Origin: Blastocatellia bacterium
GTDB lineage: Bacteria; Acidobacteriota; Blastocatellia; Chloracidobacteriales; JADJPF01
NCBI GenBank assembly: GCA_016713405.1
Contig: JADJPF010000015.1
Location: 1-64,000 of the forward strand
Direction of reading: 5' to 3'
DNA length: 64,000 nt
The notes under the pieces are model-generated. The model worked only from the letters and a program-made list of their open reading frames with translations. It was not told where the DNA came from and ran no database searches. The first letter of the stretch is position 1, and every line of letters starts with the position of its first letter. This document shows, piece after piece, positions 1 through 64,000 of this stretch. Made by a program: the position numbers and the translations under genes.

Positions 1-436
1 CACCATAAAGTAAATATTTAATTTTGATGTTCTTAGCAACTCGTAAATATGAAATAGCTAGTAGTGATAAAACAGGTAGTGAGCGAAAACTATGAGTTAT
101 GTCAAAAGCAACTTCGTCATTTTGATTAATAGATTCTGTAAGATTAGAAAATATATCCCAAAGCTCATTTTCGCTACTTCCATTAGGAATATTTATGGGT
201 TCAATAGATTGGCCTTCAAATTTTGTTTCTAACAAATTTTTTAACTCAGTCCAATTATTATGTTTTTGAACAGTTTCTGTTAAAACTATTAGAATTTTTT
301 CTGGTTTAAGCCAGCTAATAACAGCTTCAGAAAAAAACTTTGTTTTATATTCTAACTTCTTTGATGCGTCTTTTTCCCAAAAATAATTTGTTTCTTGATA
401 GTTACCTGTACCTACAAGAAATGTAATTAATTTCAT
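1..436 (-). CDS. CRISPR-associated CARF-type protein, DxTHG-motif (TM1812/Csx-like) family; partial, C-terminus lies beyond the left edge
   Basis: Absent from the ORF track because it runs off the window. My reverse-strand translation from the ATG at 436-434 reads MKLITFLVGTGNYQETNYFW...NDEVAFDITHSFRSLPVLSLLAISYL. The N-terminal beta-strand/G-rich start and 'DITHSFRSLP' fit the DxTHG family signature. GGAG lies about 8 nt upstream. The gene sits 38 nt downstream of cmr6 on the same strand. Confidence 0.7.
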   Translation of the reverse strand, partial: MKLITFLVGTGNYQETNYFWEKDASKKLEYKTKFFSEAVISWLKPEKILIVLTETVQKHNNWTELKNLLETKFEGQSIEPINIPNGSSENELWDIFSNLTESINQNDEVAFDITHSFRSLPVLSLLAISYLRVAKNIKIKYLLYG

Positions 437-474
437 AAAATATACTCCAAAAATTTATAAATCATTTCAAATGT

Positions 475-1519
475 TCAACTAGCAGAATAATTTTTAAACT
501 TTTCATACCAATGTTTATCTTTAAACTTTTTCTTATCAACTTCGTCGGCTCTTTTTATTATTACTTCAGCCACTTTTAGTTTTTGACTAGGTTCTGTTAT
601 ATCTTCCCATTTTTTAATATAATTGCCAATTTCACCAGCAAATCTATTATTTGGTAAATTATTAATTGCCATTATCATAGGATCTTCTATTTTAGTTTCT
701 TTTTTTTCTAATACTGCTACTGACTGATTTTCTACAGATATTTTTCTTTCAGGAATTTCTAATTCCATACGACCATATCCGCTAGATGTTTTTGCTCCAA
801 CACCTAATTCTTTTAATGCTTCTTTTAGTATGTCAAAAGTTAAACTTACCCAATCTTCTGGGCCTGATAATGCAATTAAATATTCTCCTGTAGCAGTAAG
901 AAATGAAATAGGCGTTGTGCTGTCCCAATCTGCTGGTTGCAAGATTTTTATCTTGATAATAATCTTGGTGGTGGACTGTGATTACATCAGCATGTAAAGC
1001 TTGTTTATTAATTCCACTATCAGGAACATAAAGCGCGTCATAAAATGTAACAAAACCTGCTGCTTCTTTATTATTTTGATCATCTGCGGAAGTACCAAAG
1101 ACAGTTGCATAATTAGGAGAAGTTTTTTCCCAACCTTGTAAATAATCTCTTGCATAACTAGCTGTTACACCTTTTAATGCACTAGCAGGGATATAAGGCA
1201 CGCCATAAGTATGATGTAGCTTTATGGAAGTTTCTAAAACGCTTTCTGTGCCAAGCCCAACAGCCATACGGCCTTGAACCGTAGCTTTACCAGTTTGCAC
1301 ATCTGAAATTTGCTCTAAAGTTTGCTTCCAGCGTTGATAAAATTTTGTGTAAATTTCTGGTTGAGAAATTGTTCCTACTTCATTGACTAATCTAGTTTTT
1401 GGTTGCTCATTGTTATTGGTTGATTCCTGTTGAGTTGTAAGAAATTTATCTAGCCAAAGACCTGCATGGTTAGCTATTGATTTATCTAAATTAACAAAGA
1501 CATTTCGACAACTATTCAT
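475..1519 (-). pseudogene. cmr6: Cmr6 (type III-B RAMP subunit), split into two ORFs (833-1519, 475-942) by one frameshift; carries a C-terminal extension of about 95 aa
   Basis: The N-terminus 'ANHAGLWLDKFL', 'GVPYIPASALKG' and the G-rich loop 'GVGAKTSSGYGRMEL' are RAMP/Cmr6 hallmarks. The reading frame switches at the T5 run at 945-949 (...HHQDYYQDK | QPADWDSTTPISFL). Confidence 0.8.
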
Positions 1520-1540
1520 AAATATTTCCTTGTAAGTTTT

Positions 1541-1894
1541 TTAATTATCTTTTTCCTCTAACAAGCTTTGTGAAAGGCGTTTGTACCAAGACAAGGCATC
1601 TAAAACATCTTTAGTTAATTTCATATATTCGGCTAAATTTGCTTCACGGCTTTGTTTTAGTAAATCATCTTTGTTGCTGTTAGTGTTCAGTGTTTTAGCT
1701 AAGTCTTCCAGCAAAAAAGCACCATTTTTAGCATTAGCAAAAGCTAAGGCTTGAGCTAGACCAGCAGTATGGATTAACACAGGGAGTTTATCTGCCATTG
1801 TTTTGTATTTGTCTTTTTTTTCTTTAGATTCTGTAGCAACTTGGCTAACGTGTCCATAAGCACTGCTTGCATATTTTTGATTTCGTGTTGGCAT
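1541..1894 (-). CDS. cmr5: Cmr5 (type III-B small subunit)
   Basis: 117 aa, helical. 'LPVLIHTAGLAQALAF' is typical of Cmr5. The gene lies between cmr4 and cmr6. Confidence 0.75.
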   Translation of the reverse strand: MPTRNQKYASSAYGHVSQVATESKEKKDKYKTMADKLPVLIHTAGLAQALAFANAKNGAFLLEDLAKTLNTNSNKDDLLKQSREANLAEYMKLTKDVLDALSWYKRLSQSLLEEKDN

Positions 1895-1912
1895 AGTTTT
1901 TTTCCTCCTAAC

Positions 1913-2799
1913 TTACTGGTTTATTAATTTGACTGAGCATAAGCCATGACCAACGGTTGCTTTACCGCCAAATTGCACAGTTTTGTTAGTTATTGTTGTA
2001 ATAGCTTCAAAGACTTTGTTGGTAGTTATCTCTGCTTTCTTAGTAGGGTTAGCAATGACTAAGCCAGACAAAATTGTTTCTGTTGGCAAGGTTTCTTCAT
2101 ACCAAAGATTTTCTGCTGTTTTAGATTCATCATTTATAACAATTCTTGCAGAAACTTCTGTTGCAGTTTCTAACAAAAGCTTAATAAATCGTCTGAGACA
2201 ATACAAAAACGTGCTTTAAGCATATCTTGCCATTCTGGAGAGTCAGCAAAAATTCTTGGTGCTAGCCAATCAGCCCAATTGCTAGCTTTTACAACTTCAG
2301 TATTATTATTGCTTGGAGTTAAATCTAAATCTTCTAAAAATACCTTGCTATTATTGTTAACACCATGTTTTAGACAACTAGTTGTTATTACTAAACAAGA
2401 GGTTTCTTGTAATGTTTTTGGGGTTTCAGGCAATTTATTTATTCCTGCTACCTTAGCATCACGAACAAATCTTTGTAGAATGTAAGGCGAAGTCACCCAA
2501 GCAAACGTTCCTACAAGGCTACGAATAGGCAGCAACAACAAACGTTGATCAGAAAATTGCACAGATCCAGCATGTTCCATAGTTTGAGATTTTTCTTCAT
2601 TCCCAGTTCCAAAAATACTTTTTTGTTGTTTTTCGTCTGTGCAAAGATCTCGCAAACTACCTTTTACAGATGAACCTGGCAAAAAAGGTATTCCAGTAGC
2701 TTTTTCTCTAGCGATAGGCAAATCAATTACACCAATTCCTTGGCCTGTGCCAGCGTGCAAAGGCGATAGTGCATGGACAAAAGCTAAACGCGCTTCCAT
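1913..2799 (-). pseudogene. cmr4: Cmr4 (type III-B backbone RAMP, target-RNA cleaving subunit), split by one frameshift (ORFs 2170-2799 and 1913-2206)
   Basis: 'FVHALSPLHAGTGQGIGVIDLPIAREKATGIPFLPGSSVKGSLRD' is a classic Cmr4 N-terminus. The C-terminal 'FGGKATVGHGLC' is a G-rich loop. Restoring one T at the run at 2186-2188 gives ...IVSDDFIKLLLETATEV. Confidence 0.85.
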
Positions 2800-2813
2800 A
2801 AAATTTCTCCTTG

Positions 2814-4044
2814 TTAATTTTGTTTAGTAAGAAAATCAAGAAATGCTTTAAGTATATTAGTTTCTTTATTTAATAATGGGGTTCCATTACTTCTTGTTAT
2901 TTTAAGTGCTTCTTGTTCTGTAAGGTTAATTTGGACATTTTTTGGCTGATTCCAATTATTAGCTTTTAAGACCACTTGATTATTAATCGCTTGTTGAGTA
3001 CCTTCTAAAACCGCAGCTAAACCTACATAACCATTGCTACATTTGATTGGCCGCAAAATAAGAGGACTAGCTAATCTATCAGAGTTTTTTAGAGCAAGTG
3101 TTGTATCTTGTGGATCACTAGTTTTATATCTGTTCCCATCCTTAAAATGAAAAATTATTGGTAAACCAAAAACTGCACGAGGAAATTTATTAACAGGATG
3201 TGTTGGATTATGATCTTTATTTTGGTTAACTAAATGTTGTCCTGTTAATCGCCTAATAGCATCTGGTTCAGGCCATCGGCTACGGCCTTGGTTCCCGTTG
3301 CGTTGTTGGCGAAAAATTTTTAGTTTACTGATTAAAATGTTACTGGCTTCTTTACCATTAGCAAAAGTTGTTGGAAGAATCTTAAATTCTAGCTTATGGC
3401 TTAAATGAGGAACATTTTGAGGCCAATTTGTAGAATCAATAACATGTTTTTTTAAGCCTGCACGAATATTATTTTCTACATCTTTTGTACTAATCTCTTT
3501 TGATTTCATAGAGATAGCTCCAAATCCGCGTCTAGTTCTTGCTCCAATGCCGCCAAATGTTTCCCAAGCCCAAAAAGCAGCTTCTACATCAGTTTGTAAA
3601 TCTTTTGGATATTTAATGCTTAATTTAAAAGTAATGTTATCTCTGAGTTTTTGTTTTCTTGTCTTAAAGCAAAAGCTGCATAAGGGTTAACATCCTTTGC
3701 AGATTGAATAAGTTCTAACACCTTGATAGTTGTTTCAACAAAAACTTGTACTTTTGAAGCAGGCTTTTCACCTTTTTTATCTTTGCTAGCTGTTCCCCAA
3801 ATCGCATCTTCTGCTCTTTTCATTTGTTCTAAGTTTGCAATGCCCCACCACGACAAGCACGCCACCAAAAAAGAAGTTGCCCACGAATGCTTGAACCACG
3901 AATTGTTGTTATTGGGTCGGCTTCGCCCGGCTTTACTCCACCACCAAACAAAGGTGTGATTAATTCATATTTACGTTCTTGAGTAATGTTTGATTCCTTA
4001 AGTGGAGGAAATTTTGGGCATTCAACCTTTGGTTTTCTATTCAT
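2814..4044 (-). pseudogene. cmr1: Cmr1 (type III-B RAMP), interrupted by two frameshifts (ORF pieces 3829-4080, 3620-3868, 2814-3509)
   Basis: 'YELITPLFGGG...IRGSSIRGQLLFWWRA' is the Cmr1 N-terminal motif. The untracked frame at 3510-3640 encodes 'WETFGGIGARTRRGFGAI', a G-rich loop. The start is most likely the ATG at 4044, preceded by GGAGGTG and overlapping the cmr3 stop (TAATG). Frameshifts lie at the C4 run 3843-3846 and within about 3625-3665. Confidence 0.75.
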
Positions 4045-5234
4045 TATTTCACCTCCATTATTTCGTTTTTTCCTGACCAAGTGCCTAGCACGGCTAAACC
4101 AAAACTGTCTAAGCGGCTTTGTTCATCGTCGCTAACTGAACTTAACCAGATTTTGTCAACCCAGTTTTCTAACTCTTTTTCATTTGTCGTCTTCTCATCA
4201 AACTTTAAGAAAAACACTGTTCCAGCAGGTGCCAAGCGTCGTGTAGCTTTAGGCTTGTTAGTTTCAAAGTCCCAGCCAGAGATGACTTGAGGACGCTCTA
4301 CACGAATGGCTTTTATTTGTGGAGTTAAAGTTTTGTGAGGTGTTATCAAATATTCAGGTTGACAAATATCCTTAAAACAGCCTGGCGTTAACAGCAACAC
4401 TCTACAAGCTTTTGTGCAAAGAATTTGTTTTTTAATTTGGTCAGGACATTTAGCAAAAGGTATTGAATCGTTGTTTTTATGCCAATTGACTATTCGCCTT
4501 TCACCACCAAGCATGGCAACACCTTCGCGTAAATTAGCCTCAGTTTGCACAGCTAAAGCAAGACGAGTTAAATTAGCAAGCTTTTTATCAGCTTGTTTTT
4601 GATAAGTAAATTCTAAGCCTTGTGTTTGAAATAACGCGCCTTCTCTAGCAGTTTGGCTTTCATTCAAAATGCTTACATGTGTTCGTATATCTAAACTTGG
4701 GCCTTTATGCCCAAGATCAGAGAGATTAACATCTAGCTTATCTTGAGCGTTATTTAACCACTCTTCAAGTTTTTTCCAATACCAAAATCTTGGTGGAGGT
4801 TTATGAGGTTTTCTGTTGTCGCTTTGAGTCATGCCAACCAAAGAAAGGTTTGGAAAATCTGTTTGTAGATCAGTAAAACTATTTTCAGGCATGTTTATTG
4901 GTACAAGTTTTTTTATATTAACTGTAGTTTCATTATTTGAATCATTGTTAAGAATTACTAAATCCATTGGTGCAGGCATTAACCAATTTTGAATGCTTCC
5001 TGTTTCAGCAAGTTCAACTAAAAATGGCCCTTTAATAGCAATTTTTTTAACTTCACTAATTTTTCCTTTTTGGAAATTTCCTTGTGCATCTAGTCCAGCA
5101 CGGGTACGAACTCCGCCAGCAATCGTTGATGGGAAAGGAAAACTTAAGCTAGCGGCTCTCGCACCAGGATCACCAAATGGACGACCATCACGAAAAATTA
5201 TTGGATCACGGGGTTCAAGTATCCAAACAGTCAT
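4044..5234 (-). CDS. cmr3: Cmr3 (type III-B RAMP, Cas10 partner)
   Basis: 'MTVWILEPRDPIIFRDGRPFG...SLSFPFPSTIAGGVRT' and 'RLAPAGTVFF' are typical of Cmr3. The ORF is an intact 396 aa. Confidence 0.85.
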   Translation of the reverse strand: MTVWILEPRDPIIFRDGRPFGDPGARAASLSFPFPSTIAGGVRTRAGLDAQGNFQKGKISEVKKIAIKGPFLVELAETGSIQNWLMPAPMDLVILNNDSNNETTVNIKKLVPINMPENSFTDLQTDFPNLSLVGMTQSDNRKPHKPPPRFWYWKKLEEWLNNAQDKLDVNLSDLGHKGPSLDIRTHVSILNESQTAREGALFQTQGLEFTYQKQADKKLANLTRLALAVQTEANLREGVAMLGGERRIVNWHKNNDSIPFAKCPDQIKKQILCTKACRVLLLTPGCFKDICQPEYLITPHKTLTPQIKAIRVERPQVISGWDFETNKPKATRRLAPAGTVFFLKFDEKTTNEKELENWVDKIWLSSVSDDEQSRLDSFGLAVLGTWSGKNEIMEVK

Positions 5235-5237
5235 ATG

Positions 5238-6743
5238 CTATTTTTCCTTTCCTATTAATTTTTTAACTTCAGCAAAAATGCGAGCAACTACAAGTTCATC
5301 AGCTAGATCTTTGATGGAAACTTTGTCTTCATCAATTCTTTTTTCAATGTTTGTTAAAACATCTTTATCTACTTTTTTGCGTCTAAAAATTCTTTTCGCT
5401 TCTACTTTAATTAAATCTTTTAAGTTAGCTGTATCACCTAAACTTAAAACTAAATCTCTTAATTCATAAGCCACCCCGTCAGGAATTTGACCATTTGCAT
5501 GCAATGTGATCCAATTTTTTAGACGGTCATCTATTTCGCCCCCAACTTTGCACAATCTAAAATTGTATGTATTGGCACAAACGCTAGCACATCATCGCCA
5601 CCAGCATAAACAAGTGAGCCTTTATGCTCTGCTACAATTCTTCGGACATTGCTAGCAAATCGACTTAGAGCGTTAGAAATATTTCTGTGTGCTTCTGGAG
5701 TGTTTTGGCTGTCAATAGCTTCACCCATTCGATCACCATCAGCTAAAAGCAGCCCGTAATAGGGGCTTGGGCGTTTGTCAGCAAGATTGCAACTTTTATA
5801 AAATTCGTTTAGTGCTTTTTTAGCTTGTTTTAGTTTCTCATCTTCATTTTTAGCAAAAAAATCAACTAATCTTTCTTCAAACAAAATATGTCCATCATAA
5901 TTTTCAAAAACAGGATGAGGATCTCGTGGCACATTTCCCAGTTCACTTTCAAGACCAAAATCTTGTTTTAAGGTAAGAATATATTTTCTTACAGCAGTTT
6001 TATGCTCTTCTTTTAGCAATTCTAAAAATGGCAAAGATGCTACGTGAGATGTAGAAAAGAATCTATCTTTCCCTTTCGCCGTTCTCCATGACGTTTTAAT
6101 AAGCCTACTACCCGCAAAGCTTTTCACCTCGACCAATACCATATTTACGCCAAAGTTTTTCATCATCAAATCGGTCATATTGTTTTTCAGGAATAACAGA
6201 TTCACGTTGTCCATCTAGCGACGATTTTGGCACACCTGCTTTTCCCCAAGAAACAGCATTGTAATTTTTAGTAGCTTTTCGTGCGGCCATTAAAGCTTCT
6301 GCTTGCTTGCGAGTTTCAACATATTTTTCTAAGCTCTCTAATTTTGTAGCTACCCAGAAAAACTCTAGCATGTCCGCTATTTGTGCATCTGCGGTTTTAT
6401 TATCAAAATATCCTCGAAGATTTTTCAAGCCATCTTCTTTAATTTCATTAAGTCGAGTTTTTACATTAGTTAGAGCTTGTTTACAAATTTCTTCAGGATT
6501 ATTTTTAACAATTGCTACTATTTTGTTTGCAACATCAAAACTAATATCAGGCTCTAAATCAGATAATTCTGTTGGAGCAGGGAAAATTAAGTTCTCAATG
6601 CCTTCTTTTTCCGCAATGCTATGAGCAGCCGTTTTTGAAAGCTCACTAAGTAGCCAAGAACCAAACCAAAGATCCCGACTTCGCCTAGCAGTGATAATAA
6701 AATCCTGCACTGGGCCGATATGAATAATAATTAAGTATTCCAT
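5238..6743 (-). pseudogene. cas10: Cas10/Cmr2, short form without an HD domain; split into three ORFs by two frameshifts (6108-6743, 5531-6214, 5238-5555)
   Basis: 'MEYLIIIHIGPVQDFIITARRSRDLWFGSWLLS' is a Cmr2-type N-terminus. The palm motifs 'LLLADGDRMG' and 'SLVYAGGDDVLAF' (GGDD) are present. No HD motif precedes them. Frameshifts lie at CCC 6111-6113 and the C5 run 5539-5543. The total is only about 500 codons. Confidence 0.85.
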
Positions 6744-6950
6744 AGCACAACCTGTAAATGAAAGTTGATTAAATTGTTATTATGAAAAAGTAATATGCTA
6801 TTTTTGCTAGACGCAAAATTTACATAACTTTTTACTAATAATCAACTACTTAATCTTAAAAAGATAAAATTACTATTTATAGCTTTTTAACTAAAGCATT
6901 ATTTGTATTTTTATTGGGATTCTAAAACAAAATTGGCAGATTAAAAGAGC

Positions 6951-6964
6951 CAGCAAGCTTGCTG
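6951..6964. promoter_or_regulatory. Perfect 14-bp palindrome CAGCAAGCTTGCTG about 210 bp upstream of cas10; possible operator
   Basis: Read directly from the sequence. It lies in the 466-bp AT-rich region between the divergent cas10 and 7210 genes. Confidence 0.2.
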
Positions 6965-7209
6965 AGTGGAAAATTTTTAGGGTTTATGTTGTCTATTTAG
7001 CTACTCTCATTTTCTGACTGCTGCTAAATTCCCAAACTCTAGTTAATCCTTGGGAAATGTAAGTAATATAGATTCGTGAGAGTTTTTTAGAGTTTTTTGA
7101 CATTTTTTTCATAGAACTTTTTTGCAGGTTAAGCAAAAACACCCAAATTATGCTAGGAATATATCTTGCATGTTAAATGGGTTAGCATGATTATGGAGGT
7201 TAAACTGTT

Positions 7210-7974
7210 ATGAAAAAGGTAATAAGCTTGTTGATCTCTAGAATAGCTATTATTAGTTCTCTAATAATAGCTACTACGCTAGGTGTAACAGCACAGTGGA
7301 ACAACCCGTATTGGGGAACAAGTTGGAATAATCCTACATCAAGCCTACTGCAAACTATGACTATGAATAAAGTTTTTGCCGATAGTATGAGAAAACCGTT
7401 TGAGCAAAGAGGCAAAGCTTTAGATCAAAGGTCGATACCAAAGCAAAATAAACTTACTCCATACCAGCAAAAATCTGTAACTTTCTCGCCTGTTGCTAAT
7501 ATGATTATGCCAAAACAGCTAGCTGAAACGATTGGAGCAACACCCAAGGATCGCAAAGAACTTCAAAAAGCATTTACCGAATTTTTGCAGGTTTTCGACC
7601 AGGAAGCCGCTTTAGACAAAGAAGAAAATAATGTTGCTCGTGCAGTCACTTTTTTTATTGTTTGCAACTACATTGTTGCTACAGGCTTGGAGTTTGAGGA
7701 AGAACAGATCAATTTTATGGAGAGAGATATAAATATTTACCTAGCAGAAAACGAGTATTTTTGCGCCTTTGATAACCACAGGAAGCAAGAACTTTATGAA
7801 AGCTTGGTCATTCTTGGCACCCTTGCTGCCGCAGGCTATCATGACGGAGAGGAAAACGGACGAAAAGAGCAAATGGAGAGATTCCGCTCTTTAGCACGTA
7901 ATGGCTTGGAAACCTTGCTAGGTGTACCTGTTGAGAGGTTGAAATTGACAAAAGTAGGGTTGGTTATTAAATAG
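7210..7974 (+). CDS. Hypothetical secreted protein
   Basis: Has an N-terminal hydrophobic signal-like segment (LLISRIAIISSLIIATTLGVTA). GGAGG lies upstream. I recognise no family. Confidence 0.5.
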   Translation: MKKVISLLISRIAIISSLIIATTLGVTAQWNNPYWGTSWNNPTSSLLQTMTMNKVFADSMRKPFEQRGKALDQRSIPKQNKLTPYQQKSVTFSPVANMIMPKQLAETIGATPKDRKELQKAFTEFLQVFDQEAALDKEENNVARAVTFFIVCNYIVATGLEFEEEQINFMERDINIYLAENEYFCAFDNHRKQELYESLVILGTLAAAGYHDGEENGRKEQMERFRSLARNGLETLLGVPVERLKLTKVGLVIK

Positions 7975-8243
7975 TTTTACTTCTGCTCGAATAATCCATT
8001 TCTATCAGATTTGCCTTTTTAATGTCTTCTTGTTTTTTTCCTTAACTCTAACAGAAATAGAATAAAGGGAAACAAAAGGATATTACGATACAACTCAATA
8101 AGCAAATCATACAAAATCAATAGTTTATCTATTAAAACATCTCAATTCTTGAGAGTTTTCTAATGATTAAGTAGTTTTATCTAAAATCAAAAATGCAGCC
8201 GTGCTACAAACAACAGGACTAAATTTTGACCATGCTGGCTATA

Positions 8244-9092
8244 TTATTGCTTGACCAGTTCTACACGACGGTTTTTTGCGCGACCTTCTTCGGTATCGTT
8301 GCTTGCCATAGGAGCTAAGGGGCCGACACCGCGGCTAATAAGGCGACTTGCAGAAATACCGTGTTGTGTAATGAGTGCTTGCACTACTGCTTCAGCACGG
8401 GCATGGGAAAGCCTCATATTTAGATCCAGCGAAGCAATATTATCTGTATGACCTACTACATAGACCTTCAATGCTAAGTCTGCTTTCAGCAATTTGGCAA
8501 TTTCGGTTACGGCGTTGTCTGATTCAGGTTTCAACTCAGATTTTCCTGTGTCAAAGTAAATTCCTGGAACCTCAACGTGTCCACTAGTTCTAAGGCTAGT
8601 TTTAAAGATTTCTGCACTTGAAGTTACTTCCTGGGTCATTGCTTCCTTTTCGATAATGGTTAGCATATAGCCTTTTCCCCAAGCAGTGTCAAGCAATGCC
8701 CAGACTTCCTTACCATTCTTAGCTACTTTCAGAACTGTATAGCGTTTATCTTCAAAAAGTGTTGTTCCACCGATTTGAGCGATAGCTTGCTGATGATTAC
8801 GTATGATCTGCAAGGGTGAAGGGGCTACTGTAGCATCAGTCTTATATCTAATTTCAAAGCGTTTTCCTTCTACAGCAGTTTCGGTTGTCTTTCCAGTTTT
8901 AAAAGCAAATCGGTCAAAAGCGACTGTTTTGCAATATTCTATATGCATGTCCTGCATGCGAGTAAAAAGCGGATGGTCTTGGCAGCCAGCTTTATCTGGA
9001 CTCTGAGACAATACAATACTACAAAACAAAAAAATCCAAATGATGAGAACATGGATGGAAACCAATAGAGATTTTAATTTAGTACATTGCAT
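8244..9092 (-). CDS. OmpA-family (OmpA/MotB C-terminal domain) protein
   Basis: The C-terminus 'VVGHTDNIASLDLNMRLSHARAEAVVQALI...RAKNRRVELV' is the OmpA-like peptidoglycan-binding signature. An N-terminal signal/TM segment is present. Confidence 0.8.
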   Translation of the reverse strand: MQCTKLKSLLVSIHVLIIWIFLFCSIVLSQSPDKAGCQDHPLFTRMQDMHIEYCKTVAFDRFAFKTGKTTETAVEGKRFEIRYKTDATVAPSPLQIIRNHQQAIAQIGGTTLFEDKRYTVLKVAKNGKEVWALLDTAWGKGYMLTIIEKEAMTQEVTSSAEIFKTSLRTSGHVEVPGIYFDTGKSELKPESDNAVTEIAKLLKADLALKVYVVGHTDNIASLDLNMRLSHARAEAVVQALITQHGISASRLISRGVGPLAPMASNDTEEGRAKNRRVELVKQ

Positions 9093-9377
9093 ATGATGCC
9101 TCCAGTCAAAAGTTGCTCATTGTTTTGCTTAATACATCAATTACTTACAATAACTACAAAAACAAGACTTCCAAAATCGTCCCACAACTTTGCTGATGTG
9201 CTTCTATACTTAAAGCAATGAGTATGCCTAATACTAAGCTTATAAAAATGGGTGGTTATATTTTGTATATGGGTTATATTTCCCAAAATTGAAGAATAAT
9301 TGGGGGAATTAACTGTAGTGATTGCAATGTCTATTGACCATATTTAATACTCCAAAGTATTTTTGTTTGAAGTTTAT

Positions 9378-10322
9378 TTATTTTCTTGCAGAGATATAAA
9401 TTTTTACAGGTGGTTGCACTTTGTACACTTGAGCAAAGTTGTTTTGGTTGATTGCTAAGGCTAAATGGCCGCGAGAATCAATGTAAAGCAGAGGTTGGTT
9501 AACTGCCACATCACTAAAGGTTTTTACAAAAGGTAAGGAAATATTTTGCTCCCCTATTTTTATATTTATTTTTTCACTAATTTTATAGCCTAGTTTATAA
9601 AAAACTTCTGCATCAACATTGGTGACTAAATTTCCATAGGGGCCATCTAGCCCGATGACCTCAGCACTTAAGCCTTTTTCATCAATTTGTGCAGCACTGA
9701 TATTAAGTTTTACTAGCTCATTAATTGGTAATATGGGCCCTACTTTAGCCCAATTTTCACCTTTTGCTATGTGTGCTGCTACAGGTGAAAAAATATCTCG
9801 GCCATGAAAAGTTGATGACAAGGCTTGACCAATCATTAATTTAGTGTTGGTAATTTCCCTTACAGCTTCTAATCCGTCTTGTTGCTCAACTAGCGTTAGC
9901 AAACCATTGTTAGGCAAAACAAAATATTGACCGCGCTTTGATTTAGCTACAATAGCTTTTCTTTCACTCCCAACACCAGGATCTATAACAACTGCAAACA
10001 CTGTTGCAGGCGGGTAATAAGCAGTTGTTCCTGCCAAAAATCGCGCTCCATCTAAAATTGAGTAAGGCGTAACTTGATGGCTAATATCAATAATTTTAAG
10101 TTTTGGTTCGATTGAAAGCATTACACCTTTACAAATTGCTACAGAATCGTCAATTACTCCAAAATCAGACATAAACAGTATTGTAGGGCTGTTAGTTTGC
10201 TGAGTTTTCGGAGTTCGCTTTGAAGTTTGATAACTGCTAGCAAAAGTCATTAAGCTAGGCGACACCAACAAATTAAAAAGAATAAAAAAAGTAGCAAAAA
10301 TAGATAAGATTAATTTTTTCAT
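9378..10322 (-). CDS. SAM hydroxide adenosyltransferase family protein (DUF62, chlorinase/fluorinase-like) with an N-terminal signal/anchor
   Basis: 'ILFMSDFGVIDDSVAICKGVM', 'VVIDPGVGSERKAI', 'LPNNGLL' and 'STFHGRDIFSPVAAH' match the DUF62 family. The start is probably MKKLILS at 10322, because the longer ORF to 10406 overlaps the upstream MFS gene. Confidence 0.75.
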   Translation of the reverse strand: MKKLILSIFATFFILFNLLVSPSLMTFASSYQTSKRTPKTQQTNSPTILFMSDFGVIDDSVAICKGVMLSIEPKLKIIDISHQVTPYSILDGARFLAGTTAYYPPATVFAVVIDPGVGSERKAIVAKSKRGQYFVLPNNGLLTLVEQQDGLEAVREITNTKLMIGQALSSTFHGRDIFSPVAAHIAKGENWAKVGPILPINELVKLNISAAQIDEKGLSAEVIGLDGPYGNLVTNVDAEVFYKLGYKISEKINIKIGEQNISLPFVKTFSDVAVNQPLLYIDSRGHLALAINQNNFAQVYKVQPPVKIYISARK

Positions 10323-10336
10323 ATAGATAAAACACT

Positions 10337-11524
10337 CTAAGCTTTTTGTTTGATTTTTAGCATCATTATTGCAGAAAGAAAACCAAGAAATAAACAACTT
10401 ATCCAAAGTGTTGATGCTCCAAAGTTTTCTAAAACGTTTGTACCAAAAACTGGCCCTAAAGTAGTTCCAAAACCAAAAGACATTGCAAAAATGCCCATGT
10501 ATTCACCACGTCTACTAACTGGTGAAACTTCAGCAACATAAGCAGAACTTGCAGGAAATAAAATCATTTCTCCAAAAGTCCAAATAACAACGCTAATTGC
10601 TGCTGTGATTGGATCGCTAATCCAAATCATTGCACCAAACCCTAGTGCAATTAAAATACAACCTAATGCTAGAGAATATTTGTAAGCCCAAGTGTTGGTG
10701 ACGGAATTAATAGGAATTTCTAGAAATGTGATAATTATTGTATTTAATGTAAATAATAAACCATAAATGGCTTCTGACATTTTTAGATCTCTAACTAAAT
10801 AGAGTGCTGCTGTACTTTCTAGCTGAAAAAATACTAATATAGTTGGAATTAGTGCTAGTAGGAAGTAAATAAAAGCTCTATTTTTAACTGGGGGCAATGG
10901 ATTATCAATGTTTTCTAGCTTTGCATGACTTTCGCTTTTTACGATAAAAGCTTTTTTTACATGCTTAAAGAAAAGTATAAGCACAATTCCTGCTACTAGT
11001 GAAGTAACACCATCTACAACAAATAGAAGAGGATAAGAAAAATAAACTAAAAAACCTCCAACCGCTGGGCCAACACTCATTCCTAGATTTATTGCTAGAC
11101 GATTTAAGGCAAAAGCTTGTTTTAACTGCGAGCTTGGGACTATTTCGCTAATTATTGCCATACAAGCTGGCCTAAAAGCTTCACTAATTATTGACCAAAT
11201 AAAGGTGAGGGCAACAATAGCTGGAAAACTATTGATAAAAGGAAATAAAAACAATGTTAAACCAGATAAAACTAGGGAGGTTTTCATCACTTTACTTGCA
11301 CCAATGTTGTCGGCAATACGCCCAGCTATTGGAGCCGTCAGTATTCCACCAATTCCATGCGCTATTAAAGCAAGACTAGCTTTTTGTGCTGGAATATTTA
11401 ATGCTTTGGTTAAATAGATCATTAAAAAAGGCAGTACCATAGTACCAGCACGATTTATTAACACGGTTGCAGACAGTAACCATAACTCTTTAGGTAAACC
11501 TTTAAGATCTCGCCAAGGATTCAT
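10337..11524 (-). CDS. MFS transporter
   Basis: 395 aa with about 12 hydrophobic segments. An MFS-like 'GRIADNIGASK' loop follows TM2. Confidence 0.75.
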   Translation of the reverse strand: MNPWRDLKGLPKELWLLSATVLINRAGTMVLPFLMIYLTKALNIPAQKASLALIAHGIGGILTAPIAGRIADNIGASKVMKTSLVLSGLTLFLFPFINSFPAIVALTFIWSIISEAFRPACMAIISEIVPSSQLKQAFALNRLAINLGMSVGPAVGGFLVYFSYPLLFVVDGVTSLVAGIVLILFFKHVKKAFIVKSESHAKLENIDNPLPPVKNRAFIYFLLALIPTILVFFQLESTAALYLVRDLKMSEAIYGLLFTLNTIIITFLEIPINSVTNTWAYKYSLALGCILIALGFGAMIWISDPITAAISVVIWTFGEMILFPASSAYVAEVSPVSRRGEYMGIFAMSFGFGTTLGPVFGTNVLENFGASTLWISCLFLGFLSAIMMLKIKQKA

Positions 11525-11730
11525 AAAAATTCTTCTACCCAGACAACAGCAATTTGAGCTACAAATTGGGGATTCACGGGATTTTTAGATTAAAAATTAA
11601 ACTTCTATTTGCTATTTGCAAGAATATAAACTAAAAACAAATACAAAAAGGCTTGCTAAATTGTTCTCTTTGTTGGCAGATTTGGCTTTAATGGCTATAA
11701 AAACTAATTGTAAAAGAGGAGATTATACAG

Positions 11731-12534
11731 ATGTTTACTGTTGGTGTGGTGCAAATAAATTCTACAGATAAAGTTTTAGACAACTTAAATCGTTGCGAGA
11801 AGCTTATTTGTCAAGCTGCTGAACGAGGGGCAACAATGGTAGCTTTGCCAGAAAATTTTGCTTATTTACGCTCAGAATCAGAAGCTGTTGAATATCGACA
11901 AACTCTTACAAGTGATTTAGTTACATGGTGTAAAGAGCTTGCTCAAAGATTAAAAATTTTTCTCCTAGCAGGAAGCTTTCCAGAAAAAACGGAAACGTCT
12001 GATAAAATATATAATACAAGCTTAGTTTTTGACACGGAAGGTAATATTATTGCTCATTACCGAAAAATACATCTTTTTGATGTTACATTGCCTGATGGTA
12101 CAGTGTTGATGGAATCGCAGTTTGTTCAAGCAGGCGGTGAAATGGTTACTACAACGGTATTAGGTCATAAAATAGGTTTAACTATTTGTTATGATTTGCG
12201 ATTTCCTGAACTTTATCGACGGCTAACTTTAGCTGGAGCAAAAGCTATTTTTGTCCCTTCGGCTTTTACATTGCAAACAGGGCGCGATCATTGGGAAGTG
12301 TTACTGCGAGCGCGAGCAATAGAAAATCAAGTTTATATAATTGCTCCAGCGCAATTTGGACAGCATACCCCAAAACGTGCTAGCTATGGTCGAGCTTTAA
12401 TTGTTGATCCTTGGGGAACTGTAATTGCAAAAGCATCTGATAAAGAAACTGTAATTCTTGCTGATTTAGATTTTGATTACCTTGATGCAATTCGTCAAAG
12501 AATGCCTTGTAGCAAACATATTAAGTTAATTTAA
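11731..12534 (+). CDS. Carbon-nitrogen hydrolase (nitrilase superfamily, Nit-like)
   Basis: 'LPENFAY', 'YRKIHLFD' and 'ICYDLRFPELYR' provide the E-K-C catalytic-triad context. Confidence 0.85.
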   Translation: MFTVGVVQINSTDKVLDNLNRCEKLICQAAERGATMVALPENFAYLRSESEAVEYRQTLTSDLVTWCKELAQRLKIFLLAGSFPEKTETSDKIYNTSLVFDTEGNIIAHYRKIHLFDVTLPDGTVLMESQFVQAGGEMVTTTVLGHKIGLTICYDLRFPELYRRLTLAGAKAIFVPSAFTLQTGRDHWEVLLRARAIENQVYIIAPAQFGQHTPKRASYGRALIVDPWGTVIAKASDKETVILADLDFDYLDAIRQRMPCSKHIKLI

Positions 12535-12546
12535 CTAGGAGATTTA

Positions 12547-13488
12547 ATGACTAACTTACGCGGTAACAAAACTTTGGAGCTAGTTTTATCTCGTGACAGC
12601 ACGATTTCAATTCATGAACAATTAGTAACACAACTAAGCTTGCAAATAGTTAATGGTCTGCTTAAACCAGGTGATAAACTTGCCTCAGTTCGTACCCTAG
12701 CACGTCGCTTAGGTATTCATCATAATACAGTTAGCACTGCTTATGGAGAATTAGCAGACCGTAATTTAGTAGAAATTAAACATGGAAGTGGAGTTTATGT
12801 AAGTAAACCTAGTTTAATTACTTCAGAAGAGACAGATTTAGATAGCATTATTCGTAGCTTTTTAGATGTTGCTCGTAAACAAGGCTATTCTTTGCAATCA
12901 ATTCGTGAGTCAGTAATAAAATGGTTAGATAAACAGCCGCCAGACCATATTTTAATTATTGAGCCAGCAAAAGATTTACAAAAAATATTAATTTATGAGC
13001 TAAAGCAGCATTTTGATTGTGAAATTTTAGCAGCAACTCCAACAGAAGTAGCTACAAAAACAGCAATTTTAACAGGTGCGCTTTCAGTTGCTACTATTTA
13101 TCATTCAGTAGAAATTAAGAAGTTATTACCTAAAGATATTTTACTAATAAATATAAATTTACAAACAGGTCAACAAGAAGCTGAAAAGCTTAAAAAGTTG
13201 CCTGTAGGGGCAATGGTTGGACTAATTTCTATTGGGGAAACAATGCTAGAGTTTGCCCGAATTGTGATAGGCTCTTTACGAGGGGAAGATTTAATGGTTA
13301 GAACAGAAATTTTTGCTGATACTAAAAAATGGCAATCGCTAGTTAATGTTGCTGATTTAGTTATTACAGATAGTTTTTGTTTTGAAAAAGTGGCTCAAGT
13401 TGCAGGGAAAAAAGTCTTACAACTAAACTTAATTTCCCCTCAAATAGTTCGTTATTTGCGTAATGCCTTAAAAAATTCTTTTAGCTAA
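12547..13488 (+). CDS. GntR-family transcriptional regulator with a C-terminal ligand-binding-like domain
   Basis: The N-terminal winged-HTH reads 'LKPGDKLASVRTLARRLGIHHNTVSTAYGELADRNLVEIKHGSGVYV'. Confidence 0.8.
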   Translation: MTNLRGNKTLELVLSRDSTISIHEQLVTQLSLQIVNGLLKPGDKLASVRTLARRLGIHHNTVSTAYGELADRNLVEIKHGSGVYVSKPSLITSEETDLDSIIRSFLDVARKQGYSLQSIRESVIKWLDKQPPDHILIIEPAKDLQKILIYELKQHFDCEILAATPTEVATKTAILTGALSVATIYHSVEIKKLLPKDILLININLQTGQQEAEKLKKLPVGAMVGLISIGETMLEFARIVIGSLRGEDLMVRTEIFADTKKWQSLVNVADLVITDSFCFEKVAQVAGKKVLQLNLISPQIVRYLRNALKNSFS

Positions 13489-13491
13489 TAA

Positions 13492-14007
13492 TTAGGCAAT
13501 AATAACTGTGATAGTTGAAAATTTTTCATGAAATCTTAAATCTAGCCAAAAACCTAAAGTGTATTTTTGCTCTTGGTCAGCACCGTTTAAGGCTAAAACT
13601 ATTTCTTCACCACTTTCTATAACTTGAGCCGTGACATTAAATTTTGCTAAATAGGGATTAATTTCTTGTAAAAGGAAATTTTTAATTTCTTCTACAACAT
13701 AACTTTCAATTACTTTATCTTCTGTATTTTCAGCTAAATGAAAATGTAAGTCTTCCTCATCATCTCCAATATGATTATGAAAATCTAAAGTTGTACAAAA
13801 GCGACGTGACATAATAAGTCGAGCAATTTCTTCATGACAGGAGCCACAACCGCCGCCAGCTTTGCACTTACGGCGGACTTGAGCTACAGTATTTGCATCT
13901 ATTTCTAAAATTGTGTCTAAAACTTTTTGTCGGCTAACTTTTAAGCATAGACAAATTAACTCATCTGGAGAGCCTGTATAAATTCTACGGTCGCCATGTA
14001 AGTGCAT
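13492..14007 (-). CDS. BFD-like [2Fe-2S]-binding domain protein with a NifU-like C-terminal region
   Basis: 'CLCLKVS...KCKAGGGCGSCHEEI' matches the Cys pattern of BFD-like 2Fe-2S domains. Confidence 0.6.
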   Translation of the reverse strand: MHLHGDRRIYTGSPDELICLCLKVSRQKVLDTILEIDANTVAQVRRKCKAGGGCGSCHEEIARLIMSRRFCTTLDFHNHIGDDEEDLHFHLAENTEDKVIESYVVEEIKNFLLQEINPYLAKFNVTAQVIESGEEIVLALNGADQEQKYTLGFWLDLRFHEKFSTITVIIA

Positions 14008-14039
14008 AAATTTTCCTTTTCTGATTTTATTAATAAAAA

Positions 14040-14606
14040 TTATTCAGCCGCTTCATAAGCTTGTTTAATCCAGTTAATAAGCTCTGAGTCTACTTCATCA
14101 ACAGTTGTTAACTTTACCTTAAAATGACACATACTATTAGCAGGCATTTCAGCTAGTCTATCAGTAGCTTGAAGACTTTTTAGGTTTATCCCCACTTCAA
14201 CACGACTATTAGTAGCAGGTGTAATCATTGCAAATTGTTTTTTACGACGTAGACTAACATAGCCTTTTTTTGGTGCAATTTCAAATGTGCCAAATTCATT
14301 AATTGCTTCCATTAGCTTTTCATGGATTGGTCGTAAACTAGCCTTAGTTCCTGCGTAAATTTCATTAAGTATGTCAGTTGATGAATTATCTTTAGTTTCA
14401 TTTTCAGCAGGCTTAAGAAATAAATGTGTTAGAGTGTTAGCATCTCCATGCCCTAAAGTTAAGTCTTTTTTAAGCATGTCTCGGATTTCACCATGTTTTG
14501 CAAGGCCACTTTGTTTAATTATTGACATTAAATCATCTAGAGTTTTACCTGTTTTTGTTTGAATATTTTTTAGCTGAGTTTCAATAGCTTTGTTAACATC
14601 ACTCAT
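14040..14606 (-). CDS. DUF4287/DUF5655-type protein
   Basis: The N-terminus 'IETQLKNIQTKTGKTLDDLMSIIKQSGLAKHGEIRDMLKKDLTLGHGDANTL' matches my memory of DUF4287. Confidence 0.55.
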   Translation of the reverse strand: MSDVNKAIETQLKNIQTKTGKTLDDLMSIIKQSGLAKHGEIRDMLKKDLTLGHGDANTLTHLFLKPAENETKDNSSTDILNEIYAGTKASLRPIHEKLMEAINEFGTFEIAPKKGYVSLRRKKQFAMITPATNSRVEVGINLKSLQATDRLAEMPANSMCHFKVKLTTVDEVDSELINWIKQAYEAAE

Positions 14607-14753
14607 AGATTTTTCCTTTCAATAGCTTGTTTTTATCATTTAAAAGGCTTTGCTAGCTTTGTTATGAGTACTAGATTTAAGCGTGTTATATTAGCAAGAT
14701 CAAGTTTTCTTTATCTATCAAATTTTCCAAAAAGCAGTTTAGGATAAATTTTT

Positions 14754-16118
14754 ATGTTTAGCCCAGAAACCATTATTACCGAGCAAATAGCAAATAATTA
14801 TTGGCCTACTTTATCACCAGAAATTTACAAAAAACGTCGGGAAGAATTTTTGTCAAAACTAGGTAATGGAGTAGCAATTTTTCCTAGCGCACCAACTACT
14901 ATTCGCACTAATGACACAGATTATCGTTATAGACAAAATAGCGATTTATATTATTTAACAGGATTTACTGAACCAGAAACAGTATGTTTACTTGCACCAA
15001 ACCACCTAGAACATAAGTTTGTCTTATTTGTTCGTCCTCGAAATGAGGAAAAGGAGATTTGGGAAGGGCGACGAGTGGGCCCGGAAGGAGCTAAAGAATT
15101 ACTTGGCGCAGATGCTACTTATGAAATTGAAAAGTTGGATGAAGAACTACCTAAATACTTAGAAAAAGTAGATTTTATTTACTATTCATTAGGCAATGAG
15201 CAGCGTTTTGACCAAAGAATTATTAATTTAATTAAATATTTTCGCTCAATGCGTCGGCGCAATGGTGTAGGGCCTTATTCAATAATTGACCCAACGGAAA
15301 TTTTACAAGAAATGCGGCTTATTAAAACACCTGAAGAACTAGAACTGATGAGACGTTCGGCTACAATTGCTGCACAAGCTCATTTAGCTGCAATGAAAGC
15401 AGTTAAGGTTGGGATGTATGAGTTTGAAATTGAAGCAATTATTGAGCATTATTTTCGTCGAAGTGGTGCTAATGCACCAGCTTATAACTCAATTGTTGGA
15501 GCAGGTGCTAATGCTACAATTTTGCATTATGTAGAAAATAACTGCCAGATAAAGGATAACGATCTTTTACTAGTAGATGCTGGTGCAGAATATGAGCATT
15601 ATTGTTCAGATATTACCCGAACTTATCCGGCTAATGGACGATTTACTAAGGAACAAAAAGAAATCTATGAAATTGTTTTGGCGGCTCAACTTGCTGCAAT
15701 TGAAAAAGTAAAGCCAGGTGCAGCCTTTGATGATGTTCATCAAGCAGCTTTAGATATAATTGTAGACGGACTTTTTAATTTAGGGCTGCTTTCTGGTGAA
15801 CGGGAAAAAGTTATAGAAGAAAAACAATATCAAAAGTTTTTTATGCACCGTACTAGCCATTGGTTAGGGATAGATACACATGATGTAGGTAAATATAAAC
15901 AATCCGATGAGTCGCGTATATTAGAGCCAGGAATGATACTAACCGTTGAGCCAGGAATTTATATTAGACCAATGGATGATGTACCAACAAAAGATCATAA
16001 TATTGGAATACGTATTGAAGATGATGTATTAGTTACTGAGCAAGGGTCAGAAATATTAACTGCTTTTGTACCAAAGCAAATCAATGAATTAGAAGCAATT
16101 ATTGGACGGGGGAATTAG
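14754..16118 (+). CDS. pepP: Xaa-Pro aminopeptidase (aminopeptidase P, M24B)
   Basis: 'YRQNSDLYYLTGF', 'ILHYVENN', 'LLLVDAGAEYEHYCSDITRTYP', 'HWLGIDTHD' and 'TVEPGIY...IRIEDDVLV' are M24B metal-ligand motifs. Confidence 0.9.
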   Translation: MFSPETIITEQIANNYWPTLSPEIYKKRREEFLSKLGNGVAIFPSAPTTIRTNDTDYRYRQNSDLYYLTGFTEPETVCLLAPNHLEHKFVLFVRPRNEEKEIWEGRRVGPEGAKELLGADATYEIEKLDEELPKYLEKVDFIYYSLGNEQRFDQRIINLIKYFRSMRRRNGVGPYSIIDPTEILQEMRLIKTPEELELMRRSATIAAQAHLAAMKAVKVGMYEFEIEAIIEHYFRRSGANAPAYNSIVGAGANATILHYVENNCQIKDNDLLLVDAGAEYEHYCSDITRTYPANGRFTKEQKEIYEIVLAAQLAAIEKVKPGAAFDDVHQAALDIIVDGLFNLGLLSGEREKVIEEKQYQKFFMHRTSHWLGIDTHDVGKYKQSDESRILEPGMILTVEPGIYIRPMDDVPTKDHNIGIRIEDDVLVTEQGSEILTAFVPKQINELEAIIGRGN

Positions 16119-16122
16119 AAAA

Positions 16123-16833
16123 ATGAAGCGTTGCCCAATATGCGATAAGATGTGGGAGATTAATAAAGTATTTTGTCCCTGGGATGGATACCGGCTAAAG
16201 GAAATGACACCTGAAGAAGTGACAGAAAGAATGGCTGCTAATGCTATAGAGCCACAATTTGAAATCTTTGAAGAAATAAGAAAGATGGATAAAACATTGC
16301 TTGATTCTGTAGCTGAATTTGGGGCAACAGAAACCAGCAAATTAGTTGATATTGCTATTTCTGCATTGGAAAAACGCCGGGAACGTGACCAAGAAAATGT
16401 CCGTGATCAAATGAAACTAATAGATTTATTTAATCTGCATTGTAGGACAATGCAATATTTTGTTGATCGGCTGAAAGGACAAAGTGAATTATTCTCCTTT
16501 CAAATTGAACATAGAGACGATGTGGATCAAATGTATATGGTTTTTGTAGTCTCTTTTGGACAAGCTCAGTATCGACGGCATTTTCCTGTAAAGATTACTT
16601 ATTTTCGTGATCCTGTTAGGGAAGTTACTTTTGAAATCAATCTTCATGATATTGCAGATAATAAAGATAAAAGACACTTAAAAACAGAAAGAGTTGGAGG
16701 AAAAGCAGAAACAAATATTTTTGGACATAAATATTTTATAGCTGCTCCTAAAGGTTTAGAAGGTATTGAACTGCTCCAATGGTTGGAAAATTCATTTAAG
16801 GATGTTTTCAAACAAGCTTACTCAGTTGATTAA
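16123..16833 (+). CDS. Hypothetical protein with an N-terminal zinc ribbon
   Basis: 'MKRCPICDKMWEINKVFCPWDG'. The start is taken at the ATG at 16123; the tracked start at 16102 overlaps pepP. Confidence 0.5.
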   Translation: MKRCPICDKMWEINKVFCPWDGYRLKEMTPEEVTERMAANAIEPQFEIFEEIRKMDKTLLDSVAEFGATETSKLVDIAISALEKRRERDQENVRDQMKLIDLFNLHCRTMQYFVDRLKGQSELFSFQIEHRDDVDQMYMVFVVSFGQAQYRRHFPVKITYFRDPVREVTFEINLHDIADNKDKRHLKTERVGGKAETNIFGHKYFIAAPKGLEGIELLQWLENSFKDVFKQAYSVD

Positions 16834-16842
16834 GTAGTTAAA

Positions 16843-16885
16843 AAATAAATGTCTTGCTTACATTTTAGCAAGACATTTATTTTGA
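16843..16885. terminator. Bidirectional rho-independent terminator between convergent genes
   Basis: A perfect 16-bp stem (16843-16858 with 16867-16882) and an 8-nt loop, flanked by an A-run and a T-run. Confidence 0.7.
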
Positions 16886-16903
16886 ATGTTTTCCAAAGTT
16901 ATT

Positions 16904-17686
16904 TTAATTTTGTTGTGTTGTGGGTTCTGCTGTCTCTACAGGTTTAGTTATTTCAGTAGTTCTATTCAGTAATATATCTGCATCTAATCTAACTTGTAAG
17001 CGTGAACCAGATAATAATTCAATATCACGTCCTCTTGCTAATAACACTCCACCTAAACCAACTCCAGCACCAATGCCAGCACCAATACCAGCACCAGCAG
17101 CACCTCCAGTAATTGCACCAATACCAGCACCTATGCCAGTTTGAGTTGCTACTGTTCCAGCTTTACTTTTTCCTTTGCTTGGATCTTTTATTTTACCTTC
17201 TCCATCTTCTTCTACTACTTGATCAGTGCGGTTAATCACAGAAAAAAGAGAAGCTTTCAAAGGAATTTTTGTTCCATCATCTAAAATTAGTTCATCAAAA
17301 CCAATGGTTAAAGATCCATTTTTTCCCTTACGTGCTGCTGCTTCAACATTTATTATGTGGCATTTAACCGATGCTCTAGTAAGTGCTAGTTTATCCTTAA
17401 CAAATACTGGTTCAGATAATCTAACAATAAACTCTTCACCTTTTTTATTAGTTTTTGAGCTTAAAGATTGATCTAAATGTAGGTTTAACAAAGTATTTTT
17501 AGGGATTTTGTCAGCAGTTGGAGTGTTTGAAGGAATTGAAGTGCTATTACTATTGCTACGGGAAAGAGAATTAGGAGTGTTACTATCACGAGATTTTACA
17601 CGTCCAGATTGAGCAAAAACATTAGCTGAAAAAAGATTGGCTATTAAAAAAAGAGTAAAAGATAAAGATAATTTTTTTAATGACAT
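16904..17686 (-). CDS. Secreted hypothetical protein with a C-terminal glycine-zipper segment
   Basis: Has a signal peptide (LFLIANLFSANVFAQ) and 'GIGAGIGAITGGAAGAGIGAGIGAGVGLGG'. Confidence 0.5.
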   Translation of the reverse strand: MSLKKLSLSFTLFLIANLFSANVFAQSGRVKSRDSNTPNSLSRSNSNSTSIPSNTPTADKIPKNTLLNLHLDQSLSSKTNKKGEEFIVRLSEPVFVKDKLALTRASVKCHIINVEAAARKGKNGSLTIGFDELILDDGTKIPLKASLFSVINRTDQVVEEDGEGKIKDPSKGKSKAGTVATQTGIGAGIGAITGGAAGAGIGAGIGAGVGLGGVLLARGRDIELLSGSRLQVRLDADILLNRTTEITKPVETAEPTTQQN

Positions 17687-17781
17687 AATAATTATTTACC
17701 TCAAATTACCAGATCTACCCTTTGAATAATAGAATAGGCCATTGGATGTTGCAAACAATCTAATTAGGTAAATAGAGACTA

Positions 17782-18479
17782 TTACTTTTTAAGCTGAAAA
17801 GTCTCGTCATAATCGGCTAAGGTTGGAAAAACAAGTTTAGGTGTTTCGTTAACACTTAATAACCTTTGTTTATATTCTTCTAAGTAAGCTTTGCGGCGTT
17901 CAGTGTTAACACGGCTAACACCATAAGCTATAAATGGTGGTAAGACATCAAAGCCAACAAAATAAAGGATTCCATGATTAATAGGGAAAAGAATTTGGTG
18001 AATACTTCCATTTAATCCTAATGGAGTATACATTGACTCACCGCCTCCAGTAGTAAGCACAAGCATAGCTTTTTTGCCATGAAAAACACCCTGGTCATAC
18101 CATTTACCCCCGCCATAAATGCGACCCATAGCAAAAACACGATCTACCCAACCTTTTAATATTGCTGGAAGACCAAACCACCAAAGTGGGAATTGAAAAA
18201 CTAGTACATCACACCAATCTAGTTTAGCCATTTCAGCTTTTACATCAGAGGCAAAGCTATCTGTTTCTGAAGCAAAGATTTCTTCAACTTGTTGTTTATA
18301 GTAATGTGGCTCTTTGACATTAAGGAAATTGTGACGACCAGAAACAGGATTAAATTGTCTACCATAAAGATCAGATACTATTATTTCATGTCCTGAGCAG
18401 GCAAAACTTCTTTGGCTAAATTAAGCATCGCACCATTAAAGCTTTTTGGTTCTGGGTGTGCATAGACAACAAAATACTT
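17782..18479 (-). pseudogene. NAD(P)H dehydrogenase (quinone)/flavodoxin-like fold protein; start codon lost and internal frameshift
   Basis: The upstream frame reads 'KYFVVYAHPEPKSFNGAMLNLAKEVL' and is preceded directly by TAG, with no ATG despite GGAG upstream. The frame then changes near 18385-18410 to 'GHEIIVSDLYGRQFNP...DWCDVLVFQFPLWWFGLPAILKGW'. Confidence 0.7.
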
Positions 18480-18558
18480 CTATCTTTTATACTCCTGCGC
18501 TTTTTGGGGAAGTTATTTTAGAAGTTTAATATGTTAAGACTTAGTTTTGTCAAACTGA

Positions 18559-18828
18559 TTATTCTGTTTTATTAATAATATTGCGCAATTTAGTACTAGG
18601 TACAAAACGAATTATGGTTTTACTAGTTGATGGCGGGGGATTTTCTAGGGGATTTTCTGATTTAGCAAAAAGCTTGAACCCTCCAAAATCCCCTAAACTA
18701 ACTTGTCCATCTTTTCTTAACCCTTCTGCTACACCACTTAAAATAAGATTAATAGCCCGTTCCGCTGAATCTAGCGGGAGATTTGTATCACGGGCTACTT
18801 TTTCAATTAAGTTAGTTTTTTTGCTCAT
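18559..18828 (-). CDS. HU/IHF-family DNA-binding protein
   Basis: 89 aa. 'LIEKVARDTNLPLDSAERAINLILSGVAEGLRKDGQVSLGDFGGFKL' fits the HU fold pattern. Confidence 0.8.
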   Translation of the reverse strand: MSKKTNLIEKVARDTNLPLDSAERAINLILSGVAEGLRKDGQVSLGDFGGFKLFAKSENPLENPPPSTSKTIIRFVPSTKLRNIINKTE

Positions 18829-18833
18829 AGAAA

Positions 18834-19997
18834 TTAAATAGTCTCTATCAGTGATTTTTTAGGTAAGAAAAAATTAGAAATTTCACTTACTACCCGTTGA
18901 GTAGCATCTGGTGTAGATAACTCTTGTGCTGCTTCACTCATTGCTTGGCAGTCACTTTGGTTATCAATAAGATTTTTTAGGATTGGTACTATATCGCTTA
19001 CTTGACAAAGCCTCAAACCAGCATTATGACTAGCAATTAAATCTGCTGTATTAGCTTCTTGGGGCATTGGCTCAGTAATATGATCCATAATAATTGGTAG
19101 TTGACAAGCCAAAGCTTCAAAGGTTGTTAACCCACCTATTTTAGAAATCATTACATTAGCTGAACGCATTAGCCGTTCCATATTATTAGAATAACCTAAT
19201 ACTTTAACAGGAAAACGAGAATTAGCAGCAAGTTTGTCCATTTCTTGTTTTAGTTTTGGATTATTTCCTGCTAGGAAAATTGCCTGCATATCTAGGTTAG
19301 TGTTAGTTAAATGGGCAAAAACTTTTGGAATGTTTCCACCACCAATCCAACCTGCATTAATAAAAACTGTGAATTTATCAGGATCTAAGCCAAGTTCTTG
19401 CCGCATTTCGCTTGGTACTAATTGGCTAGCTTTTTGGAATTTAGGATGTATTGGCATACCACAAATACGAATACGTTCAGGACTAACACCATAAGTTATC
19501 ATTTCTTGGCGAGCTTGTTCATGTGCTACTAAATAAAGTTGTACATGCTCATTTGCCCAACCTTTCCATGAATTTCCACAGGGATCTGTTACTACAGTAA
19601 CTAATGGAATACGATCTAATAATTTTAAGTCTTCTAAAATACGAGCAATACCATACTGCACCATTGGATGTACTGATACAATTACATTAGGACAAAACCG
19701 ATCTACAGTTTGACTTATATATTTACGGTAAAACCTATAAAGAGAGCGATCCAAATTAAATTGATGTATTGCCCAATGATAGTATTTAACATAGGACTGA
19801 TAATGACGAAGTAAGAAATTATAAAAATTGATAGATTGGCGAGTAACATAACTAGAATCTTCAACAATACGAGAAATTTCTACTAAGTAAGAGAGGCGAC
19901 CGGCAAACATTCCTAACCCAGCTTCAATAGCATGAGCAGCCGAAGTATGACCACCACCACTGTCAGAGGTAAGGATAAGTATTTTCTTTTGTGACAT
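18834..19997 (-). CDS. Monogalactosyldiacylglycerol-synthase-like glycosyltransferase (GT28)
   Basis: 'KILILTSDSGGGHTSAAHAI' is the MGDG_synth N-terminus. A GT28-like C-terminal domain follows. Confidence 0.75.
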   Translation of the reverse strand: MSQKKILILTSDSGGGHTSAAHAIEAGLGMFAGRLSYLVEISRIVEDSSYVTRQSINFYNFLLRHYQSYVKYYHWAIHQFNLDRSLYRFYRKYISQTVDRFCPNVIVSVHPMVQYGIARILEDLKLLDRIPLVTVVTDPCGNSWKGWANEHVQLYLVAHEQARQEMITYGVSPERIRICGMPIHPKFQKASQLVPSEMRQELGLDPDKFTVFINAGWIGGGNIPKVFAHLTNTNLDMQAIFLAGNNPKLKQEMDKLAANSRFPVKVLGYSNNMERLMRSANVMISKIGGLTTFEALACQLPIIMDHITEPMPQEANTADLIASHNAGLRLCQVSDIVPILKNLIDNQSDCQAMSEAAQELSTPDATQRVVSEISNFFLPKKSLIETI

Positions 19998-20033
19998 TTA
20001 ATGGCCTTTCATCACAGATTTGCGATAAATAAG

Positions 20034-28626: not shown

Positions 28627-31600
28627 ATGGGGCAAGCTAATAACGCTACTTTAGCTGCTGATACACTTATAGCTGATAAATATAGAGTTATTGAGCTTAT
28701 TGGTTATGGTGGTGTAGGAGAAGTCTACTTAGCGAAAGATGAAAAAATACAACGACTTGCAGCTATAAAATTGCTTTTTAAGGAACTTAATAACGATATT
28801 GATCATAAATCTCGATTTCTTCGAGAAGCTCGGACAATTTCCTCTCTAAATCATCCTAACATTATTACCGTCTATGAAATAGGTTTTTTTGATGATCAAT
28901 TATTTATTGCTACAGAATATGTTGAAGGTCAAACACTACGCCAAATTGTAGAGAAAAAAGGGAGTTTTAAGCTAAAAGATTTTTTTAGTATTGCAATCCA
29001 ATCAATCCAAGGCTTAATGATTGCCCATCAAAATGGTATTGTTCATCGAGACTTAAAATTAGAGAATTTTATTTTGCGCTCAGATGGATTAGTAAAAATT
29101 CTAGATTTTGGCCTAGCAAAAGTTTCTGACAATTGCTCAAATACGGTTTTAAGAAGCGGTGCAGGCTTTAAGACTGATGCAGGTGTGATTTTAGGAACGC
29201 CTAATTATATGTCTCCAGAACAAGCCAAGGGGGAAGATGTAGATATAAGATCAGATATATTTTCTTTAGGATCAGTATTTTATGAGTTGTTAACAGGTAA
29301 AGTTGCTTTTGATGGCAATAGCCTAGTGCAAACCTTAATGAATTTAGCTGTATCACAGCCTCCACCAATGCCAGCAACTGTTCCTAGTAAGCTTAAAGCA
29401 GTAATAATGAGAATGCTGCAAAAATCACCAGCAGCACGCTATCAAACAATAGAACAAGTTTTAACAGAATTAGCAAGTTTATATGATGAGCTTAATTTAG
29501 CTAATAATCTTACTAATTATGTAACAACAGCCAATAAAATACCTACAGGAGTTTATAAAAAAGTTGGTACTGCTGCTTTAACCCCAACTACACCACAATA
29601 TGATCAATTTGTTGGACGTATAGAAGAACTCCAACTAATACAAACTCAAATCTTACAAATGGGTCAACAATCAGCCCATCCAATAATAATTTTATCTAAT
29701 AGTGGTGCAGGCAAGACGTTTTTATTAAGTAAGTTACAGGAAATTATTAGTCAACAAGATCTATTAGTTACATTAGTTAATCTTTTTGATCAGGATAATT
29801 TTACTCAACCTTATCAATGGATTTTACCGATGCTTGCTAATTTACTAGGCTTTCGCTTTGAAGATTCTTTAATGGATAAAAGCGGAGCATTAGCACAACG
29901 TGTTAACGCTAGAATAAAAGCTCGTTATGGTTTAACTTTGCCAGCAGAAATATGGAGTCAGAATTTAGAAACAAAACATGAAAGTGAAAAATGGCCTGTT
30001 TTTGAAGTTATTAATCAAATCCTTCAAGCTCTAGTTAAAGATAAAAAACTTCTTATCCTATTTGATAACTTACATTTAGCTAATGAGTTAAGCCTAGAGT
30101 TGATAGGTTATACAATTAGAAATAACAGTAATAAAAAAATATTTTTAGTTGCTACTACGAATTTATCAGAAATAAATCGATCAGGTAGTTTTCTTGAAGA
30201 CTGGTTTTTTAGACAAAGTAAATATGTGAAGTTTGAAATTGTTGACTTAAAATCTTTTACTTTAGAAGAAACAAAAATTTATTTTGAAGCTTTATTTCGT
30301 CAGATAGAAATTTCCGAGCGAGAGCTAAACTATATTTATCAAATTACTAATGGTAATCCTTATTACTTAAGCGAAGTTGTTCGTTTATTGGTGCAGGAAG
30401 GAAAAATACATTTAGTTGGTAGTTGGTGGCATTGCGAAGCTTTAGAAAATATTGCATTACCTAACACTATTGGAACAGCTTTACTTTATAAAATAGAGAA
30501 ATGTGACGAAGAGTTAAAAGAGTTAATTACTAAAGTTTCCATACTAGGTAATAGTTTTAGCTTTGATTTGCTTACAGAATTTTTAGAATTTGAGCCAGAA
30601 AAGCTAGAACCGTTATTAGTAGAAGCAGAAAAAGAGCATTTTATTTATGAGCAACGAAGCTCAAAAATAGATGAATATTGTTTTCAAAGCTCTGCTCTTC
30701 AACAAGTTTTGTATGATTCTCTTAGTAAACGTCAAAGGAGAAAGCTACACTCACAAGCAGCCCTAGCGATAAAGAAGATATTTCAAAATAATTTAAGGCA
30801 AGTTTTAAGCACACTTACTTTTCATCATTATGCTGCAACGGAATGGCAAGAAACTTTTTATTTTGGACAACAAGCAATAATACAATCTTTTGAACAATCT
30901 GCTTGGGGTGAAGTTGTAAAACTTGGTCAATTGGTTGAAGAAGCAGCCACAATTTTACAAGAAAATCAAGAAATTAATTTGGCTGATTTAGCTTTACTAG
31001 TAGATATAAAAAATAAACATGCTAGCGCGTTAGTAAATTTAGGTAAATTAGAGCTAGCATTGACCATAGCTCAAAGCGCGCTTCAACTAGCAGAGAAATT
31101 ACAAGATAATAATCTTCTGGCTCAAAGCTATGGAAATCTTTCACATTTTGGTTGGTATCAAGGGCGTTTCAAAGATGTAATCATTTGGGCAGAAAAAGGG
31201 TTATCTATTGCTCAAATAGCACAAAATAAATTTTGGCAACAACAGCTAAACTTGCAAACAGGCCGGGCTAAATTGCGAGTTGCTCATTACAAAGAAGCTC
31301 TATTTAATTTAACAGAAGCTTGTCGGCTAGCTGAACAACTCCAAGAAGAAAAGCTACTTGCTCATGCTCAGGTTTTTCAAGGTCTTTGTTTACAGCTTTT
31401 AGGTGAGCGTCAAAAGGGTTTTGAATTAGTTGAGAAGGGCATGGCATTAGCTAACAAATTAGGGGATTCACTCTTTTTATGCCGAGCTTATTCTATGCTT
31501 TCGGTTATGTATTTTTATGAATACAATACAGATTCTCTTAAAGAAGTTCATAAAAAAGGAGTTGTTTTATCTCGTCAAATAGGTTGGAGGCTTGGAGAGG

Positions 31601-32172
31601 TTTACCAGCATGTTTATTTAGGAAATGCTTATCTTTTTGAAATTAGTTTTGATATAGATCAGGCATCAAACCTTTTACAACATGCTTTAGCTCTTGCTTT
31701 AGAAATAGGGGACAAAGCTACTACACTTGTGATTAAACGGGGAATAGCCAAAATAGCTGCTTTAGAAGGAGATTATCATTTAGCTACCAATCAATTAAAA
31801 CAATTTGTGGCAGTGCTAAAAAGTTTTGGTGAATTGCCAGAACAAATGTTAACCCTAGAAGTACTAGCTCAAATTCAAGAATCAGCCGGAGAAAATGCAG
31901 TTGCTTATGATACTTATAATAATGCCCTAGAAATAGCTCAAAATATTGGAGCTATACATCAGCAATGGAGTATTTTACTTGGTAAAGCTCGCTGTTTGTT
32001 TAAGTTAGAAAAATTAGAGGAAGCTTTAGAGACTTTAAAATTATCAGAAAAAATAGTGAAAATTTTGTTAGAAGGTTTTACTAATGACGAAGATTCAAAA
32101 TGCTTAACTAAAGCAACTCAAAGTGTGTATCAGCTTTTAAGGCAGATTCAACTTCAAAGCTCTACAAATTAA
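28627..32172 (+). CDS. Ser/Thr protein kinase fused to a P-loop (AAA/STAND-like) NTPase and TPR repeats
   Basis: Kinase motifs 'GGVGEVYLAKD', 'HRDLKLENFIL', 'DFGLAK' and 'MSPEQ'. Walker A 'NSGAGKTFLL'. A long helical repeat region of about 450 aa at the C-terminus. Confidence 0.85.
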   Translation: MGQANNATLAADTLIADKYRVIELIGYGGVGEVYLAKDEKIQRLAAIKLLFKELNNDIDHKSRFLREARTISSLNHPNIITVYEIGFFDDQLFIATEYVEGQTLRQIVEKKGSFKLKDFFSIAIQSIQGLMIAHQNGIVHRDLKLENFILRSDGLVKILDFGLAKVSDNCSNTVLRSGAGFKTDAGVILGTPNYMSPEQAKGEDVDIRSDIFSLGSVFYELLTGKVAFDGNSLVQTLMNLAVSQPPPMPATVPSKLKAVIMRMLQKSPAARYQTIEQVLTELASLYDELNLANNLTNYVTTANKIPTGVYKKVGTAALTPTTPQYDQFVGRIEELQLIQTQILQMGQQSAHPIIILSNSGAGKTFLLSKLQEIISQQDLLVTLVNLFDQDNFTQPYQWILPMLANLLGFRFEDSLMDKSGALAQRVNARIKARYGLTLPAEIWSQNLETKHESEKWPVFEVINQILQALVKDKKLLILFDNLHLANELSLELIGYTIRNNSNKKIFLVATTNLSEINRSGSFLEDWFFRQSKYVKFEIVDLKSFTLEETKIYFEALFRQIEISERELNYIYQITNGNPYYLSEVVRLLVQEGKIHLVGSWWHCEALENIALPNTIGTALLYKIEKCDEELKELITKVSILGNSFSFDLLTEFLEFEPEKLEPLLVEAEKEHFIYEQRSSKIDEYCFQSSALQQVLYDSLSKRQRRKLHSQAALAIKKIFQNNLRQVLSTLTFHHYAATEWQETFYFGQQAIIQSFEQSAWGEVVKLGQLVEEAATILQENQEINLADLALLVDIKNKHASALVNLGKLELALTIAQSALQLAEKLQDNNLLAQSYGNLSHFGWYQGRFKDVIIWAEKGLSIAQIAQNKFWQQQLNLQTGRAKLRVAHYKEALFNLTEACRLAEQLQEEKLLAHAQVFQGLCLQLLGERQKGFELVEKGMALANKLGDSLFLCRAYSMLSVMYFYEYNTDSLKEVHKKGVVLSRQIGWRLGEVYQHVYLGNAYLFEISFDIDQASNLLQHALALALEIGDKATTLVIKRGIAKIAALEGDYHLATNQLKQFVAVLKSFGELPEQMLTLEVLAQIQESAGENAVAYDTYNNALEIAQNIGAIHQQWSILLGKARCLFKLEKLEEALETLKLSEKIVKILLEGFTNDEDSKCLTKATQSVYQLLRQIQLQSSTN

Positions 32173-32621
32173 AATGTTTCTGAGAGAATAAACTGTACCA
32201 AACGATTAGTAGCGTCTAAAGCTGCTTGTGCAATTCCTCTGTGCATCATAGGTTCTTCACATTGACAAGCCCCTGTTAACTCATATTTACTGCGTCCATA
32301 TGCTAAATCAGCAATTACTACTAACAATGGTGTATCAAGAAATTGAGGATTTAGCTTAATTGCATTTCGTAGAGTAAACTCAACTGAGACAGGTAAGGCT
32401 TCTTGAACTGCTTTTAAGGTGGCTGTTGCAACAGTGGCTAGAGAGTCTTCATTTGCTTCAGCTAAGTGTTTAGCCGTAATACGTTGCCCTTTTAAGGATA
32501 ATACTACGGAAGCTTCTTTAGGTGTATTAGAATCACCTATTATTAGATTTACATCAATTAAAATTAAACGTGCCATTTTTTTAGTAGAATTATGGGGTTT
32601 GGATAACTGGTTTTGTGGCAT
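32169..32621 (-). CDS. Hypothetical protein
   Basis: ORF only. An alternative start is MARLILID at 32576. The stop overlaps the stop of the convergent kinase gene by 4 nt. Confidence 0.4.
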   Translation of the reverse strand: MPQNQLSKPHNSTKKMARLILIDVNLIIGDSNTPKEASVVLSLKGQRITAKHLAEANEDSLATVATATLKAVQEALPVSVEFTLRNAIKLNPQFLDTPLLVVIADLAYGRSKYELTGACQCEEPMMHRGIAQAALDATNRLVQFILSETF

Positions 32622-32815
32622 AACATTATATGTAGCAAAAAGAGTTTTGGCTAGCTAGCTTGGAAATTTATTGGATTTAACCAAATTAAAGAAATAAAGT
32701 TTTTGTTTAAATTTGAAGGTTAATTAAGATAAAAATACTTTTTGCCACTTTATAGAAGTTTGATAAGATCTAAAGGTACGTTAATAGTAAAAATCTTAGG
32801 GAGAAATCATTATAA

Positions 32816-33331
32816 ATGACTACAAATTATCCAAAACCTTCTGTTACAGTAGACACAATTATTTTTGCTTTACACCAACAAGATATAAAAATTTTGCTAA
32901 TAAAGCGTAAATATCCGCCTTTTGCTAATAAATGGGCAATTCCTGGAGGGTTTGTAGATGTAAATGAAGCTTTACCTTTAGCCGCAGCTAGAGAATTAGA
33001 GGAAGAAACAGGGCTAAAGGGTGTTGAATTAAAACAATTTTATAGTTTTGGTGATCCTGGACGTGATCCAAGAGGTCATACAGTAACTGTTGCCTATCAT
33101 ACTTTTTTAGCTGATCTTCCAACAGAAGTAACCGGAGCAGATGATGCAGATAAAGCAGAATGGTTTTCTATTAAATCTTTGCCGGAAATGGCTTTTGACC
33201 ATAAAGAAGTATTGGATTTAGCTATAAATGATTTGAAAAATAGAGTAGAAATAACTTTGAGGCTATCAGATTTTTTTAGTGGTGAGTTAAAAATATCTGA
33301 TTTGAGAAGCATTAATGGAATATTTAAATAG
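32816..33331 (+). CDS. NUDIX hydrolase
   Basis: Nudix box 'GGFVDVNEALPLAAARELEEETGL'. Confidence 0.9.
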   Translation: MTTNYPKPSVTVDTIIFALHQQDIKILLIKRKYPPFANKWAIPGGFVDVNEALPLAAARELEEETGLKGVELKQFYSFGDPGRDPRGHTVTVAYHTFLADLPTEVTGADDADKAEWFSIKSLPEMAFDHKEVLDLAINDLKNRVEITLRLSDFFSGELKISDLRSINGIFK

Positions 33332-33344
33332 ATAAAATTTTATT

Positions 33345-33374
33345 AAAATAGCCTCTTCCAAAAGAGGCTATTTT
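33345..33374. terminator. Bidirectional rho-independent terminator
   Basis: A perfect 13-bp stem (33345-33357 with 33362-33374) and a 4-nt loop, between convergent genes. Confidence 0.7.
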
Positions 33375-33380
33375 AAGGTT

Positions 33381-34463
33381 TTAACGAGCGAAGACCAAAC
33401 TAAGTAATCTTTGCCAAAAACTTTTCTTTTGCTCAGGAGGAGGTGGAGGAGGTTTTTCTTGTTTTGGCTCTTCTTTAATAGGAATTTGCTTAATTTCTGG
33501 AACTTCTGCTGGAGCATTAGACAAAGCTTCTTCCAATTCCTGGGCTAAAACAGCAGCAGATTGTTGTCGATCTTTAGCTTGCTTAGATAAGGATCGCAAA
33601 ACAGATTGTTCTAATCTAATAGGGATTTCCGGCTTTATTTCACGAGGAGGTTTAGGTTTTGCCTGAATATGTTGCATTAGCAACATTGCTGAGGTTTTAC
33701 CAGTAAAAGGAACATTACCAGTAAGCATTTGATAGAGTATTATCCCCATACTATAAATATCAGAACGGTTATCCAATTCTAGACCTTGAGCTTGTTCAGG
33801 TGAAATATACTGAGGTGTCCCTACCACAACACCAGCACTAGTAAGATTAGGGTCTTTGCCACTTTCTTTCATTTTAGCAATAGAAAAATCTATTACTTTT
33901 ACTTTTTCTGTGTCTTTACCATAATCAAGGATCAAAATATTATCGGGTTTAAGGTCTCTATGGATAATAGATTTTTGGTGAGCAACATCAACTGCTAAAC
34001 AAACTTGGCGCATTATTTTTACTGCGCGGCTGCTTTCAATAGTAGTTTCTCTTTTTAAGACTTCTTGTAAGCTTATACCATTAATTAACTCCATAACTAG
34101 GTACAAGACATTATCTGATGTTACGCCAAAGTCCATTATAGAAATAGCATTTGGATGATTAACTGTGCGGGCAGAACGGGCTTCACGTCGAAAACGTTCT
34201 ACAGCAGTGCTATCAGTAACTAAATGTGGATGGAGAATTTTGACTGCTACGGGCAGTCCCATATGTAGATGTTTGGCTTCATAAACATTACCCATACCAC
34301 CTTTACCAATTAATCTTTCAACTTGGTATTTGGCATCTAAAACCAAACCAACAAACTTATCTGGAGATTCTTCATCATCAACTAACCTTTTGCCATCATT
34401 TGGACAAAAGACCGCTGTTTCTGCAAAAAGCTGACTGCAGGCTGGGCATTTTTTCTTGGCCAT
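33381..34463 (-). CDS. Ser/Thr protein kinase with an N-terminal zinc ribbon
   Basis: 'KKCPACSQLF...FCPNDG', 'GKGGMGNVYEA', 'HRDLKPDNILI', 'DFSIAK' and 'ISPEQ'. Confidence 0.9.
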   Translation of the reverse strand: MAKKKCPACSQLFAETAVFCPNDGKRLVDDEESPDKFVGLVLDAKYQVERLIGKGGMGNVYEAKHLHMGLPVAVKILHPHLVTDSTAVERFRREARSARTVNHPNAISIMDFGVTSDNVLYLVMELINGISLQEVLKRETTIESSRAVKIMRQVCLAVDVAHQKSIIHRDLKPDNILILDYGKDTEKVKVIDFSIAKMKESGKDPNLTSAGVVVGTPQYISPEQAQGLELDNRSDIYSMGIILYQMLTGNVPFTGKTSAMLLMQHIQAKPKPPREIKPEIPIRLEQSVLRSLSKQAKDRQQSAAVLAQELEEALSNAPAEVPEIKQIPIKEEPKQEKPPPPPPEQKKSFWQRLLSLVFAR

Positions 34464-34677
34464 TATCTGTTCCTGTTTTTTATTAATATATTATTATTTA
34501 ATACTGAGATTTTAATAAGCCCTATATAAGTTACGACTTTCTTAGCCAAGAATCAAGAAAATCCTGAATATAATTTAGTAAAAGAAGCTAATATGATGTT
34601 TTATTGATGTAATAATTCAGGAGTTTAGCATAGTAACCCGCTAAAAATTAATAAAAATTAACGGGTTACTAACAAGA

Positions 34678-35847
34678 TTAGATGTTACCAATAGCGATCT
34701 GCATTTTTAAGGCACTTTGTCTTGTAAGATAAAATTTAGTTGTTCCATCTCTTCCACTTAAATTAAGAACTAAACCACCATCTTTTCCAGTTGAAATTGT
34801 GACACTAGTTCCATATTGACCGCCAAAACTACCAACAGATGTTTGTACAGCAGTAAGAGTAGGTTGACTATCAGTTCCTTTACTTAAAAGTTTTTCTAGA
34901 TCTTTTAGACCATTGTATGTAGTAATAAAGGTAATTTCTTTGTTTTCTTGTTTTATGCTGATGCGATAAGAGGTTCCTATTACTTTGTTAACAGCTTTAT
35001 AAAGCTCTAATTTTTGGCTTTGGTCAAAGGCAGAAAAAAATACTGAACGAGTAACATCGTAAACTTGCTTAATGTCTTCATCTGGATCATTATTTTTTAT
35101 TGTTGTGTTATTTGATGTTGCAGGGCGGGTATTAGGATTTGTTTTTCTTAAATCATCCATGCTCATAGCAGCAGGGGGACGGTTATTTGAATTGTTGGAT
35201 GTGTTGCTAGTAGGACGATTAGTAGCTAAATCATTAAGGGTTACACCTGGGCCTTGTAATATTGGAGTAGAGGGACGAATATAAATTAAGTTTAAGCTTG
35301 GTTCTGGTTCTTGAAAGCTTTTTCCTTCAGCTTCAGCTATTTCTATTGGAGACTTCTCAGAGTTGGCCCAAATACCTACTTTTTGTTTACGAGCTTGTGC
35401 TTCAGCAGATTTAAGTGCGCCATCAATTTGTAGGTCTTCTTTTGCTGGTGTATAAAATCCAACTCCTAGTTTTAGAAGTTCTGTGTTTGCAATATCTTTT
35501 TCTATTCCACGTGAAAAAGTAACATAAATAAGTGCGCGACCAAATTGATCTCTATGGCCTAAACTTCCATAAGCACGATCAAAAGATATTTCTATTTTTT
35601 TACCTAAAAGCAAATCTTCCGTTAAAGCACGTGCTTGATCTCCAAATGGTTGTCCTTCTTTTTTACCATGTTTAGCTTGTGGGGAGGTTATTCCTATTAA
35701 TTTGGCTACTTCACCATTATCTAATACTAAAGTGTCAGCATCTTGAACACTTATAACAACACGATTTTTCCAAGGGTCAATTTGAGCAAGTAATAAAATA
35801 GGGAAAAATAACATTGTCAAAGTTGCTAACCAAAAATTCTTGAGCAT
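34678..35847 (-). CDS. Secreted thermonuclease (SNase-like) domain protein with a long C-terminal extension
   Basis: 'VVISVQDADTLVLDNGEVAKLIGITSP...GQPFGDQARALTEDLLLGKKIEISFD...DQFGRALIYV' follows the staphylococcal nuclease pattern. The ATG at 35847 has GGAG upstream; the track uses a GTG at 35865. Confidence 0.7.
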   Translation of the reverse strand: MLKNFWLATLTMLFFPILLLAQIDPWKNRVVISVQDADTLVLDNGEVAKLIGITSPQAKHGKKEGQPFGDQARALTEDLLLGKKIEISFDRAYGSLGHRDQFGRALIYVTFSRGIEKDIANTELLKLGVGFYTPAKEDLQIDGALKSAEAQARKQKVGIWANSEKSPIEIAEAEGKSFQEPEPSLNLIYIRPSTPILQGPGVTLNDLATNRPTSNTSNNSNNRPPAAMSMDDLRKTNPNTRPATSNNTTIKNNDPDEDIKQVYDVTRSVFFSAFDQSQKLELYKAVNKVIGTSYRISIKQENKEITFITTYNGLKDLEKLLSKGTDSQPTLTAVQTSVGSFGGQYGTSVTISTGKDGGLVLNLSGRDGTTKFYLTRQSALKMQIAIGNI

Positions 35848-35973
35848 AAGCAAATCTCCAAACACATCAAATTACTAAAAATTTTATTGTTTTCTTATTA
35901 TGCTTATAAATGATTTTCTTTGCAATTGTAGATATAAATTCATTTCTTTTAACAATTACCTAGCACTTTTCAT

Positions 35974-37515
35974 TTAGTGAGAGGTATTGACTTTTTCTTG
36001 TTCAAGCAAAGAAATTTCCTTAAATTCATTTGATTGACTGCTTGGAATTAATAAAGCTGTTAAGAGTCCAAGTAGAGAAAGAAAAAAACAAATTGTAAAT
36101 ATTGAGTGTAAAGAATTTGATAGTCCTTGGGCAAATATATTTATTGACTCAAAACTTAAATTAAGACGAGTTGAAGAATCAAAAATTATACTAGGATTAT
36201 CAACTATTTGTGTAAGTTCTTGTCTTATTTGAGAGTTAGAAGCTTGTGCAGTTATTTTTGCTAAACTAAAAGCTAGCATACTTCCTAGTATACCTGTACC
36301 TAATACACCTCCAATATTGCGGAAAAATTGAGTTGAAGAAGTAACTACACCTAGTAGTTTATGCTCTACCTGGTTTTGTACAGCCATCAATATAGCAAAA
36401 GTAGCAAAACCCATGCCTATACCAATTGTTGCTATACTTAGGTAAATATAATATTTATTGCTGTTAGGGTTTATAGATAAAATAAGAAGAAAGTTTCCTA
36501 AAACTAGAGCTATCATTCCTAATATTACTAAAGGACGATAGCCAAAGCGTAAGATTAATTTACTGCTTATAAAAGAACTAAAAATCCAGCTAAATAATAG
36601 AAACATAATAGTTTTACCAGCTTCTGTTGCCGTGGATTTTAGAACAGATTGCATAAAAAGTGGTACAAATGACAATGTTCCAAAAAGTACACATCCTAAT
36701 AAAAAGTTTCCTACACTACTAATTAGAAAGATTCGTTCTTGAAATAAACTAAGCGGTAATATTGGTTCAACAGCTTGTTTTTCAAAATAGATAAAGGCAA
36801 ACAATAGAAGTAAACAAATTAGTAATAAACTTATTGTTATTAAAGAAGAGGAAATTTCTTTTGATTCTAAACAAACTATTAATAACAGAGAAATTAAAGC
36901 TGTTAATGAAATGGCTCCAGAATAATCAATTTTAGGTTTAGTTGTAGCAATAGGTAAGTTCTTCATACTAAAACTAATAACCAAAGTGGCTAACAAGCCA
37001 AAAGGGATATTTATATAAAAAACCCAACGCCAAGAAAAATTATCACTAATAAAACCACCTAAAACCGGCCCAAGTATAGAGGCAATACCCCAAACACTAC
37101 TAAATAAGCCTTGCATTTTAGCTCTTTGCTGTATGGTGTAGATTTCTCCAATAATTGTTAATCCCAAAGGAATAATTGCTCCAGCCCCAAGACCTTGTAA
37201 GGCACGAAAAATGATCAATTGATTCATAGATTGGGAAAGCCCAGAAAGTGCTGAACCAATTAAAAATATACTAATACCTAATAGATAAGCAGAACGTCTT
37301 CCATAAAGATCAGAAAGTTTGCCCCAAATCGGCATGCTAACAGTAGAAGTAAGTAGATAAATAGAAAAGACCCAGCTATATCTAGCCAATCCACCCAGAC
37401 TTGCTATTACTGTGGGCATTGCTGTTGAAACAACAGTTGATTCCATTGCCGCAAGTAACATTCCTGTTAATACTGCAATAGTAATCCATAAACGTTGTTG
37501 TCTAGATAGTTGCAT
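35974..37515 (-). CDS. MFS transporter, DHA2 (EmrB/QacA-like, about 14 TMS) family
   Basis: 513 aa. 'GKLSDLYGRR', 'FRALQGLGAGAI' and many hydrophobic segments. Confidence 0.8.
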   Translation of the reverse strand: MQLSRQQRLWITIAVLTGMLLAAMESTVVSTAMPTVIASLGGLARYSWVFSIYLLTSTVSMPIWGKLSDLYGRRSAYLLGISIFLIGSALSGLSQSMNQLIIFRALQGLGAGAIIPLGLTIIGEIYTIQQRAKMQGLFSSVWGIASILGPVLGGFISDNFSWRWVFYINIPFGLLATLVISFSMKNLPIATTKPKIDYSGAISLTALISLLLIVCLESKEISSSLITISLLLICLLLLFAFIYFEKQAVEPILPLSLFQERIFLISSVGNFLLGCVLFGTLSFVPLFMQSVLKSTATEAGKTIMFLLFSWIFSSFISSKLILRFGYRPLVILGMIALVLGNFLLILSINPNSNKYYIYLSIATIGIGMGFATFAILMAVQNQVEHKLLGVVTSSTQFFRNIGGVLGTGILGSMLAFSLAKITAQASNSQIRQELTQIVDNPSIIFDSSTRLNLSFESINIFAQGLSNSLHSIFTICFFLSLLGLLTALLIPSSQSNEFKEISLLEQEKVNTSH

Positions 37516-37758
37516 AAAGTGTTTTTCCTAGTTTGACAAATTAAAAAAATACAAAACATAATAAGTAACAAAAATGAATCTACGCAATAGATCTAAACAT
37601 AGTTGAACTATTTGCCAAAAGTAGTGACAATAACAAAAAACTTGCGCTACTATAACTAAAAATATTTAGTTATATCAGAAATTACTTAAAGTAATCTAAA
37701 GAATTAAACATATAAATAAGCTATAGTTTTTTATTGCTAAGGACAATAAGTTTTAGAG

Positions 37759-37980
37759 GTGATGATGTCATCAGAAGCAAAAAGCATTTTTTGTGAACAT
37801 ATTAGGGTAGGCGATAAACCTTTGTTTGAAGATGATGATCCAACAATAGATAGTTCACAAGTGGAAACAGCACCTGCTTTTCAATGTGGATTAAGTGTGC
37901 AGCCCTGTCGCTATGCAACACGTAAAAATCAATGCCCCACTTATCAAAATTATTTAGTAAAACTTTCCTCTATAAATTAG
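37759..37980 (+). CDS. Small hypothetical protein (73 aa, Cys-containing)
   Basis: ORF with AGAGGTG immediately upstream of tandem ATG codons. No family recognised. Confidence 0.35.
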   Translation: MMMSSEAKSIFCEHIRVGDKPLFEDDDPTIDSSQVETAPAFQCGLSVQPCRYATRKNQCPTYQNYLVKLSSIN

Positions 37981-38141
37981 TTAAGTAAAAAGTTAAGATT
38001 ATTAAAAATCTTAATTTTCTGTTAAAAGTGCTTTTATAATAAACTATTGATTTGTTAGTTATTTGGAAACAAAGAAAATATTTAGACATTTAGATAATCA
38101 TATTTTTGTTTTATAAAAGATTTTATATATTTAAGGATGTT

Positions 38142-39266
38142 ATGGGTACAATACTTGTTATTGATGATGATAAATTTATTACAGAAATAATAGCTAGATT
38201 TTTAAATAAGCATAATCATGAAGTATTAAAAGTACATAAAGGTAAAGAAGGTATCAAAATAGCTATAGATACATTACCAGATGTTATTTTACTAGATCAA
38301 GTAATGCCAGATATTGAAGGCACTGCTGTTTGTGAGACCTTAAAAAATGATGAAAGAACAAAAGATATCCCAATAGTTTTTGTTACTTCTAAGGTTGAGT
38401 TAGATGATCAAGTACAAGCCTTAAGACTAGGAGCGCATGACTATATTTGTAAACCTATTGAGCCAAAAGAGTTAATTGCTCGTGTTGAGGCTGCTTTAAG
38501 GATCAAATATCTTCAAGATCAATTAAAAGATAAGTTACGCATTAGCCAAGAATTAGAAGAAACTCGCCAACATTTACTTGAACAATATATGAATTCTATG
38601 TTTGGGCAACTAGCAGAAAGTCTAATGCATGAATTAAATAATCCTTTAATGGCCGTTATTGGACTAGCAGAGCTAGTAAAAGGACGTGGTTTATCTAGAG
38701 ACAATCAATTGTTATCCCATATGGAAATGATTAGAGATATGGGATTAAGGGCTAGTGCTAAACTAAATAGTCTACTCTGTATTGCTAAAGATGAAGGTAG
38801 TAGTATAAGTATTGATGTTAATAAAATTGTTAAAGATGTTGTTGAATTAGTAAATGCACATCTTTTAATTGCAGGTGTGGAGTTAAACTTAATCTTGCAA
38901 GATAACATAAAGGAAATTAAAGGTAATCAAAGTCAAATTGCTAGAGCCATACTAGCCTTAATAAATAATGCTATTGAAGCTACAGAAAAAAGTTCAGATA
39001 TTAGCAATAAAAAAATTGCTGTTCATACATCACAACTACCAACAGGAGAAGTTAGTATAAAAGTCTATAATTTTACAGGACATATTTCTGAAGATATAAA
39101 AGAAAAACTGTTCCAACCCTTTTTTACTACCAAAAAGAGTAATTATCATGCAGGTTTAGGATTATATTTTGTCCAAAATATAGCTAAAGACCATAAAGGT
39201 CATATTAATTGGGAAAGTACATTAGAAAATACTTGGTTTGAGGTAGTTTTACCAGTTAATCTATAG
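38142..39266 (+). CDS. Hybrid response regulator-histidine kinase (REC + HisKA + HATPase_c)
   Basis: REC: 'ILVIDDD...DVILLDQVMPDIEG...PIVFVTSK'. H-box: 'SLMHELNNPL'. ATPase: 'FQPFFTTK...GLGLYFV'. The start is the ATG at 38142. Confidence 0.85.
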   Translation: MGTILVIDDDKFITEIIARFLNKHNHEVLKVHKGKEGIKIAIDTLPDVILLDQVMPDIEGTAVCETLKNDERTKDIPIVFVTSKVELDDQVQALRLGAHDYICKPIEPKELIARVEAALRIKYLQDQLKDKLRISQELEETRQHLLEQYMNSMFGQLAESLMHELNNPLMAVIGLAELVKGRGLSRDNQLLSHMEMIRDMGLRASAKLNSLLCIAKDEGSSISIDVNKIVKDVVELVNAHLLIAGVELNLILQDNIKEIKGNQSQIARAILALINNAIEATEKSSDISNKKIAVHTSQLPTGEVSIKVYNFTGHISEDIKEKLFQPFFTTKKSNYHAGLGLYFVQNIAKDHKGHINWESTLENTWFEVVLPVNL

Positions 39267-39285
39267 ACTCACGTTTTTATTTAGG

Positions 39286-40326
39286 TTAATCTCCTATAGA
39301 TCCAATACTATCTAAAGGCCAATAGCGAAATATTGCTTTACCATAAATATATTTCTCTGGTACTAGTCCCCATGCACGACTGTCATTAGAAGCATCCCGA
39401 TTATCTCCCATTACAAAATAATGGTGTTCATCAACTATCCAATAACGATTGGGTATTACGTTAGATGTATATTCGGCAGAAAGATAAGGCTCAGGTACAT
39501 AACTATTATTAATGTATAATTTACCGTTAGTAATACGGATTTCATCCCCAGGCACACCTATTACTCTTTTAATAAATGATTGACTTGGGTTTTTTGGATA
39601 CCAAAAAACTACTATATCTCCTCTATTTATTGACTCAAATTGGTAAATAAATTTATTAATAAAAATCCGTTCTCCATCATGTAACTTAGGCAACATACTT
39701 GTGCCTTCTACTTTTACTGGTTGAATAACAAAAATAACTATCATTAATGCAACAGTAGCAGCAAAAAGAAAATCCCTAGTTAAAGATTTAGCCTCACTAA
39801 ACCAAACTTTAGAACTAGGAGTTTCTTTGTCTAAATTTACTAACTCTATTTGTAAATCATCTGTAGGTAAAAAACCTTTTAGAGGAGTATTTTTATTAGG
39901 GCGAATATAAAGACTTGGCATTGATAACTTTTGTTTTTTAATTGCTTTTTGACTAGAAATAAACAAATCTTCTTTTGTGCTTTCTTTTAAGGTCAGGGCT
40001 ATCTGATTATTGATTGTTTGGTTTTCTAACATAGCCTTGCCTAGGGCATCAGCTTCATCTATTTCTGTTATTGGCAATGCTTTATCTAAAACTATTTTAT
40101 CTACTAATAAATTTATAGGTTGATCTAATAAACAAGTTGCTGATTGCAGATCTGTTAAAGGTATTTCAATTATATTAGAATTAGTTGTAGATAATACACT
40201 TTGAGCATTTTCACTATCTATGTTATTTTTAAGTAAGTTATCGTGTGTAGTAGGATTATGTTTTTCTGTTTCTAAAGTTGGTTGAAGGTTGTTTTTAACT
40301 TGAGTAGTTAGATCTCTATTTTCCAT
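39286..40326 (-). CDS. lepB: Signal peptidase I with a low-complexity N-terminal extension of about 190 aa (start uncertain)
   Basis: 'VEGTSMLPKLHDGERIF', 'GDIVVF', 'FIKRVIGVPGD' and 'YFVMGDNRDASNDSRAWG' correspond to the S26 catalytic boxes. Confidence 0.85.
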   Translation of the reverse strand: MENRDLTTQVKNNLQPTLETEKHNPTTHDNLLKNNIDSENAQSVLSTTNSNIIEIPLTDLQSATCLLDQPINLLVDKIVLDKALPITEIDEADALGKAMLENQTINNQIALTLKESTKEDLFISSQKAIKKQKLSMPSLYIRPNKNTPLKGFLPTDDLQIELVNLDKETPSSKVWFSEAKSLTRDFLFAATVALMIVIFVIQPVKVEGTSMLPKLHDGERIFINKFIYQFESINRGDIVVFWYPKNPSQSFIKRVIGVPGDEIRITNGKLYINNSYVPEPYLSAEYTSNVIPNRYWIVDEHHYFVMGDNRDASNDSRAWGLVPEKYIYGKAIFRYWPLDSIGSIGD

Positions 40327-40614
40327 AAAATTTTGTTTATTTGAATTTTTAATAATTTGTATTGCTATTTGAAATTTTCTTTGGCTACAAAATTATAACC
40401 TAAATATACTTAGAGCAAAATAATTCTATTGCCTAATAAGTTAGATAAGAAAATTTTGTTTCAAAAAATTTTTGATTTTTTAAGAACTAAAGCTAATCTT
40501 AAAATTATATGGATAATTTAAGCGATTAAGCTCTTGACAGAAAGTAAATAAACAAACTATCTTTACTGTTTCTGTTTTCAACATACAAATTCTTAACCTA
40601 AGTGGAGAAAAACC

Positions 40615-40824
40615 TTGAAAGAGAAAATTCATCCTCAATACAATGTAATTACTGTTAGTTGTTCTTGTGGAGAACAATTTCAAACTAAATCAACCAAAAA
40701 AGAATTAAGACTAGAAATTTGTTCTGCTTGTCACCCTTTTTATACTGGCAAACAAAAGCTAATTGATACTGCTGGGCGTGTAGATAGATTTAACAAGAAA
40801 TACGCACGCGCTATGCAAAAATAA
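40615..40824 (+). CDS. rpmE: 50S ribosomal protein L31
   Basis: '[26 protein letters not shown]...[15 protein letters not shown]'. It has an apparent TTG start with GGAGAA upstream. Confidence 0.9.
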
Positions 40825-41029
40825 GTTACTATAAGCGAGGTTGGAACTGGTGAAATACACGAGAGGAAAAATAAATTAATGTCCACTCATCCAACCAAAC
40901 TAAGCTATATACACTAGCTAACTAAAAACCACAATATTAGTCTTAAGTAAAATGCTACTTTGATAGCGTTACTTAGGTCTAGTGTTGTGGTTTTTGCTTT
41001 TAGTTAAGTTTTTTGCAAAGGGAAATTTT

Positions 41030-42127
41030 ATGAAAGAAGAAGAAATTATTGTTGGTGGACAAGCTGTTATTGAGGGTGTAATGATGCGTGTGCCAAATGC
41101 TTATGCTGTGGCTGTACGCCGTCCCGATGGAGAGATAGTTAGCTTACAAGAAAAACTTCCTCAACATAATATAAAATTCCCTTTGTTAAAGTTACCTATA
41201 GTTAGAGGTAGCGTTACTTTAATACATTCAATGTTACTTGGGGTTAAAGCCTTAACATTTAGTGCTAATGTAGCAATTGAAGCCGAAGAAATAGCAGCAG
41301 GTAAAACGCCAACAAAGAATACTCAAACTACAATTTTTGCTATTTTGCCTGCAATTGGGTTTAATTTACTGATTTTTGTCTTTCTACCATTGTTTTTAAC
41401 AAATCTGATTTTTTTAATGGCACGTGGGGAAAATTTTGAGAAATACCATCAACAAAATTTAATAAACAACCATCAAAGCATTGAAAGCCCAAACAACACA
41501 GGTACTTGGCAAAATAAAGCTTATGAAACGCTAGAAAAAGTAAAATTTTATGTTCGACCCGTTAGACCATCTCTACTTTTTAACTTAGTAGATGGTGTAA
41601 TTCGTATGTTGTTATTTTTAAGTTTTATTACTTTGATTTCTCGAATGGATGATATTAAAAGAGTCTTTCAATATCATGGGGCAGAACATAAGGTTGTTTA
41701 TAATTGGGAATCTGGCAAAGCCTTAACTGTTGAAAACGCTCGTTGTCAACCACGTCAACATCCTCGCTGTGGTACATCATTCTTAATGATTGTTATGTTA
41801 GTAAGTATTATTACTTTTTCTATTATTAAATTTGACACTTTTTTGTTGAATTTTCTAGCTAGAATTTTTTTAATTCCTTTAGTTGCAGGAGTTTCTTATG
41901 AATTTATTCGTTTTTCTGCCCGATGTTTAGCAAACAAAGATGGAAATCTAAAAACTAAAAATGTTTTAGCTGTAGCGTTATTTCAATTTTTAACTGCTCC
42001 AGGGCTTTGGCTACAAAATATTACTACTCAAGAGCCATCTGATGATCAATTGGAAGTAGCTATTTATGCCTTAAAAAAAGCCTTAGAAGTAGAAAATCCA
42101 ACTACTCTACAATTAGCCGCAGATTGA
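41030..42127 (+). CDS. DUF1385-domain membrane protein (commonly found next to prfA)
   Basis: 'VGGQAVIEGVMMR' and 'YHGAEHKVV' are DUF1385 hallmarks. The start is taken at the ATG at 41030. Confidence 0.8.
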   Translation: MKEEEIIVGGQAVIEGVMMRVPNAYAVAVRRPDGEIVSLQEKLPQHNIKFPLLKLPIVRGSVTLIHSMLLGVKALTFSANVAIEAEEIAAGKTPTKNTQTTIFAILPAIGFNLLIFVFLPLFLTNLIFLMARGENFEKYHQQNLINNHQSIESPNNTGTWQNKAYETLEKVKFYVRPVRPSLLFNLVDGVIRMLLFLSFITLISRMDDIKRVFQYHGAEHKVVYNWESGKALTVENARCQPRQHPRCGTSFLMIVMLVSIITFSIIKFDTFLLNFLARIFLIPLVAGVSYEFIRFSARCLANKDGNLKTKNVLAVALFQFLTAPGLWLQNITTQEPSDDQLEVAIYALKKALEVENPTTLQLAAD

Positions 42128-42194
42128 TATTAGAAAGCTAAAACACTCAACGGATTGCTTAATAAAATTTACTTGAGATTATAGAGGCAAAGTT

Positions 42195-43271
42195 ATGTTT
42201 GAAAAATTAGCGTCAATAGAAAATAAATATGAAGAATTAGCTCAACAAATGAGCGACCAAGAAATTTTGTCTGACCCTAGTCGTTACACAAAAATTGCTA
42301 AACAACATCGTGACTTAACAGAAGTTGTTAATAAATATCGTATTTATAAAACTTCTTTAGATGAATTGGAACAAGCCAATGAACTCTTAAGAGAGTGTGA
42401 CGATCCAGAAATGCGAGCCTTAGCTAGAGAAGAAGTTGGTAGTGAAGAAAAAAGACTTTCTCAGACAGAAGAAGAATTAAAAGTATTACTACTACCAAAA
42501 GACCCAAATGATGATAAAAACGTGTTGTTAGAAGTTCGTGCTGGCACAGGTGGCGACGAAGCTGCGCTTTTTGCAGCAGAAATTTTCCGTATGTATGCCC
42601 GTTATGCTGAACGTCACGGATGGAAGCTAACAGTTTTAGATTCTTCTGAAACAGGTATTGGGGGGCTTAAAGAAGCTGTAGCAATGATTGAAGGCGATAA
42701 AGTTTATTCTAAGCTTAAACATGAATCAGGTGTTCATCGTGTTCAACGTGTTCCACAAACGGAAAGCTCTGGGCGTATTCATACTTCTGCTGTAACAGTT
42801 GCTGTTTTACCTGAAGCAGAAGACGTTGATGTTCATATAGATATGAAAGATCTAAGAATTGATACTTTTTGCTCTTCTGGGCCAGGGGGTCAATCAGTAA
42901 ATACTACATATTCTGCTGTAAGACTTACTCATATTCCTACTAACACCGTAGTTTCTTGTCAGGATGAAAAATCTCAAATTAAAAATAGAGAAAAAGCTAT
43001 GCGAGTTCTACGCTCTCGTTTGTTAGAAGTTGAGCGACAAAAACAACAAGATGCAATCTCTGCTGAAAGAAAGCAACAAGTTGGCTCAGGTGATCGTAGC
43101 GAGAAAATTCGTACCTATAATTTTAAGGATAACCGAGTTTCAGACCATCGAATTGGTTACACTGTTCATCAATTGGATATGTTTATGGATGGAGAAATCG
43201 GAGATCTAATCCAAGCACTTATTACTTATTATCAAGCAGAAAAACTACGTCAACAAGCTGAAGCAGCCTAA
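42195..43271 (+). CDS. prfA: Peptide chain release factor 1
   Basis: The GGQ motif '[12 protein letters not shown]' and the RF1-type tripeptide context '[13 protein letters not shown]'. Confidence 0.95.
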
Positions 43272-43365
43272 ACAAATTAATATAAATGTTTAGAAATTGG
43301 CTAAAAGCTGTGTAAAGTATTTAGGCAATTTTAAGTATTCATACTTGTAAGCTATGCTAAAGAAT

Positions 43366-43396
43366 AAAACCTGCTAACACAGGTTTTATTTTTTTA
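43366..43396 (+). terminator. Rho-independent terminator after prfA
   Basis: The stem AAAACCTG/CAGGTTTT (43366-43373 with 43380-43387) followed by ATTTTTTT. Confidence 0.65.
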
Positions 43397-43522
43397 TAAA
43401 AAAGGCAAAATTATCTAAAATTTACACTTTCGCCAGTAAATTTCCAAACTTGTAAATAAGTGATTAAGTCTAATGAGGCAAATGAGCAAACCAATAAGAA
43501 AAAATTTAGGAGGCTCGAAAAG

Positions 43523-44722
43523 ATGCGCTTAATTATTTGCTTTTTTTTATTATTTTTAACTTTAACTTGGAGCAATGTTGCTTTAGCTCAAACTCAAACA
43601 AACACACCTGCTACAACTCAAGCCAATCCTAGGATTTTAGGCGAAGTGAAAGAAATTAATAAACAACAAAACTATTTAACAATTAAAACTCCTAATGGAG
43701 AATTTCGCGTTAATGTAGCAAGTAATGTTGTTTGTAAACGTGTTGCTCCTGATGCAAAAACTCTGGATGGAGCAGAAGAAATTACTTTTACTGATATTAT
43801 GGCTGGAGATCGTGTCTGGGCTAGAAATACTACTGCCGAAACTACACCAAATTCAGTACAAGCTAAACAACTTGTTTTAATGAGTGCTACTTCTATTGCT
43901 GAGCGTAATCGCCAAGAAAGAGATAGTTGGCAACGTAGGGGGGTTGTTGGTGAAATTACTGAGATAAATTCAACTACCAAAGAAGCTACAGTGAAGTTAA
44001 GAAATGGAAGCACTATGGTAGTAACAGTTACCCCTCAAGCAGATGTTCGCCGCTATCCCCCAGGATCAGTTGAGTTTACAGATTCTAAACCAATAAGTTT
44101 TGAAGAAATTAAAATAGGGGACACTATTTTTGGACGTGGTGAGCGTAGCGAAGATGGAAAGAATTTTCGTGCAGAAATGCTAATTACAGGTGATGTTCCT
44201 CGTCCAACTTTTGGGCAAATTGTTTCTATCAACTTAGAAAAACAAGAAATTATAGTAAGAGGCCAAGGACAAGAAACCCTCATACAAGTAACTGCACAAA
44301 CTCTTCTACGTAATATGCCAGAAAATCTAGGTGGCCCAGCGGCTACAGACCCAAATAGACCTCCAAGAACAAATAACCCAGATCAAACTAATCAAACTAA
44401 CCAAGTTAATCAAACTAACCAAGCTAACCAAGCTAATGCTACTGGGCAAAGTCCAAATCCTGCTCGTCGGGAAGGTTTTCAAGGTGGGCGAGGTGGTATG
44501 TTTAACCCTAATGAAATGATAGAAAGACTACGTAATGCACCAGCAATACAATTAACAGATCTAAAAGCAGGAGAATTTATTGTTGTTAACGGGCCAAAAC
44601 TAGAAGATGGTAAATCTATTAAGGCTTTATTTTTGGTTAAATTACGCATTCCTACCAATAATCAAAATACCCCCGCAATTAGTCCTAATGGCGGTGGCTT
44701 TGGGGAAATAGGGCCACAATAA
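43523..44722 (+). CDS. Secreted hypothetical protein with repeated beta-rich modules and a Q/N/T-rich linker
   Basis: Signal peptide 'MRLIICFFLLFLTLTWSNVALAQ', with AGGAGG upstream of the ATG at 43523. Confidence 0.5.
   Translation: MRLIICFFLLFLTLTWSNVALAQTQTNTPATTQANPRILGEVKEINKQQNYLTIKTPNGEFRVNVASNVVCKRVAPDAKTLDGAEEITFTDIMAGDRVWARNTTAETTPNSVQAKQLVLMSATSIAERNRQERDSWQRRGVVGEITEINSTTKEATVKLRNGSTMVVTVTPQADVRRYPPGSVEFTDSKPISFEEIKIGDTIFGRGERSEDGKNFRAEMLITGDVPRPTFGQIVSINLEKQEIIVRGQGQETLIQVTAQTLLRNMPENLGGPAATDPNRPPRTNNPDQTNQTNQVNQTNQANQANATGQSPNPARREGFQGGRGGMFNPNEMIERLRNAPAIQLTDLKAGEFIVVNGPKLEDGKSIKALFLVKLRIPTNNQNTPAISPNGGGFGEIGPQ
44384..44437 (+). repeat. Six tandem 9-bp units (CAA-NYT-AAY) encoding QTN-QTN-QVN-QTN-QAN-QAN
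   Basis: Read directly from the sequence. It lies in frame inside CDS 43523-44722. Confidence 0.9.
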
Positions 44723-44735
44723 AGGGGGGTTAAAA

Positions 44736-47681
44736 ATGAAAAAATTAAGTAAATGGAAAAGAGAATTTTTCCTAAATTGCTGTTTAGAAATTGCTAGGTT
44801 AGTTGGTATGGTTGGGCTTACTTTTTGTTTAGTTTCCACAAGTTATGCACAATCTAAGCAAAATACTAAGTTAAAAGGACAGGTTTTAGATGAATCTGGG
44901 GCAAGTTTAGCTGGTGCAGAAGTTACATTAACTGAGGTTAATGGTAAAACTACTCAAACTGTTTCTTCTGAAAAAGGAGACTTTGAATTTTCAAGAGTTG
45001 ATTTTGGTACTTACACTCTAACTGTTTATGTACCAGGCTTTACTGTTTATGAAAGTTCAACTTTTAGCGTTGGAAATACTTCTCTTACACCTTTAGAAGT
45101 TCGTCTTGCTGTAGCTGCTGTAACAGAACAAGTTACAGTAGATTCTAGCTCTCCTGTTAGTCTTTCTTCAGAAAATAATGCTACAGCAATAGTATTAAAA
45201 GAAAAAGATTTAGAATCGTTACCAGAAGATCCAGATGAACTAGCTAGCGCGTTACAAGAATTAGCAGGCCCGGCTGCTGGCCCAAATGGAGCGCAACTTT
45301 TTGTTGATGGTTTTAACGGTCTTCGTGTTCCTCCAAAAGGCTCTATTAGGGAAATTCGTATTAATTCTAATCCTTTTTCTGCTGAATATGACCGTCTTGG
45401 TTTTGGGCGAATTGAAATTTTAACTAAGCCTGGACTTGATAAATTACATGGTGAAACTTTCTTTAATTTTAATGATGAAAGTCTTAATGCTCGCAATGCT
45501 TTTGCTCCTTTTCGCGCACCGCTTCAAATAAGACGTTTTGGAGGTAATTTATCTGGAGCAATTAAGCCTAAAAAAGCTTCATTTTTCTTGGATTTTGAAC
45601 GTCGAGAAACAGACGAAAATACTTCAATTAATGCCACTATTTTAGATAACAACCTTTTTGCTGTTCCTTTTTCTGATGTAATCTTAACTCCTCAAAGGTT
45701 TACTACTTTTTCAACTCGTGTAGATTATCAACTAGATCAAAAGACTACTCTTGTAGGACGTTATAGCTTTACAGATATTAGTAGACAAAATCAAGGAATA
45801 GGTAATTTTGCTTTAGATTCTCGCGGTTTTGATAGCACGATTCGTAATAATGTACTAAACTTTACTGCCACAACAATTATTAGTCCTAAAGTCATTAATG
45901 AAATACGTTTGCAGATGACTCGGCAATCATCTACAAGTCAAGGGGATAATTCCACGCCTTCGCTTAATGTTTTAGGGGCATTTTCTGGAGGAGGTGCGCA
46001 AGTAGGGCTTAATCGTCGAACAGAAGATAGTTTTGAGTTACAAGATTATATTTCTTATGCCTTAAGTACTCATACCTTAAAAACAGGTGTAAGGCTTCGT
46101 GGAACTAGAATAACTACCAGCAACACAGAAAATTTTGGAGGAAGCTATAGTTTTGCTGGTGATGTTAATCGTGATCCAATTACAGGATTACCCGTAGGTG
46201 GGACAATTACTAGTTTAGAGCATTTTCGCCGTACTTTATTGGGTTTGCCTGGTTATCGTCCTTCTCAATTTTCTGTTAATTCAGGAGATCCTTTTGTTTC
46301 TGTCAATCAATATGATGTAGGGCTTTTTGTACAGGATGAATGGAAAGCAAAACAAAATCTAACGGTTTCTTTGGGCCTACGTTATGAAGCACAAACAAAT
46401 CTAAATGCAAAATATAATTTTGCTCCACGCATTGCTGTTGCTTATGCTCCTCGTTCAGGTGCCAACAATTCAGCCAACAAGCTAGCAACTGTAATTCGCG
46501 GAGGTTTTGGCATTTTTTATGATCGGTTTAGTGAGGGTTTTACTTTAGAATCCCGTCGCTTAGATGGAAATCATATTACCCAATTTATCGCTACTAATCC
46601 TGACTTTTTTCCAAATATTCCTGATCTTTCTAGTTTGACAGCATTAAGACCTATTCGCCGTCAAATTGAGCCTAATTTGGAATCTCCTTATGTAATGCAA
46701 TTTGCTTTAGGAGTGGAACAACAACTTCCTTATCAATTAGTTACAACGGTAAATTACTTATTTGCTCGTGGTAATCATCTTTTACGCTCACGTAATATAA
46801 ACGCGCCGTTGCCAGGCACTTTTACTGGTATTCCTGGGTCAGGCATTCGCCCACTAGGAAATATTGGAGATATTTATCTTTATGAAGCAAGTGGGATTTC
46901 TAAAATGCACCAACTACGAGTTGGACTTTCACGTCGATTAGGGCGGGTTAGTTTCTTTTCTAGTTATGCTTATACAAAAGCTGATACTGATGCAAATGGA
47001 GCAAATGATTTTCCTGCTAATAGTTTTAATCTAGCTCCTGAATATGGAAGAAGTTCTTTACAAGTAAGCCATCAAGTATTTTTAGGTAGTACAATCACCG
47101 CACCTTATGGAATTAGAGTCAATCCTTTTTTAATAATTCGTTCAGGTCGTCCATTTGATATTACCACTGGGCGAGACAATAATGGGGATACTCGTTTTAC
47201 TGATCGCCCCTCTTTAGTTGCACCAGGAACACCTGGCAGTATTACAACAGAATTTGGCACTTTTAACCCAAACCCTAGACATGGTGAGCAAATTATCACA
47301 CCAAATTTAGGTGATGGGCCAGGTTTTGCATCCTTAAACTTGTCTTTAAGTCGCACTTTTAGCTTTGGTACTAAGCAAGCTGATGCAAATACTCAAGTTA
47401 GTGGCGGTGGAGGCCCAGTTGCAGGTGGTTTTGGTGGTGTGGCAGGTCGTGGAGGCCCGGGTGGTGGACGTGGTGGCGGTGGACGTGGCCCAGGTGGATT
47501 TGGTGATGCAGGAGATGGTAATAAACGCTTTAATATGGTACTTACATTTAGAGCCTCTAATTTATTTAATCGTACTAACTTAGGGGGTTTTACAGGTTCT
47601 CTAGGTTCACCAATTTTTGGGACTGCTAATTTTGCTAGTGAAGCAAGACGAATTGAAATGCAGATGCGCTTCCGCTTCTAA
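44736..47681 (+). CDS. TonB-dependent receptor-like outer-membrane protein with an N-terminal carboxypeptidase-regulatory-like domain
   Basis: After a signal peptide comes 'LKGQVLDESGASLAGAEVTLTE...GDFEFSRVDFGTYTL' (CarboxypepD_reg). The plug-like 'GPNGAQLFVDGF' follows. The C-terminal beta-barrel ends '...MQMRFRF'. Confidence 0.8.
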   Translation: MKKLSKWKREFFLNCCLEIARLVGMVGLTFCLVSTSYAQSKQNTKLKGQVLDESGASLAGAEVTLTEVNGKTTQTVSSEKGDFEFSRVDFGTYTLTVYVPGFTVYESSTFSVGNTSLTPLEVRLAVAAVTEQVTVDSSSPVSLSSENNATAIVLKEKDLESLPEDPDELASALQELAGPAAGPNGAQLFVDGFNGLRVPPKGSIREIRINSNPFSAEYDRLGFGRIEILTKPGLDKLHGETFFNFNDESLNARNAFAPFRAPLQIRRFGGNLSGAIKPKKASFFLDFERRETDENTSINATILDNNLFAVPFSDVILTPQRFTTFSTRVDYQLDQKTTLVGRYSFTDISRQNQGIGNFALDSRGFDSTIRNNVLNFTATTIISPKVINEIRLQMTRQSSTSQGDNSTPSLNVLGAFSGGGAQVGLNRRTEDSFELQDYISYALSTHTLKTGVRLRGTRITTSNTENFGGSYSFAGDVNRDPITGLPVGGTITSLEHFRRTLLGLPGYRPSQFSVNSGDPFVSVNQYDVGLFVQDEWKAKQNLTVSLGLRYEAQTNLNAKYNFAPRIAVAYAPRSGANNSANKLATVIRGGFGIFYDRFSEGFTLESRRLDGNHITQFIATNPDFFPNIPDLSSLTALRPIRRQIEPNLESPYVMQFALGVEQQLPYQLVTTVNYLFARGNHLLRSRNINAPLPGTFTGIPGSGIRPLGNIGDIYLYEASGISKMHQLRVGLSRRLGRVSFFSSYAYTKADTDANGANDFPANSFNLAPEYGRSSLQVSHQVFLGSTITAPYGIRVNPFLIIRSGRPFDITTGRDNNGDTRFTDRPSLVAPGTPGSITTEFGTFNPNPRHGEQIITPNLGDGPGFASLNLSLSRTFSFGTKQADANTQVSGGGGPVAGGFGGVAGRGGPGGGRGGGGRGPGGFGDAGDGNKRFNMVLTFRASNLFNRTNLGGFTGSLGSPIFGTANFASEARRIEMQMRFRF

Positions 47682-47706
47682 TAAGTTTTACTGGGTTTCT
47701 TAACTT

Positions 47707-47745
47707 AAAATAGCCAGACTAAAACTAGTCTGGCTATTTTGTTTA
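47707..47745 (+). terminator. Rho-independent terminator
   Basis: A perfect 15-bp stem (47707-47721 with 47726-47740), a 4-nt loop and a T-rich tail. Confidence 0.8.
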
Positions 47746-47907
47746 TTATCTACTTTTTAACAAGGAGATTACAGCCCATTTTTCTTATTTCAAACTTACG
47801 TTAAGTAAATACTGCAAATACACTTAAGTTTATTAGATTGTTGTTTAAGTTATATATGTTAAAATGGGTCGTCTGCAAAATAGTAAAATATTGAGAAAAG
47901 ACAAATT

Positions 47908-48360
47908 ATGCAAATAATTGAAATAAATGAAGTTACAAAAATACTACAAACTGCAATTTCTCCTGTAGTTTTAGTTTCAGGTGTTGGGTTATTAGTACTT
48001 TCTATGACAAATCGATTTGCTAGAACTACGGATCGCGCTAGGGCTTTAGCAAGGGAGATTGAGGAGAAAAATATTGCTACAGATGATGTAAATAACTTAA
48101 AAGCTCAAATAGGAATACTTTATAAGCGTTCAAAAATACTAATGTTTTCTATTAGTTTTGCTATTACTAGTATATTTTTTGTTTCTTTATTAATAATAGC
48201 TCTATTTTCTGCCTCCACATTAGGGCTACATATTAACATTATAATAACAATTTTTTTTGTACTTAGCCTTATTTCTTTAACTATTTCCTTAGTTTTATTT
48301 ATTAAAGAGATAAGTTCATCTCTAAAAGCATTAAAACTAGAAATCAAAGAGCTTTTATAA
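47908..48360 (+). CDS. DUF2721-domain membrane protein
   Basis: 'ISPVVLVSGVGLLVLSMTNRFARTTDRARAL' matches my memory of the DUF2721 N-terminus. Confidence 0.6.
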   Translation: MQIIEINEVTKILQTAISPVVLVSGVGLLVLSMTNRFARTTDRARALAREIEEKNIATDDVNNLKAQIGILYKRSKILMFSISFAITSIFFVSLLIIALFSASTLGLHINIIITIFFVLSLISLTISLVLFIKEISSSLKALKLEIKELL

Positions 48361-48390
48361 TAGGTGATTTCTAGTTTTAGATGGCTTTCT

Positions 48391-49689
48391 TTAACGACCT
48401 ACACCAACATAATCAAAGCCTAATTTGCGGATATAGTTGGGATCATAAATATTGCGTAAATCAGCAATTGCAGGCTGTTTCATCAATAGTTTAACTTTTT
48501 CTAGGTCAAGTTTGCGGTATTGGTTCCATTCTGTAAGAAAAACTAGTAGATCTGCATCAGTTGCAGTTTCATAGGCATCATTGCAAAACTTAACTTTTGG
48601 AAGTAAAGTAGCCGCCTCGCTCATTGCTACAGGGTCATTAGCTTTGACATTAACACCTAGTTCTAAAAGTTCATTTACAACTGCAATGCTAGGGGATTCT
48701 CTGATGTCATTAGTATTAGGTTTAAAAGCTAATCCTAAAACTCCAATAGTTTTATCTTTAGGATTGCCAAGCATGGTTTTAATTTTACTTACCATTAAAT
48801 CTTTTTGACGTTCATTAACTTCGATTACAGAACGGACAATTTTGAAATCGCACTCTACACGATTAGCTAAATGTAGCAAAGCACGAGTATCTTTAGGAAA
48901 ACAAGAGCCTCCAAAACCTGGGCCAGGATGAAGAAATTCTGGGCCAATACGTTTATCTAAACCCATAGCACGGGCAACATTATAAACATCACAACCTAAA
49001 CGGTCACAAAGCATAGCAATTTCATTAATAAAAGAAATTTTAGTAGCTAAAAACGCATTAGAAGCATACTTAATTAATTCTGCTGTTTCTATGCTAGTTA
49101 TTACAAACGGAATATCAATTAAGTAAAGTGGGCTGTATAAATCTTTTAGAATTGCAACTGCTTGTGGGTCAGAGCAGCCAATTACAATTCGGTCAGGGTG
49201 CATAAAGTCTTCAATAGCAGCACCTTCACGTAAAAATTCAGGGTTAGAAGCAACAGAGAAATGACTTTCTGATTGAGAGTTTTCTGTAATTATTCTTTTA
49301 ACTAAAGCTCCTGTACCTGCTGGAACAGTGCTTTTGGTGACAATTACTTTATAACCGTTTAGATGTTTACCAATTTCTGCTGCTACTTCGGCAACTTGGG
49401 AGAGGTCTGCATCGCCATCTTCACGCGCAGGAGTACCAACAGCAATAAAGATTACTAAAGATTTTTTTACTGCTTCTGCTAAATTTGTAGTAAAGCTTAA
49501 GCGGCCTTCCTTAAAACCTTTATTAATAACTACATCTAGTCCAGGTTCATAAATAGTTGGTTCACCAGCCATTAATCTATTTATTTTGTTTTCGTCTTTG
49601 TCAACACAAGTAACATTAACTCCAAACTCAGCAAAACAAGCTCCTGTCACTAAACCAACATAGCCTGTTCCAATAATTGCGATATTCAT
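48391..49689 (-). CDS. ugd: UDP-glucose 6-dehydrogenase
   Basis: 'MNIAIIGTGYVGLVTGACFAEFG', the catalytic 'GFGGSCFPKD' and 'LGLAFKPNTNDIRESP'. Confidence 0.9.
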   Translation of the reverse strand: MNIAIIGTGYVGLVTGACFAEFGVNVTCVDKDENKINRLMAGEPTIYEPGLDVVINKGFKEGRLSFTTNLAEAVKKSLVIFIAVGTPAREDGDADLSQVAEVAAEIGKHLNGYKVIVTKSTVPAGTGALVKRIITENSQSESHFSVASNPEFLREGAAIEDFMHPDRIVIGCSDPQAVAILKDLYSPLYLIDIPFVITSIETAELIKYASNAFLATKISFINEIAMLCDRLGCDVYNVARAMGLDKRIGPEFLHPGPGFGGSCFPKDTRALLHLANRVECDFKIVRSVIEVNERQKDLMVSKIKTMLGNPKDKTIGVLGLAFKPNTNDIRESPSIAVVNELLELGVNVKANDPVAMSEAATLLPKVKFCNDAYETATDADLLVFLTEWNQYRKLDLEKVKLLMKQPAIADLRNIYDPNYIRKLGFDYVGVGR

Positions 49690-49725
49690 AAATTTTCCTT
49701 GTCAATAAAATTTGGTTTGTAAGTT

Positions 49726-51060
49726 TTATAATTTGATAACTTTATCTAAATTTTCTGTTACATAACGTGTAGCATTTCGAGTATCAATTATTAATGGGGC
49801 ATGATCGACTATAAATTGATAATTAAAATCGCTGTGATCTGTAACAATTATTACTGCATCAGAGTAGGTTAATACAGTACGATCTATTTCTACGCTTTCA
49901 ATAACAAGGTCATTTTCTAAAACTAAAGAAGGCACATATGGGTCACTATAAGCAATAATAGAGCCTTTTTGATGCAACTTTTGCAGAATTTCTAAGGCTG
50001 GTGATTCTCTAACATCATCAATATTTCGTTTATAGGCAACACCTAAAACTAATATTTTTGACCCATTTAGAGGTTTACGATGTTTATTTAAGGCATCTGA
50101 AACTATTTCAACAACATGACTTGGCATATTAGAATTAATTTCTTCTGCTAAGGAAATAAACCTAGCTTCAAAGCCATGCATACGAGCTTTCCAAGATAAG
50201 TAAATAGGATCTAGTGGAATACAATGACCGCCAATGCCGGGGCCAGGATAAAAGGGCATAAAACCAAAGGGTTTGGTAGCGGCTGCTTCTACTACTTCCC
50301 AAACATTTACACCTAAAGCATGGCATAACATAGCAATTTCATTTACTAGGCCAATGTTAACACTACGAAAAGTGTTTTCTAGTAATTTAGTTGTTTCTGC
50401 TACTTTAGCAGAAGATACTTTGTGAACATTACCAATTACTTTTTGGTAAACCGTAGCAGCAATTTCGGTTGAAAGCTGCGAGACTCCACCAACTACTTTA
50501 GGAATATTACCTGTATGAAATTGAGGATTACCTGGGTCAACTCGCTCTGGGGAAAATGCTAAGAAGAAATCCTGATCAACTTTTAAGCCTGTTTCCTCAA
50601 ATAGTGGCAATAAAACTTCATCTGTTGTACCAGGATAAGTAGTGCTTTCAAGCATTATTAATTGTCCTGGGTGCAAATGAGTTTTGATAGCTTCAGCAGC
50701 AGCTAAAATATAAGAAATATCAGGTTCTTTTGTTTTACTTAAAGGTGTAGGGACACAAATTATTACAATATCTGATTCTGATAAAACATCAAAACTTGTA
50801 CTAGCACTAAAAAGCAGGTTTTCAACCAGTGTTGAGACTTTTTCACTAGCAATATCTTTAATATAAGAAAAACCTTGGTTTAACTCTGCTACTTTTTCTG
50901 GGTTAGTATCTATTCCTAATACAGAAAAACCAGCTTGACCAAATTCTACGGCTAAGGGTAAGCCAACATATCCTAAGCCAATAATTGCTATACGTGCTTG
51001 TAGGGAAGAGATTTTACTAAGTAAAACATTTTGGCTACTTAAAACTGTGCAACTACTCAT
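49726..51060 (-). CDS. Nucleotide-sugar dehydrogenase (UDP-N-acetyl-hexosamine dehydrogenase-like; WecC/TviB/Cap5O group)
   Basis: 'IAIIGLGYVGLPLAVEF', 'GIGGHCIPLDP' and 'LGVAYKRNIDDVRESP'. The ATG at 51060 has AGGAG upstream. Confidence 0.8.
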   Translation of the reverse strand: MSSCTVLSSQNVLLSKISSLQARIAIIGLGYVGLPLAVEFGQAGFSVLGIDTNPEKVAELNQGFSYIKDIASEKVSTLVENLLFSASTSFDVLSESDIVIICVPTPLSKTKEPDISYILAAAEAIKTHLHPGQLIMLESTTYPGTTDEVLLPLFEETGLKVDQDFFLAFSPERVDPGNPQFHTGNIPKVVGGVSQLSTEIAATVYQKVIGNVHKVSSAKVAETTKLLENTFRSVNIGLVNEIAMLCHALGVNVWEVVEAAATKPFGFMPFYPGPGIGGHCIPLDPIYLSWKARMHGFEARFISLAEEINSNMPSHVVEIVSDALNKHRKPLNGSKILVLGVAYKRNIDDVRESPALEILQKLHQKGSIIAYSDPYVPSLVLENDLVIESVEIDRTVLTYSDAVIIVTDHSDFNYQFIVDHAPLIIDTRNATRYVTENLDKVIKL

Positions 51061-51148
51061 TAATAATGCTCCTAAAAACAAAAAATAATGCTCTTAAAAT
51101 GTTAATAGGCCACCAAAAGGTGGCCGAAGGAATTATTTACTGGTAGAT

Positions 51149-53430
51149 TTAAGGTAAGACGACTCGGCGAACTCTATGATTACCTGAATCTACTACTAAA
51201 ATGACTTTATCTTCTATCATAAGCATAAATCTTGGATCACGAAATGCTACTTTTGGTGCTGATCCGTCTTCAAAACCTCTAGCACCACCAATAACCGTTG
51301 TAACTACTCCATCAGGCGTAACTCTACGGATACGGCTGCCATCAAAATCTAGTACATAAAGATTTCCAGCCATATCAAAAGTAGATGAAATTGGGCCTTT
51401 TAGGACTGCAAAAAATCTATTGCCATCTCCAAAAGTAGGACTATTAACATTTACTTGGTTTAATGCGCTAGATTGAATGCGGCGACGAAGGCCAACAAAT
51501 ACCTGTACTTGATTGGAAGACATATCTACTTGGCGAATTGAGTTATTAGAAAAATCACTAACAAATAGTGTGTTATTTCTCATTATTAACCCTAATGGAC
51601 GGTTAAACTGTACGCTATTTCCATTTCCATCAGAAAGGCCAGGAAAACCATTACCTAAAACTGTAGAAACAGAAGTTGCCTCACCATTTTCTAAGGTAAT
51701 TTTACGAATTACATTATTAAATGAGTCAGATATTAATAGATTTTTGTCCATATCTATTGCAATTCCATAAGGGCCAGAAAAGACGGCTCTTGAAGGAATA
51801 TCATCTAAAAAGCCCATTTCGCCTACACGTTCTTTAGTACCATCTTCATTTCTTGCCATTCGACTTTTACCTGCAATTGTGTCAACTGTAAAAGTACCTG
51901 AACTATTAGGTCGTAATCTTCTGATAGCTTCATTACCAAAGTCTGTAACATAAATAGTGTTATCAGGAGTAACAACAATTCCAATAGGATTACTAAAGCG
52001 TACTGTAGGATTATTTTTATTTATTTCATCTGTATCAACATAACCAGGTATTCCATCAGGATCTCCTGCTATGGTGACAAGTTGACCTGAGCTTGGGTTA
52101 AATCTTCGGATAGCGTTATTGGTTTGATCTGCAATATAAATCATTCCATCTGGCCCAACTGCTAATTGGCTTGGATTAGTTAGCAAAGCATCTTTTCCTG
52201 AGCCATCAGTAAAACCTGGAAAACTACCTAATATTGTTGAAACTGTACCAGCAGGTTCTACTACTAAAGGGACAATATTTGTTGTTCCTTTATTGGTGCT
52301 AAGCTGTAAATTTAATGTAGTTGGACTTTCAAGTTGTTTAGTTCTAACAACTATTCTTATAGTACGTCTACTTAATTCTGTAACATCATCTTTTTTAATT
52401 TTTATTCCATTAAATGTAGCTTCTTTAAAGTTTTCTAGGTTTGCACCTATAACAATCATTTCTACATCTTTTGTACCAGCAACAATGTTGGAGGGATCAA
52501 TTGAATAAATTAAAGGGGTTTTATCAGAAGGTGTGACATCAAATAGTAAAGTTTCTGAGTCACCAACATTAGGAGTTACTACTTTTACTGTTATTTGTCC
52601 TACTTTAGTAAATAAGCTTGCATCAAAAGTTGCTTCAAGCTGAGTAGTTTTCTTTTTACCTTTTTGTAATGTTACTGGGACAGATTGACCATTAACAAGT
52701 ACAATACTATCTTTAGTAAAGTTACCACCTTTAATTTTTACTTTAGTTGTTTTTGCTCCAAGATCTGCACTACTTGGTTCTAACTCAGTTAGATTTGGCC
52801 CAGGAGAGGCAATAGTAATATTAAAAGTGTTAGAAAGAGTTCCATCACCATTTTCTATTTGAACAGGCAATGTACCAACAAAAGTAGTTTCAATAGGATC
52901 AACTGTTCCAATTGCAAAAGAAAGTTCGCCTTTGCGTCTAATTTGTGTAGTGGTCTTAAATCCACCAACTCTAACAATTGATTTGCTAGTAAAGTTATTT
53001 CCTTGAATTTCTACACCAAAGTTAGTAGCAATTTCATTAGCAATAACAATTCTAGGGCGAATTGCAGTAATTACTACATCACTAGCAGCAACAACATCAA
53101 TAGTATCAGTATTTGATATTGTTCCTTTGGACATTACAGCAATAGTAATTGTACCTGGTTGAGCAATTAAATTGGCTGGAACAGTGCCAATCAAAGTTCC
53201 CTCTTGGAATTGAGTATTTACAGGGCTACCATTAACTATTAATGAAGAATCTTTTTTATATTTGCTTTTACCCACCACTCTAACGCGAAGTTCGCTATCT
53301 CCAGCAGTTACTTTTTTAGGAAAAATATTTTTAATATTAGGAGTATTGTTTTTGGGCCAGAGCTTGGTTAGGATTAATAAAAACTAAGCTAAAAAAAACA
53401 ATTAAAAGACTAAATATCAGTCCTCGCATA
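51149..53430 (-). pseudogene. Secreted IPT/TIG-repeat plus NHL-repeat (beta-propeller) protein; the signal-peptide exon is out of frame
   Basis: NHL-like repeats, for example 'PSQLAVGPDGMIYIADQTNNAIRRF' and 'PIGIVVTPDNTIYVTDFGNEAIRRL'. The N-terminal 'MRGLIFSLLIVFFSLVFINPNQALAQ' (ATG at 53430) is separated from the main frame by a frameshift near 53340-53360, in a T5/G3 run. Confidence 0.7.
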
Positions 53431-53988
53431 ATTTTTAACCTTCCTCAGTATCAAACATAAGCTAAAATAATGTTGATAAAAATTTTTTAGATACACAATT
53501 AAGAAATCAGCAGTTTAACAAACTTACTCTGCTATCTTCAACCTAGATGCCTTAATTGTTTCCTAAATATCTTATAAATCAATTACTATTACTTTTGATA
53601 ACTCAATAAATTTAAGATACTAGATTTAATTTATTTCCCTTTTGTTTTATTCCAAAGAAAATAGTTTAGATAAATAACCTAGTGTATTTACCGTTTTAAT
53701 TTTACTAGATTCTAGCTTAAAGCTATAGATGTTAAACACCAGAATTGGATTAAAAGTTTAATTAGCTCCAAAAATTTTTGTCTCTCATGGATTTATAAAT
53801 ACTCCAAAAAATATATTTAAGCTGTTGTGGCTAGGATTGCTTAACAATTAGGAACAAAAGCTTGAGTATAAATAGAGTTTCTCTTATCCTATTGCATTGT
53901 CAAAATTAGTTCCTCTAAATCTTTTAAGAGTTCAGTTAAATTTTTAGTATTTTGTTAGGAAAGCAACTTACTTTCTCAGGATATTATT

Positions 53989-55023
53989 ATGGACATAGCT
54001 CTATTAATTGAATGGTCAGTCAAAATAGGCATAGTATTTTTTATCTTGATGACAGCCTTAGCCTATATTGTTTTATTAGAGCGTCGGCTACTAGGTTTTA
54101 TCCAAATGCGTTTAGGCCCTAACAGAGTTGGCCCATTTGGACTTCTTCAACCTTTAGCTGATGGAATTAAATTCTTCTTTAAGGAAGAAATAATTCCTCA
54201 TGAAGCAGATCGCGCACTCTATATTTTAGCTCCAATGGTTGCCTTAATTCCTGCTTTAACAACAGTTGCTGTAATTCCTTTTGGTGAAAGTGTAACTGTT
54301 AGCCTTTGGGGTTATACTCGTGAAATAGGACTTTATATTACGAAAGTAGATGTAAGTTTACTTGTAGTCTTTGCCTTAACCAGCATGGGAATTTATGGAA
54401 TTGTTCTAGCAGGTTGGTCATCCAATAATAAATATTCTTTAATGGGTGGTTTGAGATCTTCAGCACAAATGATTAGCTATGAATTAGCTATGAGTTTAGC
54501 TGTTGTTGGAGTAGTAGTTTTTAGCGGATCTTTAGATTTAACACAAATTGTTAAAGAGCAAATGAATACTTGGGGCGGCATTATACCTAAGTGGAATATA
54601 TTGACTCAACCTATAGGATTTTTATTATTTTTGATTGCTGCTATTGCAGAAACTAATCGTGTACCTTTTGACTTACCAGAAGCAGAAACTGAGCTAGTCG
54701 CAGGTTTTCACACAGAATATAGTTCTATGAAATTTGCTATATTCTTTATTGCTGAATATGCCAATATGGTGACAGCATCTTCAATGGCTACTTTACTATT
54801 TTTAGGCGGTTGGCACGGGCCATTTGTAAAAGAACTTCCCCTACTTGGGCCAATTTACTTTACCTTAAAAGTCTTATTTTTCTTGGTTTTATATATTTGG
54901 CTACGCGGCACTTTGCCACGTTTTCGCTATGATCAGCTAATGAAGTTTGGTTGGAAATTTATGATTCCAGTGGCTATAGCCAATGTTGTTTTGGTAGCTG
55001 GACTTGCTTTACTTTTATTTTAA
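53989..55023 (+). CDS. nuoH: NADH-quinone oxidoreductase subunit H
   Basis: 'ERRLLGFIQMRLGPNRVGPFGLLQPLADGIKFF' and 'ETNRVPFDLPEAETELVAGFHTEYS'. Confidence 0.95.
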   Translation: MDIALLIEWSVKIGIVFFILMTALAYIVLLERRLLGFIQMRLGPNRVGPFGLLQPLADGIKFFFKEEIIPHEADRALYILAPMVALIPALTTVAVIPFGESVTVSLWGYTREIGLYITKVDVSLLVVFALTSMGIYGIVLAGWSSNNKYSLMGGLRSSAQMISYELAMSLAVVGVVVFSGSLDLTQIVKEQMNTWGGIIPKWNILTQPIGFLLFLIAAIAETNRVPFDLPEAETELVAGFHTEYSSMKFAIFFIAEYANMVTASSMATLLFLGGWHGPFVKELPLLGPIYFTLKVLFFLVLYIWLRGTLPRFRYDQLMKFGWKFMIPVAIANVVLVAGLALLLF

Positions 55024-55038
55024 TTAATAGGGATTATT

Positions 55039-55542
55039 ATGGAACAGGCTTTTTTCCTTGTTTTAGCGGTTTTATCAGTAGGCGCAGCCTTAAGCGTAGT
55101 AATTCAACGTAGCCCACTTTATAGTGCTTTTTCCTTAATTGGTTTATTTGCTTGTCTTGCCGCGCTTTATGTTTCCTTACAAGCACAATTTCTTGGTGCT
55201 ATTCAAATCATTGTTTATGCAGGTGCGATTATGGTTTTGTTTATCTTTGTGATTATGTTGCTTAACATACGCAAAGATGCTCAAGTTTTAGATAAGCATC
55301 GCTATCTTTGGGTTTTAGGTGTCCCTTTTGGGCTAGTGCTAGCTATAGAAGTTCTTTATACCTTATCTAAAGTAGCAAAAGTTAGTATTGATAAACCTGC
55401 TATAGGGGATAGCCAAAGTATAGGTTATGGCCTGTATACTACTTATTTAATGCCATTTGAGCTAACTTCAATACTAATTTTACTTGCAATAGTTGGTTCA
55501 GTAATTTTGGCTCGCCGAGATGATGAAAAAGAAGAGAATTAA
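55039..55542 (+). CDS. nuoJ: NADH-quinone oxidoreductase subunit J
   Basis: '[26 protein letters not shown]'. It follows nuoH after only 15 nt. Confidence 0.9.
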
Positions 55543-55556
55543 GGAGAGATATTTTT

Positions 55557-55859
55557 ATGGTACCGCTTTCCTGGTATTTAGCTTTAAGTGCAGTGCTTTT
55601 TACTATTGGTGCTGTAGGAGTTTTTGTTAAACGAAATGTTATTTCTATCTTTATGTGTATTGAGTTAATGCTTAATGCAGTAAATTTAACCTTAATTGCT
55701 TTTTCTTCTTATTATAGAGAAATTTCAGGTCAACTATTTGTCTTTATTGTAATGACTGTTGCTGCTGCTGAAGCTGGTGTAGGATTGGCTTTAGTCATTG
55801 CTGTCCTTCGTAATCGTCAATCTTTGGATGCAGACGACGCAAATTTATTAAAGCTTTAG
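55557..55859 (+). CDS. nuoK: NADH-quinone oxidoreductase subunit K
   Basis: 100 aa. '[12 protein letters not shown]' and '[13 protein letters not shown]'. Confidence 0.9.
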
Positions 55860-55893
55860 AAATTTTGCCAAAAAAAGTATAGAGGCATTATAA

Positions 55894-57974
55894 ATGTTAA
55901 GAGTAATAGTTTTTGCGCCACTTCTAGGTGCTATCATTTTAGGTTTATTTGGTAAACGCCTTTCTGAACGTATCATTGCACTAATTGCATGTTCATCAAT
56001 CGCTGTTTCTACAATAGCCGCTTTTGCCGCTTTTGCAAAATTACTTGCTCAACAACCTGACTCAGCAGGGGTACGTAGAATTAGTGATACTTTGTTTACC
56101 TGGATACAAGTAGGAGCATTTAGAGCAGACTTTGCTTTTATGCTTGATCCCCTTTCAGGTGTAATGATTTTGTTTGTTACTGGTGTAGGGCTTCTTATCC
56201 ATATCTTTGCAACGGCTTATATGTCTGGTGAAGATAGCTATTACAGATTTTTTACTTACTTAAATCTGTTTATGTTTATGATGATTACCCTAGTGCTAGC
56301 AGACAATTATTTAATGATGTTTGTTGGCTGGGAAGGTGTTGGTCTTTGCTCTTATCTATTAATTGGTTATTATTTCCTAAGAGATTACGCTAATGACGCT
56401 GCTAAGAAAGCTTTTATTGTTAATCGTATAGGTGATTTTGGCTTTGCTTTAGGTGTAATGTTAATCTTCTATCACTTTAATACTATTAGCTTTATTGATA
56501 AGACTGGTATTGCTAGCGTATTTACTTTAGCTGCTAATAAACCCATTGAAGATCTTGCCAGCACAGCTTTATTTGCTGGTGGTTTAACAACAATTGCAAT
56601 ACTTCTTTTTATTGGTGCAACCGGAAAAAGTGCGCAAATCCCTCTTTACGTCTGGCTTCCAGATGCAATGGCAGGCCCAACACCAGTTTCTGCACTAATT
56701 CACGCTGCTACAATGGTTACAGCAGGCGTTTATATGATTGTGCGTTCCAATATGATTTTTGGTAAAGCACCAATGGCACTAACCATAGTTGCTGTTGTTG
56801 GAGCTTTAACAGCCTTTTTTGCCGCTACAATAGGTATTGCTCAATGGAACATTAAAAAGTCCTGGCCTACTCTACAGTTTCACAGCTTGGTTATATGTTT
56901 TTAGCTTGTGGTGCAGGTGCTTTTGGCCCAGCATTTTTCCACGTTGTTACACACGCCTTCTTTAAAGCTTTACTCTTTTTAGGTTCAGGCAGTGTTATCC
57001 ACGCAATGCATCATAATGAAGATATGCGTACTATGGGCGGCTTAAGTAAATATCTAAAAATTACTTTTGCAACAATGGGTGCTGGTACACTTGCAATTGC
57101 TGGTTTTCCTTTACTTTCAGGTTTCTTTAGTAAGGATGAAATTCTTTGGAAAGTAAGAAGTTCTACTGTTCTACCAGGTAGTTTAGGCACTATTCTTTGG
57201 TTACTAGGTCTACTAACTGCTGCTATTACAGCTATTTATATGACCCGTATGATGGTTATCACCTTTTTTGGTGAGGAACGCTTTAGAAATGCTCATCATG
57301 ATGATCACGGTCATAGCGGACACGACGATCATAAAGCTCATGATGATAAACATGGGCATGATTCACATGGCGGACATGGTGGAAATCCTCATGAATCACC
57401 TTTAGCAATGACAATTCCTTTAATTGTTTTAGCTATTCTTTCTGTAGTTGGTGGTTTTATGGGTGTTCCAGAAGGTCTAGCAGAAAAATTTCTCCCTCAT
57501 TCACTACACCATTATACACATAGCTTTTATGCTTTCCTTCAACCAGTAATAAGCGTTCCAGTAATTGCTGGTAATGGTGGGGAAGCTTTAGCAAAAGACC
57601 ATGGAGCAGAGTTAGTTTCTACAATTCTTTCATCCATAGTTGCTTTAGTTGCAATTGGCATTGGTTATCTCGTCTTTAAAGGCAAACCTTTAATGCAAAT
57701 GCCTGCTTTCCTTGAAAACAAATATTTTATTGATGAAATTTATGATGCAGTTATTGTCAATCCATTAAAAGCTATTTCTACAACAGGACTTTGGAAATTT
57801 GTTGATGTTGTAATTATTGATGGTAGTGTTAATGGACTTGCTAAATTAGTAAATTTAACTGGTAGTGGACTACGCTATTTACAGCCAGGTATAACACGCC
57901 TTTATGCTGCCTTTATTTTTGGTGGGGCAGTGTTTGTTATTGGTTGGTTTTTTTATGTAGTCGTCAATCGGTAG
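55894..57974 (+). pseudogene. nuoL: NADH-quinone oxidoreductase subunit L; a single-base frameshift as assembled (probably a sequencing error)
   Basis: ORFs 55894-56904 and 56895-57974 together form one NuoL. Adding one A to the A5 run at 56854-56858 gives the conserved '...IKKVLAYSTVSQLGYMFLACG'. Confidence 0.9.
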
Positions 57975-57999
57975 TTAATAATTTATTGCGGAAAAAATT

Positions 58000-59550
58000 A
58001 TGAATGCCTTAAAACCTTATCTGCTTAATATATTAGTATTCTTCCCATTACTTGGCACAATTGTAATGCTGATGTATGACCAAATTGTTGGTAAAAATGA
58101 AGAAACCTTAAAAAAGATGGCTTTGTTTTTTTCCTCTATCACCTTTTTTGCTTCCTTACCTTTAATTTGGTGGTATAACGACCCAGCTTTAATAGTAAAT
58201 GTTCCTTGGGTGGAAACTTTAGGCATTAATTATCATTTACAAGTAGATGGTCTAAGTTTGTGGTTAGTTCTACTAACTACTTTTCTTATGCCTATAGCTA
58301 TATTGTCTGGTTGGACAGCTATTCACGACAAAGTAAGAGAATATCTAGCTTTTATGCTAGTGCTAGAAACAGGAATGATAGGCGTGTTTTTAGCAATGGA
58401 TATGATTGTTTTCTACCTGTTTTGGGAAGTAATGCTTGTACCAATGTATTTCCTAATAGGTGTTTGGGGTGGAGAACGCCGTATTTATGCTGCTATTAAA
58501 TTTGTTCTTTATACAATGGTAGGCAGCTTACTAATGTTAGTAGCTATTATTGCTCTTTACCTAATACATGGAGAAAATCAAGCAGGTGGAGCAAAAGCTA
58601 CTTTTGATATGGTTACTATTACCCAAAATTTAGCTCAATATAATTTCCTAACTCCTACACAACAATTTTGGATGTTTGCAGCCTTTGGGCTAGCTTTTGC
58701 GATCAAAGTTCCTCTTTTCCCATTCCATACTTGGCTTCCAGATGCACACGTAGAAGCACCAACAGCAGGGTCAGTAATTCTAGCTGGAGTTTTACTTAAG
58801 ATGGGAACTTATGGTTTTATGAGATTTAACTTGCCAATGTTCCCTGAAGCTGCACATCAATTTGCTGTTCCTATTATGATTCTAGCTGTAATTGGAATTA
58901 TTTATGGAGCTTTAGTGGCAATGGTGCAACCTGATATGAAAAAGTTAATTGCTTATTCATCAGTTAGTCACTTAGGTTTTGTAATGTTAGGAATGTTTGC
59001 TTTTACCGAAATGGGAATGCAAGGTTCACTATATCAAATGCTTAATCATGGTGTTTCATCAGGAGCATTATTTTTAATTGTTGGTATGGTTTATGAGCGT
59101 CGTCACACTAGACAAATTGCAGACTTTGGAGGACTTGCTACTCCAATGCCTCTTTTTGCTACCTTATTTTTAATTATTGCTTTTAGTTCTATAGGACTTC
59201 CTTTATTAAATGGTTTTGTTGGTGAATTTTTAATCTTGATTGGTACATTTAATTCTACTTACTCTAGAGCTTTTGCAGCTTTTGCTACTACAGGTGTAAT
59301 TCTTTCAGCTATTTATATGCTCTGGATGGTTCAAAGGGTAGTATTTGGTGAAATTACTAATGAAAAGAACCGACATTTACAAGACTTAAATTTACGTGAA
59401 AAAATTATTTTAGTCCCAATAGTAATATTAATTGTTTTTATGGGCGTTTATCCTAGCTTTTTCTTAAATCGTACTTCAGAAAAAGTTAACGAAATTCGCA
59501 AAGTTGTTGAAACACATAAAACAACAACCCCAGTAGCTACTACTAACTAA
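58000..59550 (+). CDS. nuoM: NADH-quinone oxidoreductase subunit M
   Basis: 'FYLFWEVMLVPMYFLIGVWGG', 'PFHTWLPDAHVEAPTAGSVILAGVLLKMG' and 'AYSSVSHLGFV'. Confidence 0.95.
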   Translation: MNALKPYLLNILVFFPLLGTIVMLMYDQIVGKNEETLKKMALFFSSITFFASLPLIWWYNDPALIVNVPWVETLGINYHLQVDGLSLWLVLLTTFLMPIAILSGWTAIHDKVREYLAFMLVLETGMIGVFLAMDMIVFYLFWEVMLVPMYFLIGVWGGERRIYAAIKFVLYTMVGSLLMLVAIIALYLIHGENQAGGAKATFDMVTITQNLAQYNFLTPTQQFWMFAAFGLAFAIKVPLFPFHTWLPDAHVEAPTAGSVILAGVLLKMGTYGFMRFNLPMFPEAAHQFAVPIMILAVIGIIYGALVAMVQPDMKKLIAYSSVSHLGFVMLGMFAFTEMGMQGSLYQMLNHGVSSGALFLIVGMVYERRHTRQIADFGGLATPMPLFATLFLIIAFSSIGLPLLNGFVGEFLILIGTFNSTYSRAFAAFATTGVILSAIYMLWMVQRVVFGEITNEKNRHLQDLNLREKIILVPIVILIVFMGVYPSFFLNRTSEKVNEIRKVVETHKTTTPVATTN

Positions 59551-59571
59551 AATTATAGAGAGAAGATTGCT

Positions 59572-61086
59572 ATGCAAGCACAAGCATTGAACCTTAACTA
59601 TTATTATGTGTTACCACATATAATTGTTGCTGTTACAGGCATTATGTCCTTACTTTTTGGTGCTTTTAATAAAAAAGCCCATCGAGATTTGGTCTTTATT
59701 AACCTAGCAGGAATTTTTACTGCGGGTGCTTCTACTTGGAAACTTTGGAATTTAGTAACTACTGCTTCACAAGATGGTGTTGGTAAATCTTTGACAGCCT
59801 TTAGTGGCATGGTAGTGCTAGACCATATGAGTTTAGCTTTTATCTTTATTTTCCTCATTGTAGCCTTTCTAGGAACAATCCTTTCCTTAAACTTTCTTGA
59901 AGATGAAGACCTTTCACCAGAAGAATTTTATTCTTTGCTAATGTTTTCTACCGTTGGCATGATGCTTATGGCTTCATCTGGTGATATGGTAATGATTTTT
60001 CTAGGACTGGAAATTTCTTCAATTGCTACATATGTTTTAGCTGGATATCGTCGTAAAGATTTAAGATCTAATGAATCAGCACTTAAGTATTTTATTTTAG
60101 GCTCTTTATCAACAGCCTTTTTGCTTTATGGAATGGCTTTAGTTTACGGTGCTACAGGTACTACTAACTTAGAATCTATTGCAACAGCAATTAAACAAGG
60201 TACAAATCTTGTAACTTCTCAACCAATGACAGTAGAAATTTTATATATTGGTGTAGCAATGTTACTAGTAGGTTTTGGCTTTAAGATTGCTACTGCGCCT
60301 TTTCATGTTTGGACACCAGATGTTTATCAAGGTGCGCCCAGTGCAGTTACAGCTTTTATGGCATCAGGGCCAAAAGCAGCAGGTTTTGTAGCTTTTTTAA
60401 GAATTTTTGTTATTGCTTTTGCAGCAGATACCTCTTTTGAGCTTAATGCCACTTGGACTAGCATTCTTCAAGTTTTAGCAATACTTACTATGATAATTGG
60501 TAATGTTGTTGCTCTGTCACAAACTGATATTAAAAGAATTTTAGCTTATTCATCAATTGCTCATGCTGGTTATGCTTTAATTGGATTTCTAGCTAATGAT
60601 TGGACATCAGTAGCTTTTTATATGCTTACCTATTCTGTTATGAATATTGGAGCTTTTGCAGTAATTTCTGTAATGGCTGGTAAAAATGAGCAAAATACTG
60701 AGTTAGAAACTTGGGCAGGAATGGGTTTTAAGTCTTTAGGACTTTCTATTGCTTTACTAATTTTTATGCTAAGTATGGCTGGAATGCCTTTAACAGGCGG
60801 GTTTATGGGCAAATTTTTAGTCTTTAAGACTGCTTGGGATAAAGGCTTATCTTTAGTAATAGTAGCTGTACTTAATAGTGCTGCCTCAATTTATTATTAT
60901 TTACGTCCAATGGTTGTACTGTTTTTCCGTGAAGGTAATGAAGAAACCCCAGCACCACTACTTTCTTGGAGTGCATATGTAACAATTTTATTAGCTTTAG
61001 CTGGTACGTTCTACTTAGGCTTAATGCCAGGAAAGTTATTTAGTCTATTAGAAGCTGCACGTGACACAGTTGCTTTAGTAAGATAA
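59572..61086 (+). CDS. nuoN: NADH-quinone oxidoreductase subunit N
   Basis: 'GLEISSIATYVLAG', 'APFHVWTPDVYQGAPSAVTAF' and 'KRILAYSSIAHAGY'. Confidence 0.95.
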   Translation: MQAQALNLNYYYVLPHIIVAVTGIMSLLFGAFNKKAHRDLVFINLAGIFTAGASTWKLWNLVTTASQDGVGKSLTAFSGMVVLDHMSLAFIFIFLIVAFLGTILSLNFLEDEDLSPEEFYSLLMFSTVGMMLMASSGDMVMIFLGLEISSIATYVLAGYRRKDLRSNESALKYFILGSLSTAFLLYGMALVYGATGTTNLESIATAIKQGTNLVTSQPMTVEILYIGVAMLLVGFGFKIATAPFHVWTPDVYQGAPSAVTAFMASGPKAAGFVAFLRIFVIAFAADTSFELNATWTSILQVLAILTMIIGNVVALSQTDIKRILAYSSIAHAGYALIGFLANDWTSVAFYMLTYSVMNIGAFAVISVMAGKNEQNTELETWAGMGFKSLGLSIALLIFMLSMAGMPLTGGFMGKFLVFKTAWDKGLSLVIVAVLNSAASIYYYLRPMVVLFFREGNEETPAPLLSWSAYVTILLALAGTFYLGLMPGKLFSLLEAARDTVALVR

Positions 61087-61113
61087 GGGGCATTGCTTGC
61101 CCCTTATCTTTTC
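61081..61113. terminator. Bidirectional terminator overlapping the nuoN stop codon
   Basis: A perfect 12-bp GC-containing stem (61081-61092 with 61098-61109), a 5-nt loop, then TTTTCC. Confidence 0.7.
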
Positions 61114-61347
61114 CTACTTTGATTTTGATTTAGGCTTTTTTTCACGTCTCCAAGTGTGAAATATACCAATCACTATATGCAGTAAAATAATAAAAAATCC
61201 CCAAAGTACATCAGGAGAAAGAAAATTACTAGCCATAATCGTTAGTGAAACAGCCTCGTTTAATGATGGACAAGCTAAAGTAGAATTACTAATAAATAAC
61301 ATTATAGTTAATGTTAGGAAGAAGCTAAACAAATCATTTAATTTCAT
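61114..61347 (-). CDS. Small hypothetical membrane protein (77 aa)
   Basis: Two hydrophobic segments and a basic C-terminus. ORF evidence only. Confidence 0.35.
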   Translation of the reverse strand: MKLNDLFSFFLTLTIMLFISNSTLACPSLNEAVSLTIMASNFLSPDVLWGFFIILLHIVIGIFHTWRREKKPKSKSK

Positions 61348-61379
61348 AATTTTACCTCAAAAGTATCAATTTATTTTTA

Positions 61380-62059
61380 TTATAAATTTTTAAGCATATC
61401 TTTAGCCACTTGTTTATCACGAGTGTCTTCTTTTTCATGGTTAGGTGAAAGAGGTGCTTTAATTACCCATTCTAAATGCTCACGAGCTTTATCTTTATTT
61501 TTTGTTGCCGCATAAACATCAGCTATATAAATATGATTTAAGTAGAATTTGGAGCCGTGTTTTAGAGCTTTAAGCATAAAATCAAGAGCTTTTTTATTAT
61601 CACCTCGTGAAAGCGGCCAAGAAGGTAACTGATTGTAAAGACGACCTAAAACCCTTAAAGGTGCGCCATAAAAGTATTTTTCATCTATTTCTAGAGCTTT
61701 ACGAGTATGTTTTTCTATTGGATCTATTAGTCGTACAGCTTCCAACATCCCTTTTCGCGCCCATAAAGCCCATAATTCACAGCCAACCAAAAATTAGACT
61801 CTAAAGAATCTTCATCAACTTCAACACCTTGTTTTCCGTATTCAACACCTTGTTGATAAATTTCTAAACGATCTTCTGCTTCAGCAACTTCACCTCGCCA
61901 ATAGTAAATTTGTGCTAGTAGCCCATATGCCCAATCCGTGTCAGGCTCTTTTTTTATTAACTTAACTAGCAAAGTTTCAGAATCTTTAAGATTAGTTTTT
62001 TTCTGTTCTCTAAGTTTAATTAAATTAAGTGCTTCATCATAAATTTTTTGATTTTTCAT
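61380..62059 (-). pseudogene. TPR-like repeat protein, one frameshift (ORFs 61727-62059 and 61380-61790)
   Basis: Helical repeat pattern (WAYGLLAQIYYWRGE..., ...IYIADVYAATKNKDKAREHLEW). Adding one base to the CCC at 61760-61762 joins '...FWLAVNYGLYG' to 'ARKGMLEAV...'. Confidence 0.6.
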
Positions 62060-62063
62060 AGGT

Positions 62064-62435
62064 TTATCCCAAAAATGCTTTAATCCATTTTATTACTGGT
62101 GGTGAAAGCTGTATTGCTCCTATTATAGAAATAAGTAATAAAAATAAGTGAAAAAATATACTACTCAAAGATTTTAATTCTAAAATAGACATTCCTAAAA
62201 TAGAGCTAGAAAAAATAAGTCCGATAATAAAAAATGTAACTGTAAAAAATACTGTTATAGATATTTTTATTCCTAACTCTAGCTTTTCAAGCTCTGGAGC
62301 TATAACAATTTCTGCTGGTTTTCCAATAGGGTTGCCATCCATATCTATTAAATTAGAGCTACAATGATGACAATGATGAGCAGAGACTTGTAATAATTTT
62401 GAGCAAAAAGGACATTTCTTCATTAGTTTTGTCAA
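62064..62435 (-). CDS. Zinc-ribbon plus membrane-domain hypothetical protein
   Basis: 'KKCPFCSKLLQVSAHHCHHCSSNL' followed by two TM-like segments. An alternative ATG start lies at 62423. Confidence 0.45.
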   Translation of the reverse strand: MTKLMKKCPFCSKLLQVSAHHCHHCSSNLIDMDGNPIGKPAEIVIAPELEKLELGIKISITVFFTVTFFIIGLIFSSSILGMSILELKSLSSIFFHLFLLLISIIGAIQLSPPVIKWIKAFLG

Positions 62436-62700
62436 AAACCTTAATTTTTAAGATGGATACTAAAACTTGTAAGATTAATTTTAAGGCTAAGTTTTAGCTG
62501 GGTTATTTTAAACGATAGGCTATTAAACAGCTAGTATTAATATTGTCCCAAATAGAAGAAAAACACAAAATTAATATTTTTTAGAAACCATTTACTTTTA
62601 TTTATTTAATAATTCTTATCCTAGACAAGCGGATAATTCTTTATGCTTGATCTATAATCACTCAAACTAACTATAAATAATTATAACTAGGGAAAATTAT

Positions 62701-64000
62701 ATGAGACTAACGCTGGCTATATTAACTAAGATATATAAGCTAATGTTTATTACAATATTTATTGGATTATGTTCAACTTTAACATTAGCTCAAGCAACTA
62801 AAGGCGATTTTAACCTTGAAATTAATCCAAAATCTGCAACTATTCCCGTAGGCAATGCAACCAGCTTTAGTATTTCTTTAACACCTGTAAATGGATTTAA
62901 TGAAGCAATAAAACTAACAGCTAGTTCTTCTGTAAAAATAGATATAGATTTCTCTACTAATTCAGTTAGACCGCCAGCTACAGTGACTATGAGAGTTAGC
63001 GTCCCTGATACTATACAACCAGGTAGCTATACAATAGGTGTTACAGCAAGTTCTGGATCAATTACAAAATCACAAAATATAACTATTAATGTCCCTTCGC
63101 CAACTTTTAGCTTAAGTGTTAGCCCTACGTCTGTACAAACTACACCAAACAGTAGCTTGGATTTTACTGTCTCAGTTGGTGGAGGAAGTGACTTAAAACG
63201 AGATGTTTCATTGAATGCTCAAAGCAAAGACGGCTTACCTGTGAGGTTGTCTAGTGATTTTGTTAGGCCTCCTGGCAGTGTTCGTATGACAGTTACTATT
63301 CCTACTGGAACGGAGATAAGAAATTATCAGGTAGTAGTTACTGGTAGTTTACCAGGCAGTACTACTTCACAAACTGCTACAGTTAACATTGATGTCAGAC
63401 CTTTACCAGATTATAGGCTTAGCTTTAATCCTACTTCCATTTCTTTGGCTGCTGGTGAGTCAGGAGATGTTTTTGTCAACATAGCTAGTCTTAACGGGTT
63501 TGATCAAAATGTAGACTTAAAAATAGACACTGAACTTAAAGCTTCCCTTTCTTCCACTGTCATTAATGGAGCAGGTACAACTCGTTTATCTATTAATACA
63601 GATCGGAATACGGCTGTTAAAGATTATTTAATTACAGTCAATTCCTCTAGTAATACTAAAGGAGGAGTAATTACAAAACGCGATACTCTAACAGTTACAG
63701 TTACTGCACCGCCTGATTTTACATTAGTTGCTTTACCAAATACTTTAGATATAGATCCAGGTAAAAGTGCTAATGTTAATGTTTCTATTACTCCTACTAA
63801 TAGGTTTACTGGAATAGTGAATTTAACAACAAATCCATCTAACCCTAATATTACAACTAGTTTAACTAGTAATAATATTGGCCCAAACTCAAGTGCAAGT
63901 TTAGCAATAAACGTTGGTGCTAATGTTGCACCAGGTACTTATGATATAAGCGTTTTTGGTTCATCTAGCGGAATACCGCAGAAAACAACAATAGTTAGAG
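62701..64000 (+). CDS. Large secreted protein made of tandem Ig-like/beta-sandwich repeats of about 100 aa; partial, continues beyond the right edge
   Basis: Absent from the ORF track because it has no stop in the window. My translation from the ATG at 62701 reads MRLTLAILTKIYKLMFITIFIGLCSTLTLAQA..., followed by at least four modules of the form 'F.L...P.s..v..G.s..f.v.v....gf...v.L......' each ending '...tv.V..P'. Confidence 0.65.
   Translation, partial: MRLTLAILTKIYKLMFITIFIGLCSTLTLAQATKGDFNLEINPKSATIPVGNATSFSISLTPVNGFNEAIKLTASSSVKIDIDFSTNSVRPPATVTMRVSVPDTIQPGSYTIGVTASSGSITKSQNITINVPSPTFSLSVSPTSVQTTPNSSLDFTVSVGGGSDLKRDVSLNAQSKDGLPVRLSSDFVRPPGSVRMTVTIPTGTEIRNYQVVVTGSLPGSTTSQTATVNIDVRPLPDYRLSFNPTSISLAAGESGDVFVNIASLNGFDQNVDLKIDTELKASLSSTVINGAGTTRLSINTDRNTAVKDYLITVNSSSNTKGGVITKRDTLTVTVTAPPDFTLVALPNTLDIDPGKSANVNVSITPTNRFTGIVNLTTNPSNPNITTSLTSNNIGPNSSASLAINVGANVAPGTYDISVFGSSSGIPQKTTIVR

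Follow-up and report, generated by a model that had tools for sequence, protein, structure and literature searches.

Four frame-broken genes in the Blastocatellia record of a canonical III-B (Cmr) CRISPR module that combines an HD-less Cas10 with a Csx1-type partner

Introduction

Type III-B loci without an HD domain, cas6, adaptation genes or arrays, which borrow their crRNAs in trans, have long been described, and the CRISPR classification literature is familiar with III-B modules that lack both an HD domain and an array and are paired with Csx1. The use of crRNAs from other loci by array-less type III modules has been described for III-B systems co-occurring with type I. A 612-aa HD-less Cmr2 has been solved (PDB 9arw), as has the Csx1-Crn2 fusion (PDB 8y75/8y6z), which belongs to the Csx1 family of CARF-HEPN RNases (PMC11317161).

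Here, we analyze a locus at the start of a 64-kb stretch of a Blastocatellia contig (hereafter the window). It encodes the canonical effector complex of subtype III-B (Cmr), in which Cas10 lacks an HD domain, together with a predicted CARF-HEPN partner of the Csx1 type. The system is of a known kind, but most of its genes cannot be read through in the deposited record.

Results

NCBIfam profiles place Cas10/Cmr2, Cmr3, Cmr1, Cmr4, Cmr5 and Cmr6 in this order on the minus strand from 6743 to 475, followed by a DxTHG gene, which bears out the order that a previous sequence-only reading had proposed for positions 1–6743 (Table 1). The gene boundaries lie 0–38 nt apart, in keeping with the tight packing noted there (gaps or overlaps of 1–40 nt). 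All six Cmr families are represented (TIGR02577, TIGR01888, TIGR01894, TIGR02580, TIGR01881 and TIGR01898), and the assignment to subtype III-B is upheld by this HMM classification, in which every subunit matches an ordinary Cmr profile. Only cmr3 and cmr5 can be read through in the window. The other four of the six module genes (cas10, cmr1, cmr4 and cmr6) are out of frame and need one to three frame corrections each when compared with intact orthologues; judged from the sequence as written, their products are not translatable.

Table 1 Features of the III-B module and its surroundings in the window.
Feature	Position	Strand	Basis
Csx1-type DxTHG CARF gene, 5′ 145 codons, cut by contig end	1..436	-	TIGR02221, TIGR02549
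cmr6, disrupted, two pieces	475..1519	-	TIGR01898; alignment
cmr5, intact, 117 aa	1541..1894	-	TIGR01881
cmr4, Cas7-type backbone subunit, disrupted, two pieces	1913..2799	-	TIGR02580; alignment
cmr1, disrupted, three pieces	2814..4044	-	TIGR01894; tblastn in three frames; alignment
cmr3, intact, 396 aa	4044..5234	-	TIGR01888
cas10/cmr2, HD-less, disrupted	5238..6743	-	TIGR02577 on two fragments; tblastn
Junction of 226-nt out-of-frame cas10 deletion, at 5543-5549	5530..5557	-	Alignment with relatives
GGDD cyclase motif, codons GGT GGC GAT GAT	5591..5602	-	Sequence
-1 nt in cas10, window-specific, near 6077 (A4 to A3 in GGCGAAAAGGG)	6067..6084	-	Alignment
+2 nt insertion in cas10, window-specific, near 6111	6103..6118	-	Alignment with L001, L011, L008, L007
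Intergenic region upstream of cas10, no HD-encoding ORF, no repeats	6744..7209	.	ORF and repeat scans

The reading frame of cas10 falls into four segments (6743–6111, about 6110–6078, 6077–5549 and 5540–5238), distributed over three listed ORFs (6743–6108, 6214–5531 and 5555–5238), and TIGR02577 matches two of the fragments with E-values of 7.8e-21 and 5.9e-31. When the intact 585-aa orthologue was used in tblastn, its residues 1–208, 204–395 and 474–585 were recovered in different frames, while residues 396–473 were absent. The insertion site reads GCGG-GT-AGTAGGC in the window and GCGGAGTAGGC in all relatives. The 226-nt deletion takes out orthologue codons 396–473 and with them the core of Palm2, a domain that spans aa 325–456 in the intact orthologue and whose SVGVAIVHH strand is among the parts lost; Cas10 thereby lacks the 75 residues that follow GGDD. 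A search of the window for a translocated copy of the missing Palm2 peptide found none. Neither the cas10 deletion junction nor the 3′ allele unique to the window had a match in JGI metagenomes, and in the protein collections the sole match was the record itself.

The N terminus of Cas10 (MEYLIIIHIGPVQDFI) begins at position 2 of the Cmr2 model and so leaves no room for an HD domain. The intact orthologues, 580–585 aa long, have only Cmr2_N and Palm2/mCpol domains and no HD Pfam match, and 9arw is likewise HD-less. An HD domain encoded upstream in another frame, which would have spoken against an HD-less Cas10, was sought in 6744–7209, where there is no minus-strand ORF. The GGDD motif is retained, as had been claimed from the sequence, but the conclusion drawn from it, immunity relying on cyclic oligoadenylate (cOA), does not follow for the window copy, because four subunits are untranslatable as written and 75 residues are lost after GGDD.

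Among the remaining subunits, Cmr3 is 100% identical to GenBank MBK7995035.1 and 93% identical to intact orthologues. The gene cmr1 has lost 1 nt near 3841 (T3 to T2) and another in an A-run near 3649, and in cmr4 a T5 run near 2179 is short by 1 nt, so that positions 2–194 and 195–282 of the TIGR02580 model fall on separate ORFs; the VIDLPI Asp motif of Cmr4 is present. In cmr6, an additional nucleotide near 938 (GCACC to GCAACC) separates positions 4–132 and 134–195 of the TIGR01898 model in the same way.

The partner gene scores 6.9e-27 with TIGR02221 and 1.8e-10 with TIGR02549 and carries the DxTHG CARF motif as DITHSFRSLP. The GenBank entry for the same 145 residues is marked “partial”, so the contig ends at window position 1 and leaves no room for the leftward extension that the sequence-only reading had suggested. 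The effector domain, expected outside the window, thus lies beyond the contig itself. An orthologue in L019 is 73% identical, 428 aa long and ends with the HEPN motif RNDLMH, which is also found in the 39%-identical homologues of L012 and L013. A family profile, derived from the 145-residue fragment plus three homologues, aligns along its full length with the Csx1 portion of 8y75 (positions 3–402, E=2e-20), which together with the NCBIfam scores corroborates the suggested CARF protein. Judged by its 73%-identical orthologue, the partner is a predicted Csx1-type CARF-HEPN RNase, its own copy being seen up to codon 145. In the orthologous locus, a Lon gene and then ABC-transporter genes follow downstream. 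We set aside a CRISPR role for this Lon-like protease, an 800-aa LonB/LonC-type AAA+ protein encoded beside the ABC transporter in every relative; its gene is convergent to the module in the relatives, and we treated it as housekeeping.

No CRISPR array was detected in the 64-kb window by k-mer scan, TRF or Rfam; the k-mer scan recovered the arrays of loci L012 and L013 as a positive control. Pfam scans of 30 further ORFs in the window found no cas6, cas1 or cas2, which bears out the claimed lack of an array and cas6 in the window. The description as a stand-alone module extends to the five relatives that reach past it (L007, L008, L011, L019 and L020), in which the module is flanked on either side, as far as the contigs reach, by housekeeping genes, with no array, cas6, cas1 or cas2 within 10 kb. 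A SAM_HAT gene lies directly upstream of cas10 in L007–L010. SAM-AMP signalling via this gene was considered and dropped, since ompA and DUF6683 genes intervene in the window, L001 and L019, and the effector is the CARF protein.

The same module occupies the same chromosomal site in seven related Blastocatellia/Acidobacteria contigs, all with an HD-less Cas10 and an array-less context, and all Cmr genes are intact in L001, L008, L011, L015, L019 and L020. An alignment with four relatives (L001, L011, L008 and L007) shows each of the seven frame-disrupting differences in the window alone, and none of the five whose sites are covered by the closest alleles, L014 and L015, is present there. In L007, a short-read assembly, codon 204 of cas10 is changed in frame from CGA to the stop codon TGA, which indicates that the module does get inactivated in nature. 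The CARF slot downstream of cmr6 holds a Csx1-type DxTHG gene in the window, L019 and L020, and a gene for a Cas_APE2256/ring-nuclease-like CARF protein in L007, L008 and L011. The window locus itself is pieced together from L001-, L011- and L015-like segments, the shortest of about 75 nt.

Discussion

Going by what is known of the family, Cmr1–6 of the intact relatives would assemble on crRNA supplied in trans, Cmr4 would cut complementary RNA, the Palm domains of Cas10 would make cyclic oligoadenylate, and this would turn on the Csx1 HEPN RNase. The window copy, which the sequence-only reading had implicitly taken for a working module, has four frame-broken genes and a Cas10 shortened after GGDD. 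Nor is the implied novelty borne out, the arrangement being a familiar one. A functionally distinct, signalling-only orphan variant that would amount to a new subtype is very unlikely: the HD-less Cas10 and array-less context are indeed kept in the seven related contigs, but all subunits score as ordinary members of the Cmr families, the match between Cas10 and the solved HD-less Cmr2 runs from end to end, and comparable stripped-down III-B loci have long been known. It is barely credible that the split frames are deliberate, through programmed ribosomal frameshifting or naturally split subunits. Homopolymer runs occur at some of the shift sites and nothing else speaks for it, whereas the shifts fall at six independent sites spread over four genes, accompanied by an out-of-frame deletion of the core of a conserved catalytic domain; we reject programmed frameshifting because the shift sites are absent from all relatives.

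The breaks are directly observed in the record; that they also exist in the cell is what we infer in the leading reading, to which we give about an even chance, namely that the window copy is genuinely defective. The out-of-frame loss of 226 nt would have removed the Palm2 core, whereupon selection on the remainder of the module was relaxed, and of the six breaks of 1–2 nt some may be real and others sequencing noise. The competing explanation, that the organism has an intact, working module and that every break is a consensus error in a long-read metagenome assembly of low coverage, is a serious one, falling somewhat short of an even chance. Decay is favored by the 226-nt deletion and the GT insertion at a non-homopolymer site, both unlike homopolymer-type errors and atypical of consensus errors, and by the density of the six small indels, which within 6.3 kb is about 12-fold higher than in the other 57 kb of the window (4–5 indels), with no window-specific indel in the adjacent 8.2-kb flank. 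An artefact would therefore require a special local cause, which could be a strain-variable locus, with mixed reads and poor short-read polishing, at the tip of a contig. Accordingly placed are the module, within 6.7 kb of the contig end, and five of the six small indels, in strain-variable blocks; the locus is a mosaic, and the contig breaks inside a variable accessory gene. The record, probably a long-read MAG, is error-prone, as housekeeping genes show: homopolymer shifts by 1 nt, like those in the module, are present in nuoL (56854–56858) and in genes for a flavodoxin-like reductase, an aldo-keto reductase and a TatT-like protein. Further points count against decay. Every break is an indel, nonsense substitutions are lacking, and once corrected the frames are open, conserved and 80–100% identical to intact orthologues. 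Set against 21 unique substitutions, 7 unique indels are many for neutral decay, and one small indel lies 3 nt from a unique mismatch, resembling a consensus error cluster. The cmr6 insertion near 938 sits within about 450 nt otherwise 99–100% identical to L011. Nonsynonymous and synonymous window-unique substitutions (15/6, from few sites) give a ratio no higher than in the intact L001 (43/13) and L011 (57/23). The locus tags IPK14_* and accessions MBK79* presumably belong to an activated-sludge MAG set; this match would favor an artefact, but the tie to Nanopore data is tentative, which counts on the other side. For that set, Nanopore reads were assembled with CANU, and polishing with Racon and Medaka was followed by a round with Illumina reads; it contains many low-coverage Blastocatellia MAGs (PMC8012365).

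The loci may tentatively be viewed as a snapshot, a picture we consider less likely than not, of an array-less III-B module that strains of one Blastocatellia lineage share at a fixed site between housekeeping genes, with swapped unrelated CARF cassettes and mosaic Cmr genes, in which cas10 was lost at least two times independently (the L007 stop and the 226-nt deletion), that is, of a module diversified and then discarded in one population. Should the breaks be real, a III-B module was lost in one strain of a population that otherwise keeps it. Should they be artefacts, the system is an ordinary III-B/Csx1 one, and until checked against the reads the record should stay out of statistics on pseudogenes or defence repertoires. 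Knowledge of type III CRISPR mechanisms is unchanged by either outcome. The case mainly calls for caution: judged by protein motifs read directly from the nucleotide letters, a frame-broken locus passed for a functioning type III system that relies on signalling alone.

Compared with known systems, the Cas10 resembles 9arw, a “Type III-B Cas10/Cmr2” and its closest relative of solved structure, in its Cmr2_N start, its Palm2 with GGDD and the lack of an HD domain, and the two align over their full length (query 3–537 to chain 21–554, E=7e-32) at low identity. Unlike such complexes, the window record, known here from its sequence, has four frame-broken subunits and a truncated Palm2. With III-B complexes in general the locus shares the six-subunit set Cmr1–6 in operon order, and with trans-supplied type III modules the lack of an array, cas6, cas1 and cas2, both in the window and within 10 kb in the five relatives. 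The partner, going by its orthologue, would have the CARF-HEPN layout of Csx1-Crn2 (8y75), unlike which the window lineage has no Crn2 fusion, and its DxTHG CARF motif is shared with Csx1 of Sulfolobus islandicus (6qzq, “DxTHG family”).

Gene content and reading frames of the III-B module

The window forms one end of a contig 85,471 bp long from the GenBank MAG 'Blastocatellia bacterium', with locus tags IPK14_17090-17140 and proteins MBK7995031-39; its intact Cmr genes already carry III-B protein annotation there. Assignment with NCBIfam models returned the gene order cas10-cmr3-cmr1-cmr4-cmr5-cmr6-DxTHG that had been proposed by the sequence-only reading, with the tight packing described there (boundaries 0-38 nt apart). 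Its claim of an HD-less Cas10 also held, since the protein's start (MEYLIIIHIGPVQDFI) already aligns to Cmr2 model position 2; no minus-strand ORF was found in the 466 nt upstream of cas10. The GGDD motif, likewise said to be kept, lies at 5591-5602 and is accompanied by ADGD in the Palm domains, and Cmr4 keeps its VIDLPI aspartate.

That reading had, however, overlooked breaks in the reading frames: cas10 and cmr1 are each broken into three pieces and cmr4 and cmr6 into two, leaving cmr3 and cmr5 as the only whole Cmr genes in the window. The NCBIfam model coordinates run on across the fragments (Cmr4 positions 2-194 and 195-282 on separate ORFs). Using tblastn with intact orthologs and a multiple DNA alignment against four relatives, we located seven window-specific frame-disrupting events in the module. 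The largest, a 226-nt loss, removes codons 396-473 of cas10 (ortholog numbering) and with them 61 of the 132 residues of Palm2, from 14 codons after GGDD onward; the missing peptide is absent from the rest of the window. As written, the module is unable to make a Cmr complex or cyclase.

Genes of the III-B module and their window-specific frame-disrupting events
Feature	Position in window	Strand	Assigned by	Change
Cas10/Cmr2	6743-5238	minus	NCBIfam model	
cas10 event	about 6111			+2 nt (GT)
cas10 event	about 6077			-1 nt (A4 to A3)
cas10 event	5543-5549			-226 nt
Cmr3	5234-4044	minus	NCBIfam model	
Cmr1	4044-2814	minus	NCBIfam model	
cmr1 event	about 3841			-1 nt (T3 to T2)
cmr1 event	about 3649			-1 nt (A-run)
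Cmr4	2799-1913	minus	NCBIfam model	
cmr4 event	about 2179			-1 nt (T5 to T4)
Cmr5	1894-1541	minus	NCBIfam model	
Cmr6	1519-475	minus	NCBIfam model	
cmr6 event	about 938			+1 nt
TIGR02221/DxTHG gene	start 436, runs off position 1	minus	NCBIfam model	

A conserved stand-alone site with mosaic alleles

Relatives were reached through Cmr3 homologs at 85-93% identity, on contigs from other metagenomes and MAGs. In the contigs L001, L007, L008, L011, L014, L015, L019 and L020 the module lies at the same chromosomal site as in the window, with MFS, SAM_HAT, GntR and peptidase genes as common neighbors and, in some, also ompA and DUF6683. Except in L007, all Cmr genes are intact in the relatives, and the intact proteins measure 580-585 aa (Cas10), 393-398 (Cmr3), 411-469 (Cmr1), 294-299 (Cmr4), 113-132 (Cmr5) and 348-353 (Cmr6). 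Where a relative's contig continues past the module, a convergent LonB/LonC-type protease gene and then an ABC transporter follow, with no cas6 or array. A CRISPR array scan of the relative contigs found none, although the scanner did pick up those of two control loci, L012 and L013. Because the relatives share the site without an array or cas6, the stand-alone architecture claimed earlier is real and kept across the lineage. By synteny with L019 and L020, the Lon and ABC transporter genes would most likely lie left of the window.

The edge of the module shows a two-gene presence/absence polymorphism. An ompA-like gene (8244-9092) and a DUF6683 gene (7210-7974) lie between SAM_HAT and cas10 in the window, L001, L015 and L019; both are missing from L007-L010, where cas10 is preceded by SAM_HAT at a distance of about 250 nt.

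Over >8 kb, the flank at 6744-14982 shares 98.7-99.2% identity with L001 and L019. Within the Cmr genes (470-6743), blocks 100% identical to L001, L011 or L015 alternate with blocks of 75-90% identity, and the cas10 3′ end (5543-5238) had no match elsewhere in the databases searched.

The CARF partner and the predicted mechanism

The CARF gene downstream of cmr6 comprises only 145 codons in the record; GenBank gives the same peptide as 'CRISPR-associated DxTHG motif protein, partial'. Its effector domain had been placed outside the window and is indeed absent from it, but it lies beyond the end of the contig itself. The L019 ortholog (428 aa, 73% identity over all 145 residues) has the C-terminal end ...DLRNDLMHCG, a HEPN R-x4-H motif also carried by the 39%-identical homologs in L012 and L013. 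A profile of the family matched, along its entire length, the Csx1 part of a solved Csx1-Crn2 fusion (E=2e-20; PMC11317161); its match to S. islandicus Csx1 was weak. Given the motif in the L019 ortholog and the match to the fusion, the partner is a predicted Csx1-type CARF-HEPN RNase, with the portion absent from the record inferred from its homologs.

The slot flanked by cmr6 and the convergent Lon gene (window 1-436, L019 16768-18054, L011 7078-8145, L008 12809-13927) is taken by this Csx1-type DxTHG protein (428 aa) in L019, L020 and the window. In L007, L008 and L011 it is occupied by an unrelated Cas_APE2256/TIGR02619 CARF protein of 355-372 aa with a weak ring-nuclease match.

By analogy with characterized III-B/Csx1 systems, Cmr1-6 of an intact module would be loaded with crRNA produced elsewhere, and Cmr4 would cut the bound target RNA through its VIDLPI aspartate. 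Target binding would switch on the Cas10 Palm domains (ADGD, GGDD) to make cyclic oligoadenylate, whose binding by the Csx1 CARF domain would turn on non-specific HEPN RNase activity. A Cas10 DNase arm would be missing because there is no HD domain. If the breaks are real, the copy recorded here can carry out none of these steps.

Sequencing error or real decay

Comparable lesions in other genes of the window favor a pure sequencing or assembly artifact. The nuoL gene (55894-57974, plus) falls into two ORFs at 56854-56858, with a run of A5 in place of the expected A6 (AAC ATT AAA AAG TCC, expected AAA AAA GTC CTG GCC TAC; NIKKVLAYSTVSQ); a break of this sort in a core respiratory gene marks the record as prone to error. 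A flavodoxin-like reductase (Flavodoxin_2/NQO-like, minus) has a break at about 18381-18397, with G3 to G2 near 18393; an aldo-keto reductase (minus) has lost its start at 21085-21099, where the GTG is followed by A8 instead of A7; and a TatT/TPR-like gene (minus) shifts at 61742-61756, in a G/A run near 61748 (ORFs 61727-62059 and 61380-61790). Every Cmr break is an indel, and the corrected frames are open, conserved and without nonsense codons. Unique substitutions, at 21, are few beside the seven unique indels. Of the six small indels, five lie within the third of the module that is unlike every sampled allele, and the unique -1 at 3841 has a unique A-to-G change 3 nt away. The locus, at a contig end, is pieced together from L001-, L011- and L015-like segments, of which some measure only about 75 nt. 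The IPK-series locus tags presumably mark an activated-sludge MAG set, which we also count for an artifact. For that set, CANU assembly of Nanopore reads was followed by polishing with Racon and Medaka and then with Illumina reads (PMC8012365); many low-coverage Blastocatellia MAGs are among its members.

The 226-nt deletion and the GT insertion are, however, atypical of homopolymer errors. Real decay is further favored by small frame-breaking indels being about 12-fold denser in the module than in the rest of the window (if 11 events were evenly spread, at least 6 would fall in the module's 9.8% of the window with a binomial P of about 2e-4), and by the lack of window-specific indels relative to L001 and L019 in the adjacent 8.2 kb. 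In L007, a short-read assembly, an in-frame TGA (CGA to TGA) at codon 204 interrupts an otherwise intact 582-codon cas10 frame (8256-10004), and this stop was seen on contigs from three samples. The stop has the appearance of a natural loss of function in the same module. Such loss would therefore sometimes occur in nature, which counts for decay. An N/S test on window-unique substitutions was uninformative, and neither the cas10 deletion junction nor the unique cas10 3′ allele occurred in other searchable data. Overall, we give real inactivation of the module in this genome about an even chance; a pure artifact is a serious possibility somewhat short of that, and all other readings are jointly improbable.

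Other genes in the window

The scan of 30 further ORFs showed no additional cas or defense genes, and an Rfam search of the window gave no matches. The other genes are housekeeping (nuo operon, RF-1, UDP-glucose dehydrogenases, kinases, transporters). A 778-aa protein (21326-23662, plus) is, from its Pfam MVP_shoulder domain (3e-32) and Vault_3 repeat, a predicted bacterial major-vault-protein homolog. The next gene (24842-27550, plus) encodes a 902-aa protein with the same VIT and VWA domain pair as vault-associated vPARP/ITIH, and the two may form a bacterial vault-like gene pair. A 1181-aa Ser/Thr kinase with AAA_16 and TPR (STAND-like) domains (28627-32172, plus), a second Ser/Thr kinase (33381-34463, minus) and a 395-aa protein with a staphylococcal-nuclease domain (34678-35865, minus) lie close together.

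Comparison with known systems

By score, all parts of the module are ordinary representatives of their families, and the Cas10 aligns end to end with 9arw, a solved HD-less III-B Cas10 of 612 aa. Many III-B loci are known to have an HD-less Cas10, to lack cas6 and adaptation genes and to depend on arrays located elsewhere. The module is thus a known kind of system, damaged or badly assembled here, and mildly interesting at the population level for its effector-slot swapping, mosaic Cmr alleles and apparently repeated cas10 knock-outs.

Follow-up and report, generated by a model that had tools for sequence, protein, structure and literature searches.

Gene content and frame breaks of the cmr operon

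The sequence analyzed here (the window) is a 64-kb stretch of one Blastocatellia MAG (NCBI locus tag IPK14, proteins MBK79950xx; contig of 85,471 nt), in which a cmr operon occupies positions 475-6743 (6,269 nt, minus strand). By NCBIfam profiles, its gene fragments correspond to consecutive portions of Cas10/Cmr2, Cmr1, Cmr4 and Cmr6, and matches to TIGR01888, TIGR01894, TIGR02580 and TIGR01881 give a Cmr3/Cmr1/Cmr4/Cmr5 set in the operon; Cmr6 was identified by tblastn and by its NCBI name. The gene order is that of assemblies L002, L029 and L030. The components of a type III-B (Cmr) module are present (a Cas10/Cmr2 that has both the Cmr2_N domain and the GGDD cyclase palm, and Cmr1 and Cmr3-Cmr6 in one operon), but the reading frame is interrupted in four of the six genes, and part of cas10 palm 2 is absent. 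No CRISPR array was found in the 64-kb window. The genes are as follows:

Positions 2-454, minus strand: 5' part of a csx1-like CARF gene downstream of cmr6 (Cas_APE2256 in relatives), cut by the window edge
Positions 475-1519, minus strand: cmr6, in two pieces (228 and 155 aa; MBK7995032.1 and MBK7995031.1), restorable to 347 aa
Positions 1541-1894, minus strand: cmr5, intact, 117 aa (MBK7995033.1)
Positions 1913-2799, minus strand: cmr4, in two pieces (209 and 97 aa), restorable to 295 aa
Positions 2814-4045, minus strand: cmr1, in three frame pieces, restorable to 410 aa (relatives 420-469 aa)
Positions 4044-5234, minus strand: cmr3, intact, 396 aa, equal to NCBI MBK7995035.1
Positions 5238-6743, minus strand: cas10/cmr2, in three frame pieces (6743-6108, 6214-5531 and 5555-5238; TIGR02577 and tblastn)

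The Cas10 is a short one, carrying a Cmr2_N domain and the GGDD palm; TIGR02577 matches two of the fragments, 'VYAGGDDVLAF' is present, and the relatives (580-585 aa) carry PF12469 and PF22335. When the proteins of intact relatives are aligned by tblastn, the frame switches at each cmr break; for example, the intact Cas10 proteins of L001, L004 and L029 run through frames -3, -1 and -3 of the window, with residues ~398-475 missing. The two cmr4 pieces correspond to TIGR02580 profile positions 2-194 and 195-282. The lesions of the operon are:

Positions 937-938, minus strand: cmr6, +1 (coding A to AA; T to TT on the plus strand)
Positions 2175-2178, minus strand: cmr4, -1 (coding T run 5 to 4; an A run on the plus strand)
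Positions 3648-3652, minus strand: cmr1 lesion 2, -1 (coding A run 6 to 5; plus-strand T run 5 versus 6)
Positions 3717-3726, minus strand: cmr1, private compensated pair (-1 at 3726, +1 at 3717, 9 nt apart) that alters three codons with no net frame change
Positions 3839-3840, minus strand: cmr1 lesion 1, -1 (coding TTT to TT; AAA to AA on the plus strand)
Positions 5539-5550, minus strand: cas10 deletion junction (deletion at 5546-5550; 242 nt relative to L004, 232 nt relative to L003, L028 and L029)
Positions 6074-6076, minus strand: cas10 second small lesion, -1 (coding A run 4 to 3), 35 nt from the +2 insertion
Positions 6110-6111, minus strand: cas10, +2 insertion outside any homopolymer (AC on the plus strand, GT coding) that creates a TAG at 6108-6110

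An initial annotation of this DNA had proposed six frame breaks in the cmr genes, and all six exist by the NCBIfam matches and the tblastn frame switches; the -1 at 6074-6076, which it missed, brings the total to seven. Several of its placements need revision. The cas10 break that it assigned to CCC at 6111-6113 is the +2 insertion and not a homopolymer slip, and the C5 run at 5539-5543 is one base longer than in L004 (a G run of five rather than four on the coding strand), but the real lesion there is the junction of a ~230-240-nt deletion. The first cmr1 break exists but does not lie in the C4 run at 3843-3846, which arose from a private substitution at 3844, while the second, expected within about 3625-3665, is indeed found in the T run at 3648-3652. 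The cmr4 break lies ~8 nt from the suggested 2186-2188, and the cmr6 break is the +1 at 937-938, the T5 run at 945-949 that had been blamed for it being unchanged. Six small edits restore Cmr1 (410 aa), Cmr4 (295 aa) and Cmr6 (347 aa), and Cas10 to residue 403 only. Because ~76-80 codons are gone just after the GGDD (the palm-2 segment 'FKLNQ...SVGVAIVHHLDPL...SGR' is lost), no homopolymer-length change can repair cas10, and the claim that each broken gene can be repaired is wrong for this one (~240-nt deletion).

Frame breaks in the rest of the window

Outside the operon the following genes are broken:

Positions 18393-18483, minus strand: Flavodoxin_2 (NQO-like) gene, -1 at 18393-18394 and ATG destroyed at 18481-18483, both private; intact (233 aa) in four relatives
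Positions 21089-21096, minus strand: AKR gene, +2 (coding A run 6 to 8), private; intact (367 aa) in three relatives
Positions 53349-53353, minus strand: NHL-repeat gene, +1 at ~codon 22 (plus-strand T4 to T5), private; intact (759 aa) in seven relatives
Positions 56854-56858, plus strand: nuoL, -1 (A run 6 to 5), private; intact (693 aa) in six relatives
Positions 61752-61755, minus strand: TPR gene, -1 (plus-strand T5 to T4), private; intact (226 aa) in four relatives

The first four of these agree with breaks already named in the NQO-like gene, in AKR at 21089-21096, in NHL near 53350 and in nuoL at 56854-56858; the TPR break also exists, at 61752-61755 rather than 61760-61762, which makes five where the earlier count was "about six". 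Three of the five flank frameshifts fall in the first 13% of their gene. In addition, nuoN carries an in-frame -3 at 60850. An overlapping ORF pair at 9378-11524 was considered as a frameshift and rejected, being two separate genes (MFS and SAM_HAT).

With seven frame breaks in the 6,269 nt of cmr and five in the other 57,731 nt, the operon has the ~10-fold excess that had been claimed (binomial P=4.4e-5), and 4/6 cmr genes are broken against ~5/52 others (Fisher P=0.004). Private indels number ~1.6 per kb in the cmr operon, over a background of ~0.15-0.2 per kb throughout the assembly. Runs of at least four bases are about equally dense in both parts (29.5 per kb in cmr, 26.5 elsewhere), so homopolymer content does not explain the excess. 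The description of nearly all breaks as single-base homopolymer changes holds for 8/12, which are +/-1 changes in runs of 2-6 nt, and one +1 makes a doublet from a single base.

Comparison with independent assemblies

Orthologous loci in related strains, a comparison that the initial annotation had suggested, show none of the 12 lesions outside this MAG: 3-7 independent assemblies, with flanks 99.1-99.9% identical, have unbroken copies of the genes, and no shared lesion was found in ~25 independent assemblies. Cas10 is intact in L001, L003/L005, L004, L028 and L029, all of which also lack the +2 insertion at 6110-6111; Cmr1 is intact in L003, L028, L029 and L030 (L004 covers the 5' end only), Cmr4 in L003, L029 and L030, and Cmr6 in L029 and L030. 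At each of the five flank frameshifts, likewise, 3-7 assemblies of 99.1-99.9% identity have an unbroken frame. The truncated products and variant proteins of the MAG were found nowhere else among ~15 billion proteins; their normal counterparts are encoded on many contigs, from Logan, JGI, ENA and other NCBI MAGs. Every one of the 12 disruptions is an indel; nonsense substitutions number 0/12. Pseudogenes should have their lesions reproduced in other assemblies, isolates or reads of the lineage, and neither the ~25 assemblies nor the ~15 billion proteins did so; they should also mix nonsense with frameshift changes under relaxed constraint, and here nonsense is absent and the frame-restored cmr genes have pN/pS of 0.2-0.5 relative to intact alleles. 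Since they carry only ~24 private substitutions in 6 kb as well, the cmr alleles were under selection until essentially the present. Lesions unique to one MAG and absent from near-identical assemblies make consensus error likelier than gene decay.

Is there, then, anything unusual about this locus among the strains? The cmr operon is the sole hypervariable segment of the window; assemblies that are otherwise 99.7% identical differ there by 10-35%, and its alleles form a fine mosaic with 66-100% identity per 100 nt. Up to each cmr indel the local identity to intact alleles is 98-100%: cmr1 lesion 2 sits in a block 98-99% identical to L028, which is intact there, L003 and L029 are locally near-identical to the window and intact at the cmr4 lesion, and L029 is 98-100% identical and intact around the cmr6 lesion. 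The two non-homopolymer lesions lie exactly at allele switch points. At the +2 insertion the sequence passes from L028-like (6122-6305 exact) to L004/L029-like (5927-6109 exact), and at the deletion junction from L003/L029-like upstream to L004-like downstream, with 1-2 nt of microhomology. About 25 other allele switches in the operon have no deletion. The hypervariable and the lesion-dense segments coincide at cmr. In the flanks, private changes do not correlate with the diversity sampled among the other assemblies (Spearman rho 0.12, P=0.23), so the flanks lend no support to the proposed link between heterogeneity and error.

The private changes of the MAG differ in kind from those of other assemblies. 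In 5-way alignments, 9 indels and 61 substitutions are private to the window, and the corresponding counts for short-read assemblies are ~3 and 161 (Fisher P=0.001), with none of these indels in coding sequence or gene-breaking; a far higher indel:substitution ratio than in other assemblies is what consensus error should leave. Private synonymous:nonsynonymous changes are 20:26 in the window and 83:36 in the other assemblies (P=0.002), the usual bias towards third codon positions has disappeared, and transition:transversion is 1.5 rather than 2.9. The private substitutions of the MAG therefore look unselected; such disregard of codon structure is expected of consensus errors, and relaxed selection predicts the same. 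Their rate in cmr is ~3 times that of the flanks. In the essential RF-1 gene one patch has nine nonsynonymous and one synonymous private changes, and a 3.4%-diverged strain has synonymous differences only in the same stretch. Two of the nine replacements recreate residues that E. coli RF1 has, a hint that the allele is natural and not noise.

Origin of the lesions and comparison with known systems

We infer a technical cause, and we give a probability of roughly 0.6 to errors of assembly or polishing that cluster in a locus where strains differ, rather than mutations of the lineage. Among the three readings that the initial annotation had offered, the comparisons favor a technical or strain-heterogeneous one, and its decay in progress is seen in no independent assembly. 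The errors could have arisen as follows: the divergent cmr alleles of co-occurring strains would cause reads to map poorly or in patches, consensus building and polishing would then produce a haplotype pieced together from several alleles, with length errors left uncorrected, and the seams between alleles could add defects of their own, in line with the +2 insertion and the ~240-nt deletion at switch points. From its accession and locus-tag batch, we take the MAG to be a Nanopore R9.4.1 assembly with a single short-read polishing round, presumably from Singleton et al. 2021. The pipeline of the activated-sludge MAG study, in which many Blastocatellia MAGs are included, consisted of CANU, Racon, two Medaka rounds and one Illumina Racon round (PMC8012365), and another report states that homopolymer indels in Nanopore R9.4.1 assemblies make short-read polishing necessary (PMC9262707). 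Besides the lack of correlation in the flanks and the two RF-1 replacements, three observations count against error: the ~240-nt deletion and the two +2 insertions do not fit the classical pattern of homopolymer error, the early position of three of the flank frameshifts could reflect selective filtering of real mutations, and a sister lineage has a natural cas10 truncation.

The truncation just mentioned (L030; P0124) is a CGA to TGA change at cas10 codon 204, seen in short-read assemblies on at least two allelic backgrounds, where the remaining cmr genes are all intact, and it means that natural Cas10 loss or splitting occurs in this clade. It lends some weight to a different reading, namely that the type III-B operon was genuinely and very recently inactivated, with the palm-2 deletion and/or the +2 insertion in cas10 coming first and neutral indels in the other cmr genes following, the flank frameshifts being errors or further real pseudogenes. 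We regard this as unlikely, though to be taken seriously. The enrichment is real and operon-specific (P=4e-5), the deletion and the +2 insertion do not resemble homopolymer errors, the lesions are mid-gene and destructive, and the private substitution rate is raised in cmr. But no lesion is common to any other assembly, nonsense changes are lacking, and the near-identity to intact alleles together with the low pN/pS would require all seven hits to be extremely recent. Moreover, nuoL and four further genes are broken and RF-1 is altered in this same assembly, whose sequence is otherwise 99.7-99.9% identical to that of healthy strains; a viable free-living lineage could hardly be expected to show this.

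A speculative extension, which we think is probably incorrect, also takes the lesions as real and makes cmr a recombination and diversification hotspot, with 100-300-nt blocks shuffled among strains that are 99.7% identical elsewhere, that is repeatedly lost; the sister cas10 nonsense change and the multi-hit collapse here, its first lesions at recombination junctions, would together suggest that type III-B immunity repeatedly carries a fitness cost. Still less probable is a mixed origin, in which the lineage really carries the cas10 deletion as a structural variant (perhaps from illegitimate recombination between two cmr alleles) and the +/-1 events, which resemble the background error type of the flanks, are consensus errors. 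Long reads normally report real deletions faithfully and the junction falls at an allele switch with microhomology; however, clean junctions are normal in homologous exchange, the other switches occurred without deletion, and this one has no independent sighting. A mismatch-repair-deficient mutator, phase-variable (contingency) tracts or programmed frameshift sites are very improbable, since although most lesions are A/T-run length changes, the runs are just 2-8 nt and invariant in all other assemblies, the transition bias of private substitutions is lower where a mismatch-repair defect predicts higher, unrelated housekeeping genes are affected, and the sites have no common slippery-site or stimulator architecture.

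The matter is mainly one of data quality. Taken at face value, the MAG would describe an organism whose type III-B system is dead, in which a complex I subunit is broken and several more genes are pseudogenes, although the population behind it has all those genes intact. Defence loci, which are hypervariable between co-occurring strains, are on the showing of this case where a MAG consensus is least trustworthy, and surveys of "decaying" CRISPR-Cas in collections of MAGs should be checked at the level of reads. Were the lesions real, they would illustrate, in a modest way, how type III-B immunity was recently lost.

Compared with multi-hit pseudogenised operons of decaying or niche-restricted bacteria (as generally known), the window is alike in having several disruptive indels in one linked gene set, but it differs in its lack of nonsense changes, its unshared lesions, flanking sequence about identical to intact alleles, and pN/pS below 0.5. 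The sister-lineage cas10 nonsense lies 7 codons upstream of the +2 lesion, both at the Cmr2_N/palm boundary; unlike the multi-gene private indels of the window, it is a single C to T change found in at least two assemblies. Residual indel errors of Nanopore R9.4.1 MAGs are like those of the window in being private, gene-splitting +/-1 changes of A/T runs with an unselected-looking excess, whereas the two +2 events and the ~240-nt deletion are atypical of that platform (itself presumed here) and the 10-fold local concentration needs an extra cause, for which we propose strain heterogeneity. With respect to a canonical type III-B operon (cas10/cmr2-cmr3-cmr1-cmr4-cmr5-cmr6 and a CARF csx1), the window differs in its four frame-broken genes of six and in a cas10 without ~76-80 palm-2 codons, yet after frame repair its order and families are the same; its Cas10 has the GGDD palm without an HD domain, and sister assemblies hold intact versions.

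Frame breaks in the cmr operon

The frame breaks are concentrated in a type III-B effector operon at the left edge of the window, where the following features lie:

475-6743, minus strand: type III-B effector operon, ordered cas10/cmr2, cmr3, cmr1, cmr4, cmr5, cmr6 (NCBIfam and tblastn)
2-454: csx1-like CARF gene, start only, downstream of cmr6

The ORF fragments of the operon are consecutive parts of the Cas10/Cmr2, Cmr3, Cmr1, Cmr4 and Cmr5 models of NCBIfam (the Cmr4 pieces, for example, cover profile positions 2-194 and 195-282). Expected protein lengths were taken from an intact distant operon of Pyrinomonadales, L002 (Cas10 600 aa, Cmr3 394, Cmr1 508, Cmr4 301, Cmr5 130 and Cmr6 394), and tblastn with its proteins placed frame switches within cas10 (twice), cmr1, cmr4 and cmr6. 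Neither a CRISPR array nor an RNA gene turned up when the 64-kb window was scanned with Rfam and for tandem repeats. In two contigs of other assemblies that extend beyond the window's left edge, L029 (7078-10705) and L030 (14771-18334), cmr6 is followed downstream by a gene for a CARF Csx1-like protein (Cas_APE2256) and then by a convergent gene for a LonC-like AAA+ protease of 801-825 aa; the two may form a signalling effector pair associated with type III systems.

Alignment to intact relatives (contigs L001, L003/L005, L004, L028 and L029) defined the individual changes as follows:

6110-6111, cas10: +2, outside a homopolymer; gives a TAG stop
6074-6076, cas10: -1, run of 4 to 3
5546-5550, cas10: 232-242-nt deletion; the neighbouring G run is 5 rather than the 4 of L004
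3839-3840, cmr1: -1, run of 3 to 2
3726/3717, cmr1: compensated -1/+1 pair
3648-3652, cmr1: -1, run of 6 to 5
2175-2178, cmr4: -1, run of 5 to 4
937-938, cmr6: +1, one base doubled

All six frame breaks reported in the initial annotation thus exist, although it overlooked one lesion and took the large deletion for a homopolymer slip; it also assigned the first cmr1 break and the cmr6 break to the wrong adjacent runs, and placed the cmr4 break ~8 nt from its actual position. Six small edits restore open frames for Cmr1 (410 aa), Cmr4 (295 aa), Cmr6 (347 aa) and, as far as the deletion, Cas10; the deletion takes out the palm-2 segment with the SVGVAIVHHLDPL motif. One of the relatives, L001 (CAZBMZ010000032.1), is labelled 'uncultured Clostridia bacterium' and has ~90% nucleotide identity and synteny over 8 kb with Blastocatellia MAGs, so judged by its sequence the taxonomic label is probably wrong.

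Lesions in the remainder of the window

The window was compared with all assemblies that cover it, and each indel was recorded. Some 25 further assemblies from this population made up the comparison set (among them the NCBI MAG GCA_017303955.1, JGI, many Logan, and ENA contigs); they cover window 7023-64000 except 24309-24554 and 43331-45037 and are 99.1-99.9% identical to the window outside the cmr operon. Besides a few intergenic indels, this census found exactly five frame-breaking indels outside the operon, all unique to the window:

18393, Flavodoxin_2 (NQO-like) gene: -1, contradicted by 4/4 covering assemblies; intact 233 aa in relatives
21090, AKR gene: +2, contradicted by 3/3; intact 367 aa in relatives
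53349, NHL gene: +1, contradicted by 7/7; intact 759 aa in relatives
56854, nuoL: -1, contradicted by 6/6; intact 693 aa in relatives
61752, TPR gene: -1, contradicted by 4/4; intact 226 aa in relatives

With seven lesions in the operon and five elsewhere after a full census (binomial P = 4.4e-5), and the same homopolymer density within and outside the operon, the enrichment of frameshifts in the cmr genes is real. The ORF pair at 9378-11524 was considered as a frameshift common to the relatives and rejected, since the relatives annotate two separate genes there.

Several other features of the window were noted. The Flavodoxin_2 gene carries a second private lesion (that is, one present in this MAG and absent from independent assemblies), the loss of its start codon at 18481-18483, 90 nt from the frameshift, via three adjacent changes that are equivalent to a -1/+1 pair. 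At 60850 in nuoN, a private in-frame -3 with an adjoining substitution gives a 504-aa NuoN, which is 505 aa on >30 contigs from other sources. A 2.4-kb segment between cas10 and the SAM_HAT gene (6965-9373), with a DUF6683 gene (7210-7974) and an OmpA-family gene (8244-9092), is present in the window's lineage and replaced by ~30 nt in the L001/L030 lineage. Relative to contig L022 there is a ~265-nt intergenic insertion at 24309-24573, at the edge of which the short-read contigs L023 and L024 start. It contains an imperfect inverted repeat of 150 nt (24369-24520; 82% complementary) and is possibly a palindromic element of the MITE type. At 21365-23659 lies the gene for a 765-aa protein whose shoulder domain is that of the major vault protein (PF11978, faint Vault_3), near the gene for an 897-aa VIT/VWA protein (24857-27550); it is unusual for a bacterium to have vault-like domains.

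Mosaic structure of the operon and private changes

Between window ~6200 and 24000, contigs L003, L004 and L029 are ~99.7% identical to the window and the only coding indels are the two flank lesions, but below ~6200 identity falls to 66-100% per 100 nt. For nearly every 100-nt cmr bin some assembly matches at 98-100% identity, but the best match switches ~25 times across the operon, and private substitutions number only ~24 in 6 kb. Compared with L003, L004, L028, L029 and L030, window 475-6200 is a mosaic of 100-300-nt blocks, each of which matches a different assembly at 98-100% identity, with adjacent blocks only 66-90% identical to that assembly and the flanks of the same contigs at ~99.7%. 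Alleles of the effector genes may be intensely shuffled or under diversifying selection, as this pattern suggests, or strain mixtures may have been assembled into chimeras. Two cas10 lesions coincide with block boundaries: the +2 insertion falls exactly between the L028-like block at 6122-6305 and the L004/L029-like block at 5927-6109, and the large deletion exactly between an L003/L029-like and an L004-like block. Once their frames are restored, the genes show pN/pS of 0.2-0.5 in comparison with intact alleles, so selection acted on the allele until practically the present.

Each of the 12 lesions is private to this one MAG. Its truncated products and variant proteins, among them the 504-aa NuoN and an RF-1 that carries nine private replacements, were found nowhere else among ~15 billion proteins, and the normal versions occur on many contigs. 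The Cmr4 and TPR N-fragments had no exact protein match in an index that evidently lacks this MAG, since Cmr3, Cmr5, NuoK and protein P0001 had none there either, so the absence of the two fragments is weak evidence. In multi-way alignments, 9 indels and 61 substitutions are private to the window, versus ~3 (none gene-breaking) and 161 in short-read assemblies. Its private substitutions lack third-position bias, and their synonymous to nonsynonymous ratio is 20:26 versus 83:36 in the other assemblies (P = 0.002). No shared motif of the kind expected from methylation-type basecalling error was evident around them. Nonsense substitutions break none of the window's genes. In prfA (RF-1) ten private substitutions lie at 42391-42617, nine nonsynonymous and one synonymous, with six of the first eight to G; the protein is identical in this stretch in all other assemblies, a 3.4%-diverged strain differing synonymously only. 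Two of the new residues match E. coli RF1, and the patch may be a cluster of errors or an allele imported from elsewhere.

Origin of the lesions

The window's Cmr3 is 100% identical to MBK7995035.1 (NCBI, "MAG: ... [Blastocatellia bacterium]"), encoded on an 85,471-nt contig, the 211-aa Cas10 N-fragment is deposited as hypothetical protein IPK14_17135, and the Cmr6 pieces as MBK7995031 and MBK7995032; the window is therefore part of one deposited MAG, frameshifts included. The IPK.. locus tags and MBK7... accessions presumably mark the activated-sludge MAG set of Singleton et al. 2021. That set contains many Blastocatellia MAGs and was made from Nanopore R9.4.1 reads with CANU, Racon, two rounds of Medaka and one of Illumina Racon (PMC8012365).

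Are the lesions then real? The initial annotation had weighed decay in progress against a local assembly problem or strain-heterogeneous region. The pattern it described stands, and the second reading is the better supported (probability roughly 0.6), decay faring less well, as the lesions are private and none is a nonsense change. Strains differ more in the operon than anywhere else, which makes a population consensus least trustworthy there. It is implausible that a free-living lineage 99.7-99.9% identical to healthy strains carries a broken nuoL, four more broken genes, a scrambled segment of RF-1 and seven cmr lesions.

That the inactivation is genuine and recent, either entirely or only as regards the cas10 deletion, is less probable but plausible. 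The deletion and the +2 events are atypical of homopolymer errors, three of the five flank frameshifts lie near the 5' ends of their genes, and the private changes in the flanks show no correlation with sampled population diversity, all of which count against a pure artefact; set against this are the privacy of every lesion and the excess of indels and codon-blind substitutions in the same MAG. A mismatch-repair mutator, phase variation and programmed frameshifting were rejected: the tracts are short and do not vary among relatives, and the substitutions have the wrong spectrum.

Natural truncation of Cas10 does occur in the clade, which also speaks for inactivation: in the sister-lineage contig L030, codon 204 of cas10 (8256-10004) is changed in frame from CGA to TGA, seven codons upstream of the window's +2 lesion, splitting Cas10 into 203 + 342 aa with all other cmr genes intact, and the 203-aa truncation recurs in a second allelic background (protein P0124). 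The biological interest of the window's own lesions is low, and their worth is as a caution on calling CRISPR-Cas decay from MAGs.
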